DNA of 64,000 nucleotides, taken from the NCBI GenBank assembly GCA_963674595.2, contig CAXXFV010000016.1:32001-96000 (forward strand), in the 5' to 3' direction. A program made the position numbers and the translations under genes. Within the stretch, counting starts at the first letter, position 1. Each line of letters starts with the position of its first letter. Shown here one piece after another: positions 1-64,000 of this stretch. The notes under the pieces are model-generated. The model saw nothing but the letters and a program-made list of their open reading frames with translations, was not told where the DNA came from and searched no databases. This stretch comes from a bacterium (GTDB lineage: Bacteria; Zhuqueibacterota; Zhuqueibacteria; Residuimicrobiales; Krinioviventaceae).

Positions 1-1584
1 AAAACAATTGAGAATAATGATATTGATTTTCCGGTTGATGATGGCTTTCAGACTTTGTCTGTTGTAACACATCTTGAAATGGGAAACCAAAATAGTTTTC
101 AGGTCGGTCCAATTGCCGGCGAGGTGACAAAAGATTTTATCCCTTCAGCAATCAGTGACAACGGTGCATTGAATGCTGATGTTGTTTTTGCCGGTTATGG
201 TTTTGACATAAAGACGGATAATCTGGTTTGGAATGATTATGACAGTGTTATGGTAAAAGACAAATGGGTTATGCTGTTACTCGGAGACCCGGAACCGGAC
301 AGCCTTACCAGTGATTTTGCCGCTTATAGTGATATTCGTAAAAAATGCATGGTTGCCAAAGATCAAGGGGCTGGTGGTGTTATATTTACTGCCGGTAATG
401 AATATGATAAAAACGATGAATTGCCGGACTTGGCGATTCGGGATAGCCATATCAGCGCCGGGTTGCCGGTTGTTTATGTAAAGCGGGCGTTTGCCGATTC
501 TTTTTTAAAAACGATCACAATTGATTCTCTTGAAAAAAACTTGAATACCCATCGTAAATCCGCTAGTTTTGAAACAGGACTTTTGGCAAATATTTCCACA
601 GAGGTCCTGAGAATTAAAAGTCCCACACAAAATGTCGTCGCTGTTTTACAGGGATCAGACCCGGTATTGAAAGATAAATATATTATTATCGGCGCCCATT
701 ATGACCATTTGGGTTTTGGCGGCCCCGGATCAGGTTCCAGACGGCCGGATACCTCGGCTGTGCACAATGGCGCGGACGATAATGCTTCCGGTGTTTCCGC
801 AATTATGGAGATTTTTGAAAAACTAGATGCTCATCGGGAATCACTAAAACAGTCTGTTATTTTTGTTGCCTTTGCTGCCGAAGAAATGGGTGTTTTGGGT
901 TCTAAATATTTTGTTCAACATCCCCCTGTTGACTTGAAAAATGTCACATGTATGATAAATCTTGATATGGTTGGCCGTTTAAAGGAAGCCTTGAGCGTAA
1001 GCGGAACCGGAACTGCCGCAGGATTACAGGAAATTGTAGAGGGAATGGGTAAAAAGCATAACTTGAAATTGGCCTTGTCGCCTGAAGGATATGGACCCTC
1101 TGACCACTCGTCATTTTATGCGGCTGATATTCCGGTCCTTATGTTTTTTACAGGTGCTCATGAAGATTATCATACCCCTTTTGACGATGCTGATAAGATA
1201 GATTTTGATGGTATGAAAAAAGTATCGGATTTGGTTTATGATATTGTTTTGCAATTAGCGAATCGATCAGAGACCCTCGTTTTTCAGGAGGCCGGACCCA
1301 AATATCAAAAAACATCGCGAAGACGTTTCAAAGTAACATTGGGTATTATGCCGGACCATGCGGCTGAAGGTATTAAAGGCCTTCGTGTTGAAGCTGTTTT
1401 CCCAAACAGGCCCGGTTTTTTGGGAGGATTGCAAAAGGGTGATATTATTGTGGCGATGGATGGAAAATCAGTAGGAAACATTTATGATTATATGCATCGG
1501 CTTTCGGATTTTTCTGCCGGGCAGCGTATAACGGTTGAGGTGATGCGCAACGGGGAAAAACATTATTTAATTGTTGAACTATAA
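1..1584 (+). CDS. M28 family aminopeptidase with PA and C-terminal PDZ domains (5'-partial)
   Basis: Motifs GAHYDHLG, GADDNASG, AAEEMG, NLDMVG, SDH and DYH; C-terminal LGIMPD...G..V PDZ region. The frame is open back to base 1, so the true start lies upstream of the window. Confidence 0.9.
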   Translation, partial: KTIENNDIDFPVDDGFQTLSVVTHLEMGNQNSFQVGPIAGEVTKDFIPSAISDNGALNADVVFAGYGFDIKTDNLVWNDYDSVMVKDKWVMLLLGDPEPDSLTSDFAAYSDIRKKCMVAKDQGAGGVIFTAGNEYDKNDELPDLAIRDSHISAGLPVVYVKRAFADSFLKTITIDSLEKNLNTHRKSASFETGLLANISTEVLRIKSPTQNVVAVLQGSDPVLKDKYIIIGAHYDHLGFGGPGSGSRRPDTSAVHNGADDNASGVSAIMEIFEKLDAHRESLKQSVIFVAFAAEEMGVLGSKYFVQHPPVDLKNVTCMINLDMVGRLKEALSVSGTGTAAGLQEIVEGMGKKHNLKLALSPEGYGPSDHSSFYAADIPVLMFFTGAHEDYHTPFDDADKIDFDGMKKVSDLVYDIVLQLANRSETLVFQEAGPKYQKTSRRRFKVTLGIMPDHAAEGIKGLRVEAVFPNRPGFLGGLQKGDIIVAMDGKSVGNIYDYMHRLSDFSAGQRITVEVMRNGEKHYLIVEL

Positions 1585-1607
1585 AAAAAAGCCGGAAAAT
1601 CCGGCTT
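1583..1607 (-). terminator. Rho-independent terminator of the cytochrome operon, between convergent genes
   Basis: AAGCCGG-AAAAT-CCGGCTT inverted repeat preceded on + by an A8 tract (U-tract on -). Confidence 0.75.
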
Positions 1608-2307
1608 AAAAAATATTCCAAATATACGATTTTGCAGGGTCTGTATGACATTCGGTCGTACAGGTCGCATTATCGTGGTCCCAACTTAAAGCTGCATTAA
1701 CTTCAGCATTTGGTGATGAATCGATGTGACCTGCATCTGAAAAATATGTTGGTGTTGAATGGCAGGTTTCACAGTTGATTGTGGTAAGGGCTAAATGGAG
1801 CTGATGTGCCCCAACACCGATGGCGGTCGTTAGAATATTGTTGTTCGTGTCTTCCGGGGGTGCTATGCTTGTGCTGCTGCCGTGACATGTATTACAACTT
1901 TCGGGGCCGCCTGATTTATGGCAGGTATAACAGGATGTAATCGTTCCGGCGCCTTTATAATCTGTTCCATGACAACTCTGACAGTTTTCCATGGACCAGT
2001 TGTGTTGGCGAATATAGTTGCCATGAAAATCCTCGGATGTTTGAACAATCCATTCTTCAACATGGGGAAATGTTACATGGCATGTTATACAGGCGGTTTT
2101 TGCTTCACCTCCGGAAAGGTCTGCTCCGTGACAGCTTGTACAGGAAGAGTAACCCACCGTGGCCACTTTTTTCCCATGAAAATTTTCTGAGGTTTGCTGC
2201 ATCCAGCTTTCCGGGTGTGTTTTAGAGGGAAGCGGATTTTTGTCGTCTGAACATGCAAAAAACAATGTTGAAATAAAGATGCTTGTTATGAACAAATATT
2301 TAAACAT
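1606..2307 (-). CDS. Multiheme c-type cytochrome lipoprotein (6 CxxCH + 1 CxxxCH)
   Basis: Probable start ATG 2307 (MFKYLFITSIFISTLFFA-C lipobox). Motifs CTSCH, CITCH, CQSCH, CYTCH, CNTCH, CETCH, CTTECH. Confidence 0.88.
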   Translation of the reverse strand: MFKYLFITSIFISTLFFACSDDKNPLPSKTHPESWMQQTSENFHGKKVATVGYSSCTSCHGADLSGGEAKTACITCHVTFPHVEEWIVQTSEDFHGNYIRQHNWSMENCQSCHGTDYKGAGTITSCYTCHKSGGPESCNTCHGSSTSIAPPEDTNNNILTTAIGVGAHQLHLALTTINCETCHSTPTYFSDAGHIDSSPNAEVNAALSWDHDNATCTTECHTDPAKSYIWNIF

Positions 2308-2344
2308 GGTAAACGCCTTTCGGAGTTGACGCCATTTGTTTTGT

Positions 2345-3229
2345 TTAATTAGCTTGGTGACACTGAACGCAAACAAGATCGCCAAAAGATTCGTTATGAC
2401 AACTCATACATTGATCAAGGTCCTGATGGGCCGCTCTTTTATGACCTCCACCCGTGGTTTTATTGGACCAACCGGCGCTGGCATGTGTGCGAGGCATAAC
2501 CATTTGTTCCTGGTGGCAGGTTACACAAAAGGCCAATTCTTCGTGACATGTATAACAATTTTCCTTGTTTCCTTTTGCCTGAATTGCGTGATTGTTGACA
2601 AAGTTAAGAGGATGAACCTTATGGTCCAGATTGTCACCCGTGTGACAGGTCAGGCATTGATTTTCCGTATGACAAACTTTACATTCGTCTTCTGAAGTTT
2701 GGCTGATAATGCCATGGGCCGTTTGCCAGGCAAGATTATGGTCTTTGGGTTTCAGGTTTTCATCTTTTGAATGGCAAGATAGGCAATAATCCACCTGGTC
2801 CATATCATTATGACAGGTAACACAGGTTGCCATTGGCGGTAAATGTTTATCAAAAATATTATTGCTTTGTTCAATATCCTGGTGACATTGTGAACAGGGG
2901 ATCTCTTTTTCGATATGAGCAGCATGTGGGAAAAAGGCAATATAATCGGTTATTCGCGGATAAACAACGGCATTATCCGGGTTTTTATGACATAAACTGC
3001 ATTCGGCATCCTGATCGTGACAGGCATAGCATGTTTCCATTTCCGGCAACAGATTGTCCGTTGGTTTCAGACTGCTGTCTGCTCCCGCATGACAGTCGGA
3101 ACAGGCCGCTCCTACAGATTCAGCATGAAGTTTGTGCGAAAAGATCAGTTCAACCTGTTGCTGCGCATACATTGTTGAAACACCTGTTAAAAGGAACAGT
3201 AGAAATATAGTTAGAGTTTTTAAATTCAT
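2345..3229 (-). CDS. Periplasmic dodecaheme c-type cytochrome (c3/c7-like repeats)
   Basis: Signal peptide (MYA-QQ), 12 CxxCH motifs, and FSH..H / F.H..H distal-His motifs. Confidence 0.9.
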   Translation of the reverse strand: MNLKTLTIFLLFLLTGVSTMYAQQQVELIFSHKLHAESVGAACSDCHAGADSSLKPTDNLLPEMETCYACHDQDAECSLCHKNPDNAVVYPRITDYIAFFPHAAHIEKEIPCSQCHQDIEQSNNIFDKHLPPMATCVTCHNDMDQVDYCLSCHSKDENLKPKDHNLAWQTAHGIISQTSEDECKVCHTENQCLTCHTGDNLDHKVHPLNFVNNHAIQAKGNKENCYTCHEELAFCVTCHQEQMVMPRTHASAGWSNKTTGGGHKRAAHQDLDQCMSCHNESFGDLVCVQCHQAN

Positions 3230-3246
3230 TTTTTTGTCCCTCTGTA

Positions 3247-4431
3247 TTACCAGCTAAAGGAAATATGATTCAGAAAACGGGAATCATTATCTTTAAAACG
3301 GTTACTCAACCATTGATATTCAATATCTATCATAAAATGTCGATTCGGGTGCCAGGACAGACGTGCTGCATTTGCCAGCAGGTTGTCGTACTCGTAAATT
3401 TCTTCTGTGCGGTATTTTGAATAATCCAGATTTATTGAGGCAATCAGATCATTCATAACTTCCTGAGAATAATCGAGTACAACGCCTGTTTGGTCTCCGG
3501 CATATCCTGATTCATACAGAAAACCGACACTTGCGTTCATGTGACTGAATGTAAAATATAGTTTGTTGGCATTACCGTCATCAAACTGTACATATTTATA
3601 ATCTGCATTAATAAAAAAGTCTGAAATAAATTCCCAATCGGCGCCGGTGTGATATTGGGTATAAGCTTCCGGGGAAAAAATGGAGTAAAATGAATCGGCA
3701 TATATTTGGGGAAATTGGCTTTTGAAACCGGCACGGAGGGCAATTTGGGGATTTACCGTATACCGGGCATAAGCCAACATTCTGTGTAATTGTTCGTTTT
3801 CAATATCATAATGCGCCTGAATGCGAACCTGAGTACGAGGTAAAAGAGAGTTACTCAGATTTATACCTGCCAGGTGCCAGAAAATTTCATTTTTATTTGC
3901 TTTTTGCAGGTAAAAGGGTTGAATTGTGGTAGAATAAATATTTTTTAAATTTATTAAACCACCAATAATTTGACTGTCGTCGGTCTCATAAACTTTAAAA
4001 GAACGCTGGAAATGGGTTTCAACGCCGCCATATATATGAACGGAGAGGTTTTTAAGTATCCTGCTTTTTAAATAGATACCATCAAGACCGCCTAATACGG
4101 TCCCGGGGTGGCGGAATTGTCTTCCGATGGTTAAATCAATTCTGTTTAATAAATTTTTGACCTCAAGGTTTAGAACATAGGCTTTAAAACGCTCTTCACT
4201 GTTCAGCGACTCCTGAGTATCGGTCAGCCCTCGAAGAGAAGAATTGATTATAATTCGATTGTTCCACGTGCGCAAACTCATTCGGGCGTATTGATAAATC
4301 CGAGTGGTTGATTCGATGTCTTTATAACTGTATATCGAATTTTTTACACTGCCGTGAAAAATTAAATTTGTTGCTTTAACGTTGGTAACAACAAAAAGTG
4401 AAACGAGCAATAAAACAAGAATCTTTTTCAT
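3247..4431 (-). CDS. Outer-membrane beta-barrel, putative porin of a porin-cytochrome complex
   Basis: Signal peptide, alternating aromatic/hydrophobic strands, GRQ motif, C-terminal HISFSW; lies directly upstream of two multiheme cytochromes. Confidence 0.75.
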   Translation of the reverse strand: MKKILVLLLVSLFVVTNVKATNLIFHGSVKNSIYSYKDIESTTRIYQYARMSLRTWNNRIIINSSLRGLTDTQESLNSEERFKAYVLNLEVKNLLNRIDLTIGRQFRHPGTVLGGLDGIYLKSRILKNLSVHIYGGVETHFQRSFKVYETDDSQIIGGLINLKNIYSTTIQPFYLQKANKNEIFWHLAGINLSNSLLPRTQVRIQAHYDIENEQLHRMLAYARYTVNPQIALRAGFKSQFPQIYADSFYSIFSPEAYTQYHTGADWEFISDFFINADYKYVQFDDGNANKLYFTFSHMNASVGFLYESGYAGDQTGVVLDYSQEVMNDLIASINLDYSKYRTEEIYEYDNLLANAARLSWHPNRHFMIDIEYQWLSNRFKDNDSRFLNHISFSW

Positions 4432-4470
4432 AATAATTCCCGCGATTTTTTATGTGAACCGCGCTTAAAT

Positions 4471-4496
4471 AGGCAGCCATCTATTGATGACTGCCT
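4471..4496 (-). terminator. Intra-operon hairpin (weak terminator or mRNA stabiliser)
   Basis: Minus strand AGGCAGTCATC-AATA-GATGGCTGCCT: 11-bp stem with one G-U pair, followed only by ATTT. Confidence 0.55.
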
Positions 4497-4509
4497 GAAA
4501 AGAGTTTAA

Positions 4510-5514
4510 TTATTTTATAATAATATCCGAATAATCTGCTGCAGGAGGTGTATATTTTGATTTTGTCAAGCTGTTATAGGCAAATCCGTTAACACCATAA
4601 AGTAAACTTTTTGCGTCATAGCCGAGTATTTGCAGATAAGCAGCTATCTGTGCCGATGTTTGACCTGTATAGCAATAGATAACAATGGTTTTATCCGTTG
4701 GTAAATATTTCAGCATGGCATCTTTTTTTAGAGATGTTTTGGGTTCATAACAAAAAGCACCTTCAATATGTCCGGGATTCAGGTACTCGGCTTTTGGCCA
4801 ATAGTTGATAATAAAATAATTGCCGGGATTTGCGAAAACAGTGGCAGCACTGATATTTCCCCATCCGCTGGTTGCCAGAATATCTTTTACCCGTTCTTTA
4901 ATTATGTCTTCGGCTGACGTTTTGCCTGTTGACAAGGTCGGATAAGTTTGTTCAGTGGTCGGTGTTAAATCTGTAGTTTTTAACTGGGAAGCAAATTCAT
5001 CACCGGCAATTTGGTTTATCCACTTGTCTGTGCCGTTAATGCTGTTATCTGCAACAACAGAGCACATGGCAAATAACAGGTTTTGTGCATCATAACCCAG
5101 CATGTTTAAAACGGCTGTTGCCCAGCTTGCTGTTTGCCCGGTATAACAGATATTCAAAATGGTTTTGGTTTTGGGAATTGTACCATCGTTAATTTTGGTA
5201 ACAAGATCGCCGATTGCCATATTAACAGCACCGATAATATGTCCGGATGTATAATCAGCGGCTGATCTGTAATCAATGATATATGGATCATTGCTAGTGT
5301 CACCATCGGTTAAGAGGGTTTTAACATCTGCAATTGAAATGTTTACAGATTTTCCGCTTGTGGAAGTATAACTGCTAAAATATTGATTGCCGACGGATTC
5401 AACGAGATTAAACTCAACTATTTGTTCTTGTGTTTCAGCCGGGTTGTCATCGTCGCTGCAAGCTGTAATAATAATAAAAAGTCCGAGGAAGAGAATTAGA
5501 AACCGTTTTAACAT
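4510..5514 (-). CDS. Tandem rhodanese-domain (sulfurtransferase) lipoprotein
   Basis: Lipobox IITA-C; IIDYR..DY..GHI.GA and EY...GHIEGA motifs; two active-site loops ICYTGQTA and YCYTGQTS. Confidence 0.88.
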   Translation of the reverse strand: MLKRFLILFLGLFIIITACSDDDNPAETQEQIVEFNLVESVGNQYFSSYTSTSGKSVNISIADVKTLLTDGDTSNDPYIIDYRSAADYTSGHIIGAVNMAIGDLVTKINDGTIPKTKTILNICYTGQTASWATAVLNMLGYDAQNLLFAMCSVVADNSINGTDKWINQIAGDEFASQLKTTDLTPTTEQTYPTLSTGKTSAEDIIKERVKDILATSGWGNISAATVFANPGNYFIINYWPKAEYLNPGHIEGAFCYEPKTSLKKDAMLKYLPTDKTIVIYCYTGQTSAQIAAYLQILGYDAKSLLYGVNGFAYNSLTKSKYTPPAADYSDIIIK

Positions 5515-5554
5515 GTTTGATCTCCTTACAAAAAAGGTTAATATATTTATTCAA

Positions 5555-6847
5555 TTAGTTTTTCGTTAATACGATTTGTTTATTAGCGTCGATTTCATTG
5601 GGATCAAGATCGTCGCTAGTTAAATAATAATCTGAATTATGACATTTGGAACCACATGATCCGGCATCATTGCGTGTGTCTGTTTGCGGCGTCCATCGTT
5701 GAATATTATGTGGCGTAGCATATTTCCATGTTGTTTCGGAAGAATAGTTGGGTAAATCTGCGATACCCCAACTGGCATAGGTGTCGCGTGAAATCGGTAT
5801 ATGACGAACGGTTACGATTTTATAGTTACGATCTGCTGACCGGATCGGATTTCGGGCGATTTTAAAATCCATATAAGAACTTCCGGTAATACCTTGCCCG
5901 CCGGTGTGGCAGGAGTTACAATTTTTGTATGATTGTGAATGGCAAACCTGACAGGAAAGTTCGCCCCAATGCATATTATGATAATTGTTTGCGTTTTCTT
6001 TGTCCTGATGACAGTCTTCACACCGGACCATGTCCTGATCTTCGTATCTGTGTTCCGCCGCTACAGAGCTGCTGTGCATTGCATCTTCTGAATGGCAAAA
6101 TGTGCAGCGTTTAACATTCGGAATCCAATGGACATCAGGGTTAATGCCTGCATTTTCGCCAAAATATTCTGCTCCGACACGGCTGCCGTGACATGCAGTA
6201 CAGTTATTCCGCATATCAGGTTCTTTTTGAAAAGTGTGTCCGTTTAAAAAACCACCATCCACGGAAACCGGACGTGAAACATGACATTGTCCGCAGGAGG
6301 CATGGCACTTTCCACATTCCGCATCAAATTTGTCAACAAGGTCCGGATTTGTTGAAATATCATATCCCAGTCGTTTTTCAATTCTTTTGTAATACCCTTT
6401 GACGTTGTAATGTAAACTGTTTTGGTGTTTGGTCGTAACATCCGCGTGGCAACCTGCACAAAATTGTTCTGACGACGAACTTGGATAGGCGACAAGTCCT
6501 TTATGTGCAACATCTTTAGTTTCTGCTTTTGAATCACCTAAATGACAGGCTGTACAGCCCATTTCCCCATGTGTTGTGCTGAAAAAAGTTTGGTTTACAA
6601 GAACCATTTGCCAGGCCTCTAACTGAGACACGGATCCGCCTCAGCCTTCGCCTGCATCGCCCTCAACATCCGGGAGTGGATCTGCAACCTCTTTTAATAA
6701 AGCAGAATTTGTATGACAACCTATACAACCGTCACTACTTGCCATTTGAACCGTTTTTTGTTCAGCGGGGTATTTTTTTGTACATTGAATAGCCGCCAAG
6801 CAAATCAGCAAAGCAGTGAAAAGATAAGCTAAAAAACGATTTTGCAC
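5555..6847 (-). CDS. Putative selenocysteine-containing multiheme cytochrome c lipoprotein (430 aa; 10 CxxCH + 1 CxxxCH; Sec at codon 69)
   Basis: ORFs 6641-6847 and 5555-6631 share a frame and are separated by one TGA (6643-6641) plus GGC GGA TCC, giving GEG-U-GGS-V. Only the upstream part has a signal/lipobox and RBS (GGAG, GTG start). A SECIS-like hairpin follows the TGA. Confidence 0.8.
6611..6643 (-). promoter_or_regulatory. In-frame UGA plus bacterial SECIS-like stem-loop
   Basis: UGA GGCGGAU CCG U GUCUC AGUUA GAGGC C UGG: 5-bp upper stem, 5-nt loop with G at position 2 followed by U, U/C mismatch, 3-bp lower stem. The loop starts 16 nt after the UGA. Confidence 0.7.
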
Positions 6848-6884
6848 GCTATACTCCAGATTATGGTTGATTTAGATTTGAAGC

Positions 6885-7352
6885 TTAATTTAGTGCCATG
6901 TTTCGGCTTTTAGTGTTTTCCTGAATGTATGTTTTGATTAATTGAATGATTGTTTGTGTAACAATATTGTCCGGTTCTATCTGTAAGGCATTTTCAAAAT
7001 ATATCAGAGATTTTTTAATGTCACAAAACAACCATAGCATTCCCATCATGTTGTGAAAATCCAGAGAATTTTTATTTTCATTGGGTCTTTTTTCTGCATT
7101 ATATACGAGCTCCGCACAAGGGCAGTCATCGTCAACAGCATTGGTGTTGATGATAAAAGAAATATCTTCTTTAATAAGAGGAACAAACAGTTCCAGAGCT
7201 TGGTCGATTTGAAATGTTTGTGTATAACTGACAACAAGCTTGCGACGAACTTGTTTATTTTTGGGATCATGTTGCAGTATTTCTTCAAGCTCTTTAACGG
7301 CGCCGGTATAGTTACGCGATAAAAAGTATTGGTTTCCAAGCATTTCAGACAT
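6885..7352 (-). CDS. Tetratricopeptide repeat protein with DDDCPC motif
   Basis: TPR-like helices (LGNQYF...GAVKELEEILQHDPKN; MGMLW...FENALQIEPDN); no signal peptide. Confidence 0.75.
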   Translation of the reverse strand: MSEMLGNQYFLSRNYTGAVKELEEILQHDPKNKQVRRKLVVSYTQTFQIDQALELFVPLIKEDISFIINTNAVDDDCPCAELVYNAEKRPNENKNSLDFHNMMGMLWLFCDIKKSLIYFENALQIEPDNIVTQTIIQLIKTYIQENTKSRNMALN

Positions 7353-7379
7353 GTATACTTCCTAATTTTGTTAAGAGTA

Positions 7380-7395
7380 TACAAATACCCTGCCA
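7380..7395 (-). promoter_or_regulatory. sigma54 (-24/-12) promoter, GT variant at -12
   Basis: TGGCAGGGTATTTGTA = GG-N10-GT, about 28 nt upstream of the TPR start and just downstream of a sigma54 activator gene. Confidence 0.6.
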
Positions 7396-7432
7396 TGCTG
7401 TAAGTTCAATAAATTCAATGGTGTTGTGAATG

Positions 7433-7513
7433 GTATTTTGAAACATTTCGTTTCAAAATATTTATAACTGCTTGTTAAATATTAATATATGTATTTTGAA
7501 ACAATATGTTTCC
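7433..7513. promoter_or_regulatory. Tandem palindromic upstream activator sites (TGAAAC-N5-GTTTCA)
   Basis: TATTTTGAAAC-ATTTC-GTTTCAAAATA (7434-7460) and TGAAACAATATGTTTCC (7497-7513). GTATTTTGAAACA is repeated at 7433 and 7491. Confidence 0.55.
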
Positions 7514-7526
7514 TGAAACATCCTCG

Positions 7527-8846
7527 TTAAACAAGACCGTGTGTTTTCATACGACGCCAAAGCGTTGTTCTGCCGATTCCCAGTTCAGCGGCTGCTTTGC
7601 CTCGGTTCCAGTGGTGCTTTTCCAGCGTTTTGGCAATTTCATTATCCTGCTTTTTGATGTTCCTGGGTGTTACAGGCTTGATATTATCAAAACTAATACG
7701 AATATGAGCGGGGAGTTTTGTTTTTTCTATAACATCGTTATTTTTTGTTCTGGCAAAGGCATATTCGATGGTATTTTCCAATTCGCGAACATTTCCCGGC
7801 CAGTTGTAACGTAATAATATATCCATTGAATCGTCATCAATTTCATGAATATTCTTGTTATAAAGAAGTGAAAATTTATGGATAAAATGTTTGACCAAAT
7901 AGGGTATATCATCCAACCGTTCTCGCAATGGAGGAACATGAATGGGTATTACATTAAGTCGATAATAAAGGTCTTGGCGGAATTGACCGGATTCAAGCGC
8001 TTGTTCCAGGTTTTTATTGGTTGCGGCTATCACCCGAACATCGACATTGCGCGTCGTCGATTCTCCGATGCGCTCAAATGTACCTTCCTGCAAAATTCGA
8101 AGTAACTGCAACTGGGTTTGCTGCGGCATTTCTGCAACTTCATCCAGAAAAATTGTTCCTTTGTCTGCCAGCTCAAAGCGACCGACCCTGTCTTTAATTG
8201 ACCCTGTAAACGCTCCTTTTACATGGCCGAAAAGTTCACTGGCGAGTAACTGGTCCGGGAAAATAGAACAGTTTACTTTGATATACTTTTCATTTTTGCG
8301 ATAGGATGTCGTCTGAATAGCATTGGCAATCATCTCTTTTCCTGTCCCGGATTCACCCTGAATCAGAACAGCCGCGTCTGCATCGGCAATTTCATCAATC
8401 AATTCAAAAATTTCTATCATGGATTTATGATAACCGACAATACCATGATATTGTGTCTCTTTAATTAATTTCTTTTTGATGACCTCTACTTCCGAAATAT
8501 CCCGGAAAGAGATGATTCCGCCATAGGGTTCGTTATCACTATTATACAGAACCGACGAATTCATCTTGACATATATTATTTCGCCTTTTTCATTAACAAG
8601 CTTTGATTCGATGTCATATTTAGTTTGTCCCGATTCCAATACATGGGCTATTGGGCATTTGCCGGAACAAAGTCCGGTTTTACAAACATATTTACATATT
8701 TTACCAATAACGTTTTCGCGGTTTATCCCCAGTATGTCTTCTGCAGCACGGTTGATAAATGTAATTTTAAAATTTTTATCAACTGTAAAAACGCCTTCTC
8801 CGATTGAATCCAAAATGTCTCTTGTTTGTGGTTGTCGAATTGGCAA
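7527..8846 (-). CDS. PAS-domain sigma54-dependent transcriptional activator (PAS-AAA+-Fis HTH)
   Basis: N-terminal PAS (FINRAAEDILG), Walker A GESGTGKE, GAFTGS, FLDEV, WPGNVRELEN and HTH AAAELGIGRTTLWRR. Confidence 0.93.
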   Translation of the reverse strand: MPIRQPQTRDILDSIGEGVFTVDKNFKITFINRAAEDILGINRENVIGKICKYVCKTGLCSGKCPIAHVLESGQTKYDIESKLVNEKGEIIYVKMNSSVLYNSDNEPYGGIISFRDISEVEVIKKKLIKETQYHGIVGYHKSMIEIFELIDEIADADAAVLIQGESGTGKEMIANAIQTTSYRKNEKYIKVNCSIFPDQLLASELFGHVKGAFTGSIKDRVGRFELADKGTIFLDEVAEMPQQTQLQLLRILQEGTFERIGESTTRNVDVRVIAATNKNLEQALESGQFRQDLYYRLNVIPIHVPPLRERLDDIPYLVKHFIHKFSLLYNKNIHEIDDDSMDILLRYNWPGNVRELENTIEYAFARTKNNDVIEKTKLPAHIRISFDNIKPVTPRNIKKQDNEIAKTLEKHHWNRGKAAAELGIGRTTLWRRMKTHGLV

Positions 8847-9086
8847 CTTTTACCTCTTGTTTGTTTCAAGGTTGAAACAGTGGAACATTTTGTTTAAATG
8901 TAATTGATATATGTATTTGAATAAAGATATAATTTCTTTAATAACAGCCACTGCCTAAAAATAAGGTACCGAGTTTATTTTATTTATGTCTGTAACAAAC
9001 TGTAACTTGGTTTTATTGCAATATTTATATTGATTGTATGTTAATTTCTATTAAATTAATTCTATTCACACTTTTGGTATAGATTA

Positions 9087-11363
9087 ATGGAGGACGTTTT
9101 GAAGTCAGTATGGATTATTCTGTTTATATTCTTTGTATTGTGTTTTAATGTAACAGCAAACACATTTATAACCGGCCAGGTATTTGATGCAGAAACAAAG
9201 AAACCTCTTTCGTCGGTAAATATTTTTTTTGAGAATTCTGTTTTGGGTTCATCATCTGATAACAATGGCCGCTATCAAATTCGTGTTGACAGTTTTGAAC
9301 AGGGGTGTCTGGTTTTTACCTGTGTTGGATATGAACAGGAAAAGAGAAAACTGGATGCAAATGAATCAGGCGAACAAGAATTACATATTTATTTAAAGCC
9401 GACTGTCATTCAATTAAATAAAAATATTGTCGTGACGGCTAACCGGTCCCGAAATGATGTTTTTAATGTGGTTGCTTCTGTTTCAGTGATGGAGAAGGGA
9501 CAGCTTGATCGTCGGTTGCCTCGTTCCACCCCCGAAGGATTGATTGAAACGTCCGGTGTTTGGATGCAAAAAACAAATCATGGCGGCGGATCCCCGTTTA
9601 TCCGAGGTTTGGTGGGCAACCAGGTATTAATACTGGTTGATGGTGTTCGGCTTAACAATGCTACATTTCGATATGGCCCCAATCAGTACCTGAGCACGAT
9701 TGATCCGTTCACCATATCACGGGTTGAAGCACTCCGGGGTTCCGGTTCTGTTTTATATGGCACCGATGCGCTGGGGGGTGTGATAAATCTGTTGACCAAA
9801 GAGCCACAGTTTATAAATGCAGGCTATAATATTTCCGGGGACGTTTATTCCCGTTTTATGAGTCATGGAATGGAAAAGACAGGCCGCTCGGAAATTCATT
9901 TTCAATCACCGGCGGTTGCTGTTATCGGAGGTTTTTCGCGCAAGAATTTTGGTGATATTTATGCCGGCGGAGGTATTGGCAAGGAAGCACCCTCTGGGTA
10001 TGAGGAATCCGATTGGGATGTTAAAACACGGATTAAACTTTTTTCAAAAGGCGAGTTGACGGTTGCCCATCAAAACGTATATCAGGATGATGTGCCGAGA
10101 TATGATAAAGTTTTTGAACAGGATTATAAAACCTATTCTTTTGATCCGCAAATTCGACGATTGTCTTACTTGAAGTATATAACCGATTTGTCTTCAAAAT
10201 GGATTCAGCAAGTAAGTTTGAACCTTTCCAGACATGAGTCCATTGAAGAACGAAAAAAACAAAAAAGAGAAGATCCGTTGCTGGTACAGGAAGAAGATAA
10301 AGTAAAAACATTTGGGATTAATCTGGATGTTTTATCAAGACCTTATACATTTTGGAAAGTAAATTCCGGAGTTGATTATTATAAAGATTATATTCATAGT
10401 TGGCGTAAGGATATTGATACGGATACGGGCCAGACGGTTTTGAAAAGAGGACTTTATCCTGATGATTCAAAAGCAGAAAATCTGGCAGTGTTTGTAACCA
10501 ATGATTTTGCTTTGGAAAAATTTAACATAACCTGTGGTGCCCGTTTTAATCATACAAAGTTAAATTTTTATAATGAAGGATTTGGATATCTTGAAAATAA
10601 TTCCGAATCTTTCGTTACCACACTTGGACTTGGTTATTTTATGAACCAAACCCTTCTTTTTGGTTCTGTTTCTCAGGGTTTCCGCGCCCCTAATATCAAT
10701 GATGTCAGCAGCTTGGGTGAATTTGATTATGGAACTGAAGTACCTAGTCCTGACCTTTCTCCTGAAAAATCCGTTAATATGGAACTGGGTGTTAAAAGCC
10801 GTTTTGATAGCTGGTCTTTTGCCGGTTCTGTCTATCGTAATGATCTGACGAATTTGATTGACCGGGTTAAAAGTACATATCTGGGGCAATCAATTTATGA
10901 GGGTTTAAATGTTTATAAAAAGCAAAATATTGACAAAGCGTATATTTACGGATATGAGATGGATATGGAGGTTGCTCTGCTAAAAAATGTTGTATTTCAG
11001 CAGAACTTGATTTATACCTATGGTGAAACGAGTGACTCGAAAGAGCCGTTACGCCGTATCCCGCCATTGTATGGCAAATCGAAAATTAAATGGCAGGTGT
11101 CCTCAAAGTTGTGGTATGAAACCGATTTGCAGTATGCCGGAAAACAGGACCGGTTGTCTTCCGGTGATATTGATGATCACCGTATTCCTGAAGGCGGAAC
11201 ACCGGGTTGGCAGATTTTAAATATGTATATGGGCTATTCGTTTCAAAATCTGGATGTTTCCGTTGGCGCTCAGAATTTATTCAACAAGGCCTATCGAATT
11301 CACGGTTCTGGAGTAGAGGGCTATGGCCGAAGCTTTTGGATAGGACTGCATTTCAAGTCTTGA
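9087..11363 (+). CDS. TonB-dependent receptor
   Basis: N-terminal CarboxypepD_reg-like domain, plug motifs (IRG, LVDGVRLN, VEALRGSGSVLYG.DALGGVIN), FRAPN and NLFNK..GR ends. The start may be TTG 9099 after GGAGG. Confidence 0.92.
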   Translation: MEDVLKSVWIILFIFFVLCFNVTANTFITGQVFDAETKKPLSSVNIFFENSVLGSSSDNNGRYQIRVDSFEQGCLVFTCVGYEQEKRKLDANESGEQELHIYLKPTVIQLNKNIVVTANRSRNDVFNVVASVSVMEKGQLDRRLPRSTPEGLIETSGVWMQKTNHGGGSPFIRGLVGNQVLILVDGVRLNNATFRYGPNQYLSTIDPFTISRVEALRGSGSVLYGTDALGGVINLLTKEPQFINAGYNISGDVYSRFMSHGMEKTGRSEIHFQSPAVAVIGGFSRKNFGDIYAGGGIGKEAPSGYEESDWDVKTRIKLFSKGELTVAHQNVYQDDVPRYDKVFEQDYKTYSFDPQIRRLSYLKYITDLSSKWIQQVSLNLSRHESIEERKKQKREDPLLVQEEDKVKTFGINLDVLSRPYTFWKVNSGVDYYKDYIHSWRKDIDTDTGQTVLKRGLYPDDSKAENLAVFVTNDFALEKFNITCGARFNHTKLNFYNEGFGYLENNSESFVTTLGLGYFMNQTLLFGSVSQGFRAPNINDVSSLGEFDYGTEVPSPDLSPEKSVNMELGVKSRFDSWSFAGSVYRNDLTNLIDRVKSTYLGQSIYEGLNVYKKQNIDKAYIYGYEMDMEVALLKNVVFQQNLIYTYGETSDSKEPLRRIPPLYGKSKIKWQVSSKLWYETDLQYAGKQDRLSSGDIDDHRIPEGGTPGWQILNMYMGYSFQNLDVSVGAQNLFNKAYRIHGSGVEGYGRSFWIGLHFKS

Positions 11364-11453
11364 TTACTGATTTTTTTCTACAGATGATTAGGTTTTATCT
11401 TATCTTAAAGGATTTTTTATGTATGCTTTATATATTTAAATGAGGTAGAAAGG

Positions 11454-12695
11454 ATGAAATTAAAAAAAATAGTAAAAATTCTTTTTGGTATATTACTTGT
11501 TTCCACTCCATCTTTTTCACAAAACATTGGTGACGTGATTTCTCCCTGGAAGACGGGAGAACTGGATATACATTTTATCAATACCGGTAAAGGAGAGGCT
11601 TGTTTTTATATATTTCCGGATGGGACCACGATGCTTGTAGACGCCGGTGCAACCTCAAGGACCGGACGCCGTGTAACAGAAATACGTCCCGATTCTTCGC
11701 ATACGCCTGGCGAATGGATTGTTCGTTATCTTAAAAATCTTCCCGGCAATGAGTCCATTTCTTTTTTAGATTATGTACTGTTGACCCATTTTCACGATGA
11801 CCATATCGGTAGAGTGACAGAGAACAGCACGTATTCGTCATCAAAAATGTATCAGCTCAGCGGTGTTACACAAGTCGGTGAAGACCTGATTATGAAAAAA
11901 ATTATCGATCGTGGCTGGCCGGATTATGATTATCCCTATCCTTTGGAAAATCATAATATGACGAATTATCAAGCCTTTTTAAAATGGCAAATCGCAAACA
12001 ATCAAACTGTTGTTGAGCATTTTAAACCCGGACGGGATGATCAAATCGTGCTTGTAAACCGACCTGAGGAGTTTAATGATTTTGAAATTCGCAATATCGC
12101 CGTTAATGGAGTGATATGGACAGGTGTTGATTCTGAAACTAGAAATCATTTTCCGGCTTTGGAAGATATTGGTCCTGATGAATTTCCCAGTGAAAATATG
12201 TGCAGCATTGCTTTTAGATTATCCTATGGAAAGTTTGACTTTTTTAACGGTGGAGACATTACCGGTGTTTTGGATGATGGAGCCCCTCTGTGGCATGATG
12301 TTGAAACGCCGGTGGCCAGGGCTGTCGGACCTGTTGAGGTTAACGTATTGAACCATCATGGCTACCTTGATACTGAAAATGCTTTTTTTCTAAGTGCTTT
12401 AAGGCCGCAAGTACACATCATCCAGGCGTGGTCACCCAGTCATCCTTCGCCCCGTGTGTTAAGACGATTGCTTTCTGAAAAGATATATCCTGGTCCACGC
12501 GATATATTTGCGACAAATATAATGGAAGCAAATAAAATTGTGATCGGTTCCGGTCTGGAAAAATTAAAAAGCGATCAGGGACATGTTGTCGTGCGTGTTG
12601 CTCCAACGGGAAGCACTTTTAAGGTTATTATCTTGGATGACAGCACAGAATCTTATAGAATTAAAGATGTTTTTGGGCCATATGAGTCGAAATAG
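11454..12695 (+). CDS. Secreted metallo-beta-lactamase-fold hydrolase (ComEC/Rec2-like)
   Basis: Signal peptide; MLVDAG, THFHDDHIG, GGD and NHHG motifs. Confidence 0.8.
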   Translation: MKLKKIVKILFGILLVSTPSFSQNIGDVISPWKTGELDIHFINTGKGEACFYIFPDGTTMLVDAGATSRTGRRVTEIRPDSSHTPGEWIVRYLKNLPGNESISFLDYVLLTHFHDDHIGRVTENSTYSSSKMYQLSGVTQVGEDLIMKKIIDRGWPDYDYPYPLENHNMTNYQAFLKWQIANNQTVVEHFKPGRDDQIVLVNRPEEFNDFEIRNIAVNGVIWTGVDSETRNHFPALEDIGPDEFPSENMCSIAFRLSYGKFDFFNGGDITGVLDDGAPLWHDVETPVARAVGPVEVNVLNHHGYLDTENAFFLSALRPQVHIIQAWSPSHPSPRVLRRLLSEKIYPGPRDIFATNIMEANKIVIGSGLEKLKSDQGHVVVRVAPTGSTFKVIILDDSTESYRIKDVFGPYESK

Positions 12696-12791
12696 GCGTA
12701 AACAGGATGGTTTTTATTTCTTCGAGCCAATCTTTTAACTAAAGCGTGGTGTTAATAACGGTCAAACGGGTAAGACTGTGAAAGGGAATAA

Positions 12792-15344
12792 ATGATGAAT
12801 GTTCATTTCCGGTATCTCAATAAACGAATTTGGGTGGCGAGTTGGTTTTGTATTGCAATGCTTTTAATTCTATCGTCATGGATTAAAGCGAATGTGATTA
12901 CCCATGACTCTCAGAACAAAACTGTTTTGCTGTCAACCAGGGATGGAAATTTTCAATTAAAACTCGATTATGGTGCCAAATGTGTCATCAATGAAATGAA
13001 AATTGAGCAAAATAACATTCTTGCACCGACCGGGATATTTAGCGGGGTAAAAACCGGTAAAGTGTGGTATACAACATCTTCCGGCATTCCTTCTCCTGTT
13101 GTAAATATCTCCGGAGATACTGTGGCCATCAAAGGTATCCAATTTGGCGGGACCGGAACTATAGTTCAGGAGGATTGGCGATTTATAGTAGAAAACAATA
13201 CAATCAAATGGAAGATAGATAGAGCTTATCTTTCTGGTAATTATTTTGAAGATATTTCATTTCCCTGTTGGCAATTTAATATGAAAACGTGGGATGGCTC
13301 CTTGTTAAACAATGGCGGTGTGGCGTGGTGTAAATTATTTGATCAAGAGAATTCAAGCTATGGCGTACATACGGATAAAGTTACTTTTTGGAACAAGGAT
13401 TTGGATATTTGTTTGCGAATTATTGCGGATGAAAATTCAGATAACTGTTATGCCGTGAAATTTAGCCGGTTACCGGGAGATATTTTTTCTTTTACACAGT
13501 ATGTAACGGATTATGAGCTTTTAACACGATATGACCATTACAGATATTTTAGTGATCGACAGGATATTTGGAAACCTGTAAATATAAATCAAAAAAAGAT
13601 AACAACAGAGTATACGCTTTTACCTTTAAAATATACGAATGAATATAAACGAGGAGAGTTTGCAAATCTGAATGGCGAGGCCATCAGCAGTATTGCAAAT
13701 ACCATAGCCCGTGTTGGTGTCATTGATTCTTATTTGCATGGCAGTAATAGTTGGCGCACGCCCTATGGCCCTGCCGTTTTACATGAACAATGGATTGCCC
13801 AATTGGGCCTGGCTATTGATGATCCGGCTTATTTTAAAGCCTATCAAAAAACCCTGGAGTTTCAGCGTGATCATGCAATAGAAAAAGATGGCCGGGTCAA
13901 GTCACGTTGGGCCTACCATGACGGTGACGCCATGCCGGCTAGTTATGATTCTTTGGGATTTTATGAATGTCAGTGGGGCTATTTATTGGATTCACAACCG
14001 GATTTTGTTATCAATGTATCCGAGCTTTATCAGTTTAATGGCGACCTGGAATGGGTAAAAACGTTTAAATCATCCTGTGAAAAGGTGCTGGCATATCTTC
14101 TTGATCGGGATTCTGACGAGGATTATTTGGTGGAAATGATTACAGATGATCATACCGACGCAAAAGGCAGTGACTGGATCGACGTTATTTGGGCATCTTT
14201 TGAAAATGCGTTTGTCAATGCCGAACTTTATTATGCTTTAACATTATGGTCTGATATTGAATTTCAAATGGGTGATTCAGTGGCGGCACAATATTATTCC
14301 GATTTCGCCGGGGAATTAAAACAAAGCTTTAATAAATCAATTCACAACGGGGGATTTTGGGACCCTGAAAACAAATGGTATGTTTATTGGCGTGATAAAG
14401 ACGATTCCATACACGGCAATAATTTGGTTGTGCCGGTTAATTTTATGGCTATTGCTTACGGACTATGCGAGGAAAAGACACATAGTCATGCCATCCTGGA
14501 CCGAATAGAAACAGAGATGCAAAATGAAAACTTGTTTTGCTGGCCTTTATGCATATATCCCTACAAAGATGGCGAGGGTCTGGATCGTGTTAATTTTCCC
14601 TATCCGAATTATGAGAACGGTGATATTTTTCTTGCCTGGGCCGAGTTGGGTATTCGCGCTTATGTCGATTATAAACCGGAAATACCGGTCAAATATATTA
14701 AAAATGTGCTAAAACAGTATGAAAAGGATGGGCTGGCTTTTCAACGGTATAAAAGAAAAACTCAAACAGGGGCCGGAGATGATATTCTGGCAAATAATTG
14801 CAGCGCCATTGTAGGGCTATACCGAAATATTTACGGTATACAACCGTACTATAACAGGTTGTATCTGAATCCACATCTGACGGAAGAGCTAAACGGAACC
14901 CGCCTTTATTATAAATTGAGGGACCAGGAGTATTTGATTACTTTGAATCAGGATGACTATGCTATAGAGGTAGATAGTTTTGTATTTCACTCTATGCACG
15001 ATTTCGCCGTGGACTGTAGGGAAAACACGGCTCAATATTTTTATAGAGATGAAGGCAAACCTTCTATGGTGATAAATAAATCCGGGAACGAACCTCTAAT
15101 TATCGATATTCAAAAATGGGATATCCCGAATCCGTGTCTTATAAAATGGAAAGAGTCATCTACAAACGAGAATATGACAACCAATCATAAAATCATGGGA
15201 CTGGAGCCAGATAATATGTTTGACGTTTATCTGAATGGTGAAAAATTTGTCTCATTAAAAAGTAATTCAGATGGGAAAATTCAATTCAAATGTGGGCAAG
15301 AATACCAGAAAATGTTAAATTTTGAGGTCAAGGCAGGGGATTGA
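12792..15344 (+). CDS. Secreted glycoside hydrolase-like protein with (alpha/alpha)6 barrel
   Basis: Signal peptide; YQFNGDLEW, DWID, NAELYYAL, FWD...Y and YENG motifs typical of six-hairpin glycosidases. Family not assignable by eye. Confidence 0.6.
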   Translation: MMNVHFRYLNKRIWVASWFCIAMLLILSSWIKANVITHDSQNKTVLLSTRDGNFQLKLDYGAKCVINEMKIEQNNILAPTGIFSGVKTGKVWYTTSSGIPSPVVNISGDTVAIKGIQFGGTGTIVQEDWRFIVENNTIKWKIDRAYLSGNYFEDISFPCWQFNMKTWDGSLLNNGGVAWCKLFDQENSSYGVHTDKVTFWNKDLDICLRIIADENSDNCYAVKFSRLPGDIFSFTQYVTDYELLTRYDHYRYFSDRQDIWKPVNINQKKITTEYTLLPLKYTNEYKRGEFANLNGEAISSIANTIARVGVIDSYLHGSNSWRTPYGPAVLHEQWIAQLGLAIDDPAYFKAYQKTLEFQRDHAIEKDGRVKSRWAYHDGDAMPASYDSLGFYECQWGYLLDSQPDFVINVSELYQFNGDLEWVKTFKSSCEKVLAYLLDRDSDEDYLVEMITDDHTDAKGSDWIDVIWASFENAFVNAELYYALTLWSDIEFQMGDSVAAQYYSDFAGELKQSFNKSIHNGGFWDPENKWYVYWRDKDDSIHGNNLVVPVNFMAIAYGLCEEKTHSHAILDRIETEMQNENLFCWPLCIYPYKDGEGLDRVNFPYPNYENGDIFLAWAELGIRAYVDYKPEIPVKYIKNVLKQYEKDGLAFQRYKRKTQTGAGDDILANNCSAIVGLYRNIYGIQPYYNRLYLNPHLTEELNGTRLYYKLRDQEYLITLNQDDYAIEVDSFVFHSMHDFAVDCRENTAQYFYRDEGKPSMVINKSGNEPLIIDIQKWDIPNPCLIKWKESSTNENMTTNHKIMGLEPDNMFDVYLNGEKFVSLKSNSDGKIQFKCGQEYQKMLNFEVKAGD

Positions 15345-15426
15345 TGAATAATACTATATCGCCGGTACATATTAACGAATAAGCGCTTGCAAGTGAGAGA
15401 TAGTTTCTCTGTTAAATTTAGGTGAT

Positions 15427-15458
15427 AAAAAAAAAGGCCGGTTATGAGCCGACCCTTT
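15427..15458 (-). terminator. Rho-independent terminator
   Basis: A9 tract then GGCCGGTT-ATG-AGCCGACC imperfect inverted repeat, between convergent genes. Confidence 0.6.
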
Positions 15459-15483
15459 AGGAGGAAATTTTTCTCGTTGATGT

Positions 15484-17799
15484 CTATTTAGATAAAACCA
15501 GTTTTTTGACATCGATATAGGCTGTTCCGGTATTGTTAAGGGGCAAGGTTTTTAGCCGATAAAAATAGACTCCGGATGGCATTTGCATTCCCTGGCTGTT
15601 ACAACCGTCCCATATCATGCTGTACATACCGTCTTGCAGATTTTGATGGACCAGGTCAATAACACGTTCACCTAGTATATTGAAAATTGTCAGTTCAGCA
15701 TACATTGGTTTTGGCAATTGAAATGAAATCGTGGTTTTTGGATTAAATGGATTGGGATAGGCCGAATGTAAACAAAAATTCATAGGTTGCAGGTTTGTAA
15801 GGTTTGCCACTTTTACATTATGATCATATGGCAGGGCTCCCATATCTGATACAGATCCATCATCATCAGTTATGGCAGGATCGCCCGTATCAATACATGG
15901 AGAATTCTGGGTCAGATGATAGTCAAATGGAGTGCCTCCAACGTAAAGCGGGTCCTGTTCAATTCTTCCGGTGCCGGGCAGGGCTGTCCATGTATTATCC
16001 GTTGGTCCAAAGTTTGTTCCGTTCCCAAAATAATCGTTATATTCAAATGAGCAAAAATCGGTCGAAACATCTTCAGTCTTAAAAATGCCGCTCTCCTGAT
16101 TGCTGGAAAATATATTATTGTAGATAAAAGTCCCATAAGCCTGATGCAGTGCAATACCGTATAAATTATTGTTGTCAATTGTATTGTTATAGATATCACA
16201 AGTATTATTGTTGTTCAGGTAAATTCCAATGTCACAGTTACGAATAATACAATGATGAACTCTTACGCTGCCAAATTTTGATAGAACGCCGTATTCAGGA
16301 GGAGAACCCTCTGCAGAGCCTGCGACAGTTATATCATGTATCTCTGCATCGAATGCCATCTCTATAATATACGGACTGTCATTATTCGTAATGATAACAC
16401 TGTCCGGTCCGGCTTTGCTATAAATTGTTACGCCGGGCTGCATGTCTATGCAATCGTTATAAATACCGGGTTCTACTTTAATTTTGTCTCCATAGTCACA
16501 CCCTGTCATGGCCTGGCTTATGGAAATCGGGCTGTCTGGTGAAATTGTAAACACTTTGGTGTAAAAATAATAAGAATAAACAGACCCAGAGTTGTTACCA
16601 TTGTCATCATCCTGACGTGAACTGATCATGATTGTGCCCCTGTTCATCGTGACCGGTAATCCAAACCAGTCACCATCGTCAATGTCCACAGGCACAATGA
16701 CTCTTTCGAGGTCCCATTGTGTACCGTTATGACGATATAAATATGCTTTACCTGCATTTTCCCCCCATTCATCATTTCCGTAAGCACCAATAATAAGCCG
16801 GTTCCCGACGATATCTAAGCTTGCACCAAAGTAATCGCTTGGTACATCATCAGGTTCCGGTGATATAATTTTTTGTTCTTCGATCCAATCGTTTTCCTGC
16901 CATTTATAAATATAAACCGATCCGGAACTGGTGCCTTTATCATCATCATAAGAGGCGCCAACAGCCAGGCGGTCTCCGTGCAGGGCTACCTGATGGAACC
17001 TGTCTCCAGCGGTCCCATCGTTTGCAATTATCTTTTTTTGCTGTACCCATTCTAAATCTACCTCTTGAAAAAGATAGACGGCACCGGCATCGACACCGTT
17101 TTCATTGTCATCGAAACGGGAACCTATTGCGATTGTATAGCTGTCAATATCGATTGATACACCAAACCAGTCACCTTCTGCCGCATCATCCGGTAACAGC
17201 TTTGTCACCTGGGTCCAGCTTTCATCATCCATTCGTTCATAAACATAGGCCGAACCAGTACGTGTTCCAAAATCATCGTCAAAAAAAGCGCCCACAACAG
17301 CCGTGTTGCCGTTATCCCTGATTGCTACGGTGATGCCAAATCGATTGTCTTCCCCTGCATCATCTGCTGTGAGTTTGGCTGTTTCCACCCAGGTATCGCC
17401 ATCACGTTTAAAGATATAGGCGGAACCGGATTTTTCACCTGCATCATCATCCCAGGGAGAACCAATGATGATATATTTATCACTAACCCCTACACTGTAA
17501 CCAAAATTATCCTCCTCTGCTCCATCGCTGGCAACTACCTTTTGTTGGAAAACCCATCCGGTATTATCTCTTTTATAAATATAAGCCGCACCCGCGTTTA
17601 TACCGTTTTCATTGTCATCTTCATTTGCACCCACTGCCGAATAATTAAAGCACAAATCGTTGCTGCGGCCAAACAAGTCGGTAGAGTCACCATCGAAAGC
17701 TGTGAGTTTTGTTTCAATCTGAGCGAATGACGGTTTAACCAAAAGAACAATTAGAAACAATTTACTGAAAAGCCGGAAATATCCAAATGATGTTTTCAT
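15484..17799 (-). CDS. Secreted protein: 7 FG-GAP repeats, right-handed beta-helix, T9SS/FlgD-like C-terminal sorting domain
   Basis: Likely start ATG 17799 (GGAG RBS, signal peptide). Seven D.FG...GA...D....GA.Y repeats, NosD-like beta-helix, SPCIDTGDP, and AYPNPFNP...WDG...SGVYFYRL tail. Confidence 0.85.
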   Translation of the reverse strand: MKTSFGYFRLFSKLFLIVLLVKPSFAQIETKLTAFDGDSTDLFGRSNDLCFNYSAVGANEDDNENGINAGAAYIYKRDNTGWVFQQKVVASDGAEEDNFGYSVGVSDKYIIIGSPWDDDAGEKSGSAYIFKRDGDTWVETAKLTADDAGEDNRFGITVAIRDNGNTAVVGAFFDDDFGTRTGSAYVYERMDDESWTQVTKLLPDDAAEGDWFGVSIDIDSYTIAIGSRFDDNENGVDAGAVYLFQEVDLEWVQQKKIIANDGTAGDRFHQVALHGDRLAVGASYDDDKGTSSGSVYIYKWQENDWIEEQKIISPEPDDVPSDYFGASLDIVGNRLIIGAYGNDEWGENAGKAYLYRHNGTQWDLERVIVPVDIDDGDWFGLPVTMNRGTIMISSRQDDDNGNNSGSVYSYYFYTKVFTISPDSPISISQAMTGCDYGDKIKVEPGIYNDCIDMQPGVTIYSKAGPDSVIITNNDSPYIIEMAFDAEIHDITVAGSAEGSPPEYGVLSKFGSVRVHHCIIRNCDIGIYLNNNNTCDIYNNTIDNNNLYGIALHQAYGTFIYNNIFSSNQESGIFKTEDVSTDFCSFEYNDYFGNGTNFGPTDNTWTALPGTGRIEQDPLYVGGTPFDYHLTQNSPCIDTGDPAITDDDGSVSDMGALPYDHNVKVANLTNLQPMNFCLHSAYPNPFNPKTTISFQLPKPMYAELTIFNILGERVIDLVHQNLQDGMYSMIWDGCNSQGMQMPSGVYFYRLKTLPLNNTGTAYIDVKKLVLSK

Positions 17800-18002
17800 T
17801 TTACTTTCTCCTAAATTGTTTTGATTGTACAAGTTTTTGATGATTTTGTGGTATAATATTGAATTTAACAACATTATTAAGGACAATTGTTAAAAAAGTC
17901 ACATAAATGCTATTTTTATCGAATTGAAATCTGTTAAAACCAAATCCGTGGAATTATTAGCGATGTTTCCCTTTTGTATTTTTGATAATTAGCTTGGTTG
18001 CC

Positions 18003-19283
18003 CTATTTTTCATTTTTAATAGTCAGGTTTTTAGAGTTTCCTTCAAAAAGATGGGTTAATGCGTCTTTTTTCATTTGTTTGATGTTGGTGCAGCTTATAT
18101 CCTTAACATCAGCTTTAACGATTACAGCATATCGGGCATTTTTAGCAACGATATTAGAAACAGAAATGTTGCTGAGATTGCCTTGTTTATACCCGCTTCC
18201 ATATCCCGTATAGATTTTAACGCACGCTTCGCGAGTTGAGGGCGCCTCTTCTATGACATGGTCTATTGAAATATTATAGACCCTTGGGGATGTTGCAAGA
18301 CAAATGACGCCGTGATGGTTCCCGCCGGTCAGGATGTTTCGTATGGCAATATCGTGTATGTCGGCGGCATCTCCCTCAAAGTCGAGTCCTTCTGGCTGCA
18401 TGGGATAAACATAATTTGAGTGCGGGGTTAAGTATGTACCGTTTAATGCCGTGCATGCAATCGTATCATCACTGGTAGAACCGGATATATTTTCGACAAA
18501 ACAAAATGAGCATCCATTACGGAAATCAATCCCGTCACCGTTTTTAACGCTTGTATGAAAAATAATGTCATGCAAATAACCGTAGGAACACTGTCCCTGT
18601 GAGATAGCCCAGCAGTGGGTTTTGTGCATGGTAAACCCGGATATTTCATAGCCGGTCGTGAGTGACAGCAGAATGCCGACAGTGCGCCATCCATAAAAAT
18701 CCCCGGTCCACTTTGTGGTCTTTCCTGTCTTTGGATTTATCCCTTCATAGGGATTATCAGCTCCTTCTATAATGGCGTTATTTCGCCCCGTAATTCTGAT
18801 GTTTTTTGTGGAATCGACCTTACAGAATCCATTGGGGTTATCCGGATTGGGGTGAATGCCGGCCACGCGAATAATATTGTCAAACACTTTGTCAGCGAGT
18901 TTAAGGATACAACCATCGATTACAAGTTCGGTATTGGACGATAGAAGAATTGCCCGGTCGATTATCCAGTTTTGTTTATCGAGAACAAGTGTTAATGGCG
19001 TACCCGGCTTGCCAACAGAAGCCATTGCCGCTTCTATTGCTTCGGAATGTGAACGATCCTTAAGAAAATCAGCCGCATATACAACAGGAGCGGGAATACG
19101 TTGCGGAACATAACGATCAACAAATTCTTTGCCGGAGAGTGTGGCCAACTCTCCGAAATAAATTTTTTCCGGTATCAAGTCGGTACCTTTATCCCCGGCA
19201 TAGTTGGATGCCGGAAGGAGTGTAAATAATATGTAAAACCGAATTAGAAATTTTTTTATAGCATTTTTTAAAGATAGTACCAT
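18003..19283 (-). CDS. Pectin-lyase-fold (GH28-like) beta-helix protein
   Basis: NGDGIDF and TSDDTIA resemble the GH28 NTDG/GDD motifs; repeated I.N.I.N strands. Start uncertain (ATG 19283). Confidence 0.65.
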   Translation of the reverse strand: MVLSLKNAIKKFLIRFYILFTLLPASNYAGDKGTDLIPEKIYFGELATLSGKEFVDRYVPQRIPAPVVYAADFLKDRSHSEAIEAAMASVGKPGTPLTLVLDKQNWIIDRAILLSSNTELVIDGCILKLADKVFDNIIRVAGIHPNPDNPNGFCKVDSTKNIRITGRNNAIIEGADNPYEGINPKTGKTTKWTGDFYGWRTVGILLSLTTGYEISGFTMHKTHCWAISQGQCSYGYLHDIIFHTSVKNGDGIDFRNGCSFCFVENISGSTSDDTIACTALNGTYLTPHSNYVYPMQPEGLDFEGDAADIHDIAIRNILTGGNHHGVICLATSPRVYNISIDHVIEEAPSTREACVKIYTGYGSGYKQGNLSNISVSNIVAKNARYAVIVKADVKDISCTNIKQMKKDALTHLFEGNSKNLTIKNEK

Positions 19284-19751
19284 ATTCTGTTCGCTTTTAT
19301 TAACGGTTTTTGCTCGGTGTTTTCCATTGAAAAAAATGGTATGGTAATGCTTGTACACTAAAATTGTATTGTTGTACTTTTTTAGAACTATTGGACATTA
19401 TTTAGAAATGCAAACAGAAACACCATAATGATTTAATGATTTTGCTGGTTAAAAAGAGGGATATGATTTTTTATCCGACGTAATTACTTCCTCCTGCCTG
19501 CTGTTAATACCCGTATTTAAGATGAAAACCGGTTTAAGGTCTATCAGGAACTCCCATGATTACCCAATTGTCCTGAAAAACAATCAGTTATCGTTGATGA
19601 TTGAATTGTACAAAATAAATTGTCGCGGTGCAAGAATTTTTTAATATTTTTCAAACTTTTCTACGTTCTCAAGATGAGTATTTATATTGTAAACCGGATT
19701 TTACCAGAATTTTTAATGAGAGATGGTTGCCCTGGTAAATTCTGTTGATAT

Positions 19752-19780
19752 AAAAAAAGGCCGGTCAAACGACCGGCCTT
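19752..19780 (-). terminator. Rho-independent terminator
   Basis: A7 then GGCCGGTC-AAAC-GACCGGCC, just downstream of the 9-heme cytochrome gene. Confidence 0.85.
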
Positions 19781-19790
19781 AATAATTGGG

Positions 19791-22433
19791 CTATTTAATA
19801 AATATCATCTTGCGTGTAAAAGTGTTACCCGGTGAATCCATGCGATAGAGATATGTTCCGGCGCTGACAGTTAGTCCATAATTGTCCCGGCCGTCCCACA
19901 CAAGTTTGTGATAACCGGTACCAAATTTTCCGCTTGCCAGTGTTCTGACATGTACACCACGAATATCATAAATATTAATGGTTACTTCTGCGGCTGTTGG
20001 TACGGCAAACTCTATAACCGTTGTTGGGTTAAATGGATTCGGATAGTTTTGCGACAATGCAAAAGCTTTTGGAACTGCTCCGTTCTGAGAATCTACAGAT
20101 GTTACTGCAATGGATGTTTCATCTGAAAGCTCACTTTGGTTACCGGAAAAGTCAAAAGCCGAAATCTTGTAGTAATAGGTCTGGCTTTGATCTGTTTCTG
20201 CGTCAAAATAGGATGTTCCTGTGAGTGTAGCAATTCTGTTTTCATCGGTGGCGGCAAAGCCCGGGGCCGTTCCGCGATAGACTGCAAAATAATTAAAGTC
20301 TTCATCAACAGGATCATTCCATGAAAGTTTAACATCTGTTCCACCGACAAGTTCAGCAACAAGGCCGTCCGGCGCCATTGGTACAAGGTTATCAACAGAA
20401 TAACCGGCTCCCGGTTGTGATTCATGTCTGGTACCGCCTTGAGTTACAGCAACAACCATGAAATTTGTTAAGGCAGTTCCGCTTGCTGTAGAGTCGTAAA
20501 CTGTCGGTACGACCAAAGCATAACGGTTGCTGCCGTCTGCTGTTGTTTCTCCGACGTCTGTCCAGTCAGCCTCACCATCCTGGCGTTTTACTTTATAAAC
20601 AGCTACCGGGTCAATGGCAATACCGTCATCTACAAATTTATCCCAAATAATGCGAACTTTTTTACCCTGATCATTTGGTACATCTTCAATGGCAACAATT
20701 TCACCATCAATAGCATTGTTTTTCAGCGCTTGAATGCTTGTTTTGAGAAGAGCTACAGTAAATGCGGGATTATGAATGCCATAACTATGATCATAATAAA
20801 CCATTCGATGGTTAAAACCTGCTTTTAATTCTGTTTTGGTCCAGGTTTCATCTACATCGGCATGGGGGTCTGCATCCGGTAACAATCCACTGAGGATGTC
20901 CATCAAACCATGAACTTCTTCCTGAAGACCTTCCGCTACACCATCTCCATCATGGTCGGCATTGCCGTTGGCATAGTATTTCTTTTCACTAAAAGAATCA
21001 CCAACGTCACCGTGGCAGTCTTTACAGGAAGCCACATTATCAACGCTATCCAGGCTGACCATTGAAAAGGAATGCATTCCGGCAGATGTTAAATTACCAT
21101 CAGCATCATGTTCACCATGAGAACCATCTTCATACATATGACAGGTCGCACAGGCATTTCCTGTTGCTTCCAGGTGAGGCGATGAGGGTAGTGTTTTTCC
21201 AAATGTTGCAACATTTGTTGCCAGCAGCATATCAGCTTGCGGTGCATAATGAGGACCGTAATGGCCGGATGGTGCATTGGTGTACGTTGCCGCATTTTGC
21301 CGGCTTTGGTGACAGTTCATACATATAGCTCCGGTTCCGGCGCCGCTGACTTGCTGGTTGTTGGATAAAGTTGCGGTCATTGTTCGAAGTTGAAAAGTAT
21401 TTTCTGCCGAGTGCGGATCGTGGCAAACAGCACATGTGATGTTAATATGAGATTGAGTTGTAATTGTTTCACCTTCAACAAATTGAACAAACTGAGCGCC
21501 GTTATGACAACCATTGCAGGTGGTACGCGTACCGCCTGGATAGGTTGGAATGCGTGAATGTGGGGATTCTTTCCATTGTGCCGGATATACATGGTAATGA
21601 TTATCATCATGACAAACAGCACAGGCTTCTTCAGCCAAAGTTGCGACCATTTTATTGTCCGCTGTGCGGCCATAGTGGGCGCTACCGGGACCGTGACATG
21701 ATTCACACTGAATTCGTGCCAGTTTCATTGAATTTGGATAGGTTGCTACAAGATTGTCCCATGTTTCGGCAGCGATGGTAGCCGGGAATACCCATGCAGA
21801 ATCTACACCGGCTATTCGTTGTGTACGGTCATCAAATCCCTGGTTGTCGGCAAATTCATCGTACCCGGTTGAATGACATTTAACACAGGATAACGAATAA
21901 TGGCCGCCGGGAGTTGTTAGTTGAGTTTCCATTATGGAATAGTGTCCGGTTTGTTCCCATTCTGCGGCTTTTTCCTGGTGACACATGCCACAAGCCCCAT
22001 CTTCAATGCCAACATAGGTGCCGGCATTAATTGTTAAAGAATCTGATAATTCGCCATCTGTAAATACGATGACATACGTTCCAACAAGGTCCGGGGCAAA
22101 TACAGCGACCTGGGTTGAATCATCCAGGTTTACTATGGGATCAATAGCCGACTCTGACCAGGATGGTGCTGATGCGATAGTCCATGTTGGTGCTATCATG
22201 GCACCAGCAGTAATCTGTGCTTTAAAATACATTTGTGTTTCTATACCTACATTTAAAAGCGCATTGTAAGGACGATCAAAAACACCAACATATTCCGGAT
22301 TGCCCACTGTATCCGCCAAAGATTCTGCAGTTGATATACCTACAGGCCCAAAAGATAAAGTTTGTCCAAAAGATATTGTACTTGCTAATAATAATGCAAA
22401 AATAACCAATATGACCTTTTTCATGGTATCCAT
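19791..22433 (-). CDS. Nonaheme c-type cytochrome with Ig/Fn3-like domains and T9SS/FlgD-like C-terminal sorting domain
   Basis: Signal peptide; 9 CxxCH (CGMCH, CVKCH, CESCH, CAVCH, CNGCH, CAVCH, CMNCH, CATCH, CKDCH); c552-like DHSYGIHN helix; Fn3 (LSWN...YYYKISAFD..GNQS); QNYPNPFNP...KMIFIK tail. Confidence 0.9.
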   Translation of the reverse strand: MDTMKKVILVIFALLLASTISFGQTLSFGPVGISTAESLADTVGNPEYVGVFDRPYNALLNVGIETQMYFKAQITAGAMIAPTWTIASAPSWSESAIDPIVNLDDSTQVAVFAPDLVGTYVIVFTDGELSDSLTINAGTYVGIEDGACGMCHQEKAAEWEQTGHYSIMETQLTTPGGHYSLSCVKCHSTGYDEFADNQGFDDRTQRIAGVDSAWVFPATIAAETWDNLVATYPNSMKLARIQCESCHGPGSAHYGRTADNKMVATLAEEACAVCHDDNHYHVYPAQWKESPHSRIPTYPGGTRTTCNGCHNGAQFVQFVEGETITTQSHINITCAVCHDPHSAENTFQLRTMTATLSNNQQVSGAGTGAICMNCHQSRQNAATYTNAPSGHYGPHYAPQADMLLATNVATFGKTLPSSPHLEATGNACATCHMYEDGSHGEHDADGNLTSAGMHSFSMVSLDSVDNVASCKDCHGDVGDSFSEKKYYANGNADHDGDGVAEGLQEEVHGLMDILSGLLPDADPHADVDETWTKTELKAGFNHRMVYYDHSYGIHNPAFTVALLKTSIQALKNNAIDGEIVAIEDVPNDQGKKVRIIWDKFVDDGIAIDPVAVYKVKRQDGEADWTDVGETTADGSNRYALVVPTVYDSTASGTALTNFMVVAVTQGGTRHESQPGAGYSVDNLVPMAPDGLVAELVGGTDVKLSWNDPVDEDFNYFAVYRGTAPGFAATDENRIATLTGTSYFDAETDQSQTYYYKISAFDFSGNQSELSDETSIAVTSVDSQNGAVPKAFALSQNYPNPFNPTTVIEFAVPTAAEVTINIYDIRGVHVRTLASGKFGTGYHKLVWDGRDNYGLTVSAGTYLYRMDSPGNTFTRKMIFIK

Positions 22434-22515
22434 ACCTCCTCGGTTAAATGATACGTTGATTAGGTAAAAATATGTGAAATCATCACCTCCTTGTCATTCT
22501 TTCAGTTTATTTAAA

Positions 22516-22568
22516 AACCTATATTGTCTGATATAGGTTATTATATAATATTTGTAGGGGGAAGTCAA
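22516..22568 (-). promoter_or_regulatory. sigma70 promoter with overlapping palindromic operator
   Basis: Minus strand TTGACT (22568-22563)-17 nt-TATAAT (22545-22540), immediately followed by the palindrome AACCTATAT-N6-ATATAGGTT (22516-22539). Confidence 0.75.
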
Positions 22569-22724
22569 GAAAATTCTAAAATATTTTTTTCATAAAGCCT
22601 TATTTTTCTTAAATTTTATTTCGTTTTTGCGAACTATTAGTAAAAATTTTATCTTTATTAAAAGAGTATTTTGAATTAAAAACATTTTTTTTAAATTAAA
22701 CTAGTTTTTACCGGAGATTTTATA

Positions 22725-23180
22725 ATGTCTGAATTGAATGTAGATGATATTCTCAAGCCAATGTATTCCATTGGTTATGCTGCAAAAAAACTGGGCGTAG
22801 CTGTTCCAACATTACGTATGTATGAAAATGCGGGACTGATCATACCATTTCGTACGGAAACAAATCGAAGACTTTATTCTTATCATGATATTAAACATTT
22901 GCAAGTTATTATTGAACTTGTTCGAAATCATGGGTTAAATTTAGAAGGTATTAAAAGACTCGCAGCTTTAATTCCCTGCTGGCATATTCAAAAATGTTCA
23001 ATTGAAGATTGTGCAAGTTGCCAGGCTTATTCCAATTGCTGCGAACCCTGTTGGCAAAGTAAAAACAATTCTTGTAAACACCCAAATACTGATTGTCGTA
23101 ACTGCCAGGTTTATATTTCCAGTCAGGAAAATTTAAAAAACCCGAAACTCATCCTGCAAAAATTCTTTCACAAAAAATAG
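22725..23180 (+). CDS. MerR-family (HspR-like) regulator with Cys-rich two-CW C-terminal domain
   Basis: YSIG.AAK.LGV...TLRMYE..GLI.P.R...NRRLYS HTH; the C-terminus has 10 Cys including two CW motifs. Confidence 0.88.
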   Translation: MSELNVDDILKPMYSIGYAAKKLGVAVPTLRMYENAGLIIPFRTETNRRLYSYHDIKHLQVIIELVRNHGLNLEGIKRLAALIPCWHIQKCSIEDCASCQAYSNCCEPCWQSKNNSCKHPNTDCRNCQVYISSQENLKNPKLILQKFFHKK

Positions 23181-23362
23181 ACATCTAATATTAATAACTG
23201 TTTTTGCGTTAGTTTAAATTTTTTTTCAAATGTTCGCTTTTAAATTATTTATCTAGTTTGTATTATTAATTATGTGAACCTTTGGGAGAATTTTAATTGC
23301 TTCACCATTCTCCGGATAAAAATCTGGCAAGAGTATAATTGATTATTTAGAGGAGAACTTTT

Positions 23363-24871
23363 ATGAAGCTCAGATTACCGCATTCTTTTTATAATCCAAT
23401 TTCTTACGCAGGAGCGGCCATTGCCGTTATTGCCATATTCATGTTTGTGTTTTTATATGTTCTTTCGTCCCTCACGGCATTCGACAAAGCCTATGTGGGA
23501 ATTGTTATCTTTATTGCTATTCCTGCATTTATCATTCTCGGTCTTTTACTCATTCCATTTGGAATGATCTTGAAAATACGCAAACAAAAAAAACAAGGCG
23601 AAGCAGAGGGTGATGACTTTCCGATTTTAAACTTGAATCTAAAAAGACATCGTAATGCTACATTTATTTTTACAATCGGAACTACGCTATTTTTGTTTTT
23701 ATCTGCTTTGGGAAGTTATGAAGCCTATCATTATACGGAATCCGTCAAGTTTTGCGGGACATTATGCCACGACTTGATGATTCCCGAATATACAGCCTAC
23801 CAGGAATCACCCCATGCCCGTGTAACCTGTGCGGAATGTCATGTGGGAGAGGGGGCCAATTGGTATGTGAAATCCAAATTAAGCGGATTGTATCAGGTAT
23901 ATGCGGCCCTTGCCAATGTCTATCCACGACCCATTCCGACGCCGGTTAAGAATTTACGTCCGGCCCGAGAAACTTGTGAAGAATGCCACTGGCCGCAAAA
24001 GGTATATGGTAAACAACAACGCAAAGAAATTTATTATCTACCTGATGAAGAAAACACCCGCTGGGAAATTGATATGCTGATGAATACTGGCGGCGGCAAT
24101 CCGGCGTTGGGACAAAGTTCAGGTATTCACTGGCATATTAATCAGAATATTAAAATAGAATATTTTACTAATGACGAGAAAAGGTCATCAATTAATCGTG
24201 TTGTTATGACGGATTTGGCAAGCGGTGAAAAAAAAGTCTATGATAATGAAATGGAACCTTTTGATGAGTCCGGTGAAACAGTTTATGAGAATAGAACAAT
24301 GGATTGTATTGATTGCCATAATCGTCCCAGTCATGTTTATCGTGACCCTAATAGATTTGTAAATGTTGCTATTGCTTCGGGTAATATCAGCTCCGAAATT
24401 CCGATGATAAAGCAGGCGGCTATTGAAGCTTGTATGGAAGACTATGAATCAACTCCGGATGCTTTTACGGGAATAGAAAAGCATGTTCTTGCGTTTTATG
24501 AAGACAATTATCCAGATATTGTCAATGAAAAAAAGGAATTGCTGGAAAAATCAATTGCCGGTATTCAGGATGCCTATTCAAAAAATATATTTCCGGAAAT
24601 GAATGTAAAATGGGAATTTTATCCGGACCATATCGGACACATGACCAGCATTGGTTGTTTTCGCTGTCATGATGGTATGCACAGCACGCAGGATGGTCAG
24701 ATTATTTCCCATGGATGTAATGACTGTCATCTCATTTCCAGTCAGGGTCAAGCCGGGCAGATTGTGAGCGCCAGTGCAGACCAGTCTCTTGAATTTAAGC
24801 ATCCCATCGATATTGGCGAAGAATGGAAGTCGACAGGTTGTTATGAATGTCATGTCGTGCCGCCGCTATAG
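23363..24871 (+). CDS. NapC/NirT-family inner-membrane multiheme cytochrome, ImcH-like (7 hemes)
   Basis: Three N-terminal TM helices; TES..FCGTLCH..M.PEY..Y..SPH..V.CAECH NapC/NirT signature; further CEECH, CIDCH, CFRCH, CNDCH, CYECH. Confidence 0.85.
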   Translation: MKLRLPHSFYNPISYAGAAIAVIAIFMFVFLYVLSSLTAFDKAYVGIVIFIAIPAFIILGLLLIPFGMILKIRKQKKQGEAEGDDFPILNLNLKRHRNATFIFTIGTTLFLFLSALGSYEAYHYTESVKFCGTLCHDLMIPEYTAYQESPHARVTCAECHVGEGANWYVKSKLSGLYQVYAALANVYPRPIPTPVKNLRPARETCEECHWPQKVYGKQQRKEIYYLPDEENTRWEIDMLMNTGGGNPALGQSSGIHWHINQNIKIEYFTNDEKRSSINRVVMTDLASGEKKVYDNEMEPFDESGETVYENRTMDCIDCHNRPSHVYRDPNRFVNVAIASGNISSEIPMIKQAAIEACMEDYESTPDAFTGIEKHVLAFYEDNYPDIVNEKKELLEKSIAGIQDAYSKNIFPEMNVKWEFYPDHIGHMTSIGCFRCHDGMHSTQDGQIISHGCNDCHLISSQGQAGQIVSASADQSLEFKHPIDIGEEWKSTGCYECHVVPPL

Positions 24872-24968
24872 GATTTGTTTACAAGAATCGTTTTCTGTTG
24901 CGCCTTTTTTAGAGATTGATTATATTTTTTGACAATGTTTATCGAATGCATTTATTCAGAACGGGATT

Positions 24969-26915
24969 ATGATTGTGACATATATTGGTTTTCAGGCGTT
25001 GAACATAGCTCTTGTTTTTGCCGCATTCTCGACTATAGTCTATTTTATAGGGGGACGTTTCCAGTCAGAGCGTTTTCTAAAAAGCGCCCAAAGGGGGGTG
25101 TATGTTATATTTGCTATGGTTTTGCTGGGATCACTGGCATTATTATATGCTTTGTTCGCAAGAGATTTTAGCATTGAATATGTTGCCCATTATTCCAATC
25201 GTTCGTTATCATGGTTTTATACGGCTGCCGCATTTTGGGCCGGTCAAGCCGGTTCTTTGCTGTTATGGGCTTTGTTATTGTCTTTATTTGCGGTTATCGT
25301 ATTGAGGCAAAACAAACACTCCGTTCTTTTGCCGTATACTATGGGCGTGATTAATTTTACCACTTTTTTCTTTTTATACCTGCTTGTTTTTAAAACCAAT
25401 CCTTTTCAAAAACTTGCAATTGTACCGCCGGATGGAAACGGACTGAATCCATTGCTTCAAAACCCGGGAATGATTTTTCATCCGCCTTCATTATACATCG
25501 GTTTTGTCGGTTTTACGGTTCCCTTTGCTTTTGCTGTTGCCGCACTTTTAACAAAAAATCTTGATGACCAGTGGGTTAAAAAAATCCGGATGTGGACCTT
25601 GTTCTCCTGGTTGTTTTTAACCGTTGGAAATATATTGGGTATGCAGTGGGCCTATGTGGAACTGGGATGGGGAGGCTATTGGGCCTGGGACCCTGTTGAA
25701 AATTCTTCGTTGCTGCCGTGGCTCACCGGGACTGCTTTTCTGCATTCGGTTATTGTTCAGGAACGCCGGGGTATGTTGAAAATATGGAATATTTCACTGG
25801 TTACACTGACGTTTGCATTAACGATATTCGGAACTTTTGTTACCCGTAGCGGGCTTATTTCCTCGGTTCATGCGTTTGGTGTTTCAGATATGGGACCCTT
25901 GTTTCTTGGTTTTTTAGCACTCATTCTACTTGTTTCTTTTTATCTTTTGTTCCTTAGAAAAGATTTATTAAAGAATAAAAGAGAACTGGGTTCCTGGACA
26001 TCGAAAGAATCGAGTTTTTTGCTCAATAATCTGTTTTTTGTGGCCCTGACGTTGGGCGTGTTTTTGGGTACGATTATGCCCACACTTTCCGAGCTGGTTC
26101 GTGGTGAAAAGATGACGGTCAGTATTGAATTTTTTAACAAAATGGCAACGCCCGTAGGTCTGTCTATATTTTTTCTTATTGGTGTGTGCACCCTGTTTTC
26201 GTGGGGAAAGACCAGTTTGCAAAAATTAACGAAAAATTTAATCGCTCCCGGTTTGATCACGGTGGCTTTTATACTGTTTTTGTTTTTTATCGGAATTCGC
26301 AAGGTTTTACCGCTCATGGCGCTGGGTATTGTTGTTTTTGCAACATTAACGACAATTATCGATTATGTTCGGGGAGTTTGGGTAAAAAAGAAAACAGGCA
26401 AGCGTTCTTTCCTGTCGTCACTGTTATTTTTGATATTAAACAATAAAAGACGTTACGGCGGATATATCGTGCATTTGGGAGCCTTGATGTTTTTATTGGG
26501 TATCATCGGTTCTTCGGCTTTTTCAATTGAAGAAACAAAGACGCTGAAAAAAGGTGAAAGCTTGCAGGTTAAAAAATATAAACTGGTTTATAAAGGTATT
26601 GTTGGAAATCAGGAAAAGGGATACCTTATTGATGCGGCTGTTTTTGATTTGTATAAAAACGAAAAACCAATTGGTGAAATAAAAGCTGAAAAACACCTTC
26701 ACCCTAATTTCCAACCGGCAACAGAAGTTGGTATCCGTTCTACATTGATAGAAGATTTGTATGTTATTTTGGCAAATTATGATAAACAAAGTCAGTTGGC
26801 CACCATCAGTGTTATGGTAAATCCATTGGTGCTTTGGATATGGATCGGCGGCATTGTTATGGTTTTAGGTACATTTATTTCATTATCACCGACGTTAAAA
26901 AAGAAAACGAACTAA
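24969..26915 (+). CDS. ccmF: Cytochrome c maturation heme lyase CcmF
   Basis: GLNPLLQ, HPP, WAY.ELGWGGYWAWDPVENSS, SVHAF and YGGYIVHLG motifs. Confidence 0.95.
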   Translation: MIVTYIGFQALNIALVFAAFSTIVYFIGGRFQSERFLKSAQRGVYVIFAMVLLGSLALLYALFARDFSIEYVAHYSNRSLSWFYTAAAFWAGQAGSLLLWALLLSLFAVIVLRQNKHSVLLPYTMGVINFTTFFFLYLLVFKTNPFQKLAIVPPDGNGLNPLLQNPGMIFHPPSLYIGFVGFTVPFAFAVAALLTKNLDDQWVKKIRMWTLFSWLFLTVGNILGMQWAYVELGWGGYWAWDPVENSSLLPWLTGTAFLHSVIVQERRGMLKIWNISLVTLTFALTIFGTFVTRSGLISSVHAFGVSDMGPLFLGFLALILLVSFYLLFLRKDLLKNKRELGSWTSKESSFLLNNLFFVALTLGVFLGTIMPTLSELVRGEKMTVSIEFFNKMATPVGLSIFFLIGVCTLFSWGKTSLQKLTKNLIAPGLITVAFILFLFFIGIRKVLPLMALGIVVFATLTTIIDYVRGVWVKKKTGKRSFLSSLLFLILNNKRRYGGYIVHLGALMFLLGIIGSSAFSIEETKTLKKGESLQVKKYKLVYKGIVGNQEKGYLIDAAVFDLYKNEKPIGEIKAEKHLHPNFQPATEVGIRSTLIEDLYVILANYDKQSQLATISVMVNPLVLWIWIGGIVMVLGTFISLSPTLKKKTN

Positions 26916-27340
26916 TGATGGAAATTTTTGTTTTAATTCTTGTTTTAGGGGTGGTGTTATATGTTATAGCACCTTTATATTCTAAAAAAGAGGTCGTTGT
27001 TGCTCAATCGGCCACAAATAAAAATGTATATACTGATTTTTTACATCAAAAATCCTTTGTTCTGCAAACCATAAACGACCTGGAGTTTGATTATCAAACC
27101 GGTAAATTAACGGAACAGGACCGTGATGAACTGGTCAAAGAACAACAGGAAACATTGGCAACAATAGAAACAAAAATGAAAAAGGTTTCCGGAATTGATT
27201 TGACCAATTTGGAACAACAATTGGAAAAAGAAATTTCAGATGTTAAAGAAAAGCTAAAACCAAAACTGCAATGTTCCTCATGTGGTTTTATTTGTCATCC
27301 CGGAGATAAATTTTGCGCTAACTGTGGTATGAAACTTTAG
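26915..27340 (+). CDS. Membrane-anchored CcmI-N-like protein with C-terminal zinc ribbon
   Basis: Start overlaps the ccmF stop (TAATG); N-terminal TM, DLEFDYQTGKL motif, CSSCG...FCANCG. Confidence 0.7.
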   Translation: MMEIFVLILVLGVVLYVIAPLYSKKEVVVAQSATNKNVYTDFLHQKSFVLQTINDLEFDYQTGKLTEQDRDELVKEQQETLATIETKMKKVSGIDLTNLEQQLEKEISDVKEKLKPKLQCSSCGFICHPGDKFCANCGMKL

Positions 27341-27348
27341 AACGTACT

Positions 27349-28506
27349 ATGAAAAGAAAAGTTGTTTTAAATAGTTTGTTTATTTGCTTGTTGTTTTTTC
27401 AAACAGGTTTGTTTGCTGCTGACATAAGCGGCTATGTTAAAAATGCTTCACGAGACAGTATCGGTGTGCCGTCTCTTACCGTTGGTTTACAGGTATTACA
27501 CGGAGGCGAACAGGCACCCCACGAGGTCCTTTCAACCCAATCCGGTAAAAAGGGATATTTTGTTTTTTCGGATGTCAATTTTGACAGTTCGTCTACTTAT
27601 TTTGTAGCGGTTGATTATCAGGGCGTTCGATATTACAGTAATGGATTTATGGCCGCACATCAGGCTGCAATTCCTGCACAAAATATTATCCTGTTTGATT
27701 CTACTCAATCCACAAATATGGTGAGTGCGGTTATGCACCATCTTATTATTGATGATCTCGGCGATGCTGCCAGTTTCAGGGAAACCCGGGTGATGAACAA
27801 TCCGACAAATTTTGCCGTAACAAATGCAATTAAAGATAGTATTGTCGGTGATGCTATATTTAAATTTCAACTTCCGGTTTTGGCCCGAAACGTACAACCG
27901 CTTTCTCAGCGAATGCAGCATGAATTTGTTCAACACGGAAATTTTTTGTTTGATCGGGGCATTGCTCTTCCGGGAAACCGGCAGATTTCCTACGCCTATG
28001 AAATACCCTGGCAAAAATCCGATGCAAATGTATCGCTGGATTTTTCATATATGACGCGAACATTCGATGTTTTTTTAAGTGATGAAAATCTGTCCATAAC
28101 TTCTGCTCAACTTACAGACCAGGGCCCGTTTAATATTCGCGGCACTCAATACAAACGCTATGGCACCGGCCAGATTCCACCGGGAACAAGGATAAAATTT
28201 ACTGTTCATCGGCTTGGCAAGACTAGTTCATTTTCTTCGTTTACCATACTGTTAACAGGTTTTTTGCTGAGCCTTGGAATTGCTTTTGCACTGGTTTTTA
28301 AATCTAAAGAAAATAAAAAATATTCTCCTGTAGATTATAAAAAATTGATACAGGAAAAGAAGGAAATTATCAATAAAATTGCTGAAATGGATTTACAAAG
28401 AAATACATCCGATCCTTTTTACCAATCCGAACGAAAAACCTCGTTGGAACGGCTGATGGAAATTGAGTTAGTACTTGCAAACCATGGTTCTAAAGATAAA
28501 AAATGA
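27349..28506 (+). CDS. Hypothetical exported protein with C-terminal TM helix, within the ccm operon
   Basis: Signal peptide, ISGYVKN beta-sandwich start, late TM helix and coiled tail; overlaps the ccmA start. Confidence 0.6.
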   Translation: MKRKVVLNSLFICLLFFQTGLFAADISGYVKNASRDSIGVPSLTVGLQVLHGGEQAPHEVLSTQSGKKGYFVFSDVNFDSSSTYFVAVDYQGVRYYSNGFMAAHQAAIPAQNIILFDSTQSTNMVSAVMHHLIIDDLGDAASFRETRVMNNPTNFAVTNAIKDSIVGDAIFKFQLPVLARNVQPLSQRMQHEFVQHGNFLFDRGIALPGNRQISYAYEIPWQKSDANVSLDFSYMTRTFDVFLSDENLSITSAQLTDQGPFNIRGTQYKRYGTGQIPPGTRIKFTVHRLGKTSSFSSFTILLTGFLLSLGIAFALVFKSKENKKYSPVDYKKLIQEKKEIINKIAEMDLQRNTSDPFYQSERKTSLERLMEIELVLANHGSKDKK

Positions 28507-29207
28507 TTATAGTCAGGGATATTGAAAAGTCTTTTGGGCCGGCACGGGCACTTGGAGGCGTTTCTTTTCATATTAAAGAGGGAGAATTTACCGGGCTTGT
28601 CGGCATAAACGGTGCCGGTAAAACGACGCTTGTACGCATTCTCGCAGGCTTGTCAAAAGCGACAAAAGGTACTGTTTCCATTGCCGGGTATGATGTTCGT
28701 AAAAATGCCAACGACATTCGTCGTCAAATCGGAGTTATGAGCCATAATATTTTTCTCTATGGTGATCTTTCTGCCGAGGAAAATTTGTATTTTTATGCAA
28801 AAATGTATAATGTAAAAAACGAGCAGGAAAAAATTTCCCTTCTTTTGGAACAGGTTGGTTTGTATAAGAGGCGACATGATCTGGTCCGTAATTTTTCCCG
28901 TGGTATGCAGCAGCGCCTTTCTCTGGCTCGGGCAACTTTGCATGGTCCAAAAATATTACTTTTGGATGAACCTTTTGCCGGGCTGGATGTTAATGCTGAA
29001 AAATTATTAAAGGACTTGCTCGATTCTTTTCGCCAACAGAATTTAACGATATTTATGACAACGCATGATATTGATTTTGCCTGTTCGCAAATAGAACGGT
29101 TGCTGGCTTTAAAAAATGGAATACTGGCATTGGATAGCGCAACATCCGGAATGGAAAAAGAACGCATTTTGACATTATTAACCGATGAGGGGGCGGGCCG
29201 CTCATGA
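28503..29207 (+). CDS. ccmA: Heme exporter ATP-binding subunit CcmA
   Basis: GINGAGKT, FSRGMQQR and LLLDEP motifs; adjacent to ccmB and ccmC. Confidence 0.88.
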   Translation: MIIVRDIEKSFGPARALGGVSFHIKEGEFTGLVGINGAGKTTLVRILAGLSKATKGTVSIAGYDVRKNANDIRRQIGVMSHNIFLYGDLSAEENLYFYAKMYNVKNEQEKISLLLEQVGLYKRRHDLVRNFSRGMQQRLSLARATLHGPKILLLDEPFAGLDVNAEKLLKDLLDSFRQQNLTIFMTTHDIDFACSQIERLLALKNGILALDSATSGMEKERILTLLTDEGAGRS

Positions 29208-29881
29208 ACGGATGGCAGCAATTTTATGCGATTTTGAGAAAAGACCTGCTGATGGAACTGCGAAGTAAGGATATTATCTCCTCCATGCTGGTTTTTTCCC
29301 TCATTGTTGTGGTGATATTTAATTTTATTTTCGACCCAGGTTCCGGGCAGATGAAAACAATGACGCCGGGAATTTTGTGGGTCGCTATTATTTTTGCCGG
29401 GAATATCGGTCTGGCGCGTTCGTTTGCCCGTGAGCAGGAACAGGGAATGATGCATGGTTTGTTGTTGTGCCCGGTGGACCGAACTATTATTTATCTGGCA
29501 AAAGTTACAGGAAATATTATTTTTATATTACTTGTCCAACTGGTCACATTGCCGGTTATGATTATTTTATTTGACCTGGAACCTGGTGTCGTTTTTGGTC
29601 CGGTGCTGCTGGTGTTGTTTCTGGGGATTTTTGGTTTTGCTTCAGTCGGAACAATTTTTTCCACAATGTCGGCTAATACGAAATCAAAAGAGGTCATGCT
29701 GCCGATATTATTGTTTCCGATTATTGTGCCGATTTTATTGGCTGCAACAAAAAGTACGGCATCTCTGTTGAACGGAAATGGTTTGGCTGACACCATGTCC
29801 TGGATCAAGTTGTTGATTGGTTTTGACCTCATATTTTTTGTTGTTTGTTTTTTGCTTTATGAATATGTTTTGGAAGAGTAA
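29204..29881 (+). CDS. ccmB: Heme exporter membrane subunit CcmB
   Basis: KDL..E.RS, GILW, F.RE...G and LPILLFP motifs. Confidence 0.9.
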   Translation: MNGWQQFYAILRKDLLMELRSKDIISSMLVFSLIVVVIFNFIFDPGSGQMKTMTPGILWVAIIFAGNIGLARSFAREQEQGMMHGLLLCPVDRTIIYLAKVTGNIIFILLVQLVTLPVMIILFDLEPGVVFGPVLLVLFLGIFGFASVGTIFSTMSANTKSKEVMLPILLFPIIVPILLAATKSTASLLNGNGLADTMSWIKLLIGFDLIFFVVCFLLYEYVLEE

Positions 29882-29896
29882 GGGAGCACATGGTTT

Positions 29897-30583
29897 ATGA
29901 AAAAAATTGATCCGATTTATTTGATTTTATCCATCGCCAGTTATCTTGCCGTTGCTGTTGCTCTTTATTTTGCTTTTTTCTATGCACCAACGGAAAGAAC
30001 AATGGGAGATGTTCAGCGTATTTTTTATTTTCATGTTCCTTCTGCCTGGGTTTCTTTTCTGGCTTTTTTTGTGGTATGTGTTGCAAGTATTATATTTCTT
30101 AAAACAGGTAAAGCAAAATGGGACCTATTGGCTGTCAGCTCTGCTGAAATCGGTGTTTTGTTTTTAAGCATTGTTTTAGTAACCGGTCCGTTATGGGCAA
30201 AACCGGTCTGGAATACCTTTTGGACCTGGGACGCGCGGTTAACAACTTCATTTGTATTATATCTGATTTATATCGCTTATTTAATGTTGAGAAATTATGC
30301 TTCCGACAATCAACGGGGAGCGCGGTTTGCCGCTGTTTTTGGGATTATTGGTTTTATCGATGTTCCTATTGTTTATATGTCCATTCGCTGGTGGCGGACA
30401 TTACATCCCAGTCCGGTGATGGGCGGCGAACAGGGCAGTGGCCTGGCACCGCAGATGGTATTGACCTTAATGGTTAGTCTTGCGGCTTTTACGATATTGT
30501 TTGTCACTCTGCTGGTATTCCGATACCATACCGCAGTATTGGACCAGAAAATCAAATACCGGTTACAACAGCAAAATATCTAA
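29897..30583 (+). CDS. ccmC: Heme exporter subunit CcmC
   Basis: YFHVP.AW, WAKPVWNTFWTWDAR (WWD motif) and WWRTLHP. Confidence 0.93.
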   Translation: MKKIDPIYLILSIASYLAVAVALYFAFFYAPTERTMGDVQRIFYFHVPSAWVSFLAFFVVCVASIIFLKTGKAKWDLLAVSSAEIGVLFLSIVLVTGPLWAKPVWNTFWTWDARLTTSFVLYLIYIAYLMLRNYASDNQRGARFAAVFGIIGFIDVPIVYMSIRWWRTLHPSPVMGGEQGSGLAPQMVLTLMVSLAAFTILFVTLLVFRYHTAVLDQKIKYRLQQQNI

Positions 30584-30600
30584 CACGAACGGAGAACAGA

Positions 30601-30726
30601 ATGGATTTAAAATATTTATTTCTCGCTTATCTTTTTATCTGGACAGCGATATTTGTGTTTATGTTACGAATTGCCAAAAAATTAACATTTTTAAAAAGAA
30701 ATGTTGACGTAAAATCGGATGAATAA
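30601..30726 (+). CDS. ccmD: CcmD-family small membrane protein (41 aa, below the ORF-track cutoff)
   Basis: MDLKYLFLAYLFIWTAIFVFMLRIAKKLTFLKRNVDVKSDE, with GGAG RBS, directly after ccmC; AY..IW hydrophobic segment then a basic tail. Confidence 0.75.
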   Translation: MDLKYLFLAYLFIWTAIFVFMLRIAKKLTFLKRNVDVKSDE

Positions 30727-30782
30727 TTTTGATTTTTTATACATGGGGAGTTTTCTGCTGTAAAATCCGGATTTTTCAAATC

Positions 30783-30811
30783 TTGACTCTTAAGCATTAT
30801 TATTGTATATT
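30783..30811 (+). promoter_or_regulatory. sigma70 promoter for the prfB operon
   Basis: TTGACT-17 nt-TATATT. Confidence 0.55.
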
Positions 30812-30864
30812 CTTCATTGTTTTAACTGGAATTAAATTAGATAAAAACAGAATACAGGTTTTTT

Positions 30865-31960
30865 ATGTATGATGAAATTAGAGATACATTAAAAGAATAT
30901 AATCAACGAATCGATTCACTAAGGGGGTTCCTTTGACATTGAAACCAAAGAAAATGAAATAGCCCAGCTTGAACAACAAACCCAGCAACCGGGATTCTGG
31001 GACAATAATGAAAAAGCACAAAATACCATGCGTGAAATCAGTTCCAGGAAAGATTGGGTGGACACCTGGGCTGGTATGAAAAAACAGTGTGATGATCTGT
31101 TTGAACTGCTTACGTTGGCAGAAGAAGAAAATGATGATGATACTGCAAAAGAGATTGAGGTAGATTTAAAAGGGCTTGAAAAAGACATTCTGGACCTCGA
31201 ATTTCGTAAAATGTTGGGAAATCCTGAAGATTCAAAAAGCGCTATTTTAACCATTCATCCCGGTGCCGGTGGTACAGAGTCTCAGGACTGGGCGCAGATG
31301 CTGATGCGTATGTATATTCGCTGGATTGAGCGGAAAAAATTCAAATATGATATTTTAGATATACAATCCGGAGATGAAGCCGGTATTAAAGGTGTGTCTA
31401 TTGAAGTAACCGGTAATTACGCCTATGGCTATTTACAGGCTGAGGCCGGTGTTCACCGTTTGGTGCGGATTTCTCCGTTCGATTTTAACAAACGCCGCCA
31501 CACATCATTTGCTTCTGTGTTTGTTTATCCGGAAATTGACGATGCTATTGACGTGGATGTTGATGAAAAAGACCTTCGTGTTGATACCTATCGGGCCAGC
31601 GGTGCCGGTGGTCAGCATGTTAACAAAACTTCATCAGCGGTAAGGATTACTCATCTTCCTTCGGGTATTGTTGTTCAGTGTCAGAATGAGCGTTCCCAGC
31701 ATCGGAACAGAGAATCGGCAATGAAAATTTTATTTTCACGCTTGTACCAGTTAAAGCTGGAAGAAGAGCGGTCTAAAATGGAACATTTGGAAAGCTCTAA
31801 AAGAGAAATCGGCTGGGGAAGTCAGATTCGGTCTTATGTTTTTCATCCCTATAATATGGTTAAAGACCATCGTACCAATCATGAAACCAGTAATACAACG
31901 GCGGTTATGGATGGTGATCTGGATGAATTTATACAAACCTATTTGATGCAGTATAAATAG
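30865..31960 (+). CDS. prfB: Peptide chain release factor 2 (programmed +1 frameshift)
   Basis: ATG 30865, 23 codons to AGGGGG-TTC-CTT-TGA-C (30922-30937); the +1 frame continues into the RF2 body with SPF and GGQ motifs. Confidence 0.96.
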
Positions 31961-31996
31961 AATGAAAATTTATATAGAATATCACGGAGAAAACCT

Positions 31997-33106
31997 TTGA
32001 GGCCCACTGTTGCTGAAATAGATCTGACAGCCATTGCTAACAATATAAAGGCGATTTGTAGTAAAGTTTCTCCGGCAAAAGTTATGGCAGTTGTAAAAGC
32101 GGATGCCTATGGGCATGGTGCGGTCCAGGTGGCCAAAGTGGCCCTGAAGAATGGCGCTTCTTCATTGGGAGTTTCATGTGTTGAAGAGGGCATTGAACTC
32201 CGAAAAGGCGGGATTACAGAACCTATCCTTATTTTTAGCGGCGTCAGTTTAAATCACGCAGAAATGTATTTACAGAATGATCTTGAAGCCACCCTTTATA
32301 CAAAACAGGATTTACAAAATTTAAAAAAGACGATTCAACGTATTGGTAAAAGGGCAACTGTTCATATAAATATCGATACCGGAATGGGACGGGTCGGTAT
32401 TAACTGGTCTGAAGCTGTTCCTTTTATCGAACAACTGATGTCCGAGGAAAATATAGAAATTAAAGGTTTATACTCTCATTTTGCCACATCAGACCATATG
32501 GATAAAAGTTATGCTTACCTGCAGTTGTCCCGGTTTAAAAATGTTGTTTCAGCGCTGGAAGAAAAAAATATTCACATCCCCTGTAAACACATTGCAAACA
32601 GCGGAGCGGTGCTTGATATCCCTGAAGCCGATTTTGATATGGTGCGACCGGGTATATTGATTTATGGATATTTCCCTTCATTAACGACTTTTGAAAGTAT
32701 TAAAATTGAACCGGCAATGACTTTTAAAACACAGGTGTTATATATTAAAAAACTCGGACGCGGAGAAAGCGTTAGTTATGGTCGTATTTTTATTTCAGAT
32801 AAAGATACGGAAATTGCAACCATGCCGGTTGGTTATGCGGACGGTTATAATAGACTGTTGTCGAACAAGGGAGAGGTTTTAATTAATGGTAAAAAATTTC
32901 CTGTTGTCGGCAGGGTTTGTATGGATTTGATCATGGTTGATCTCGGATTGGACCATGATGTTAAAATAGGGGACGACGTTATATTATTTGGTAAACAGAA
33001 CACGGAAGAGATAACCGTTCGTTCAATTTGTGAAAAATGCAATACGATCCCTTATGAGGTGACCTGTTGGGTATCGGGACGTGTTCCGCGAATTTATAAA
33101 AATTAG
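31997..33106 (+). CDS. alr: Alanine racemase
   Basis: AVVKADAYGHG, DTGMGR, SYG, GYADG and GRVCMD motifs. Confidence 0.96.
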   Translation: MRPTVAEIDLTAIANNIKAICSKVSPAKVMAVVKADAYGHGAVQVAKVALKNGASSLGVSCVEEGIELRKGGITEPILIFSGVSLNHAEMYLQNDLEATLYTKQDLQNLKKTIQRIGKRATVHINIDTGMGRVGINWSEAVPFIEQLMSEENIEIKGLYSHFATSDHMDKSYAYLQLSRFKNVVSALEEKNIHIPCKHIANSGAVLDIPEADFDMVRPGILIYGYFPSLTTFESIKIEPAMTFKTQVLYIKKLGRGESVSYGRIFISDKDTEIATMPVGYADGYNRLLSNKGEVLINGKKFPVVGRVCMDLIMVDLGLDHDVKIGDDVILFGKQNTEEITVRSICEKCNTIPYEVTCWVSGRVPRIYKN

Positions 33107-33115
33107 AGAGGCTGC

Positions 33116-34621
33116 ATGAGTCAGGAAAATAATCAGGATTTTAATGAAGTTATTAAAGTCCGACATGAGAAATTAGCTCAGTTAAAAGAGAATAATGTAA
33201 ATCCATTCAGCTATTCCTTTGAGCGTACCCATTCTGCTGTTGAGATACAAGAGAAATTTGAAGAGTTGGAAGAAAAAGATGTGTCGATTGCCGGAAGAAT
33301 GATGTCTTTGAGACGAATGGGTAAAGCATCTTTTGCGCATATTATGGATGCATCCGGGCGTATTCAGGTCTACATTCGTCAGGACCTGGTTGGCGAGGAT
33401 GCTTATGCTGTTTTTAAACTTGCCGATATCGGCGATTTTATTGGTTTAAAGGGTAAAGTAGTTAAAACCAAAACCGGTGAAATCACTATTATGGCATCAT
33501 ATTTTGAAATGTTGACCAAAAATATGCGGCCGCTGCCGATTGTTAAAGAAAAAGAAGAGGACGGTAAAAAAGTCACTTTTGATGCTTTTTCAGACACGGA
33601 AATGCGTTATCGTCAGCGTTATGTGGACCTGGTTGTTAATCCGGACGTTCGCGAGGTTTTTGTAAAACGGTCAAAAATAATTTCCGCCATGAGAAGCTAT
33701 CTGGATTCCAAAGGATACCTGGAAGTTGAAACACCGGTTTTACAGCCGATTTATGGTGGCGCATCCGCACGGCCTTTTACGACCCACCATAACGCCCTGG
33801 ACATGACTTTATATATGCGTATTGCCGATGAACTTTATCTAAAACGACTTATTGTCGGCGGATACGAAGGCGTTTATGAAATTAGTAAAGATTTTCGTAA
33901 TGAGGGAATTGACCGGACCCATAATCCGGAATTTACCATGATGGAAATCTATATTGCTTATAAAGATTATTATTTTCTGATGGATCTGGTTGAGGATATG
34001 GTCAATCACATTGCAATGAAAGTTTTGGGAACGACCAAAGTATCCTTTCAGGGTACGGAAATAGACCTTAAAGGACCGTGGCCGCGTTTGCCTCTTTTTG
34101 ATGCTTTGCAAAAGTATACCGGCATGGACCTTTCCGAAAAATCCAGAGATGAGCTGATGGCTGCCGCAAAACAATTGCATGTGGAAACAGAGTCCTTTTG
34201 GGACAGTGGAAAGATTCTGGATGAAATTTTCAGCGAAAAAGTTGAACCAAACCTGATCCAGCCTGTATTTATTTGTGATTATCCGGTTGAATTATCACCT
34301 TTGGCAAAAAGACACAGAGACAATCCAAAACTTACGGAAAGATTTGAACCCTATATTGCCGGAAGGGAAATAGGCAATGCATTTTCAGAATTAAACGATC
34401 CCATTGACCAAAGACAACGATTTGAAAAACAGGTTGCCATGCGTGAAGCCGGTGATGATGAAGCCCAAATGCTGGATGAAGATTTTTTACGCGCCCTGGA
34501 ATATGGAATGCCGCCGACAGCCGGTTTGGGAATGGGTGTCGACCGCCTGGTAATGCTTTTGACTAATTCGGCTTCAATTCGTGACGTTATACTTTTCCCA
34601 ACAATGAGACCGGAAAAATAG
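33116..34621 (+). CDS. lysS: Lysine--tRNA ligase (class II)
   Basis: [14 protein letters not shown]...HNPEFT and [15 protein letters not shown] motifs. Confidence 0.97.
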
Positions 34622-34622
34622 A

Positions 34623-35846
34623 ATGTCCTATGAATTACAGATAGCACTTCGGGTATTAAGGTCCAAACAGCGGTCCGGTTTTATTTCATTTATTACCTAT
34701 ATTTCAATTGCCGGTGTGGCTATTGGTGTGGCTGCCCTCATCATAATCGTTGCGGTGATGAATGGTTATGAAACCGAGGTCCAGAACCGTTTGATCAGTA
34801 TTGACGCCCATGTTCGTGTGCGTACTTTTCATGATCGGGGCATTGAAAATTACCAGAATAGTATGAAAGAAGTTTCTTCCATTCCGCATATAAAGGCTAT
34901 TACCCCTTATATCTTTGGTAAAGGACTGATTTTATCCTCAAAAACATCGACCGAAGTTTTAATCAGAGGAATTGAGCCGGAGACTGCCAATTCTGTAATT
35001 GATATCTCCCAGGCCATTATTGACGGTGGTTTTAATTTTAACAATGAAGAGAAATTAAAAGGAGTCTTGGTCGGTCATGTTCTGGCGGGAAAGTTGGCGG
35101 TTACGGTAGGCGACACGATAAAAATTGCCAGCTTAACAGGCGTATCTGAAGTCGGTCCGACGATACCCAATTTAATGGCATTTCAGGTCACGGGAATTGT
35201 AAAAACCGGGCTTTATGAATTTGATAATACCTATGTTTTTCTTTCGGTTTCATCTTCTCAACGTTTGTTTAATATGCCCAACAAGGTTACAGGACTGGAA
35301 CTGAAACTTGATAATGTCAGCTTTTCCGAACAGGTTGCCCAGGCTGTCCGGGACAAAATGGGTTATCCTTACCATGCCCTGACATGGTATGATATGAATG
35401 CTCCCCTGTTTTCATGGTATAAAATGCAAAAAATGGCAGGAATTATCATTCTCGGTTTGATTATAATGGTTGCGGCGTTTAACATTATCAGCACCTTGAT
35501 TATGGTAACCATGGAAAAGAAAAAAGAGATTGGTATTCTCAAAGCATTGGGAGCGCCGTCAAAAAGTATCTGGCGGATTTTTGCCATCGAAGGATTTATC
35601 ATCGGTACTGTAGGCACAATTTTGGGCGCTGCCATCGGCCTTTTATTGTGCTGGGTCCAATATCATTTTCAGGTTATATCTTTACCCCAGGATGTTTATA
35701 TAATCGGCTGGCTTCCTATTGATGTGGACATGGTCGGCCTTGTTCAGGTTTGTGTTGTTGCTATCTTGCTTACTTTTATTGCTGCTCTATACCCGGCTGT
35801 TCTTGCCGCCAAATTAAACCCTGTAGACGCCATTCGTTATGAATGA
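34623..35846 (+). CDS. Lipoprotein-releasing ABC permease (LolC/LolE family)
   Basis: FISFI...GVAALII..AVMNG, EIGILKALG and P..AIRYE motifs. Confidence 0.9.
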   Translation: MSYELQIALRVLRSKQRSGFISFITYISIAGVAIGVAALIIIVAVMNGYETEVQNRLISIDAHVRVRTFHDRGIENYQNSMKEVSSIPHIKAITPYIFGKGLILSSKTSTEVLIRGIEPETANSVIDISQAIIDGGFNFNNEEKLKGVLVGHVLAGKLAVTVGDTIKIASLTGVSEVGPTIPNLMAFQVTGIVKTGLYEFDNTYVFLSVSSSQRLFNMPNKVTGLELKLDNVSFSEQVAQAVRDKMGYPYHALTWYDMNAPLFSWYKMQKMAGIIILGLIIMVAAFNIISTLIMVTMEKKKEIGILKALGAPSKSIWRIFAIEGFIIGTVGTILGAAIGLLLCWVQYHFQVISLPQDVYIIGWLPIDVDMVGLVQVCVVAILLTFIAALYPAVLAAKLNPVDAIRYE

Positions 35847-35864
35847 TTTGGAGAGAATTTAATA

Positions 35865-37100
35865 ATGTCTTTTGAATTTTTTATCGCTTTACGCTATCTC
35901 AAATCAAAACAAAGAACAGGGTTTATTTCTCTCATTACAATTATTTCTCTTGCCGGCATTGCCATTGGCGTTGCCGCCCTCACCATTACCTTATCCATAT
36001 TAAACGGTTTTGAACATGAAGTCAGGATGCGGTTTATAGGTGTTAATGCGCATGTAAAAATAAATGATGTCCATGATAACGGATTTGATGATTATAATGA
36101 CATCATGTCTGATATTAAATCCGTTCCGAATATTGTTGCTATGGCGCCCTATGTTCAGGAACGGGCCCTGATCAAATCTCAGGAAACATCTACAGGAATC
36201 CTTGTACACGGTATTGATCCTGAAAAAAGTGAACAGGTCCTTGATCTGAAAAAGAATATAAATTTTGGTGAAATGAATGTGGGACCCATTCCTGATGACC
36301 AGGGAAAAACACTTCCGGGAATTATTCTGGGATTCAACCTTGCTGACCGGTTGATGGTTACCCTGGGAGATGTGGTAACAATTTACAGTTATTCGGGAAT
36401 TAAAAGAATCAGCCAGCACCCCTATATGAAACAATTTCGTGTGGCCGGCTATTTTGAAACCGGCTTGTTCGAGTTTGATGACAATATGGCCTATATTTCT
36501 TTGTCGCCCGCTCAGGACATTTTTCGCATGGGAGATAAAGTTAGCGGTGTAGAGATCAGGGTTAATGGTTATGAAAAAGCCAGAAAAGTTGCTGAAAATA
36601 TCAGGCCGCTGCTTTCTAAAGAGCGACAGGTTTTGACCTGGTTTGATATGAACCAGAATTTATTTGGCGCGATGGAGCTGGAAAAATGGGCGGCATTTAT
36701 TATTCTCAGTTTGATCATTACGGTTGCCGCATTTAATATTGCATCTACCATGAGTATGGTAACCATGGAAAAAACCAGAGATATTGGTGTTTTAAAATCT
36801 ATGGGGGCCGATTCATCCAGTATTCAAAAAATATTTACCTTTGAAGGTTTGGTGGTTGGAATAGGAGGGACCCTAATCGGGATTTTGGTTGGATTTATAT
36901 TATGCTGGATGCAAGTAAAGTTCAAATTTTTTGCGTTACCTAACGAGTATATAGTTGATTATATGCCGGTTATTATTCAATGGACCGATTTTATATCTGT
37001 TGCAATTGCATCCATTATTATTAGCATTGTTTCTACTGTATATCCGGCTTTTAAAGCAGCAAAATGGGACCCGGTTGAAGCTATTAGACATGAAAAATAA
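35865..37100 (+). CDS. Lipoprotein-releasing ABC permease (LolC/LolE family), second paralog
   Basis: Same motifs as the preceding gene. Confidence 0.9.
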   Translation: MSFEFFIALRYLKSKQRTGFISLITIISLAGIAIGVAALTITLSILNGFEHEVRMRFIGVNAHVKINDVHDNGFDDYNDIMSDIKSVPNIVAMAPYVQERALIKSQETSTGILVHGIDPEKSEQVLDLKKNINFGEMNVGPIPDDQGKTLPGIILGFNLADRLMVTLGDVVTIYSYSGIKRISQHPYMKQFRVAGYFETGLFEFDDNMAYISLSPAQDIFRMGDKVSGVEIRVNGYEKARKVAENIRPLLSKERQVLTWFDMNQNLFGAMELEKWAAFIILSLIITVAAFNIASTMSMVTMEKTRDIGVLKSMGADSSSIQKIFTFEGLVVGIGGTLIGILVGFILCWMQVKFKFFALPNEYIVDYMPVIIQWTDFISVAIASIIISIVSTVYPAFKAAKWDPVEAIRHEK

Positions 37101-37183
37101 AGAGAGTCTGTTTTGCTGAAATCTCTAGTGTTGCAATTTATAAGATCGATGATTATATTTTAAAAATTTTAAATGTGGAAAGC

Positions 37184-37864
37184 ATGAAAATTATTTGTCA
37201 AACTGAAAATCTGGTTAAAAATTATCCCATGGGAAAGGACGATGTTGTTCATGTTCTCCATGGTGTTGATCTTGAGATAAATGAAGGTGAAATAATAGCT
37301 GTTGTAGGTCCTTCCGGTGTTGGAAAAAGTACATTGCTTCACATCCTAGGAGCTCTGGACCGCCCGACTTCCGGCAGCGTTAAAATTGATAATATGGATA
37401 TTTTTTCCTATGATGATGTCAAGTTGGCACGGATAAGAAACCAGACAGTTGGATTTGTTTTTCAATCCCATCATCTGTTACCAGAGTTTTCAGCTTTGGA
37501 AAATGTTATGATGCCGGGATTAATTCGGCGACAGGATGCTAACATCCTGAAACAAAAAAGTTACGATCTTTTAAAGGAAGTAGGCCTGGAGCACCGGGTG
37601 CAGCACAGACCGGCTGAGCTTTCCGGTGGAGAACAACAACGGGTTGCTGTTGCCAGGGCTCTTTTTAATAACCCGAGAATGGTGTTGGCGGATGAACCCA
37701 CCGGTAATTTGGATACGAAAACCGCAGACGCTTTGCACAATCTGTTATGGAAGATAAGCCGCGATCATCGTCAAACACTTGTTATTGTAACTCATAATCA
37801 GGAACTGGCAAAAAAAGCTGATCGCGTTATTGAATTAAACAATGGCCGGATTACAAGTGCTTGA
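37184..37864 (+). CDS. lolD: Lipoprotein-releasing ABC ATPase LolD
   Basis: [27 protein letters not shown] and DEPTGNLD motifs; follows the lolC/E-like genes. Confidence 0.88.
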
Positions 37865-38190
37865 TAAATATGTTTATGGCATAGAATTTGTTAAAGTTAT
37901 AAGTGAACGAGATAGTTCTTTTGATGAAAACGGTGTAACTGATTGAAAATATTAATATTTTGTTTTTATTGAGAAATGCAGCATGAACCATCTTGTCACC
38001 AAAATAGTTCAAATTGTCTTAAAAGATTAAAACTATGACAATTTGGCAATGTCAAATTTTTTTGGAACAATTAGACATTGATCTCTTGTTATAAAAATTG
38101 AAGACAAAAGAATTGTTTTGAAAAATAAAAAGTTTAATGATTTATAAGGTAGAGCAGAATTTATGAATAAATTGCTTCCAGGAGCCTATA

Positions 38191-40644
38191 ATGAAGAATA
38201 ATTTTTCCAGTCGAGTACAAATGGTCATTCAATTCGCCCGTGATGAAGCATTACGATTAGGTCACGACTATATCGGTACGGAGCATTTACTTTTAGGGTT
38301 GATTCGTGAAGGCGAAGGTATTGCAATTGAAATCTTGCACTCTTTGGGATGTGATCTTGATGAAATCAAGGGAGCTGTTGAAGATGCGGGAAGAGCATCC
38401 GGTGATACCATGACAATTGGAAATATACCGTTTACAAAACGAGCAGAGAAAATATTAAAAAGTGCCTATGTAGAGGCCGATCGACACAAATCAGATATTA
38501 TTGGAACAGAGCATTTATTGCTGGCACTTGTTAAAGAAAAAGAAGGGCTTGCCGCTCAAATACTCAAGAGTTTTGGTGTAACGTATGAATCTGTTACAGA
38601 AGAGTTTGAAAGAATTATGCAGGGAAATCCTGCTGCCCAGGCAACGGCAGAAAGCTCCCAGATCAAATCTCAAACACCGGCTCTTGATCACTTTGGTCGT
38701 GAATTAACAGAGATGGCCAAAAAAGGTGAACTTGATCCGATTATTGGCAGAGAATTAGAAATACAAAGAGTTGCCCAAATATTAAGCCGACGGAAAAAGA
38801 ATAATCCGGTATTGATCGGTGAACCGGGTGTTGGTAAAACAGCTATTGCCGAGGGTTTGGCGCTTCGTATCGTTGAGAAAAAGGTACCGAGAATTTTACA
38901 TAATAAACGTGTTGTTACTTTAGATCTTGGCGCACTTGTTGCCGGAACAAAATATCGCGGTCAGTTTGAAGAACGTATGAAAGCCATTATGAATGAACTG
39001 ATCAAATCCAAAGATATTATATTATTCATTGATGAATTACATACAATTGTCGGGGCTGGTGGTGCTTCGGGTTCTTTGGATGCTTCAAACATGTTTAAGC
39101 CGGCACTTTCCAGAGGTGAGTTACAATGTATCGGTGCAACAACCTTGGATGAATATCGTCAGTTTATCGAAAAGGATGGCGCATTGGAACGTCGTTTCCA
39201 AAAAGTTATGGTAGACCAGCCTTCTCTGGATGAAACTTTTGATATCGTTCGCGGCCTTCAAAATCGATACGAGAGTCACCACAGAGTCAAGTTCACGAAA
39301 GAGGCTGTTGATGCTATCGTAACCTTGTCTGACAGATATATTTCAGACCGGTATCAGCCGGATAAATCCATAGATGTTATGGACGAAGCAGGAGCACGTG
39401 TCCATTTGGCAAATATTGTAATTCCTAAAGATATTACAGAGCTTGAAACTGACATTAAAAAAATTCGTGGGGAAAAGGATGCTGTTGTCAGATCACAAAA
39501 TTTTGAAATGGCAGCAACATTACGAGATAAAGAGAAAACACTTATAAAAAAACTTGAAGATAAGAAACAACAGTGGAATGATGAACAGGATGAATCCTTT
39601 GCCACAGCTACTGAAGAAGATGTAGCCGACGTTGTTTCCATGATGACGGGAATACCTGTAAATCGTGTTGCTCAGTCGGAATCCGACAGACTTTTAAAGA
39701 TGAGTGACGAGTTAAAACAACGTGTTGTCGGCCAGGATGAAGTTATTGAAAAACTCAGTAAAGCAATTCGCCGAACAAGGGCCGGATTAAAAGATCCGAA
39801 CCGCCCCATAGGTTCTTTTGTTTTCCTTGGACCGACAGGTGTCGGCAAAACATATCTTGCCAAAGAACTGGCTAAATATCTCTTTAATGATGACGATGCG
39901 CTCATACGTATCGATATGTCTGAATTTATGGAAAAGTTTTCAGTCTCCCGGTTAACAGGAGCGCCTCCCGGATATGTTGGTTATGAAGAAGGTGGTCAGC
40001 TTACTGAAAAGGTAAGAAGACATCCGTATTCTGTTGTATTGTTTGACGAATTGGAAAAAGCACATCCGGATGTTTTTAACCTGTTATTACAGGTGTTGGA
40101 TGAAGGATATGTAACCGATGGTTTGGGACGTAAGGTTGATTTCCGAAATACTGTTCTTATTATGACCAGTAACATAGGTGCCCGTGAAATTACCAAAGGC
40201 GGTGGTTTTGGATTTTCAAAAGCAGACCCGGACTCTGATTATGAAGCAATGCGCAGCCGAATTGTTGATCAGGTGAAAAATGTTTTTAATCCGGAATTTA
40301 TTAACCGTGTTGATGACATTGTCGTTTTTCGTCAGTTAGGTATGCAGGATATGGTTAAAATTATTGACCTTGTTATAGATGACATGCTGCAAAAAGTTAA
40401 AGATAGAAACATAAAAATTGAACTAACGAAAGCTGCCAAAGATTTTCTAACAGAAAACGGATTTGACCCCGTTTATGGTGCGCGACCGTTAAAAAGAATT
40501 ATTCAAAAATTTATCGAAGATCCCATTGCTGAGGAAATTTTGCGGGGAAAATTTGGTGATGGCTCCGTGATTCAGGTCAATAAAAAGGGTGAAGAACTTG
40601 ATTTTATTGAAACGGATCGTGAAGAAACAAAGTGTGATTCTTAA
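38191..40644 (+). CDS. clpC: ATP-dependent Clp protease ATPase ClpC
   Basis: Two Clp-N repeats, two AAA+ modules (GEPGVGKT, GPTGVGKT), UVR motif and GFGF ClpP-binding loop. Confidence 0.93.
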   Translation: MKNNFSSRVQMVIQFARDEALRLGHDYIGTEHLLLGLIREGEGIAIEILHSLGCDLDEIKGAVEDAGRASGDTMTIGNIPFTKRAEKILKSAYVEADRHKSDIIGTEHLLLALVKEKEGLAAQILKSFGVTYESVTEEFERIMQGNPAAQATAESSQIKSQTPALDHFGRELTEMAKKGELDPIIGRELEIQRVAQILSRRKKNNPVLIGEPGVGKTAIAEGLALRIVEKKVPRILHNKRVVTLDLGALVAGTKYRGQFEERMKAIMNELIKSKDIILFIDELHTIVGAGGASGSLDASNMFKPALSRGELQCIGATTLDEYRQFIEKDGALERRFQKVMVDQPSLDETFDIVRGLQNRYESHHRVKFTKEAVDAIVTLSDRYISDRYQPDKSIDVMDEAGARVHLANIVIPKDITELETDIKKIRGEKDAVVRSQNFEMAATLRDKEKTLIKKLEDKKQQWNDEQDESFATATEEDVADVVSMMTGIPVNRVAQSESDRLLKMSDELKQRVVGQDEVIEKLSKAIRRTRAGLKDPNRPIGSFVFLGPTGVGKTYLAKELAKYLFNDDDALIRIDMSEFMEKFSVSRLTGAPPGYVGYEEGGQLTEKVRRHPYSVVLFDELEKAHPDVFNLLLQVLDEGYVTDGLGRKVDFRNTVLIMTSNIGAREITKGGGFGFSKADPDSDYEAMRSRIVDQVKNVFNPEFINRVDDIVVFRQLGMQDMVKIIDLVIDDMLQKVKDRNIKIELTKAAKDFLTENGFDPVYGARPLKRIIQKFIEDPIAEEILRGKFGDGSVIQVNKKGEELDFIETDREETKCDS

Positions 40645-40666
40645 CTACAGTTTTTAATATTAGAAT

Positions 40667-40700
40667 AAAAAAAATCGAGTCATTTGACTCGATTTTTTTT
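40667..40700. terminator. Bidirectional Rho-independent terminator
   Basis: A8-TCGAGTCA-TT-TGACTCGA-T8 between convergent clpC and gltD. Confidence 0.9.
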
Positions 40701-42127
40701 TATATACCATTTAAATATCGCTCAATACCTTCCGCAACTTTTCTCCCCTGATTTATTGCCGTAACAACAAGCGATGCGCCTTTAACACAATCTCCGGCAG
40801 CAAATACACCGGGTATTGATGTCATTTGTTTGTCGTCTGTTATAATATCTCCGCGATCATTGCGTTTTAGCCCTAAATCAGATACCAGAGGGCCATGTTC
40901 CACATGGATAAAACCCATTGCCAGCAGCACCAGGTCTGCTTTGATTTCAAAATCAGAACCTGGTATTTCTTTAAATGTTCTTCTTCCATTTGTGTCGGGT
41001 TTGCTCCAGTCAATTTTTACTGCTTTGACTTTTTCCACATTTTCTTTACCGATGAATTCTTTTGTTAAAATGCTCCATTCGCGATCGCACCCTTCATCAT
41101 GGGAAGATGATGTTCGCAATATAGTCGGCCATTCCGGCCAGGGATTGTTAGATGCACGTTTTAACGGAGGTTTTGAAAGTAATTCTATTTGTTTTATATT
41201 GACGGCATTTTGGCGGATACTGGTTCCTACACAGTCTGAACCTGTGTCACCGCCTCCAATTACCAGTACGTTTTTATTTTTTGCAATGATTTCCTGATCC
41301 TTTTGAAATTTTTCACCGGCATTACGTTTATTTTGTTGCGTTAAAAAGTCCATAGCAAAATGTATTCCCTGTAATTCTCTTCCCGGTATCGGCAAATCTC
41401 TTGGTACGGTAGATCCGGTTGTTATAACGATAATATCAAAGGTCCGCTGCAAGTATTTGGCTGACATATCAACGCCGATATCAACGCTGGTTTCAAACTT
41501 GACACCTTCCTGTTCAAGTTGTTCCAAACGACGGTCAATAACCCATTTTTCAAGTTTAAAGTCCGGAATGCCATAACGAAGTATGCCGCCTAATTTATTG
41601 GAACGTTCAAATAGAATCGTTTCATGGCCATTTCGTGCCGATTGTTGAGCGGCTGCCATACCTGCCGGGCCGGAACCTATAACAGCAACTCTTTTTCCGG
41701 ATTTAAAATTGGCTGGTTCCGGTTTAATCCAACCTTCTTTCCAACCACGTTCAATAATTTGTAACTCGATATGACGAATGGTAACAGCCGGCTGGTTTAT
41801 TCCCAACGTACATGCTGCTTCGCAGGGCGCCGGGCAGATTCTTCCGGTAAATTCCGGAAAATTATCTGTCGAGTGTAACAAATCCAGTGCTTCCCGCCAT
41901 TTATTGCGATAGACCATATCATTCCAGTCGGGAATACGGTTTTGTGTCGGACAACCGTGTGCATGACAAAACGGCACACCACAATCCATACATCGGGCAG
42001 CCTGGTTTGTAATTCGGTCTGAGGAAAGCATCTGCTCAAACTCGTGATAATCTTTTATTCTTTGATTTACAAGTCGTTTTGTTGGTTCTTCTCTTGTAAA
42101 TTCTATAAAGCCTGTATGCTTACCCAT
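40700..42127 (-). CDS. gltD: Glutamate synthase small subunit
   Basis: MGK.TGF start; RCMDCGVPFC, GRICPAPCE, GSGPAG and GGGDTGSDC motifs. Confidence 0.96.
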   Translation of the reverse strand: MGKHTGFIEFTREEPTKRLVNQRIKDYHEFEQMLSSDRITNQAARCMDCGVPFCHAHGCPTQNRIPDWNDMVYRNKWREALDLLHSTDNFPEFTGRICPAPCEAACTLGINQPAVTIRHIELQIIERGWKEGWIKPEPANFKSGKRVAVIGSGPAGMAAAQQSARNGHETILFERSNKLGGILRYGIPDFKLEKWVIDRRLEQLEQEGVKFETSVDIGVDMSAKYLQRTFDIIVITTGSTVPRDLPIPGRELQGIHFAMDFLTQQNKRNAGEKFQKDQEIIAKNKNVLVIGGGDTGSDCVGTSIRQNAVNIKQIELLSKPPLKRASNNPWPEWPTILRTSSSHDEGCDREWSILTKEFIGKENVEKVKAVKIDWSKPDTNGRRTFKEIPGSDFEIKADLVLLAMGFIHVEHGPLVSDLGLKRNDRGDIITDDKQMTSIPGVFAAGDCVKGASLVVTAINQGRKVAEGIERYLNGI

Positions 42128-45100
42128 CAAATACCTCCTCAGTGGCTGATATAGCCTCTCGGTTTTGATACTCTTCCAATCGCATTCTTTCGAGAGACTT
42201 TTTATAATCTATAGGCATTACTTTAACGAAAAGCGGTAAATGCGCTTCCCAGTTTTCCAGCAAAAATTTTGCGCGCGGGCTGTTTGTAAATCTGAAATGA
42301 TTTTCTATCATTGTGCGAAGCTGGATTTTGTCTTCTTGATTTATTACCGGCTCAAGGTCTACCATGTCCAGATTGCAGTTAGAGTCAAACATTTCAGAAT
42401 GATCATAAACATAAGCAATGCCTCCGCTCATACCTGCGGCAAAGTTATGACCGGTCGGGCCAATGACAACAACAACACCGCCTGTCATATATTCACAACA
42501 ATGGTCGCCAACTCCTTCTACAACAGCTTTTGCACCACTATTTCTTACGGCAAATCGTTCACCAGCAATACCATTAATGTATACTTCTCCGCCGGTTGCG
42601 CCATATAGAACGACATTTCCTACAATAACATTTTCATTCGGAACAAAGCGAGCTGTTATTGGGGGGACCAGAATAATTTTACCACCGGACATTCCTTTAC
42701 CAAGGTAATCGTTTCCGGCTCCTTCTACCCGCATGGTAATTCCGGGTGCTAAAAATGCACCAAAACTTTGTCCTGTATATCCTTTAAAAGTGATTTGAAT
42801 GCTGTCATCCGGCAGTCCTGCACTTCCTACATTCTGTATGATATAGCCGCTTAGTTGAGCTCCGACAGTACGATGGATATTTCGAATGGGCATGTCAATT
42901 CGTAAAGATTGCATAGTTTTTAGGACAGGCTTTACCTTTTGAATAAGTTCCTTGTCCAAAATTTCGTGTTGATCCGGTTCCTGTTGTTTGCTGCAATAAT
43001 TTGATTTGTTGTTTTTTGGCAAAGTTAATGGATATAAAATAGAACTGAGATCAAGTTTTCTTGCTTTCCAGTGTTCAATGGCTGTTTGAATATCCAGCAT
43101 ATCACTTCTTCCAACCATTTCATTTATCGTTTTAAATCCGAGTTCGGCCATATATTCTCTTAATTCCTGTGCAATAAAGCGCAAAAATCTTTCCGGATAC
43201 TCGGGTTTACCATTGTATCGTGATCTTAAAAGTGGGTCTTGTGTTGCAACGCCCACAGGACATGTATTCAAATGGCATTTACGCATCATAATACAGCCAA
43301 GCGTAATGAGTAGCGACGTGCCAAAACCAAATTCTTCTGCACCGAGTAGAATGGCAATGGCCAAATCACGACCTGTTTTCAGTTGACCGTCTGTTTGGAC
43401 GCGTATTCGGTCCCGAAGTTTATTGAAAATTAAAGACTGATGCGTTTCAGCCAATCCCAGTTCCCAGGGCAAACCCGTATGTTTGATCGCTGTTAGTGGG
43501 GATGCGCCTGTTCCGCCATCATGGCCGGAGATAAGAACCGTATCGGCTTTTGCTTTTGCCACACCGGCAGCGATTGTTCCGACGCCGACTTCTGAAACGA
43601 GTTTTACGGAAACTCTGGACTTTGGATTGACGGTTTTTAAATCATAAATTAATTGAGCCAAATCTTCAATAGAATAAATGTCATGATGAGGTGGCGGTGA
43701 AATAAGTGTAACACCCGGTGTTGTATGACGAACTTTGGCGATTTCCGGACTTACTTTATGCCCCGGAAGCTGACCGCCTTCACCTGGTTTTGCACCCTGT
43801 GCCATTTTAATTTGAAATTCATCGGCATTCATTAAATATTCGATGGTAACGCCAAAACGACCGGATGCAATTTGTTTGATGCTGGACCGTTTACTGTCAC
43901 CATTTGGCAGCTTTTTATATCTTTCCGGGTCTTCACCGCCTTCCCCGGAATTTGAACGGGCCCCAATTCGGTTCATTGCTATGGCAATATCTTCATGCGC
44001 TTCTCTTGATATGGAACCAAAAGACATGGCTGCTCCGACAAATCGTTTCACAATATTGTCAACAGATTCAACTTTATCAATTGATATCGGTTTTGCGTTT
44101 TTAAACTTGAATAAACTTCTTAATGTGGCGCATTCTTTAGATTTTTCGTCTAATATTGCTGTGTATTCTTTAAAAACATTATAGTCATCTGATCTTGTTG
44201 CATGTTGAAGTTTATAAATAGCTTCACTCGTCCAAAGATGTTTTTCACCATTATGACGAATATGATAATTTCCACCTGCTTCCAAAAGTTTATTTACAGT
44301 ACCGTGTTCCGGAAAAGCTTTATAATGGCGGATCAGAACTTCCTGTGCGATTTCTTTTAGTCCAATACCTTTAATACGTGATGAGGTTCCGCAAAAATAG
44401 GTGTCTATAACTTCCTGACCTAATCCGATTGCCTCAAATATCTGTGAACCAAAAAAGCTATGGAGTGTTGAAATACCCATTCGGCTTAGGGTTTTTAACA
44501 AACCTTTATTGATCGCAATTATATAATTGTCCATGGCTTTTTCTGGTGAAATATTTTCTTCCAAAAGACCCGACTCGGAAAGCTCCCGAATTGTTGAAAA
44601 AGCAACATAGGGACAGATTGCATCAACACCATAGCCGATAAGCAACGCAAAATGCATAACTTCACGCACCTCTCCCGATTCAACTATAATACCGGCAGAG
44701 TTGCGCAGGCCTTTATTGATAAGATGGTGATGTAATCCTGATGCCACTAACATGGAAGGAATCGGGGCGTTATCTTTGTCCATATTTTTGTCTGTTAATA
44801 CCAGTAATGAGGCACCCTCAGCAATATGTTGTTCTGCTTTTTTAAAAATACGGTCCAGAGATTTTTTAAGAGAATTAATTTCATCTTTTGCTTTAAAAAG
44901 AATATCAATTTCTTTGACTTTAATTTCCGGATGATCAGCATCACGCAGTCTAACCATGTCACGTGGGGTTAGAATGGGATGAAATAATTTTAATCCCCGA
45001 TAATTATCGGCCTCGGTTTTTAAGAAATTTTGTTCACTTCCGATAAAACTTTCCAAAGACATGACCAATTCTTCCCGCAACGGATCAATAGGCGGATTGG

Positions 45101-46706
45101 TAACCTGAGCAAAAAGCTGTTTAAAATAACTGAATAAAAGTTGCGGTCGGTTGGATAAAACAGCTAATGCCGCGTCATTTCCCATTGAGCCGATTGCTTC
45201 CTGTCCTCTGGAAGCCATGGGTTTGAGGATCATTTTTAAATCTTCATCCGTGTACCCAAAAGCATGTTGCCTTTGACGTAATATTTCCGGGTCCTCTTTA
45301 GGATTTTTTGAAGGAGCAAACAGGCCGCGCAGCTCTATTTGTCGGTCTTTAATCCATCTTCTGTAGGGTTTTTCTCTGGATATTTTTGCTTTTATTTCAT
45401 TATCCGGAACCACACGATTTTGGTGCATGTCTACCAGGAACATTTTTCCCGGTTGTAATCGTCCATGTCTTAAAATACGGTCCGCAGGAATTTCAATAAC
45501 ACCTGTTTCTGAAGCCATAATAATTAAGCCATCCTTGGATATGGTATATCTGGCTGGTCTTAGTCCATTACGGTCCAAAGTTGCTCCAATATAACGCCCG
45601 TCTGTAAAAACAAGGGCTGCGGGGCCGTCCCATGGTTCCATGATGGATGAATGGTATTCGTAAAAAGCTCTTTTGTCTTCACTCATTTTAATTTTCGGAC
45701 CAAAAGCTTCAGGGACCATCATCATCATGACATGCGGCAAGCTCCGTCCTGATAATGTCATCATTTCCAAAGCGTTATCAAAAATTGCAGAATCGCTTGC
45801 GCCTTCTATAAGAATAGGTTTTATTTTATCAATATCATTTCCAAAAACATCTGATTCTAAAATTGCCTCACGGGCTTTCATACGATTTATATTGCCACGC
45901 AAGGTGTTTATTTCACCATTGTGTGCAAGAAATCGAAATGGCTGTGCCAGGTGCCATGTTGGAAGTGTGTTGGTGCTATAACGTTGATGTACGATTGAAT
46001 AAGCACTTTTAAAAGATTCTTCCAGCAAATCCGGGAAAAATTTAGTTATTTGGCTTCCTACCAAAAGCCCTTTATAAACGATGGTTCTACTGGAAAAACT
46101 TGATATATAAAATTGACTATAATCATTTTCTTTCAGGTTTGAAATTTCTTTTTCCGCAAGCCTGCGAATAACATACAGTTTTTTCTCCAGATCTTCTGCT
46201 TCATTGATGCCTTTTGCAACGAATAGTTGTTTTATCACAGGTTGGGTACTTGTTGCCAGTTCACCAAGATGGCCGTTATCTACCGGAACATCCCGCCAAC
46301 CAAGGACCTCACATCCTTCTGCCGAGATATGTTTTTCAAAAATTTGAGCGCATCGATCAGCAATTTGAGTATCTGTTGGTAAAAAAACCATTGCCACGGC
46401 ATAGTTACCCGATTGTGGCAGCTTTATACCAATTTGAGATGTTTGTTTCCTAAAAAACGAATCGGGCAACTGAAATAATAAACCGGCTCCATCTCCTGTT
46501 GCTTTATCTCCACCGATGGCTCCCCGGTGTTCTAAATTCACCAAAATTTGAATTGCATTTTTAACAATGGAGTGATTTGGAATTCCATCTAATCGGGCAA
46601 TAAAACCAACGCCACAACTGTCGTGTTCATGAGCAGGATCATATAAACCCTTTGATTCGGGTATTCCAGCAGCATTAAGTTTTAAGAGGTGATCCTTGTC
46701 TCTCAT
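42120..46706 (-). CDS. gltB: Glutamate synthase large subunit
   Basis: HDSCGVGF, HNGEINT, QGAKPGEGGQLPG and CH.NTCP motifs; GXGXG domain. Confidence 0.98.
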   Translation of the reverse strand: MRDKDHLLKLNAAGIPESKGLYDPAHEHDSCGVGFIARLDGIPNHSIVKNAIQILVNLEHRGAIGGDKATGDGAGLLFQLPDSFFRKQTSQIGIKLPQSGNYAVAMVFLPTDTQIADRCAQIFEKHISAEGCEVLGWRDVPVDNGHLGELATSTQPVIKQLFVAKGINEAEDLEKKLYVIRRLAEKEISNLKENDYSQFYISSFSSRTIVYKGLLVGSQITKFFPDLLEESFKSAYSIVHQRYSTNTLPTWHLAQPFRFLAHNGEINTLRGNINRMKAREAILESDVFGNDIDKIKPILIEGASDSAIFDNALEMMTLSGRSLPHVMMMMVPEAFGPKIKMSEDKRAFYEYHSSIMEPWDGPAALVFTDGRYIGATLDRNGLRPARYTISKDGLIIMASETGVIEIPADRILRHGRLQPGKMFLVDMHQNRVVPDNEIKAKISREKPYRRWIKDRQIELRGLFAPSKNPKEDPEILRQRQHAFGYTDEDLKMILKPMASRGQEAIGSMGNDAALAVLSNRPQLLFSYFKQLFAQVTNPPIDPLREELVMSLESFIGSEQNFLKTEADNYRGLKLFHPILTPRDMVRLRDADHPEIKVKEIDILFKAKDEINSLKKSLDRIFKKAEQHIAEGASLLVLTDKNMDKDNAPIPSMLVASGLHHHLINKGLRNSAGIIVESGEVREVMHFALLIGYGVDAICPYVAFSTIRELSESGLLEENISPEKAMDNYIIAINKGLLKTLSRMGISTLHSFFGSQIFEAIGLGQEVIDTYFCGTSSRIKGIGLKEIAQEVLIRHYKAFPEHGTVNKLLEAGGNYHIRHNGEKHLWTSEAIYKLQHATRSDDYNVFKEYTAILDEKSKECATLRSLFKFKNAKPISIDKVESVDNIVKRFVGAAMSFGSISREAHEDIAIAMNRIGARSNSGEGGEDPERYKKLPNGDSKRSSIKQIASGRFGVTIEYLMNADEFQIKMAQGAKPGEGGQLPGHKVSPEIAKVRHTTPGVTLISPPPHHDIYSIEDLAQLIYDLKTVNPKSRVSVKLVSEVGVGTIAAGVAKAKADTVLISGHDGGTGASPLTAIKHTGLPWELGLAETHQSLIFNKLRDRIRVQTDGQLKTGRDLAIAILLGAEEFGFGTSLLITLGCIMMRKCHLNTCPVGVATQDPLLRSRYNGKPEYPERFLRFIAQELREYMAELGFKTINEMVGRSDMLDIQTAIEHWKARKLDLSSILYPLTLPKNNKSNYCSKQQEPDQHEILDKELIQKVKPVLKTMQSLRIDMPIRNIHRTVGAQLSGYIIQNVGSAGLPDDSIQITFKGYTGQSFGAFLAPGITMRVEGAGNDYLGKGMSGGKIILVPPITARFVPNENVIVGNVVLYGATGGEVYINGIAGERFAVRNSGAKAVVEGVGDHCCEYMTGGVVVVIGPTGHNFAAGMSGGIAYVYDHSEMFDSNCNLDMVDLEPVINQEDKIQLRTMIENHFRFTNSPRAKFLLENWEAHLPLFVKVMPIDYKKSLERMRLEEYQNREAISATEEVFDG

Positions 46707-46735
46707 TTTTATCTTCCTTGATATAATGATTAGTT

Positions 46736-46769
46736 ATAAACAAACCTTTCCGTTGATTTAACGGAAAGG
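46736..46769 (-). terminator. Terminator-like hairpin in the gltB leader
   Basis: CCTTTCCGTT-AAATC-AACGGAAAGG followed by TTTGTTT, about 30 nt upstream of the gltB ATG. Confidence 0.6.
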
Positions 46770-47040
46770 GAGCATTACTGAACTATATTTTGGGTTTTGA
46801 AAGAATTTATTATCGCATCAGGATGATGCGATAATACTCAGGATTGTCATTCCCTGTAGAATCGCATCATACTGTACGCTTTAGCTTCCGTTTTCGGAAT
46901 ATTTTTGGCATTAAGCATGATTTTATCTTAAACATCAAAGGTATCGGGGGGTTTTGAATGAATAACTATATCTAAAATAATTATTAATTTAAGCTTTTTT
47001 TGAGTTTAAATCAAGCTTTTTATTGGTTGTAATAATTTGG

Positions 47041-47814
47041 TTATTTTAATTTTTTCAGGACTTTTTCTAATTCCTCTTTTGCCTGTTTTTTGTGATCGGC
47101 ATCTTCGGAATCTTGCAATGGAAGATCTGCAATCATTTCAAACTCTTCCTTGGCTAACTCCCATTTTTTCAACTCTTCATAAGTTAAACCCAATTCAAGA
47201 TGATGGTTGATGTAATTCGGTTTTAGCTCAATGGCTATTTTAAAGTGTTTAACGGCCAAATCGTTGCTGGCGTCAGGGAGTCCACCGTATAAAATTTTGG
47301 CAAATGTTTTTAACAATCCGCTGAGGTTGGCTACTTCTCTGTTCCATCTGGCAAGAACATGATGGGCAATGTCATTTTGCGGATCAAGTCTTAAAGCTTC
47401 TTCAGCTTCGCTTTTTACTTCTTTGGAAAGTTCTACTTTTTTCTTGCCGCCAACCATTAATGCCACACGACCAACGGCTATTGCCAGATGAAGGTGTGCA
47501 TTGGAATTGTCAGGGCACATTTTCACGGCTTCACGAGCTGTTTTTTCAGCCATGTAATAGTTTTGTGCCTGCATTTTTTCATCGGCAACTTCACCAATAT
47601 CTATAAAAGCCCTGCTTATTTTCCAAATAGATTCACAGTTTGTTGGATCGGCTTTTTTAGCCATTTGATAATATTTTAATGCCATCTCATTATCAAATTT
47701 ATCATAGGCTGAATCACCTTGTGCCAAATAAGTATTTACATCTGCAAATGAAATTTGATTAAAACAAAGAATAATTGCAAAGAGACCTGTAATAAAAGAT
47801 AATGGACGGTACAT
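47041..47814 (-). CDS. Exported tetratricopeptide repeat protein
   Basis: Signal peptide and several TPR-like helices ([20 protein letters not shown]). Confidence 0.8.
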
Positions 47815-47980
47815 TTTTAACCTCCGAATAAAAATTTCTAGTTTACCAATTCTAATGTTTTTTTATAAAAATGTCAAATCATTTCTGCATTTTTTCAAAA
47901 TGCTCATACATTTTCCTTTGCTCTCTATTTTTGATTTTTTATATTGGGTGCGTTGGAAATTATTACAGGAAATATTAGTT

Positions 47981-50806
47981 ATGCCATTAAAAGATAAAAT
48001 TATTGTACGCGGTGCTCGTGAACATAATTTAAAAAATATTGATATTGAAATACCCAGAGATCAGCTTGTCGTTATTACCGGCCTGTCCGGGTCCGGTAAA
48101 TCATCTTTAGCATTTGATACGATCTATGCCGAAGGTCAGAGGCGATATGTTGAATCTCTTTCTGCTTATGCCCGGCAGTTTCTCGGGTTAATGGAAAAAC
48201 CGGATGTGGATTATATAGAAGGATTGTCTCCGGCAATTTCCATCGAACAGCGAACCACGACAAAAAATCCACGGTCTACGGTTGGTACTGTAACAGAAAT
48301 TTATGATTATTTACGATTGTTGTTCAGCCGGATTGGAAAACCCTATTGTTATCAATGTGGAAAACCCATAGAACGTCAAACTGTTCAGCAAATAGTTGAT
48401 AGTGTTATGAATTTGCCGGAGGAAAGTAAAATTCAGGTGCTGGCACCTCTTGTTCGCGGGAGAAAGGGCGAATATAGAGAAGTTTTTGAAGAGGCACGGC
48501 GCGACGGATATGTCCGTGTACGTGTTGATGGTAAAATGTTTGAGTTGGATTCCGAGATTAAACTGGATAAAAATAAAAAACACAACATTGAGATTGTTGT
48601 TGACAGGTTAATCGTTAACCCGAAAATTAAAACGAGATTAACGGATTCAATTGAAACAGCCCTCAACTTTTCTTCCGGTATTGTCCTTATTGATGTTATT
48701 GGTGATAAAGAATTACTTTTTAGTGAACATTTTTCATGTATTGATTGCGGCATTTCCTATGAAGAACTGGCGCCGCGAATGTTTTCTTTTAACACGCCCT
48801 ATGGAGCCTGTCCTTCCTGTAATGGTTTGGGCACAAGGATGATAGTTGATACGGACCTTATTGTGCCTGATAAAACCCTGTCACTTGAACAGGGTGCAAT
48901 TAAGGTTTGGGGACAGTTAAAAGACGGCTGGTATATTTCTATGGCCAAAGGTGTGGTTGAACATTTTGGTTTTGACATTTCCACACCTTATCATGAATTG
49001 TCTCAGGAATGCCGGCATGCTTTAATGTTCGGTATGGATGAGGAACTGAATTTTCAGTACAGTTCCCGTACCGGAAGCCACCAGGGGACCTTTCGAAACA
49101 AATACGAGGGTGTTGTAAAAAACCTGGAGCGACGGTTTCACCAGACGGATTCGTCAGGAATTCGGGACTGGATCGAAAGTTTTATGCATGTAGTGGATTG
49201 TCCGGATTGCGGCGGTTCGCGTTTGCGTCCCGAAGCTCGTTCTGTTCGAGTCGGAAAATATGCCATTCAGAACGTAACAGCCATGTCTGTAAAAAAAGCC
49301 GGTGAATATTTTGAAACATTAAAGTTGACGGACCGTGAAAAACAGATTGCCCACCAAATTCTTAAAGAGATTCGGGAACGATTGGGTTTTCTTATAAATG
49401 TGGGACTGGATTATTTGACCCTGGACCGTACAGCCGGAACGCTTTCCGGTGGTGAAGCTCAGCGAATTCGATTGGCTACTCAAATTGGTTCCCAATTGGT
49501 TGGCGTTTTGTACATTTTGGATGAACCTTCTATCGGTTTGCACCAGAGAGATAATCAAAGACTGATTGATACATTGATCAAGTTGCGTGATTTGGGAAAT
49601 ACTGTTGTAGTGGTTGAGCATGATAAAGAAACCATAGAAAAAGCCGATTATCTGCTTGATTTGGGGCCCGGCGCCGGTGAGCACGGCGGCTATATTGTTG
49701 CCAGTGGGACACCCCAGGATGTTGCAAAGGTATCAGATTCGATTACCGGGAAATATCTGTCCGGTGAAAAACAAATTCCATTACCGGAAAAAAGAAAACA
49801 AGGGAACGGTAACTATTTAGAACTTTTGGGAGCACATGGAAATAATTTAAAAAATGTGCAAATTAAAATTCCGCTTGGTACTTTTGTGTGTATTACCGGC
49901 GTGTCCGGTAGTGGAAAAAGCACGCTTGTAAATGAAACGTTATATCGAATCCTTTGTAAACATTTTTATAAAAGTAAAGATAATCCCCTGGAATATGAAA
50001 AAATTATCGGATTAGAGCATGTTGACAAAGTCATTGATATTGACCAGTCACCAATCGGCAGAACGCCCCGTTCAAATCCGGCCACATATACAGGCGTTTT
50101 TACGCACATTCGTGACCTTTTTACTCAATTACCGGAATCCAAAATTCGTGGTTACCAGCCGGGCCGCTTTAGTTTTAATGTTAAAGGGGGACGGTGTGAG
50201 GCGTGTCAGGGTGATGGAATTTTAAAAATTGAAATGCACTTTTTACCGGATGTTTATGTTACTTGTGAAGTGTGCAAGGGGCATCGGTATAACCGGGAGA
50301 CGTTGGAAATAAAATATAAAGGGAAATCTATTGCCGATATTCTTGAAATGACTGTAACGCAGGCATTGGACTTTTTCCAAAAACTACCGGCGATTAAAAG
50401 AAAACTTGAGACATTGCAGGATGTGGGCCTCGGTTACATTAAACTTGGGCAGCAGGCTACAACACTCTCCGGCGGTGAAGCACAGCGCGTCAAGCTGGCA
50501 ACCGAGCTTTCTAAACGAAGTACCGGTAAAACTATATATATTCTTGATGAGCCGACCACAGGATTACATTTTGAAGATACGAATATGTTGTTGCGGGTTT
50601 TGCAGAGACTTGTAGATAAAGGAAATACCGTGGTTGTTATTGAACACCACATGGATGTTATTAAATGTGCCGACTATATTATTGATTTAGGTCCTGAGGG
50701 TGGAGATGCCGGCGGTCAGATTATTGCCACCGGAACTCCTGAACAGGTCTCTCAGGTCCAGATTTCATATACCGGTCAGTTTTTAAAACAGGAATTGAAA
50801 ATTTAA
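47981..50806 (+). CDS. uvrA: Excinuclease ABC subunit A
   Basis: Start [19 protein letters not shown]; two ABC cassettes and zinc fingers. Confidence 0.97.
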
Positions 50807-50822
50807 AACAATCCTGTAGATT

Positions 50823-52241
50823 TTAATCGTCAATAACAACCGGTTCTTTTAAAGTTTTATTAACCACTTTGCATGAAGCTGATGCTTTGAGGCTGTATTT
50901 TTTTATTTTTAAATGCAGATTTTGTCTCGGCATTTTTGCCAGATTTGCGGCCTGAGAAATATTACCGGAAGCCTGGTTTAACAGTTGAACAATATATTCC
51001 CGTTCAAAAATAGATTTTGCTTCACTGTATGGAATAAGGGGCATATTTCCCATAAAATCAAAATCGGTTTTTGTTGTTTTATAATCTGCGGGTAATTCTT
51101 CAGGTCCTATCCAGTCTGAATCAGACAGAGCAGTCAATCGTTCAATTACGTTTTCCAATTCTCTGATGTTACCGGGCCAGTCCAACTGGCATAATAAATC
51201 TATTGTTTCCGGTTTTAAATAAACTCCCAACCGGTTGTGTTTTCTGGTAAATTTTTGTAAAAAGTACCGAACCAGCAGCGGGATGTCATCACGACGTTCT
51301 TTAAGTGGCGCTAGTTTTAGGGTGATCACGTTCAACCGATAATATAAATCCTGTCGAAATGTTCCCTCTTGCACCATTTTCTCCAAGTCACGGTTTGTTG
51401 CCGCAATAATTCGTGCGTTGGTTTTTAGGGATGTTGTGCCTCCGATACGTCGAAATTCTTTGTTTTGTAAAATCCGCAATAATTTAACTTGCATGGATGG
51501 TGTTGTGTCGCCTATTTCATCCAAAAATATCGTTCCATTGTTAGCAATTTCAAAATAACCCTTGTGGGTTTTGTACGCGCCGGTAAAGGAGCCTTTTTCA
51601 TGCCCAAACAATGCACTTTCTAAAAGGGTATCGGGTATACCTCCACAGTGAACAGCAACAAAGTTTTGATCTTTTTGCGGACTGGAGGTATGAATCATTT
51701 TGGACACCACTTCTTTACCCGTACCGGTTTCACCCAAAATCAGGATGGTTGAGTCGAGAGGGGCTACTTTTTTAATCATTTTTTTTAAATCTAAACTTGA
51801 TTGGCTTTCACCAATAAAGTCACATTTCATTGTGTCTACTGACGAGTCAATATTTGTTTCTTTTTTTATAAAATTGTCTGGTGCGATATATTTGTTTATC
51901 GCTTCAAGGAAAAATCCCTGATCATCCAGCGGTTTTTCGACAAAATCGTCAACACCGCTTTTCAGGAGCTTTACCAGGTTTTCAGTATCGGTTTGACCTG
52001 CAATAATTATCGGCAAACCTGGTTTTTTAGATTTAATTTTTGTAATATAATCAATCGATTTTTCCCCGGTGATTTCATAATCTAAAATTATTCCGTCAAA
52101 TTTGATATTTGTATCCAGATATTTTATTGCGGCGGGCCCACTTTCCGCCTCAATAAGATGTATATCATCATGTCCGAAAATTTTGCGGCAATTCCGCTTA
52201 ATTTCGGATTGTGCTTCAACAATTAATAGGGTTGTCTTCAT
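50823..52241 (-). CDS. sigma54-dependent response regulator (receiver-AAA+-HTH)
   Basis: Receiver domain (IILD, FVEKP), GETGTGKE, GSFTGA, WPGNIRELEN and Fis HTH; probable start ATG 52241. Confidence 0.9.
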   Translation of the reverse strand: MKTTLLIVEAQSEIKRNCRKIFGHDDIHLIEAESGPAAIKYLDTNIKFDGIILDYEITGEKSIDYITKIKSKKPGLPIIIAGQTDTENLVKLLKSGVDDFVEKPLDDQGFFLEAINKYIAPDNFIKKETNIDSSVDTMKCDFIGESQSSLDLKKMIKKVAPLDSTILILGETGTGKEVVSKMIHTSSPQKDQNFVAVHCGGIPDTLLESALFGHEKGSFTGAYKTHKGYFEIANNGTIFLDEIGDTTPSMQVKLLRILQNKEFRRIGGTTSLKTNARIIAATNRDLEKMVQEGTFRQDLYYRLNVITLKLAPLKERRDDIPLLVRYFLQKFTRKHNRLGVYLKPETIDLLCQLDWPGNIRELENVIERLTALSDSDWIGPEELPADYKTTKTDFDFMGNMPLIPYSEAKSIFEREYIVQLLNQASGNISQAANLAKMPRQNLHLKIKKYSLKASASCKVVNKTLKEPVVIDD

Positions 52242-52309
52242 ATTCACCTTGCCCCGTTTTTGTTTTAACATTGCCATTCGTTATTTATACCATTCCGCAA
52301 CTTTGTGAG

Positions 52310-52325
52310 TGCAAACAGTGTGCCT
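52310..52325 (-). promoter_or_regulatory. sigma54 (-24/-12) promoter
   Basis: AGGCACACTGTTTGCA = GG-N10-GC, near consensus. Confidence 0.7.
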
Positions 52326-52488
52326 AATAATGAACTGTCATTCTTTATTGATTTATGTTGTAAATAAACAGTGGTTTATTGCTGTGTTTGTGTTTGAACA
52401 ATATGGGTGAATTGTTTATTACATGTCCCATGTGTGGAATTATCAAGGATTTTTTTAAAAATTGTCCCTTTTAAAATTCAAAAAGAAC

Positions 52489-52517
52489 TTGACTTTTTAA
52501 ATAATTTAGATTATTAT
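52489..52517 (+). promoter_or_regulatory. sigma70 promoter for the sulfate ABC operon
   Basis: TTGACT-17 nt-TATTAT. Confidence 0.5.
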
Positions 52518-52561
52518 GAGAGTATAATAAGAGTGTTATAAGAGCCTTTTAGGAGTGTCTT

Positions 52562-53584
52562 ATGTGTCAAAAATTGTTTGTTATCGGTTTGTCTTTATTG
52601 TTGTTATCCTGTCAAAAACAGTCAGGAAATTCCAATCAAGCTACATTAACTCTGGGTGCTTATACAGTGCCAAAAGAAGCTTATCAGCAAAAAATTATAC
52701 CGGCCTTTCAAAAATATTGGTTTGCAAAAACAGGCCAACAAGTAAAATTTCAGGAATCCTATATTGCTTCCGGTGCCCAATCACGGGCCATTGTTGCCGG
52801 GTTTGAGGCTGATGTTGCCGCTCTTTCTCTTGAAAAGGATATTGCACGTCTGCAGGACGTTGGGCTTGTTACGCACAATTGGAAAAACAATGCCTGTAAA
52901 GGTTTTGTAACCCGGTCCATTGTGGTTATGGCTGTTAGAAAAGGGAATCCTTTAAATATCAAAACCTGGCAGGATGTGACGAATAAAGGTATCCAGGTTC
53001 TTTACCCGAATCCAAAGACGTCCGGCGGCGCCATGTGGGATATTAACGCGATTTACGGGGCCGGTTTAAAATACAGTGAAATACGCGGTGGAAAACCAAA
53101 TGAAGAGGAAGCGGCACTTTTATTAAAAAAAATTCAAAAGAATGTAAAAGTTATGGACAAGTCGGGTCGTGCTTCTGTTACAACTTTTGAGAACGGAATC
53201 GGCGATGTTTTAGTGACCTATGAAAATGAGGTATTGGCACGGATTAAACAGGGCAAAGAAATGGATATAATTATTCCTGATGCCACCGTCCTTATTGAAA
53301 ATCCGATTGCTGTTGTTGATCAAAATGTTGAAAAACATAAAAACAGAGCTGTTGCCGAGGCTTTTGTAGAGTTTTCAGTTACCGAAGAATCGCAGCGTGC
53401 TTTTTCGGAATTTGGATTTCGGTCTGTGCTCGATCAGATCGCCCGGGAATTTTCCGATTCTTATCCGGAACCGGCGCTGCTTTTTGATATCGAATATTTA
53501 GGCGGATGGAATAGTGTTCATAAAAACATTTACGGGCCAGATGGCGTTTGGACGTTGATAATAAAAGAATTAGCTGATGAATAA
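52562..53584 (+). CDS. sbp: Sulfate/thiosulfate ABC substrate-binding lipoprotein (Sbp/CysP family)
   Basis: Lipobox LLS-C; SGAQSRAI..G.EADV, PNPKTSGGA.W and GDVL..YENE motifs. Confidence 0.9.
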   Translation: MCQKLFVIGLSLLLLSCQKQSGNSNQATLTLGAYTVPKEAYQQKIIPAFQKYWFAKTGQQVKFQESYIASGAQSRAIVAGFEADVAALSLEKDIARLQDVGLVTHNWKNNACKGFVTRSIVVMAVRKGNPLNIKTWQDVTNKGIQVLYPNPKTSGGAMWDINAIYGAGLKYSEIRGGKPNEEEAALLLKKIQKNVKVMDKSGRASVTTFENGIGDVLVTYENEVLARIKQGKEMDIIIPDATVLIENPIAVVDQNVEKHKNRAVAEAFVEFSVTEESQRAFSEFGFRSVLDQIAREFSDSYPEPALLFDIEYLGGWNSVHKNIYGPDGVWTLIIKELADE

Positions 53585-54413
53585 AAAGAAAACACAAAGC
53601 AGGATATTTGACCGGCAAAATCCCACCTTACGGGTAATGATGTTTGCATATATCGGATTACTGGTTATCCTTCCGGTTTGTGCTATTATTGCTGAGGCAT
53701 TTAACGGAGGTTGGAAATCGTTATTAACCGGCACGTTCAATACCCAGGCGATATATTCACTAAAATTGACATTTATCGTTGCGGTTATTATGGTTATTAT
53801 TAATAGTATTATGGGAACAGCCACGGCCTGGGTACTGGTTCGTTATAATTTCCCTTTTAAAAATTTGCTGAACGCACTCATCGATTTGCCCTTTGCTATT
53901 CCCACAGTTGTAACGGGTATTATGCTTGTCACCCTGTACGGACCATACAGTTTTGTCGGTAAATTTTTAGGTAACAGCGGAATTGAAATTATTTACGCAA
54001 AACCGGGAATTGTTCTGGCATTGTTATATGTATCTTTTCCTTTTGTTGTCCGTGCTGTTCAGCCCGTTCTACAGGAAATGGACCTGGATATGGAGGAAGC
54101 CGCAAAAACACTCGGCGCCAGGTCATTTACAATATTTTTTAAAATAGTAATACCAACATTGCTGCCGGCAATATTAACCGGTGCGGCATTGTCATTTAGC
54201 CGTGCTATTGGGGAATTTGGATCTATTGCTATTGTATCCGGTAATATTCCTTTTAAAACCCAGGTTGCTTCTGTTTTTATCTATGGAGAGCTTGAAAGTT
54301 ACAATCCTCAGGGTGCGTTGGGAATTTCTATCATTTTGTTGGGGTGTTCGTTTGGCGTCCTTGTTTTATTAAATTTTCTGCAAAGATGGAGTAGGCGTCA
54401 TGAAAATATTTAA
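53577..54413 (+). CDS. cysT: Sulfate ABC permease CysT
   Basis: DLPFAIPT, RAVQPVL..EEAA..LGA and GEFGS...GN.PFKT motifs. Confidence 0.92.
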   Translation: MNKKKTQSRIFDRQNPTLRVMMFAYIGLLVILPVCAIIAEAFNGGWKSLLTGTFNTQAIYSLKLTFIVAVIMVIINSIMGTATAWVLVRYNFPFKNLLNALIDLPFAIPTVVTGIMLVTLYGPYSFVGKFLGNSGIEIIYAKPGIVLALLYVSFPFVVRAVQPVLQEMDLDMEEAAKTLGARSFTIFFKIVIPTLLPAILTGAALSFSRAIGEFGSIAIVSGNIPFKTQVASVFIYGELESYNPQGALGISIILLGCSFGVLVLLNFLQRWSRRHENI

Positions 54414-55224
54414 GCCTGTTCGATTCAACGTTGAATGGGGAAAAGTTACACTTGTTACTTTTGTTATAGGATGGTTTCTTTTTCTTATATTATTTCCATT
54501 GTATGGCATATTTTCACAGGTTGTTCAGGCCGGTCTGAGTTCATTTATTACTTCATTTACTTCTTTAGAGTTTCAGCACGCCTTTGGATTGACATTTTTT
54601 ATCACCATCCTCGCTGTTTTATTTAATCTTGTTTTTGGAATTATCATCGCCCTGGTTCTTGCGAAGCAAAAGTTTTTTGGTAAAGTAATGTTTGAAGGAT
54701 TGCTCGATTTACCCTTTGCTGTTTCGCCGGTAGTAGCGGGTTTTATGTTTATTTTGCTTTTTGGACCAAACGGCTGGATCGGTAACTGGTTTGAAATGCA
54801 GGGGATTAAAATTGTTTATGCATTTCCGGGGATGGTATTGGCGACTTTGTTTGTAACCCTGCCTTTTGTTGCCAGGGAAGTGATACCTGTTCTTAAGGAA
54901 TTTGGTTTACAGCAGGAAGAGGCGGCTTATGTTTTAGGGGCTTCCAAATGGCAGACTTTTTTTAAAGTGACTTTACCGTCCATAAAATGGGGCCTCGTTT
55001 ATGGCGTTACGTTGACGGTCGCGCGGTCAATCGGTGAGTTTGGGGCGGTTCTTGTTGTAAGCGGCAGTATCATTAATAAAACGCAAACAGCAACATTACA
55101 TATTCACCAGGAATTTACGGATTATAATTATATAGGCGCTTTTTCTGCGGCTATCCTGCTGGCTGTCATTTCCTTTTTAATTTTAACAATTACGCAAAAA
55201 ATTTATCAACAAAAAAGAGTGTAA
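54400..55224 (+). CDS. cysW: Sulfate ABC permease CysW
   Basis: DLPFAVSPVVAG, PFVAREVIP and IKWGL.YG motifs. Confidence 0.92.
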   Translation: MKIFKPVRFNVEWGKVTLVTFVIGWFLFLILFPLYGIFSQVVQAGLSSFITSFTSLEFQHAFGLTFFITILAVLFNLVFGIIIALVLAKQKFFGKVMFEGLLDLPFAVSPVVAGFMFILLFGPNGWIGNWFEMQGIKIVYAFPGMVLATLFVTLPFVAREVIPVLKEFGLQQEEAAYVLGASKWQTFFKVTLPSIKWGLVYGVTLTVARSIGEFGAVLVVSGSIINKTQTATLHIHQEFTDYNYIGAFSAAILLAVISFLILTITQKIYQQKRV

Positions 55225-55229
55225 TATAA

Positions 55230-56322
55230 ATGGGAATATCTGTTCAAAATATTTCAAAAAGATATGGCGATTTTTTCGCTGTGAATGATGTGAGTTTCGA
55301 TATTAACAAGGGCGAATTGGTGGCCATTACTCGGGCCGAGTGGTTCGGGAAAAAGTACGATTTTGCGAATTATCGCCGGTTTGGAAATCCCGGACAGTGG
55401 TCAGGTTTCATTATCCGGTATGGATGTTACCAATATTTCGACGCAAAAAAGAGACATTGGGTTTGTTTTTCAACATTATGCCCTTTTTAAACACATGACT
55501 GTTGAAAAAAATATTGCCTTTGGATTGGAAATTCGAAAGAAAAATAAACAGTTTATTCAACAAAAAGTGTTAGAGTTGATTGATCTGGTTAAATTGTCGG
55601 GATATGAAAAACACTTTCCGGATCAGCTTTCAGGCGGACAACGTCAGAGGGTGGCTTTGGCCCGTGCTTTGGCGGCTGAACCTCAGGTTTTGCTTTTGGA
55701 TGAACCTTTTGGCGCCCTGGATGCCAAAGTACGTGATAACCTGGCACAATGGATTTGCGAGTTTCATGACCAGCAGCAAATTACCAGTGTTTTTGTCACC
55801 CATGACCAAAATGAAGCCATTGAAATTGCCGACAAGATCATTGTCATAAATCGTGGCAAGGTTGAACAAATAGGAACAGCTCGGGAGGTTTATGAAAACC
55901 CGAAAAGCAAGTTTGTGGCCAGTTTTATCGGGCAGGTTAATGTGATTGATGCTGTTGTAAAAAATGACAAAATATTTTTAAAAAATTCCGATCAGATGAT
56001 TGACGCGGACCGGCAGCATCCTGATGGAGATGCGGTGTTGCTGGTGCGGCCTGAAGATGTTAAAGTGCATACAGAGTTTCAGGAAAATACATTTCCGGCA
56101 CTTTTGGAAAAAATACATTACCGGGGGAGTCACTATGAAATTGACTGCAACATGTCCGGATATTCCATCAAAATCGTTGAAAATAAAAAAGATGGTTTTG
56201 TTGAGCTAATGGAAAATAAAACGATAGTGTATTTAAAATTTGCTGATTTTCGTTTGTTTTCTGCCGGTAAGGGCCATAAAGATATTCGTGAAAAACTGCA
56301 AAAATTAGGTTATATCGAATAA
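55230..56322 (+). pseudogene. cysA: Sulfate ABC ATPase CysA with a 1-bp frameshift at ~55325 (pseudogene or sequencing error)
   Basis: The N-terminus MGISVQNISKRYG...GELVA is in one frame. Walker A LLGPSGSGKST and the rest (GFVFQHYALF, LSGGQRQR, DEPF) are in the +1 frame: GTG GCC A TTA CTC GGG. Confidence 0.85.
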
Positions 56323-56340
56323 ACAATAAACGGAGGATAT

Positions 56341-56988
56341 ATGAAAAAACATTTTTTCTTTTTTTATCTTTTTATTATACCATGTTTTCTGTACGCTTTT
56401 GAAGATAATGATGCTCAATACTGGCCGAGAATAACCCTGGAAAGTAAAATCAATAAAAGATGGAAAGCATCTATGGACCAGGAATTCAGAATTGGTGCTG
56501 ATATGTCTGATCTTTATTTTCATCGATCCGATTTTGGACTTGTCTTTAAAGCATCTGATCGGGTGAACATAGGTTTCTATTACTGGCACAGTTATAAACA
56601 AAAGGGAGAAACATGGCTGATGGAAAAAAGGCCGCATGTTGACGCGACTTTAAAAATTCCGGCTTTATGTAAAAGTAGAATGCAATTCAGGGCCCGTCTG
56701 GAAGATAGAAATGAGCAAAACAAGGATATATTTTGGGTTTTTCGAAACCGACTTTTAATTGAGTCTCAACAAATGTTTTTTAATAATTTACGTCCATATA
56801 TTGCAGACGAATTATTTTTTAACATAACTGAGAGTGAATTTAACCGTAATCGCATTTATGCCGGATTTAAAGTTAAATGTCCGTCTCCTTTCCAGTTTGA
56901 TTTATATTATATGCTGCAAACGGATAAAGATGTAAACCACTGGAAACGTACACATGTCCTGGGGACCAAGCTAAAAATTAGCTATTAA
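56341..56988 (+). CDS. DUF2490-like outer-membrane beta-barrel protein
   Basis: Signal peptide; E.RP, R.RLE.R, R.R, DELF and NR.Y.G motifs; terminal Tyr. Confidence 0.7.
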   Translation: MKKHFFFFYLFIIPCFLYAFEDNDAQYWPRITLESKINKRWKASMDQEFRIGADMSDLYFHRSDFGLVFKASDRVNIGFYYWHSYKQKGETWLMEKRPHVDATLKIPALCKSRMQFRARLEDRNEQNKDIFWVFRNRLLIESQQMFFNNLRPYIADELFFNITESEFNRNRIYAGFKVKCPSPFQFDLYYMLQTDKDVNHWKRTHVLGTKLKISY

Positions 56989-57150
56989 AACTAATTTTGA
57001 ATTTTAATCCGTATTGTTTACTCTATTGAGCCTGGCGTGGGAATTTCTTTTAATTAAAGGAAAATCTCATGGATTATTGCTCCTGATGTGGTAAAATCAA
57101 TACTTTTTGCAAGTAAATTATTTAATATTAATTATTTTGTATGTTTTTTG

Positions 57151-57178
57151 TTGACATTGTGCAAAAAAATGTTACATT
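57151..57178 (+). promoter_or_regulatory. Possible sigma70 promoter
   Basis: TTGACA-16 nt-TACATT. Confidence 0.4.
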
Positions 57179-57264
57179 GTATATTTACAATTTGTGCAAG
57201 CCTGCTTTTTTCATTTCTTAAATTCTTAAAATTTAGCCTAAAATAATTGTGCTTGGGATGCCTT

Positions 57265-60200
57265 ATGATGTCTCTTTATTTTTTACGCGTGAAAAATATC
57301 CGGTTATTTCTGTTTATTGCTATTTTTCTTGGTCTTTTTAAAAGTGCTGATGCACAAATTTTAGTGGCCGATCAGACCATTAAACAAAAAGTGTGGATCC
57401 GTGCAGATCTTACTGATGATTATCTGTTTAGAGTCATCGGGGAAGTTGATATTCAGGTTCCCGGTCATTATAGAATAATTGCCAATACCTTTTATAATAG
57501 TGGTGATGAGCAGCATAACGAATCTTATTATATGCTGGTTTTTGCACCGGATGGTTCCGTTGTAACACCTGTTGACTCAAATGCCGGACCTTATAAAGTG
57601 GTGCCTGATGACCCGGGGCCGAAACACGGTGCAAAGAGGGACGCCGGTTTGTTTTATCTGGAGAGGGGCGTTAATCGTATTGAAGTCCACCATTATTTTA
57701 AAATTTATAAGGAATATCCTCAATTTGTTAATATAGCCATGGGTGGCTCGGAAAGCGTTCGTATTGATGATGTCCGTATTAAATATGAACCTATTGTAGA
57801 TGGTGCAGTAGAACTATCATCTGATATTACGACAAAAAAAACAATAGGTGACAAAGAGTATGAACTTGTCGGACCGAACGAAACCTTTCAATACCAAATT
57901 CAGGTACAAAACCTGGAACGAGATATTTTGTTCACACCCAAGTTAACAAGCTATTTACCCGAATACATTTCTGTTGATAATTTTTCAATTCAACCTGATT
58001 CAATCCTGGACAAAAAACTTGTCTGGAATTTACCCGATTTTGAATCCATGCAGTCATTGACGATAAACTTTGATGCTACGGTGGATGAAGACATTCCATT
58101 GGGATATGCTCCCTTTATTCTTCATGCCGACCTGGCCGTTTTTAATGATAAAGATTTAACCAATAATTATGACGATCTATTAACAATTGCTTATAAAGCC
58201 CATCCGATACCGGCCCCGCCATTGGCAGATATTTCTTTTAGAATTAATGCGGTTACCGATTCCATGGATGTTAGCGGTACCGACACCCTCAAGTATGTGC
58301 GAAGAGGAGAAAATATTGAATATCAATTGGATGTTTATAATGCCGGACCGGACACGGCTAAAAGTGTGGATATCCGCAATTTGCTTCCCCCGTTTTTAAC
58401 TGTGGAGTCCTGGTCAATACAGCCGCTGTTTGTCAACCAAAGGTTTGCCAAATGGCAAATTGGTACGCTTGCACCCAACCAGACTTTTAGTATTACCCTG
58501 ACCGCAAGACTGGACGATACTTTAAATGTTCATCTTTACCCACTTTTTGACCTGGGCACGGCTTTTGCGGAAAATGATACGTTATTATACAACAACTTTG
58601 ATTCGGATATTGTTTATGCTATCATAGATGAACCTGAATTGCAATATGATTTGCAGTTAACGGAAGAGGCCCTTTCCAATATTTCAATTTCTGTTGATAA
58701 CCAGGTTTTCCCAGCCGTGCTTGCGGGCAATGCTTTTAATTGTCAAATAAATGTGGTAAATGCCGGACCGGATAACGCTGATAATGTTAAAGTTTGGCAT
58801 GATATACCCGATTCCGTAACGTTGGATGGTTTTAATATTGAGCCAAGTTATCAATTTCGTAATGTTATTTACTGGACTTTTGACCAGTTGCTCAACGGTG
58901 AATCCGTTACTTTGACGTTTAATGCAACCGCATCGGATTCGTTCCCAAATTTTCCGTACCCGTTAACAGGACGCTCAGGGGTTTATGCTGCTAATGAACA
59001 GGATTATTCAAATAATATTGACTCGTCCCGTGTTTATGCCGTTTCAGAAATACCTGTTGATACGACAAAATATGTTGATATGGGTTTAACGCAAACAATC
59101 GGTGCTGACTCTGTCATTATATCCGGTCAGGATACAACCTATTTTGCACACCCTGGCGAAGAATATCCTGTTACTTTGACCGTCAAAAACGACAGCCTGG
59201 CAGATGCGGAACATGTTGAATTATTAATGGTTGTACCAAATGGTATTACTGTTCAGCAGTATTCGCAGGAACCGACACGGGTATCCGGTGATTCTGTTTT
59301 CTGGAACTGGGCAATACTGGGTGGACAGTCGGTAACGCAAATTATTTATAATGTTAAAGTAAATGACGATGCCGCAACAATGATGCGTTCTTTTGACCAT
59401 TTTGCCGTCATTTCTGCTGCAAATGAGGATACAACAAAAATTGATAATAACACGGTTTTGGACCAGGTACAGGTTTATATCGTTCCTCCAAAATATGATC
59501 TGGTTTTTGACCATCAGGTAGATGCAGATACCTCCATTATCGTCAATGAACAGGACTTTCCTGCTGTTGTAGTGGGGAACAGTTTTAACGGCACATTAAC
59601 AATCAACAATGCCGGACCGGACAGCGCCTCTGATGTAAACATTTGGTATGTTCCGCCTGACTCTGTTGTAATTAATGGGTTTAATATTGAACCTGACGTT
59701 CAAAGTGGTGATACCCTGTTTTGGCAATTTAACAGTTTGGCAAAGGATAGTGTCATCCAGATTACTTTTCTGGCAAATGTTGCAGATTCGCTGCCGGATT
59801 ATCCGTTCCCGCTTTTAGGAACAGGTGGTGTCGTTTCTCCCAATGAAAATAATCCGGGAAACAATGCCGACTCTGCTTTAGTATATGCGATTGCCAAACC
59901 GATCCTAGAGAAATTTGTGGATTTACGATTGTATCAATATGTTGGTGTCGATTCGGTTATTGTCGCTGAAAATGACACATTGTATTATGCCCTTCCTGAT
60001 GAGGAATATGATGTCAAGGTCACTGTGTGGAATGACAGTTTAAATACAGCGAAAAATGTACAATTGCTGGCGGTTATACCAGCCGGCATCAATGCAGGTT
60101 CTTTCGTGCCGGAGCCGGCGAGTGTGTCCCGCGATTCCGTATTTTGGTCATGGGAAAACCTGAATGGACAGGAATTTATACAAATCAGTTATCATGTTAA

Positions 60201-62217
60201 AGTCAATGCCGATACCGGATTGACAATGCGTTCCTTTGATCATATTGCAACTGTTACGGCGGATAATGAAAAGACCACTGATTTGGAAAATAATACTTCA
60301 ATAAAACAGGTCCATATCTATCGTATACCGGATGAATTTGTTGATTTACGTTTGTATCAGTCCATTGGTGTTGATTCTGTGATTGTCGCTGAAAGGGATA
60401 CGCTCTATTTTGCCCATCCGGGTGAAGAGTATAATGTCATTGTTTCTGTTTTTAATGACAGTGACTATACGGCCCGGGATGCAAGTTTGATTGTTATTGT
60501 ACCGCGAATTCTCAGTTTTAGTGATTTTTCTCCCGAACCGACACAGGTTTCCGGCGATTCCGTGTTGTGGTCCTGGGAGAGCCTGGCCGCCAATTCAAAC
60601 GTCAGCGTTGCCTATCATGTAAAAGTCAAAACAGATCCGGATTTGATGATGCGTTCATACAATCATAAAGCTGTTGTTTCGGCCGCTAATGAGGATCCGG
60701 AAAAACTGGACAATAATTCCGATGAAAAACAGGTCCAGCTTTATTTCGTGCCTGTCGTATTTGATTTAAGTTTTAATCAAACAGTCACAGCAGATACAAC
60801 GATTACCATTGATAATAAAGAATACCCTGCTGTTCTTCAGGGAGATATATATGAAATTGAATTGAATACCGTCAATTCAGGTCCGGATTCTTCGCACGAT
60901 GTTGTTGTTTGGTATATAAAACCGGATTCTGTGACATTGTTTGGTTTTAATATTGAGCCGAATTCTCAAAACGGTGATACATTATTCTGGAATTTTCCGG
61001 TTATTGGTCCCGGTCAAGCCGTTGATATTTCATTTCAACTTGATGTAAGTGATTCTCTTGCCTATTACCCCTATCCGTTACTGAATACCGGTGGTGTTGT
61101 TGCTCCCGGCGAAACAAATCAGGATAATAACACGGATTCCAAACTTGTTTATGTGATAGAAAAACAAATTGAACCCGTCCATGAGTTTGTAGATTTGATT
61201 TTGATACAAACTATATACACGGATTCAATGGTTGTTGATGGTTCTGATACGACATATTTTGCCGGTCCGGACGATACTTATGATCTGCGATTATGTGTTA
61301 AAAATGACAGTACAATTGCCGCAGACAATGTTCAACTGGTTACGCTGGTCCCGGATGGTGTGACAATACTCGATTCGAATCCATCACCATATCGAACAAA
61401 CCAGGATTCAGTTTTTTGGACATGGGAACAGATTGATGGAAATTCAACAGAATGTGTGGAATTTTCCGTAAAAACAGACAATGATTTCCCGGTGGGAACA
61501 AGTTCTGTTTTGCATATTACATCCCTGTCTGGTGACAATGAAGACCCGGATAAAATGTCAAACAACACACAGCAGGAACGGGTTTATATATATGTTCCGC
61601 CGCCGCAGCCTGTTGAACCCTATATCAGAGTGACGCCGACTGTTATAGATATTGATGACAGTTTGGCCGTTGAGATCAAGGTGTCTGATAAAGTTGCAAG
61701 TTATGATATTTGGGCATATTTGCCGGATGGCAGCATTGATACAACCTTTGCTGACGTTTACATTCAGCAGAACAGCACGCTGTCTGTTGAAATATGGACA
61801 ATGATTCAGCCGTTCTATAAACAACCCTATATGTTAACAAAGCTACATGAAGAACAAGTTGTTTTTGAATTACGTGTTGTTGACGAATACGGGCGCAGCA
61901 GTAAAGCCCAGGCTACTGCTGTTATTCGCAGTTTAAATTATCTTGTGTTGGACCGAAATGTTTATGAAGCTGAATATATTGAGCCGTTGGGTATTCGTTT
62001 CAAGCTAAGTTCGAAACGTGTTGCCAGTTTGGATATTTATGATATTAACGGACGACATGTTGAAAATTTAGCCAATGAGGTTTTTAACGGTGGATGGAAT
62101 ATGTATTATTGGGATGGCCGTAAAAAAGACGGTTCCAGGGTAGGAAGTGGTGTTTATTTAGTGACCCTTCGTTCGGGTGAGTATAATTCGTGGAAAAAGT
62201 TTATTCTGGTGAGATAA
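57265..62217 (+). CDS. Large secreted/surface protein with ~9 DUF11-like Ig repeats and FlgD/T9SS-like C-terminal domain
   Basis: Signal peptide (ADA-Q); repeats of DL.......N.GPD.A..V......P......W....L....NE....NN; tail IYDING...WDG...GSGVYLV...KKFILVR. Start uncertain. Confidence 0.82.
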   Translation: MMSLYFLRVKNIRLFLFIAIFLGLFKSADAQILVADQTIKQKVWIRADLTDDYLFRVIGEVDIQVPGHYRIIANTFYNSGDEQHNESYYMLVFAPDGSVVTPVDSNAGPYKVVPDDPGPKHGAKRDAGLFYLERGVNRIEVHHYFKIYKEYPQFVNIAMGGSESVRIDDVRIKYEPIVDGAVELSSDITTKKTIGDKEYELVGPNETFQYQIQVQNLERDILFTPKLTSYLPEYISVDNFSIQPDSILDKKLVWNLPDFESMQSLTINFDATVDEDIPLGYAPFILHADLAVFNDKDLTNNYDDLLTIAYKAHPIPAPPLADISFRINAVTDSMDVSGTDTLKYVRRGENIEYQLDVYNAGPDTAKSVDIRNLLPPFLTVESWSIQPLFVNQRFAKWQIGTLAPNQTFSITLTARLDDTLNVHLYPLFDLGTAFAENDTLLYNNFDSDIVYAIIDEPELQYDLQLTEEALSNISISVDNQVFPAVLAGNAFNCQINVVNAGPDNADNVKVWHDIPDSVTLDGFNIEPSYQFRNVIYWTFDQLLNGESVTLTFNATASDSFPNFPYPLTGRSGVYAANEQDYSNNIDSSRVYAVSEIPVDTTKYVDMGLTQTIGADSVIISGQDTTYFAHPGEEYPVTLTVKNDSLADAEHVELLMVVPNGITVQQYSQEPTRVSGDSVFWNWAILGGQSVTQIIYNVKVNDDAATMMRSFDHFAVISAANEDTTKIDNNTVLDQVQVYIVPPKYDLVFDHQVDADTSIIVNEQDFPAVVVGNSFNGTLTINNAGPDSASDVNIWYVPPDSVVINGFNIEPDVQSGDTLFWQFNSLAKDSVIQITFLANVADSLPDYPFPLLGTGGVVSPNENNPGNNADSALVYAIAKPILEKFVDLRLYQYVGVDSVIVAENDTLYYALPDEEYDVKVTVWNDSLNTAKNVQLLAVIPAGINAGSFVPEPASVSRDSVFWSWENLNGQEFIQISYHVKVNADTGLTMRSFDHIATVTADNEKTTDLENNTSIKQVHIYRIPDEFVDLRLYQSIGVDSVIVAERDTLYFAHPGEEYNVIVSVFNDSDYTARDASLIVIVPRILSFSDFSPEPTQVSGDSVLWSWESLAANSNVSVAYHVKVKTDPDLMMRSYNHKAVVSAANEDPEKLDNNSDEKQVQLYFVPVVFDLSFNQTVTADTTITIDNKEYPAVLQGDIYEIELNTVNSGPDSSHDVVVWYIKPDSVTLFGFNIEPNSQNGDTLFWNFPVIGPGQAVDISFQLDVSDSLAYYPYPLLNTGGVVAPGETNQDNNTDSKLVYVIEKQIEPVHEFVDLILIQTIYTDSMVVDGSDTTYFAGPDDTYDLRLCVKNDSTIAADNVQLVTLVPDGVTILDSNPSPYRTNQDSVFWTWEQIDGNSTECVEFSVKTDNDFPVGTSSVLHITSLSGDNEDPDKMSNNTQQERVYIYVPPPQPVEPYIRVTPTVIDIDDSLAVEIKVSDKVASYDIWAYLPDGSIDTTFADVYIQQNSTLSVEIWTMIQPFYKQPYMLTKLHEEQVVFELRVVDEYGRSSKAQATAVIRSLNYLVLDRNVYEAEYIEPLGIRFKLSSKRVASLDIYDINGRHVENLANEVFNGGWNMYYWDGRKKDGSRVGSGVYLVTLRSGEYNSWKKFILVR

Positions 62218-62219
62218 TC

Positions 62220-64000
62220 ATGAGAGATAAATTTATAAAAATTGTTTGCAGCAGTATTTTCTTTGTAATCGTGTCAGCCTTTATAGCGGAAGCCCAGGTT
62301 TTATCCGGTGCCGCTTATCTTAAAACTTTGCCGGGGGCACGTATGCAGGCTTTATCGGGTAGTGCAACAGCTTCGCTGGGTGACATACATGCTCAATATG
62401 CAAATCCCGGTACAATTGCATTTTTAAGGGAATGGCAGTGGGCCGCTTCCTATACAAAATGGATTGCTGATGTATATAACGCTTCTTTTTTATATGGAAT
62501 GCGTATTCGTACACCCTGGAGTCCGCATACAAGATTTACAGCCGGAATTTTATATCAGGGAATGCCGGAATTTGACAGTACGGATGGGGCAAAACCGGCA
62601 GAAACAGCAAACGATGCTGTTGTTTCCGTTGGTATGGGCCAGCCCTTACCATTTATCCATAAGAATTTTTCCGTTGGTTTGAATTTAAAATATTTACATT
62701 CCAAATTAGCGCAATACAATGCCTCTTCCATAATGTTTGATGCCGGTGTCGCTTACCGGACACGGCGCTTTGAATTAAAACAAGCTGGTTTTGGTTTTAT
62801 GCGCTGGGGATTTTTTGCGTTTGGCGCTTCCATTACCAACATTGGTCAGGATTTGACCTATATTTCCATAGCAACGCCATTACCACAAACATTACGCACA
62901 GGCCTTGCATTTTATGCCGGCAGCCATTACGGAATGCAGATGCAGGTTTCTGCTGATTATATCAAGATTAAAGACCATGACGGACGCATCGGATTCGGCG
63001 GTGAACTGACATGGAACCGGTTGTTTAGTCTCTGTGCCGGATATGATTATGATGCTGATTTGATGAGCCGGACCTCCTTTGGAATGAGTCTGCAGCTGGA
63101 TGATGTGTATATGCCGGATGACAGTCCCATACCCGGACGAAACAAGAGTATGAGAATTGATGTTGCTTCGGTAGATGAAGATGAATTTTTTTCACGGACC
63201 TACAGAGGAACGTTATCGCATTTTCCCATCGGTCCGGAAGGATTTCGATTCAAAAAACCGGCCATGCATGAAAAAGTTAAAGCAGATAGTATTTATTTAA
63301 ACTGGGAGAGCACCAGAGATCCTGATTTTTATGACGATGTCAGATTGCTGCTGGTTATCAATACGGACAGTTCAAAACTCGCAAATGTTTTAACAACCAT
63401 GCTGGAATCAAGACAGGATATTTTTCAACCACAATTACATGAAGGTTTGTTTTTAGCACAGGAAGTTTTTGACAACAAATTTATTTTACGAAATTTAAAT
63501 GGTGGTGATTATTACTGGGCCGTTATTGCTGCAGATCGTGATTTTCATCTTCGTTTTGCCAATACCGGTAAACACATAATTTCACATTTTGCCGTACCCT
63601 ATCCTGATCTGTTAGTTGAAAATTTAAAATTTGAATATGATCCGTGGATCACGACCGACGATTTTCAGGGATATATTTCTTTTGATGTTGTGAATCGTGG
63701 TGAAAGTCCGGCCTGGAATGTGCCTGTCTCTTTACTTGATTCCACATCCAAAAAACTTTTGGTTGAAAAAGCCTATGAAAAACTGGAAATAAACAAACCC
63801 GAGACGATAAAAATTCCATGGCATACAACACTGGCCGGTGCGCACAGTGTTTGGGCCATGGTGGACGCCGGTAATACAATTCGTGAACTTTTAAAAGACA
63901 ATAATGTTCATGAAGAAAATTTTTACACCATACCCAAGGGCACTTTTTCAACGGCTGATACCAGCAAAATTTTGTTGGTTGCCCAGGTTAACCTGGAGTT
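62220..64000 (+). CDS. PorV/PorQ-family beta-barrel fused to Fn3-like and CARDB-like domains (3'-partial; absent from the ORF track)
   Basis: ATG 62220, translated by hand: MRDKFIKIV...AEA-QVLSGAAYLKTLPGARMQALSGS...D....YANPG...YTKWIAD; later YPDLLVENL...VVNRGESPA...AMVDAGNTIRE...DNN. The frame appears open to the window end. Confidence 0.72.
   Translation, partial: MRDKFIKIVCSSIFFVIVSAFIAEAQVLSGAAYLKTLPGARMQALSGSATASLGDIHAQYANPGTIAFLREWQWAASYTKWIADVYNASFLYGMRIRTPWSPHTRFTAGILYQGMPEFDSTDGAKPAETANDAVVSVGMGQPLPFIHKNFSVGLNLKYLHSKLAQYNASSIMFDAGVAYRTRRFELKQAGFGFMRWGFFAFGASITNIGQDLTYISIATPLPQTLRTGLAFYAGSHYGMQMQVSADYIKIKDHDGRIGFGGELTWNRLFSLCAGYDYDADLMSRTSFGMSLQLDDVYMPDDSPIPGRNKSMRIDVASVDEDEFFSRTYRGTLSHFPIGPEGFRFKKPAMHEKVKADSIYLNWESTRDPDFYDDVRLLLVINTDSSKLANVLTTMLESRQDIFQPQLHEGLFLAQEVFDNKFILRNLNGGDYYWAVIAADRDFHLRFANTGKHIISHFAVPYPDLLVENLKFEYDPWITTDDFQGYISFDVVNRGESPAWNVPVSLLDSTSKKLLVEKAYEKLEINKPETIKIPWHTTLAGAHSVWAMVDAGNTIRELLKDNNVHEENFYTIPKGTFSTADTSKILLVAQVNLE

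Follow-up and report, generated by a model that had tools for sequence, protein, structure and literature searches.

The locus on the minus strand described here raises two related questions: whether a row of genes around a multiheme cytochrome that is interrupted by an in-frame UGA codon forms a genuine operon, and which compound such an operon might serve to reduce. It consists of seven minus-strand genes, an activator gene and a row of six, all of which were confirmed within the window (by which we mean the whole 64-kb stretch of DNA that was analysed). In the direction of transcription, they and their control elements are the following.

7527-8846, minus strand: enhancer-binding protein with PAS, sigma54-AAA+ and Fis-HTH domains and no receiver domain (Pfam)
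7439-7520, minus strand: candidate activator sites (palindromes), TGTTTCAGGAAACA at 7507-7520 and TGAAAC-N5-GTTTCA at 7439-7455
7381-7395, minus strand: sigma54 -24/-12 promoter, TGGCAG-N5-TTGT, 29 nt upstream of the TPR start
6885-7352, minus strand: first operon gene, encoding a small cytoplasmic TPR protein that has a DDCPC motif (TPR_19 1.7e-08, TPR_2 4.2e-08)
5555-6847, minus strand: probable lipoprotein, 11-heme cytochrome c with selenocysteine (Sec) very probably at residue 69 (G-E-G-U-G-G), read-through ORF
4510-5514, minus strand: tandem-rhodanese lipoprotein with a lipobox, both active-site loops CYTGQT (Rhodanese 4.8e-21, two stretches)
3247-4431, minus strand: outer-membrane beta-barrel of 394 aa, 22 strands, short loops and no plug domain (AlphaFold2 pLDDT 84.8)
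2345-3229, minus strand: periplasmic 12-heme cytochrome of 294 aa with a signal-peptidase-I type signal (12 CXXCH; Cytochrome_C7 3.9e-14)
1606-2307, minus strand: lipoprotein cytochrome, likely start MFKY, lipobox FFAC (6 CXXCH and one CX3CH)
1589-1607, minus strand: intrinsic terminator at the end of the operon (8-bp stem with 5 G-C pairs, then a T run)

A preliminary description had seen six close-set, co-oriented genes with a single terminator, and all six were found on the minus strand, separated by gaps of 17-78 nt and followed by one strong terminator. The synteny search that it proposed showed that the gene order is kept across related loci, and because of this conservation the arrangement is far beyond chance. 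Likewise, the approximately 30 hemes that it had estimated agree with the 30 heme motifs counted over the operon. The operon is real and conserved, and it combines a Sec-containing 11-heme cytochrome and its sulfur-carrying partner with an electron conduit of the outer membrane. No molybdoenzyme gene is encoded at the locus according to a Pfam domain search, and no inner-membrane quinol dehydrogenase gene lies within the operon, a NapC/NirT-type gene being 14.5 kb off.

Control by sigma54 had also been suggested, through a -24/-12 promoter and a PAS-sigma54 activator directly upstream, and this is borne out by domains, position and conservation in orthologues. The activator matches PAS_9 (7.2e-17), Sigma54_activat (E 7.7e-68) and HTH_8 (8.9e-14), three cysteines of its PAS domain (C51, C60 and C64) are invariant in 12 of 12 orthologues, and 11 of 20 phylum loci have its gene in front of the operon. 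The window contains one copy of the palindrome TGAAAC-N1-6-GTTTCA where 0.09 would be expected, and GTTTCA/TGAAAC repeats were recognised on visual inspection in each of the 12 orthologous intergenic regions. The support for the -24/-12 element comes from its position and conservation, as the pattern as such would turn up about as often by chance in the window (1.65 matches expected, 2 found). A regular expression finds it in 8 of the 12 orthologous regions (the window included), 29-54 nt from the downstream end of the extracted stretches, which stop at or just before the TPR start; three more regions have, by eye, an element with a TTTGA -12 box, and one has none. As rpoN is present in the genome (455.7 bits), the enhancer-binding protein, RpoN, the -24/-12 element and the upstream repeats that characterise a sigma54-dependent operon are all found. 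Both cysteines of the DDCPC motif are kept in 10 of 13 orthologues of the TPR protein, whose gene mostly co-occurs with that of the activator; the two proteins probably act together.

The reading of the cytochrome gene depends on a single codon, as the ORF at 5555-6847 is open only with readthrough of the TGA at 6641-6643. Two features are relevant here.

6641-6643, minus strand: UGA codon very probably read as selenocysteine (conserved in-frame TGA, and Cys in some relatives)
6615-6629, minus strand: SECIS-like hairpin with a 5-bp stem and a 5-nt loop containing GU, beginning 11 nt after the UGA

If the TGA were a true stop, 6641-6847 and 5555-6631 would be two separate genes or one broken gene. 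This is indeed how gene callers annotate the region: the called protein, P0001, has 358 aa, and 117 of the 120 homologues among the matches listed are truncated, covering at most 83% of the query, as would result from gene calls that start beyond the TGA. By contrast, residue conservation continues in frame across the codon in 95 of 100 related loci. The aligned position holds TGA in 95 of the 100, Cys in 2 and another residue in 3, and homologue P0002 also has Cys at this column; within the phylum, 39 of 48 matches have one in-frame TGA at this position. The hairpin argues in the same direction. Its pairing is kept in 98.7% of 155 cells (22.6-63.9% in slid controls), compensatory changes are found in two of its five pairs, and its covariation score was reached by none of 500 shuffles. 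An alternative stem including the UGA showed no covariation, and the single-sequence fold at the UGA is not special (z -0.51). In addition, the genome encodes the full Sec machinery, with tRNA-Sec (65.9 bits), selA (574), selB (354) and selD (389) all over their family cut-offs, and the downstream ORF on its own would have no signal peptide. The stop-codon reading is consequently close to refuted, and UGA 6641-6643 very probably encodes selenocysteine; the Sec multiheme lipoprotein of the preliminary description is upheld by the conserved TGA, the covarying hairpin and this machinery.

Read through, the Sec cytochrome has 10 CXXCH motifs, one CX3CH and a lipobox, and every cysteine of the mature protein lies in a heme motif, save that of the lipid anchor. 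The 11 heme motifs are at least 97% conserved in 95 sequences, which share 10 conserved histidines outside the motifs and no spare cysteine. The AlphaFold2 model is poor around the Sec (pLDDT below 50 for residues 62-70).

The gene that follows encodes a double rhodanese lipoprotein, as had been proposed, with two Rhodanese stretches (PF00581), a lipobox and a catalytic cysteine in each of the six-residue loops; these cysteines, C123 and C281, do not vary in any of 18 sequences. The association is frequent: of 93 Sec-type loci, 78 have a rhodanese gene at most 3 kb from the Sec cytochrome, and 8, with at least 1.5 kb of flank, have none nearby. Among three loci that lost the Sec/Cys, the rhodanese is absent in two and partial in one. 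The pair of Sec cytochrome and rhodanese is found again across many phyla, and it is mainly in KSB1/Calditrichota that the barrel/12-heme conduit and the activator/TPR pair have been added. A similar partnership is known from Wolinella succinogenes, in which Sud, a periplasmic carrier of the rhodanese type, hands polysulfide sulfur to the respiratory reductase Psr, a molybdopterin enzyme. The passing of sulfur from a rhodanese-type carrier to a reductase is what we propose for the present operon, with the difference that the acceptor would be a Sec/heme protein and not a molybdoenzyme.

The remaining three genes, for a periplasmic multiheme cytochrome, a barrel and a lipoprotein cytochrome, lie side by side as in the porin-cytochrome conduits (Shewanella MtrCAB, PDB 6R2Q; Geobacter Pcc/Ext). 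The beta-barrel expected from the earlier reading is borne out by the 22-strand AlphaFold2 model, and the 12-heme and approximately 7-heme cytochromes by their motif counts. Unlike in MtrCAB and Pcc, the barrel has 22 strands in 394 aa (MtrB has 26 strands), and the partners of the conduit are a Sec enzyme and a rhodanese in place of a metal reductase. In Foldseek, the barrel resembles the FimD/PapC ushers most closely (E as low as 2.8e-10, TMq 0.60). It has no Pfam family at E up to 0.01 and no MtrB_PioB or DmsE-family match over the cut-off, NCBIfam giving only a weak match to TDE1717 (E 0.0096). Its family comprises 120 clusters, the named sources of which are KSB1, Calditrichaeota or just "bacterium". 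Orthologues of the small lipoprotein cytochrome have 4-8 CXXCH motifs and a lipobox. The three genes adjoin in 12 of 20 phylum loci; three loci have the small lipoprotein cytochrome and neither the barrel nor the 12-heme gene. As the barrel is lacking in 8 of the 20, and the 12-heme gene also in 8, the conduit is an add-on. Structure prediction weakly suggests that the 12-heme cytochrome may contact the barrel: the contacts agree by at least 78% between three runs, with a partner pLDDT of at least 70, and the complex scored 0.56 (best control 0.00). Over all scores, 116 of 157 solved complexes and 2 of 215 mismatched pairs reached this mark. With scores of up to 0.60, no more than 18 of these complexes did so, and both of the mismatches that passed fall in this range.

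The core of the Sec cytochrome is a distant homologue of octaheme tetrathionate reductase, OTR (Shewanella oneidensis, PDB 1SP3, TIGR04315), its closest match in fold and the one relative that is significant at profile level. A profile search of the PDB found 1sp3 at E 3.8e-05, and VIA-align ranked it first (Z 8.0; 249 aligned residues at rmsd 4.2; the next row has Z 4.5). With Foldseek alone no match in the PDB was significant, 1sp3 being the best at E 0.23. The genome has its own true TIGR04315 OTR elsewhere (C23:1685-2932), with which the family profile of the Sec cytochrome aligns at a probability of 97.25% (hhalign, E 2.8e-11, 163 columns), the heme-2 motif CTACH being matched between both proteins. 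In contrast to OTR, with 8 heme motifs, the Sec cytochrome has 11, together with an additional heme at the N terminus and the Sec loop, and it is a lipoprotein with a rhodanese partner. Membership in the OTR family itself was rejected: at E up to 10, TIGR04315 (octaheme_Shew, cut-off 375 bits) matches C23:1685-2932 with 579.9 bits and not the gene in the window. Heme 2 of OTR is reportedly five-coordinate and ligated by Lys, with an active-site Cys nearby. The five-coordinate heme of OTR is described as sitting in the N-terminal module (PMC9250108), and TIGR04315 appears in a list of selenoprotein families (PMC13188914). As OTR also reduces nitrite and hydroxylamine (PMC13510729), the kinship leaves the substrate unfixed.

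The second relevant system is that of Geobacter sulfurreducens, extHIJKLMNOPQS, with MccSep (ExtKL, GSU2937-2936; PDB 9WT8-9WTC). MccSep, a multiheme polysulfide reductase that contains Sec, is described as required for respiration on S0, and its genes lie with those of the rhodanese ExtH and the porin-like protein ExtI (PMC13510729; PMC5877670). The operon shares with it a Sec multiheme cytochrome c and a rhodanese lipoprotein (4510-5514) and a barrel (3247-4431) in the same operon; likened by gene descriptions, these recall the rhodanese-like lipoprotein ExtH and the porin-like ExtI, and the two other cytochromes recall the 12-heme ExtM and the lipoprotein cytochrome ExtS. No NCBIfam match at the locus is to a family named ExtH or ExtI. 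However, the parts differ. [quoted passage not shown] In addition, the operon has no Rieske/cytochrome b genes and is sigma54-regulated, while for ExtH and ExtKL control by Fur has been reported (PMC5877670). The cytochrome was consequently rejected as a member of MccSep/ExtKL, since NF040886 (cyt_C_like_Sec, cut-off 250 bits) does not match it and heme count and Sec motif differ. Searched against the whole genome at E up to 10, that family gave 11 matches, none at the gene in the window (C16:37558-38847), and no NCBIfam family matched the read-through protein at E up to 0.01. Thus, the earlier view of a cluster analogous to Geobacter ext with different parts stands, the layout being similar.

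With these relatives in mind, we lean towards a molybdenum-free reductase for rhodanese-carried sulfane sulfur, with polysulfide/S0 as the most likely substrate and thiosulfate or tetrathionate as next candidates. Such a sigma54-controlled envelope respiration module would reduce sulfur-sulfur bonds and would probably enable molybdenum-free respiration of sulfur compounds by uncultured bacteria of sediments. By analogy with MccSep (PMC13510729) and given the distant OTR homology, the rhodanese would hand polysulfide/S0 or Se to the Sec/heme site. The selenolate would attack the sulfane sulfur (persulfide/polysulfide) brought by the two catalytic cysteines of the tandem-rhodanese lipoprotein, and the heme chain would reduce the Se-S intermediate to sulfide. 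One heme may be catalytic (five-coordinate or Sec-facing), a possibility towards which we count the 10 conserved extra histidines against 11 hemes and the lack of a spare cysteine. The 12-heme cytochrome, inside the 22-strand barrel, and the small lipoprotein cytochrome would carry electrons across the outer membrane; if so, the conduit would bring insoluble S0 or surface-bound sulfur within reach.

Among the other readings, thiosulfate or tetrathionate reduction is rather unlikely, and it has the most in its favour. The rhodanese would strip the sulfane sulfur of thiosulfate or bind tetrathionate-derived sulfur, and the OTR-like Sec cytochrome would reduce the persulfide, the net result being molybdenum-free thiosulfate or tetrathionate respiration. 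The distant OTR homology of the core would fit, and rhodaneses (Pfam PF00581) are thiosulfate sulfurtransferases by definition. A multiheme cytochrome of Dethiobacter alkaliphilus, likened by description only, is encoded with rhodanese-domain proteins and reported to be up on thiosulfate; it was formerly misnamed "thiosulfate sulfurtransferase" (PMC10376724), a misname that JGI gives to 4 of the 120 homologues among the matches listed. Nevertheless, MccSep, the one Sec cytochrome known to have been characterised, is inactive on both compounds (PMC13510729), and the genome already has its true OTR at another locus. The reduction of sulfane sulfur by the Sec cytochrome is also preferred to envelope selenite/tellurite reduction or detoxification, in which the rhodanese would be a selenium carrier and which we find improbable. 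Rhodanese is able to carry selenium, but the sediments that such bacteria inhabit hold little selenium oxyanion compared with sulfur, and about 30 hemes with an outer-membrane conduit suit respiration more than detoxification. MccSep is described as reducing selenite too, and loss of ExtI as lowering selenite/tellurite reduction (PMC13510729; PMC5877670), but MccSep favours polysulfide with a sevenfold higher Vmax/K0.5 (PMC13510729).

It is just as improbable that the preferred reductase runs in the oxidising direction, with sulfide, S0 or thiosulfate oxidised at the Sec/heme site and electrons leaving via the conduit for an external acceptor or the quinone pool. Porin-cytochrome conduits do run in either direction, but the two closest characterised enzymes, MccSep and OTR, are reductases, and Pfam and NCBIfam searches found no Sox or Dsr-type partner in the operon; His/Cys-heme enzymes such as TsdA work both ways (PMC13510729). 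Finally, the barrel and its two cytochromes might be an Fe/Mn metal-oxide reducing conduit that is merely co-operonic with the Sec cytochrome/rhodanese pair, which seems very unlikely. Most phyla have the pair without the conduit (among 80 best loci, the barrel is present in 21 and the 12-heme gene in 22), and the layout is that of a classical porin-cytochrome triad. Against this separation, the order is fixed, the spacing is tight under one promoter and one terminator, and the linkage of conduit and pair is kept across families within the phylum.

Seven co-oriented genes occupy 1606-8846 on the minus strand of the window, where an activator gene is followed by six further genes separated by intergenic gaps of 17-78 nt. 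The features of this predicted operon, in 5' to 3' order along the minus strand, are as follows.

7527-8846, minus strand: activator with PAS_9 (7.2e-17), sigma54 AAA+ (7.7e-68) and Fis-type HTH (8.9e-14) domains
7381-7395, minus strand: -24/-12 element TGGCAG-N5-TTGT, 29 nt upstream of the TPR start
6885-7352, minus strand: TPR protein, 155 aa, without a signal peptide
5555-6847, minus strand: Sec cytochrome, 430 aa on read-through, exported as a probable lipoprotein (signal peptide; Cys22 in the lipobox)
4510-5514, minus strand: rhodanese, a lipoprotein with two rhodanese domains
3247-4431, minus strand: barrel, exported, with 22 strands in its AlphaFold2 model (pLDDT 84.8)
2345-3229, minus strand: 12-heme cytochrome, 294 aa, exported, with 12 CXXCH motifs
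1606-2307, minus strand: small lipoprotein cytochrome, with six CXXCH motifs and one CX3CH
1589-1607, minus strand: terminator at the end of the gene row, an 8-bp G+C-rich hairpin followed by a T run

The Sec cytochrome has ten CXXCH motifs and one CX3CH, and the operon as a whole encodes 30 heme motifs. No receiver domain was found in the activator by domain search, and no Pfam family was matched by the barrel.

Under genetic table 11, the reading frame of the Sec cytochrome is broken into 6641-6847 and 5555-6631 by the TGA at 6641-6643, which corresponds to residue 69. A homologue of this protein is present in 44 of the 167 genomes of the phylum, and 39 of the 48 matches have one in-frame TGA. 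We aligned 100 loci, made up of 20 from the phylum and the best 80 out of no fewer than 584 in species-level genomes; five or more genomes enter twice. The TGA falls in the residue-69 column in 93 of them and is shifted by one or two columns in 2 more. Two loci have Cys in this column, and three have Leu, Arg or Gly. The surrounding motif, G-E-G-U-G-G-x-V-x-x-L-E, is almost fixed across the family. Additionally, there are 2325 homologues in a 90%-clustered protein database, and 117 of the 120 listed cover at most 83% of the query, as expected of proteins called from a start downstream of the TGA. The full-length homologue P0002 has Cys at the Sec position.

The region following the UGA is also conserved. 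In 31 sequences, a SECIS-like hairpin of 5 bp with a GU-containing loop begins 11 nt downstream of the UGA, a spacing equal to that of the minimal fdhF SECIS. In this hairpin, 98.7% of cells are paired, as opposed to 22.6-63.9% in slid controls, two of the five pairs show compensatory changes (C-G to G-C and C-G to U-A), and the covariation score exceeds those of all 500 shuffles. A stem containing the UGA itself, obtained from a single-sequence fold (z -0.51), lacked covariation and was dropped in favor of the hairpin 11 nt downstream. The host genome encodes tRNA-Sec, SelA, SelB and SelD. The reading of the UGA as the mark of a pseudogene or of a boundary between two genes was rejected on the conserved TGA, the covarying hairpin and the 100-locus alignment. 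Consequently, residue 69 is established as selenocysteine (Sec69) as far as sequence comparison can do so short of protein chemistry. The selD gene of the host (G000:C4:13190-14113) also has one in-frame TGA, and its product is probably a selenoprotein as well.

The operon is a variant of the Ext/MccSep system of Geobacter in which, as assessed on the Sec cytochrome, the selenoprotein comes from a different family. MccSep occurs in the periplasm as a soluble tetramer and has five hemes; a C-terminal D-G-U-P loop places its Sec325 next to heme 2, which is ligated by Cys239 (PMC13510729). None of these features is present in the Sec cytochrome of the window. The read-through protein matches no NCBIfam model, and NF040886, the model for MccSep (ExtKL), gives no match to its gene at E values of up to 10. 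A weak, sub-threshold relative of NF040886, without an in-frame stop, is encoded elsewhere in the genome (G000:C27:86328-87299; 64.6 bits, where the model requires 250).

Similarity was found instead to the octaheme tetrathionate reductase (OTR). When the model of the Sec cytochrome was compared with 48,161 chains by VIA-align, the OTR structure 1sp3 came first (Z 8.0, rmsd 4.2, 249 residues, model residues 90-430 against chain residues 1-429), and the next row had a Z of 4.5. The same structure was the top match in a PDB search with the family profile (E 3.8e-05). The host also encodes a true OTR (C23:1685-2932, 579.9 bits to TIGR04315, without an in-frame stop), with which the family profile was aligned by hhalign at a probability of 97.25% (E 2.8e-11, 163 columns), the CTACH heme-2 motifs of both falling in register. 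A second multiheme gene directly follows this OTR gene (G000:C23:1685-4432 for the pair). No match at E ≤0.001 was returned by Foldseek for the model against the PDB (to April 2026, with 9WT8 possibly absent), and nothing significant by phmmer for the single protein against PDB sequences. TIGR04315 itself does not match the gene of the Sec cytochrome. The core of this protein is thus a distant relative of OTR, and the protein is not an OTR but represents a new branch, of larger size, within the OTR superfamily.

The conserved residues of the family allow its candidate heme ligands to be counted. In 95 distinct read-through sequences, the 11 heme motifs are at least 97% conserved and exactly ten further His are at least 99% conserved, so that one heme is left without a conserved His partner. 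There is no Cys outside the heme motifs and the lipobox, and no Lys or Met reaches 90% conservation among the 95 sequences. K52, considered as a conserved Lys ligand of the OTR type, falls outside the set of Lys, Met, Tyr and Arg positions conserved to that level. Sec69 would therefore be the sole other conserved candidate ligand or nucleophile, and in the sequence it follows the motif of heme 1 and precedes that of heme 2. In OTR, this inter-motif segment reportedly supplies the atypical Lys ligand as well as a Cys close to it (Mowat et al. 2004). The five-coordinate heme of OTR is assigned to the N-terminal module (PMC9250108). Pairing Sec69 with the His-short heme is inferred from these counts, since the model is unreliable at residues 62-70 (pLDDT <50).

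The conservation of the neighborhood differs between its parts. Among the 20 phylum loci, the rhodanese (at least 70% covered) is found in 17, the small lipoprotein cytochrome and the TPR protein in 13 each, the barrel and the 12-heme cytochrome in 12 each and the activator in 11; the seven-gene order is complete in 6, and 3 have the Sec cytochrome, rhodanese and small lipoprotein cytochrome without the barrel or 12-heme gene. Across all phyla, counted over the best 80 of at least 584 species-level genome loci, the rhodanese is found in 62, the 12-heme cytochrome in 22, the barrel in 21, the small lipoprotein cytochrome in 14 and the activator and TPR protein in 13 each. From these counts, the universal core is, at the level of gene content, the Sec cytochrome plus the rhodanese. 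It is chiefly in records labelled Calditrichota or KSB1 that the conduit and the regulator pair appear, and the barrel and 12-heme families comprise 120 and 115 clusters, respectively. The Sec cytochrome family itself extends over many phyla, the record titles of the best 80 matches including Calditrichota/KSB1, Thermodesulfobacteriota, Chloroflexota, Planctomycetota, Gemmatimonadota, Marinimicrobia, Eisenbacteria and Krumholzibacteriota, among others.

The rhodanese lies within 3 kb of the Sec cytochrome in 78 of 93 Sec-type loci; of the others, 7 have short flanks, and in 8 it is missing although the flank spans 1.5 kb or more. In the three loci without Sec or Cys, its slot holds another gene in two and a partial match in one. 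This is a hint, from few and mutually related loci, of a link between the loss of Sec/Cys and that of the rhodanese. In two loci with Leu or Arg at residue 69 (L047 6081-7838 and L077 6242-7990), the slot is occupied by a protein of ~585 aa with an N-terminal CXXCH, the tail of which, judged by eye, we take to resemble a type-IX secretion sorting domain. Additionally, the rhodanese gene looks damaged in two Cys-type close relatives (L010/L068 and L011/L067), its last ~84 codons being left in one and the gene being split over two frames in the other; this may reflect decay that accompanied the replacement of Sec by Cys, or else a fault in the assembly.

The active-site Cys of the rhodanese, C123 and C281 in CYTGQT loops, are invariant in 18 of 18 sequences. 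Most orthologues have acidic residues after the lipid Cys, and in Bacteroidota such residues send lipoproteins to the cell surface. The barrel resembles the large usher barrels FimD/PapC best in the PDB (E 2.8e-10, TMq 0.60), together with a TonB-dependent receptor, and its search of the ESM Atlas returned unnamed look-alike clusters only. It has 22 strands without a plug, and the adjoining cytochrome has one heme per 24 residues, so the modelled pair would fit a porin-cytochrome wire. Their predicted complex scored 0.56 (0.56, 0.60 and 0.56 in three runs) versus 0.00 for the best control, which counts as weak support for the contact. Of 157 solved complexes, 116 pass the same mark, as do 2 of 215 mismatched pairs; scores of at most 0.60 among those passing belong to 18 of the 157 solved complexes and to both mismatches. 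At least 78% of contacts agree between the runs, and the partner pLDDT is at least 70.

There is no electron-input gene inside the operon. A cytochrome island lies beside it, at 19791-30583 of the window.

19791-22433, minus strand: 880-aa cytochrome with nine CXXCH motifs and an FlgD_ig tail
23363-24871: membrane-anchored NapC/NirT-type protein with six CXXCH motifs (6-heme)
24969-30583: CcmF, CcmA-like, CcmB and CcmC maturation genes

The island also holds a MerR regulator gene. On the quinol side, the NapC/NirT-type protein is a candidate for supplying the operon with electrons.

The -24/-12 pattern on its own is at chance level in the window (2 matches versus 1.65 expected), and the weight of the element upstream of the TPR gene therefore comes from its position and conservation. 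In 12 orthologous activator-TPR intergenic regions, including that of the window, the element was found by regular expression in 8, at a distance of 29-54 nt from the downstream end of the extracted sequence, this end being the TPR start or a point just upstream of it. Three further regions have, by eye, an element with a TTTGA -12 box, and one has none. Upstream of the element, GTTTCA/TGAAAC inverted repeats were seen by eye in all 12 regions, and TGAAAC-N1-6-GTTTCA matches once in the window versus 0.09 expected. The host genome encodes rpoN (455.7 bits). The sole further TGGCA-N6-TTGY match of the window, at 37877-37891, lies just downstream of an ABC-ATPase gene (37175-37864) and ahead of a ClpB-like gene at 38191.

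Three Cys of the activator PAS domain (C-x8-C-x3-C-P) are kept in 12 of 12 orthologues, and the DDCPC and WLYCD motifs of the TPR protein in 10 of 13. Since the TPR protein mostly co-occurs with the sigma54 activator, both in the phylum loci and in the best 80, the two are suggested to form a sensor/co-regulator pair, in which the cytoplasmic TPR protein may act either as a co-sensor or as an anti-activator. The divergent neighbor of the activator gene encodes a heme/hemoglobin-type TonB-dependent receptor (9087-11363; 224.9 bits to TIGR01785, under the cut-off of 316.85).

Although the parts of the operon, its selenocysteine, its linkage and its sigma54 elements can be regarded as demonstrated by sequence comparison, its mechanism and substrate are proposed by analogy. 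As with MccSep and OTR, S-S bonds would be cleaved reductively: Sec would attack sulfane sulfur held by the rhodanese, the heme chain would give two electrons and, judging from the gene layout, the triad of 12-heme cytochrome, barrel and lipoprotein would take electrons over the outer membrane. The leading candidate substrate would be polysulfide or S0, followed by thiosulfate or tetrathionate. With less than an even chance in our judgment, the 11-heme G-E-G-U-G-G family could be a second, independently evolved enzyme that breaks S-S bonds with selenium and heme, having arisen from the OTR fold rather than from MccSep. In such an enzyme, Sec69, the only non-heme Cys-like residue, would either act as the nucleophile at the one heme without a conserved distal His or serve as the axial ligand to that heme, and the substrate would be protein-held sulfur, carried as a persulfide by the partner rhodanese. 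The KSB1/Calditrichota enzyme would be connected to a 22-strand porin-cytochrome conduit of its own and to a sulfur sensor of the Cys-PAS/sigma54 kind. If this were true, these organisms would respire solid sulfur without molybdenum, and, as 584 or more species-level genomes from many phyla contain the family, a major route of the sulfur cycle would have been overlooked. The KSB1/Calditrichota form offers a testable wiring diagram, with sensor, promoter, enzyme, carrier and outer-membrane conduit.

The question of molybdenum-free elemental-sulfur respiration was answered for Geobacter only in 2026, with MccSep (PMC13510729), and the present operon suggests that there is another selenium-heme enzyme, with a far wider distribution. 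No description of the 11-heme Sec cytochrome family was found in the main texts of openly accessible papers, and, among the papers examined, the MccSep paper alone describes a Sec multiheme cytochrome with an adjoining rhodanese gene. In the portion consulted of a 2026 selenoproteome review (PMC13188914), the cytochrome selenoproteins named are ExtKL, a GSU2204-family protein and TIGR04315 only. A study of Dethiobacter reports that a multiheme cytochrome encoded with rhodanese-domain proteins (DealDRAFT_1917) is upregulated on thiosulfate (PMC10376724); it is possibly related to the Sec cytochrome family.

In databases, the Sec cytochrome is cut at the UGA and labelled as hypothetical or even as 'sulfurtransferase', and, as a consequence, the sulfur-respiring capacity of sediment metagenomes is probably under-counted. 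For instance, the cytochrome fragments P0062, P0065, P0071 and P0079 have been named 'thiosulfate/3-mercaptopyruvate sulfurtransferase' by JGI, and the same misnaming is reported for the Dethiobacter cytochrome in PMC10376724.

Follow-up and report, generated by a model that had tools for sequence, protein, structure and literature searches.

Multiheme cytochromes that contain selenocysteine (Sec) are few. OTR (octaheme tetrathionate reductase) of Shewanella oneidensis reduces a sulfur compound in the periplasm; it has eight hemes, and the active-site heme is ligated by lysine. In the Sud/polysulfide reductase system of Wolinella succinogenes, a periplasmic rhodanese-like carrier passes polysulfide sulfur to the terminal reductase. 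The long-sought sulfur reductase of Geobacter, MccSep (ExtKL; GSU2937-2936 of Geobacter sulfurreducens, NF040886), was shown only in 2026. The available portions of the source papers describe it as a polysulfide reductase that depends on Sec and heme, and place its gene next to those of a rhodanese lipoprotein and a porin (PMC13510729; PMC6148476). It also reduces selenite (PMC13510729), and the porin, ExtI, is required for selenite and tellurite reduction according to the accessible part of one report (PMC6148476). Passages of a 2026 selenoproteome review include ExtKL, the GSU2204 family and Sec forms of OTR (members of TIGR04315) among the Sec multiheme cytochromes.

The locus described here has much in common with MccSep. 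Its product is likewise a multiheme c-type cytochrome with, in all probability, one Sec, and a UGA splits the annotated gene in both cases (PMC13510729). In both, a SECIS-like hairpin directly follows the UGA (PMC13510729). The MccSep cluster, as far as the available parts of the reports go, includes a rhodanese-family lipoprotein (ExtH) and an outer-membrane barrel (ExtI), and a rhodanese and a barrel are also found here (PMC13510729; PMC6148476). A preliminary description of this DNA had cited that linkage for the Geobacter precedent only; the same linkage is now seen at this locus itself (4510-5514 and 3247-4431). The same parts tie MccSep to sulfur and selenium reduction and mention Cys-type homologues (PMC13510729; PMC6148476). 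The family here also has Cys-type members, and a similar tie is proposed for it below.

The gene lies on the minus strand of the window, by which is meant the whole 64,000-nucleotide stretch that was analysed. From 6847 to 5555 there is one frame of 1293 nt, or 431 codons, and its sole interruption is a TGA at 6643-6641. This leaves two open reading frames in a common frame, each with a GTG start: ORF 1 (6847..6641, 68 aa) and ORF 2 (6631..5555, 358 aa). The features of the gene are as follows.

5555..6847, minus strand: proposed read-through selenoprotein gene, 430 residues, with 10 CxxCH and 1 CxxxCH in the read-through translation; stop codon 5557-5555
6782..6847, minus strand: predicted signal peptide and lipobox, residues 1-22 (LAAIQ-C22); GTG start, GGAG 6 nt upstream
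6713..6727, minus strand: heme motif 1, C41-I-G-C-H45, upstream of the UGA in the read-through translation
6641..6643, minus strand: UGA codon 69, candidate Sec codon, context GEG-U-GG; TGA in 94 of 110 homologous loci
6613..6631, minus strand: SECIS-like hairpin identified by covariation, core stem 6629-6625 / 6619-6615, loop AGUUA 6624-6620
5558..6574, minus strand: core with heme motifs 2-11, residues about 92-430, predicted OTR-like fold (translation, structural and profile match)

This is the arrangement that the preliminary description had drawn. It placed the two ORFs in frame with one TGA between them, credited the upstream ORF with a ribosome binding site, a lipobox and one CxxCH (identified here as GGAG, LAAIQ-C22 and C41IGCH), and counted 9 CxxCH and 1 CxxxCH but no signal peptide in the downstream 358-aa translation. 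The core CxxCH motifs start at residues 98, 130, 178, 185, 216, 248, 276, 299 and 310, and the CxxxCH occupies 398-403 (C398GSKCH). All 11 heme motifs are kept in 96-98 of 98 sequences, and C41, C44 and H45 of the first are invariant in all 98. The lipobox Cys is aligned in 87 of 98 full-length relatives; a lipobox regular expression matched only 55 of the 98, but it is a crude pattern and a 68-residue upstream cut shortens some of the N-termini. On this sequence evidence the product is a lipoprotein cytochrome c with a predicted lipid anchor at Cys22 and 11 heme motifs, and the two open frames are almost certainly one gene in which the in-frame stop is read as selenocysteine.

What stands at the UGA codon in other genomes? 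The homologue search that had been proposed for this question returned a conserved TGA or a Cys codon. Across 110 homologous loci from many phyla, the aligned codon is TGA in 94, Cys in 13 and neither in 3. Loci from the same phylum have TGA in 27 of 30 and Cys in 2, and those from other genomes have TGA in 67 of 80 and Cys in 11. In the search of the phylum, 37 of 46 rows were full-length matches with one TGA. The context is G-U-G-G in the 94 TGA loci and G-C-G-G in the 13 Cys loci, as well as in protein P0003. The loci with neither residue (L042, which has Leu, L060 and L106) suggest that Sec or Cys is dispensable for the fold. The preliminary description had counted TAA or TAG at the site, or halves in different frames, against its own reading; there is no TAA or TAG at any of the 110 loci, and the halves, with frames anchored by tblastn, are always in frame. 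Sequence is conserved on either side of the UGA, and 3-periodic variation resumes directly after it. We have little doubt that this is a single gene, with UGA 69 presumably read as Sec by way of SelB, tRNA-Sec and the hairpin, that its product is a predicted exported 11-heme lipoprotein, and that it is one member of a large family, spread over many phyla, in which G-U-G-G is invariant.

The origin of the non-Sec forms is a separate matter. In a tree, one Cys pair is nested deep among the Sec forms of the window's own family. Loss of the Sec machinery is unsupported as the cause, since selA is above the cut-off in three of the four Cys/other-form genomes tested (G087, G071 and G002). It was not found in G086, a Cys/other-form genome that is 86% complete.

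The next clue comes from the neighbouring genes, which are listed here.

4510..5514, minus strand: lipoprotein with two rhodanese domains (Pfam PF00581, two stretches, E 4.8e-21)
3247..4431, minus strand: outer-membrane beta-barrel with 22 predicted strands, a signal peptide and no plug domain (AF2 model, pLDDT 85.6)
2345..3229, minus strand: exported cytochrome c with 12 CxxCH and a signal peptide; in 22 of 110 loci
1606..2385, minus strand: lipoprotein cytochrome c with 6 CxxCH and 1 CxxxCH, lipobox FFAC-SDDK; in 16 of 110 loci
6885..7352, minus strand: small TPR protein, directly upstream (Pfam TPR families); in 42 of 110 loci
7527..8846, minus strand: PAS-domain sigma-54-dependent transcriptional activator, upstream (Pfam PF00158, E 7.7e-68, with PAS and HTH_8); in 44 of 110 loci

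A rhodanese lipoprotein is nearby in 101 of the 110 loci (tblastn), and its active-site cysteines, C123 and C281, are unchanged in all 40 sequences compared. The barrel is found in 36 (tblastn), and its model matches the barrels of TonB-dependent receptors and MtrB (Z 20.4-16.6). Because the barrel and the two extra cytochromes occur in only 36, 22 and 16 of the 110 loci, they are best seen as accessory to a cytochrome-rhodanese core. The start of the 1606..2385 cytochrome is probably the internal Met27 rather than the listed ORF start. A sigma-54 promoter is at most tentative: no more than 10 of 97 distinct loci have a loose -24/-12 pattern upstream, and in the window's own TGGCAC..AAGC (6898-6883) the spacer is one base longer than in the sigma-54 consensus.

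How might these pieces work together? SelB and tRNA-Sec would decode UGA codon 69, guided by the short hairpin that starts 11 nt downstream. The signal peptide would direct the product to export, Cys22 would take the lipid anchor, and 11 c-type hemes would then be attached, with the G-U-G-G site placed between heme 1 and the OTR-like multiheme core. The two-domain rhodanese lipoprotein might bind sulfane sulfur (polysulfide or an S0-derived persulfide) and present the sulfur to the Sec69 selenolate. The Se-S intermediate would be reduced by electrons from the heme chain, and sulfide would be released. In this diderm organism, the plug-less 22-strand barrel, the 12-heme exported cytochrome and the 7-heme lipoprotein cytochrome could link this module across the outer membrane. 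This context, from which the substrate is also guessed, suggests as a likely role the Sec-dependent reduction of sulfane sulfur or of selenium compounds. That the cytochrome serves as the terminal reductase in a module for the respiration of sulfur (or selenium) is about an even bet. Taken as a whole, a single Sec gene with a role in sulfur or selenium respiration is very probably the best explanation of the locus, and the steady pairing with a rhodanese turns such respiration into a testable hypothesis for the groups that carry the gene.

Perhaps the selenoprotein is real and has another job. It could be an OTR- or TsdA-like tetrathionate/thiosulfate oxidoreductase, a selenite or tellurite reductase, or the entry to an extracellular metal electron conduit in which Sec is a heme ligand or redox tuner. 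The closest solved structure is that of OTR. The reduction of selenite by MccSep and the part of ExtI in selenite and tellurite reduction, as given in the available portions of the papers, point the same way (PMC13510729; PMC6148476), and the operon's barrel and two further multiheme cytochromes resemble porin-cytochrome conduits. Conserved distal His number only 10, one short of the 11 hemes. There is also only about 4 kDa of protein per heme, a low mass that suits electron transfer; by a rule of thumb in the accessible part of one paper, it fits an electron-transfer rather than a typical catalytic cytochrome (PMC7096707). However, the constant partner in both diderm and monoderm-labelled lineages is the rhodanese rather than the much less frequent barrel and cytochromes, and this constancy suggests sulfane-sulfur chemistry rather than metals. 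In addition, a separate gene elsewhere in the genome already encodes a true OTR (G000:C23:1685-2932, 579.9 bits to TIGR04315). A different job is therefore possible but on balance doubtful.

A more specific idea concerns Sec69 itself. Among 98 sequences, only 10 non-motif His are conserved for 11 hemes and no Cys is conserved besides those of the heme motifs and the lipobox, and the invariant G-U-G-G sits on a flexible linker. Sec69 could thus be the sixth ligand of one heme, giving a natural His/Sec-ligated heme c. Alternatively, it could be a swinging selenolate arm that picks up sulfane sulfur directly from the persulfide of the rhodanese and is returned to the reduced state at that heme. 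Either version is unlikely, and model confidence in the Sec loop is low (pLDDT 56, residues 61-70). If true, selenium-heme chalcogen chemistry would have arisen a second time, independently, and this version would have a wider distribution than MccSep. Sulfur respiration in KSB1, Calditrichota, Chloroflexota, Eisenbacteria and other groups would then have a marker gene. The protein offers a natural system for the study of selenium beside heme.

Both sulfane-sulfur reduction and the other jobs take a Sec-containing product as given. What if the UGA is simply a stop? In this scenario there would be two genes, with a 68-residue monoheme lipoprotein ending at the UGA and a leaderless 358-residue protein starting at GTG 6631, for which the GAGG in UGAGGCGG would be the ribosome binding site. 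Gene callers yield exactly this 358-aa product, and the database record (P0002) covers that piece only. The GAGG is 7 nt before GTG 6631, and an in-frame ATG, GTG or TTG occurs no more than 12 codons after the UGA in 79 of 86 Sec-type sequences. However, the other 7 have no start codon within that distance, and the GAGG is simply part of Gly codons. The codons after the UGA are GGN GGN NNN, so that Gly-Gly is kept, with third-position variation, between the UGA and the supposed start. The downstream piece would also have to acquire 10 hemes with no signal peptide, whereas c-type heme is attached after export. Finally, in 13 homologues a Cys codon takes the place of the UGA and the whole gene is a single ORF. 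Two separate genes are very improbable.

Another way around selenium is read-through of the UGA without Sec, by a near-cognate tRNA or by local recoding to Trp, Cys or Gly. The inserted residue is not distinguishable by computation. Nevertheless, the Sec machinery of the genome is complete: selA, selB, selC and selD, which had been singled out beforehand as the genes to check, are all present. The tRNA-Sec scores 65.9 bits against a cut-off of 47 and has the anticodon UCA, and selA, selB and selD score 574, 354 and 389 bits. SelD is itself of the Sec type, with its own in-frame TGA. Furthermore, Cys is the sole common alternative residue at the site, and a covarying hairpin lies at the spacing expected of a bacterial SECIS. 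Genome-wide recoding had been argued against on the grounds that TGA is a normal stop elsewhere and that prfB is present, and this stands: TGA terminates 5 of the 33 long (at least 250 codons) stop-to-stop frames in the window, and prfB is inside it at about 30917-31948. Insertion of a residue other than Sec is improbable in the extreme.

The hairpin deserves a closer look. Its stem strands are GUCUC and GAGGC. Eleven nucleotides (6640-6630) lie between the UGA and the stem, and the loop, which contains GU, begins 16 nt after the UGA. The preliminary description had noted this loop and spacing as a fit to the SECIS pattern. The hairpin is indeed present and it covaries, but in the single sequence it is indistinguishable from chance. 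Folding of a 71-nt stretch gives a z of -0.31, with 72 of 200 shuffles folding as well, and the fold of minimum free energy is another hairpin, one that incorporates the UGA. Across 86 distinct sequences, 81.8% of cells are paired and 7 of 8 pairs show double changes; pair 24-38, for example, is G-C in 50, A-U in 12, C-G in 4, U-A in 2 and G-U in 4. The covariation score is 0.217 versus 0.103 +/- 0.009 for shuffles, and none of 500 shuffles is as high, although such controls overstate significance for conserved coding sequence from related genomes. All pairs of the core stem form in 63 of 86 Sec forms versus 1 of 11 Cys forms, and mean local folding energy is -10.5 versus -2.4 kcal/mol, a contrast close to a single event because the hairpin-less Cys forms are mostly one divergent clade of 9. 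The significance of the hairpin and the TGA therefore comes from comparison (the 94 of 110 loci and the covariation) and not from the single sequence. A different hairpin proposed by RNAalifold from 27 sequences, which takes in the GA of the UGA, was rejected because it shows no covariation on 86 sequences (470-498 of 500 shuffles score as high). An Rfam search of 6500-6720 at E <= 10 returned no SECIS family, only a chance snoRNA match at 9.1 bits. In selD, too, a short hairpin of a similar kind lies beyond the UGA, with a spacer of 14 nt; this is a loose parallel only.

That a Cys or Trp codon recently mutated to the nonsense TGA, or that the TGA stems from faulty sequencing or assembly, can be given next to no weight: a single base change would suffice to turn TGC, TGT or TGG into TGA, but the same TGA recurs across many phyla with strong downstream conservation, and the 86 nucleotide contexts are all distinct.

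Relatives of the protein number 2325 protein clusters and occur in at least 583 stretches of a collection of species-representative genomes. Among the best 120 of the 2325 database relatives, 117 are without the N-terminal 70 residues, which indicates that they have been split by annotation. Together with the 358-aa record, this bears out the prediction that standard annotation would divide the gene in two. The gene callers' cut at the UGA means that the signal peptide, heme 1 and Sec are lost from databases, and that metabolic reconstructions of many uncultured lineages miss the family. No description of it was found in the literature searched, which took in passages of the tables of the 2026 selenoproteome review and a PMC13510729 supplement. 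Four locus tags of the family were looked for in a PMC13510729 supplement file and none is there. NCBIfam has no family for the read-through protein (the best is ExtS, 14.8 bits against a cut-off of 100), and a phmmer search with it against PDB sequences gave nothing meaningful.

How does the family compare with the systems already known? The logic of Wolinella Sud is the one proposed here, whereas the Wolinella reductase is a molybdoenzyme and not a heme selenoprotein, and is not known to be related in sequence. Porin-cytochrome conduits (MtrCAB of Shewanella and the Ext clusters of Geobacter) combine a barrel with exported multiheme and lipoprotein cytochromes, as does this locus. MtrB is among the matches to the barrel (6r2q_B, Z 16.6), but the 22 strands fit TonB-receptor barrels better (Z 20.4).

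The expectation that the architecture would be unlike that of MccSep was borne out. MccSep has 5 hemes, compared with 11 heme motifs here, and it is a soluble periplasmic protein, in contrast to the lipobox-bearing product of this locus. MccSep carries its Sec close to the C-terminus, in ..G-U-P.. beside a heme-ligating Cys; here Sec would be residue 69 of 430, in GEG-U-GG with no such Cys. NF040886 (cut-off 250 bits) does not match the read-through protein at E <= 10, and in the genome it finds nothing at this locus and scores 64.6 bits at most elsewhere.

The structure that residues 90-430 match best is instead that of OTR (PDB 1sp3, TIGR04315). The model aligns with 1sp3_A over 257 residues (Z 9.3, rmsd 4.4; the next match has Z 4.5), and the family profile finds OTR at E 5.4e-7. 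Foldseek against the PDB also puts 1sp3 first, with E 0.075 and a TM of only 0.33, and TIGR04315 (cut-off 375 bits) does not match the read-through protein. OTR has 8 hemes rather than 11, and neither the N-terminal heme 1 module nor the Sec linker. Judged by sequence, then, the family is not a relative of MccSep, and its core is a distant relative of OTR.

The selenocysteine (Sec) cytochrome is encoded by two open reading frames that share a frame. The upstream one (6847..6641, minus strand) has 68 codons, a GTG start and a GGAG 6 nt 5' of it; the downstream one (6631..5555, minus strand) has 358 codons. All that separates them is the TGA (6643-6641) followed by three codons, GGC GGA TCC. The ORF listing and the sequence agree on this point with the preliminary description, which placed ORFs of 68 and 358 residues in frame and one TGA apart. 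Translation with TGA as U yields 430 residues, with the following features (minus strand, read-through translation):

N-terminus: signal peptide and lipobox, LAAIQ-C22
Before U69: heme motif 1, C41IGCH
Ending in GEG-U69-GG: Gly-rich acidic stretch
Start residues 98, 130, 178, 185, 216, 248, 276, 299, 310: nine further CxxCH
Residues 398-403: CxxxCH

TGA was also said to be an ordinary stop elsewhere, with prfB present. Indeed, of the window's 33 long stop-to-stop frames 5 end in TGA, and prfB lies at about 30917-31948 (plus strand). In the search output, the prfB match (L134) contains a single in-frame TAA, which may reflect the edge of the match or the region of programmed frameshift. All four Sec machinery genes that the preliminary description listed for checking were found in the genome holding the window (6.6 Mb, 37 contigs, 97.6% complete): tRNA-Sec (selC; 65.9 bits against a cut-off of 47, anticodon UCA by ARAGORN), selA (574 bits), selB (354 bits) and selD (389 bits; L018, G000:C4:13190-14113). 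The selD gene holds one in-frame TGA (VKCAG-U-AAKL) and is itself a selenoprotein gene. A short hairpin (GCCAA / AUGAA / UUGGC) lies 14 nt past its UGA.

What do homologues carry at the Sec site? The read-through protein matches 2325 clusters in a big protein collection. In 117 of the 120 best, the match spans just the C-terminal 73-83% of the query, which means that they begin right behind the TGA; the other three are full-length, including P0003 with GEG-C-GG. One source names four truncated homologues (P0063, P0066, P0072, P0080) 'thiosulfate/3-mercaptopyruvate sulfurtransferase', with no rhodanese domain on record; the label has probably spilled over from the adjoining gene. Of the phylum's 167 genomes, searched in six frames, 43 have the gene. 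Exactly one TGA falls within the full-length match in 37 of the 46 rows, and three of the nine rows lacking TGA stop short of residue 69. A scan of a species-representative genome collection gave at least 583 related stretches, 80 of which were kept for analysis. Record titles name KSB1, Calditrichota, Gemmatimonadota, Eisenbacteria, Chloroflexota (Dehalococcoidia, Anaerolineae), Ignavibacteriota/Bacteroidota, Planctomycetota, Thermodesulfobacteriota, Cloacimonadota and others. Frames in 110 loci were anchored by tblastn with TGA read through, and the aligned site was then scored (some records are common to both sets):

Phylum search, 30 loci: U 27, C 2, other 1
Genome collection, 80 loci: U 67, C 11, other 2

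Homologues thus have TGA or Cys at the site in nearly every case, the two states that the preliminary description had proposed to look for. TAA or TAG at the site and halves in differing frames, which it had named as counter-evidence, occur in none of the 110 loci. Neither Sec nor Cys is found in L042 (Leu, DEG-L-GG), L060 (GEG-EIR-GG) and L106 (AR-GG-DG); the genome of L042 also holds a second paralog with TGA (G003:C167). G70, G71, the heme-1 motif and all 11 heme motifs are kept in 96-98 of 98 distinct full-length sequences, and column entropy remains 3-periodic directly past the UGA. On a maximum-likelihood tree of 98 sequences (L042, L060 and L106 left out), Cys at the site needs two changes. 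One is in a long-branched clade of nine labelled Bacteroidota, Ignavibacteriota or Chlorobiota, the other in two sequences that branch within the Sec forms of the window's own family. Loss of the Sec machinery as the cause of the Cys forms is not supported.

The hairpin proposed to follow the UGA is present in the sequence:

6629-6625 / 6619-6615, minus strand: stem GUCUC/GAGGC, loop AGUUA, spacer 11 nt

The spacing and the GU in the loop agree with descriptions of the minimal E. coli SECIS. By itself the hairpin is indistinguishable from chance (single-sequence folding against shuffles, z -0.31), and the minimum-energy fold of this stretch is a different hairpin with the UGA inside it. Covariation was assessed on 86 distinct Sec-type 60-nt stretches (set A3), with the hairpin extended to 8 pairs. 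Paired cells make up 81.8%, and 7 of the 8 pairs show both-sided changes (35 cells). The hairpin does covary, as the preliminary description had suggested checking: the score is 0.217 against 0.103 +/- 0.009 for shuffled alignments, with 0 of 500 shuffles as high, in sequences that are related and an element that lies within conserved coding sequence. Sliding the 3' partners by 1 to 3 columns gives 0.033-0.120. Most informative is the pair between a synonymous third codon position and position two of an Ala/Val/Gly codon (G-C 50, A-U 12, C-G 4, U-A 2, G-U 4, unpaired 14). An alternative hairpin from RNAalifold, picked on 27 sequences, is without covariation on the 86. All five base pairs of the core form in 63 of 86 Sec forms versus 1 of 11 Cys forms, most of which are one clade, and mean local folding energy is -10.5 versus -2.4 kcal/mol. 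No Rfam family matches the hairpin stretch.

Family searches place the cytochrome only broadly. Pfam gives only generic multiheme domains, and among NCBIfam models none represents it, even at E <= 10. An AF2 model built on 58 sequences is of high confidence (pLDDT 86.8, pTM 0.80) apart from the post-lipobox linker and residues 61-70 round Sec (pLDDT 56). In an all-against-representatives search, one structural match stands out: 1sp3_A, the Shewanella octaheme tetrathionate reductase (OTR), for which 257 residues align within the 90-430 part of the model (Z 9.3, rmsd 4.4). The second-best reaches only Z 4.5. Foldseek also puts 1sp3_A first, weakly (E 0.075), and the family profile finds it at E 5.4e-7. 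The Z of 9.3 and the profile E-value make the core a distant relative of OTR, with extra hemes and an N-terminal heme-plus-Sec module. The cytochrome is not itself a member of the OTR family: the TIGR04315 model misses it and finds another gene of the genome (L139, G000:C23:1685-2932; 579.9 bits, no internal stop). L139 is a true OTR gene, so the organism has both enzymes. Nor does the search with NF040886 give membership in ExtKL/MccSep, the Geobacter pentaheme selenoprotein, and the architecture is unlike it, as was noted at the outset. In the 98 sequences, 10 non-motif His are conserved (residues 93, 115, 146, 204, 240, 258, 290, 293, 349, 380) for 11 hemes, so the sixth position of one heme may be open or taken by something other than His. 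Outside the heme motifs and lipobox, no Cys is conserved in the 98 distinct full-length sequences.

The neighbours listed here, in gene order, are all on the minus strand. Match counts (tblastn, the window's proteins against the 110 loci) are lower bounds, since short loci and loci truncated at a contig end are numerous:

7527-8846, minus strand: PAS/sigma-54 activator; 44/110
6885-7352, minus strand: small TPR protein; 42/110
4510-5514, minus strand: lipoprotein with two rhodanese domains; 101/110
3247-4431, minus strand: 22-strand plug-less outer-membrane barrel with signal peptide (AF2 model, pLDDT 85.6); 36/110
2345-3229, minus strand: exported 12-heme cytochrome, 12 CxxCH, 294 residues; 22/110
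1606-2385, minus strand: lipoprotein cytochrome, 6 CxxCH + 1 CxxxCH; 16/110

The rhodanese gene mostly adjoins the cytochrome gene directly, and lies upstream of it in Dehalococcoidia-labelled loci. Of the 78 complete rhodanese neighbours found, 40 were aligned, and all 40 keep both active-site Cys. The core of the system is the cytochrome-rhodanese pair; the barrel and extra cytochromes are an add-on. The barrel protein has no Pfam or NCBIfam family. Its structural matches are TonB-receptor barrels (Z about 20), which equal it in size but have the plug that it lacks, and MtrB (Z 16.6). Together with the two cytochromes downstream, it looks like a porin-cytochrome conduit. Both cytochromes recur with the barrel.

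Acidic residues follow the lipobox Cys in the rhodanese (C-SDDDN, 5458-5514, minus strand), in the 7-heme lipoprotein (C-SDDKN, 2250-2307, minus strand) and in most rhodanese neighbours. The selenoprotein is basic here (C-TKKY, 6770-6790, minus strand). Acidic residues after the lipid-anchor Cys mark surface export in Bacteroidota-like bacteria. If this rule holds, the rhodanese would be outside and the selenoprotein in the periplasm. Beside the sigma-54 activator gene, about 40 nt 5' of the GTG, is TGGCAC-N8-AAGC (6883-6898, minus strand), its spacer one base longer than that of the -24/-12 consensus. Of 97 distinct loci, no more than 10 have a loose -24/-12 motif upstream.

Comparison across genomes shows one gene with a Sec codon and a SECIS-like element. 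Its predicted product is an exported, lipid-anchored cytochrome that has 11 heme motifs and a core resembling OTR, and the rhodanese is its constant partner. What might such a pair do? MccSep is a Sec- and heme-dependent reductase of polysulfide (and selenite), according to PMC13510729, and the ExtHIJKL cluster holds a rhodanese lipoprotein and a porin, according to PMC6148476. By analogy with these, we infer that the rhodanese would bind sulfane sulfur as a persulfide and present it to the selenolate of Sec69. This residue is carried by a Gly-rich linker, invariant and flexible, that joins the heme-1 module to the core. Electrons from the heme chain would reduce the Se-S species so formed, and in diderms the barrel and additional cytochromes could link sulfur reduction to the cell exterior. 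One alternative is that the protein chiefly transfers electrons, which the low mass per heme (about 4 kDa) would suit by a rule of thumb in PMC7096707. Another is tetrathionate/thiosulfate chemistry as in OTR, and a third is selenite/tellurite reduction.

How does an 11-heme Sec cytochrome compare with what is on record? The table of a 2026 review of the prokaryotic selenoproteome has three cytochrome-related selenoprotein families (PMC13188914): ExtKL (NF040886), the GSU2204 family (NF041027) and OTR-family octahemes (TIGR04315). The cytochrome matches none of these three models. The MccSep family is defined by five hemes in PMC13510729. In the supplementary file searched, four locus tags of the 11-heme family are absent, and the sole entry from KSB1, with a ..G-U-P.. 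site, is a genuine MccSep. The available text of a KSB1 genomics paper mentions selABD only (PMC9012183). Full-text searches of the articles in one literature collection found no published description of an 11-heme Sec cytochrome family. By type, the cytochrome belongs with the known Sec multiheme cytochromes that have a rhodanese partner.
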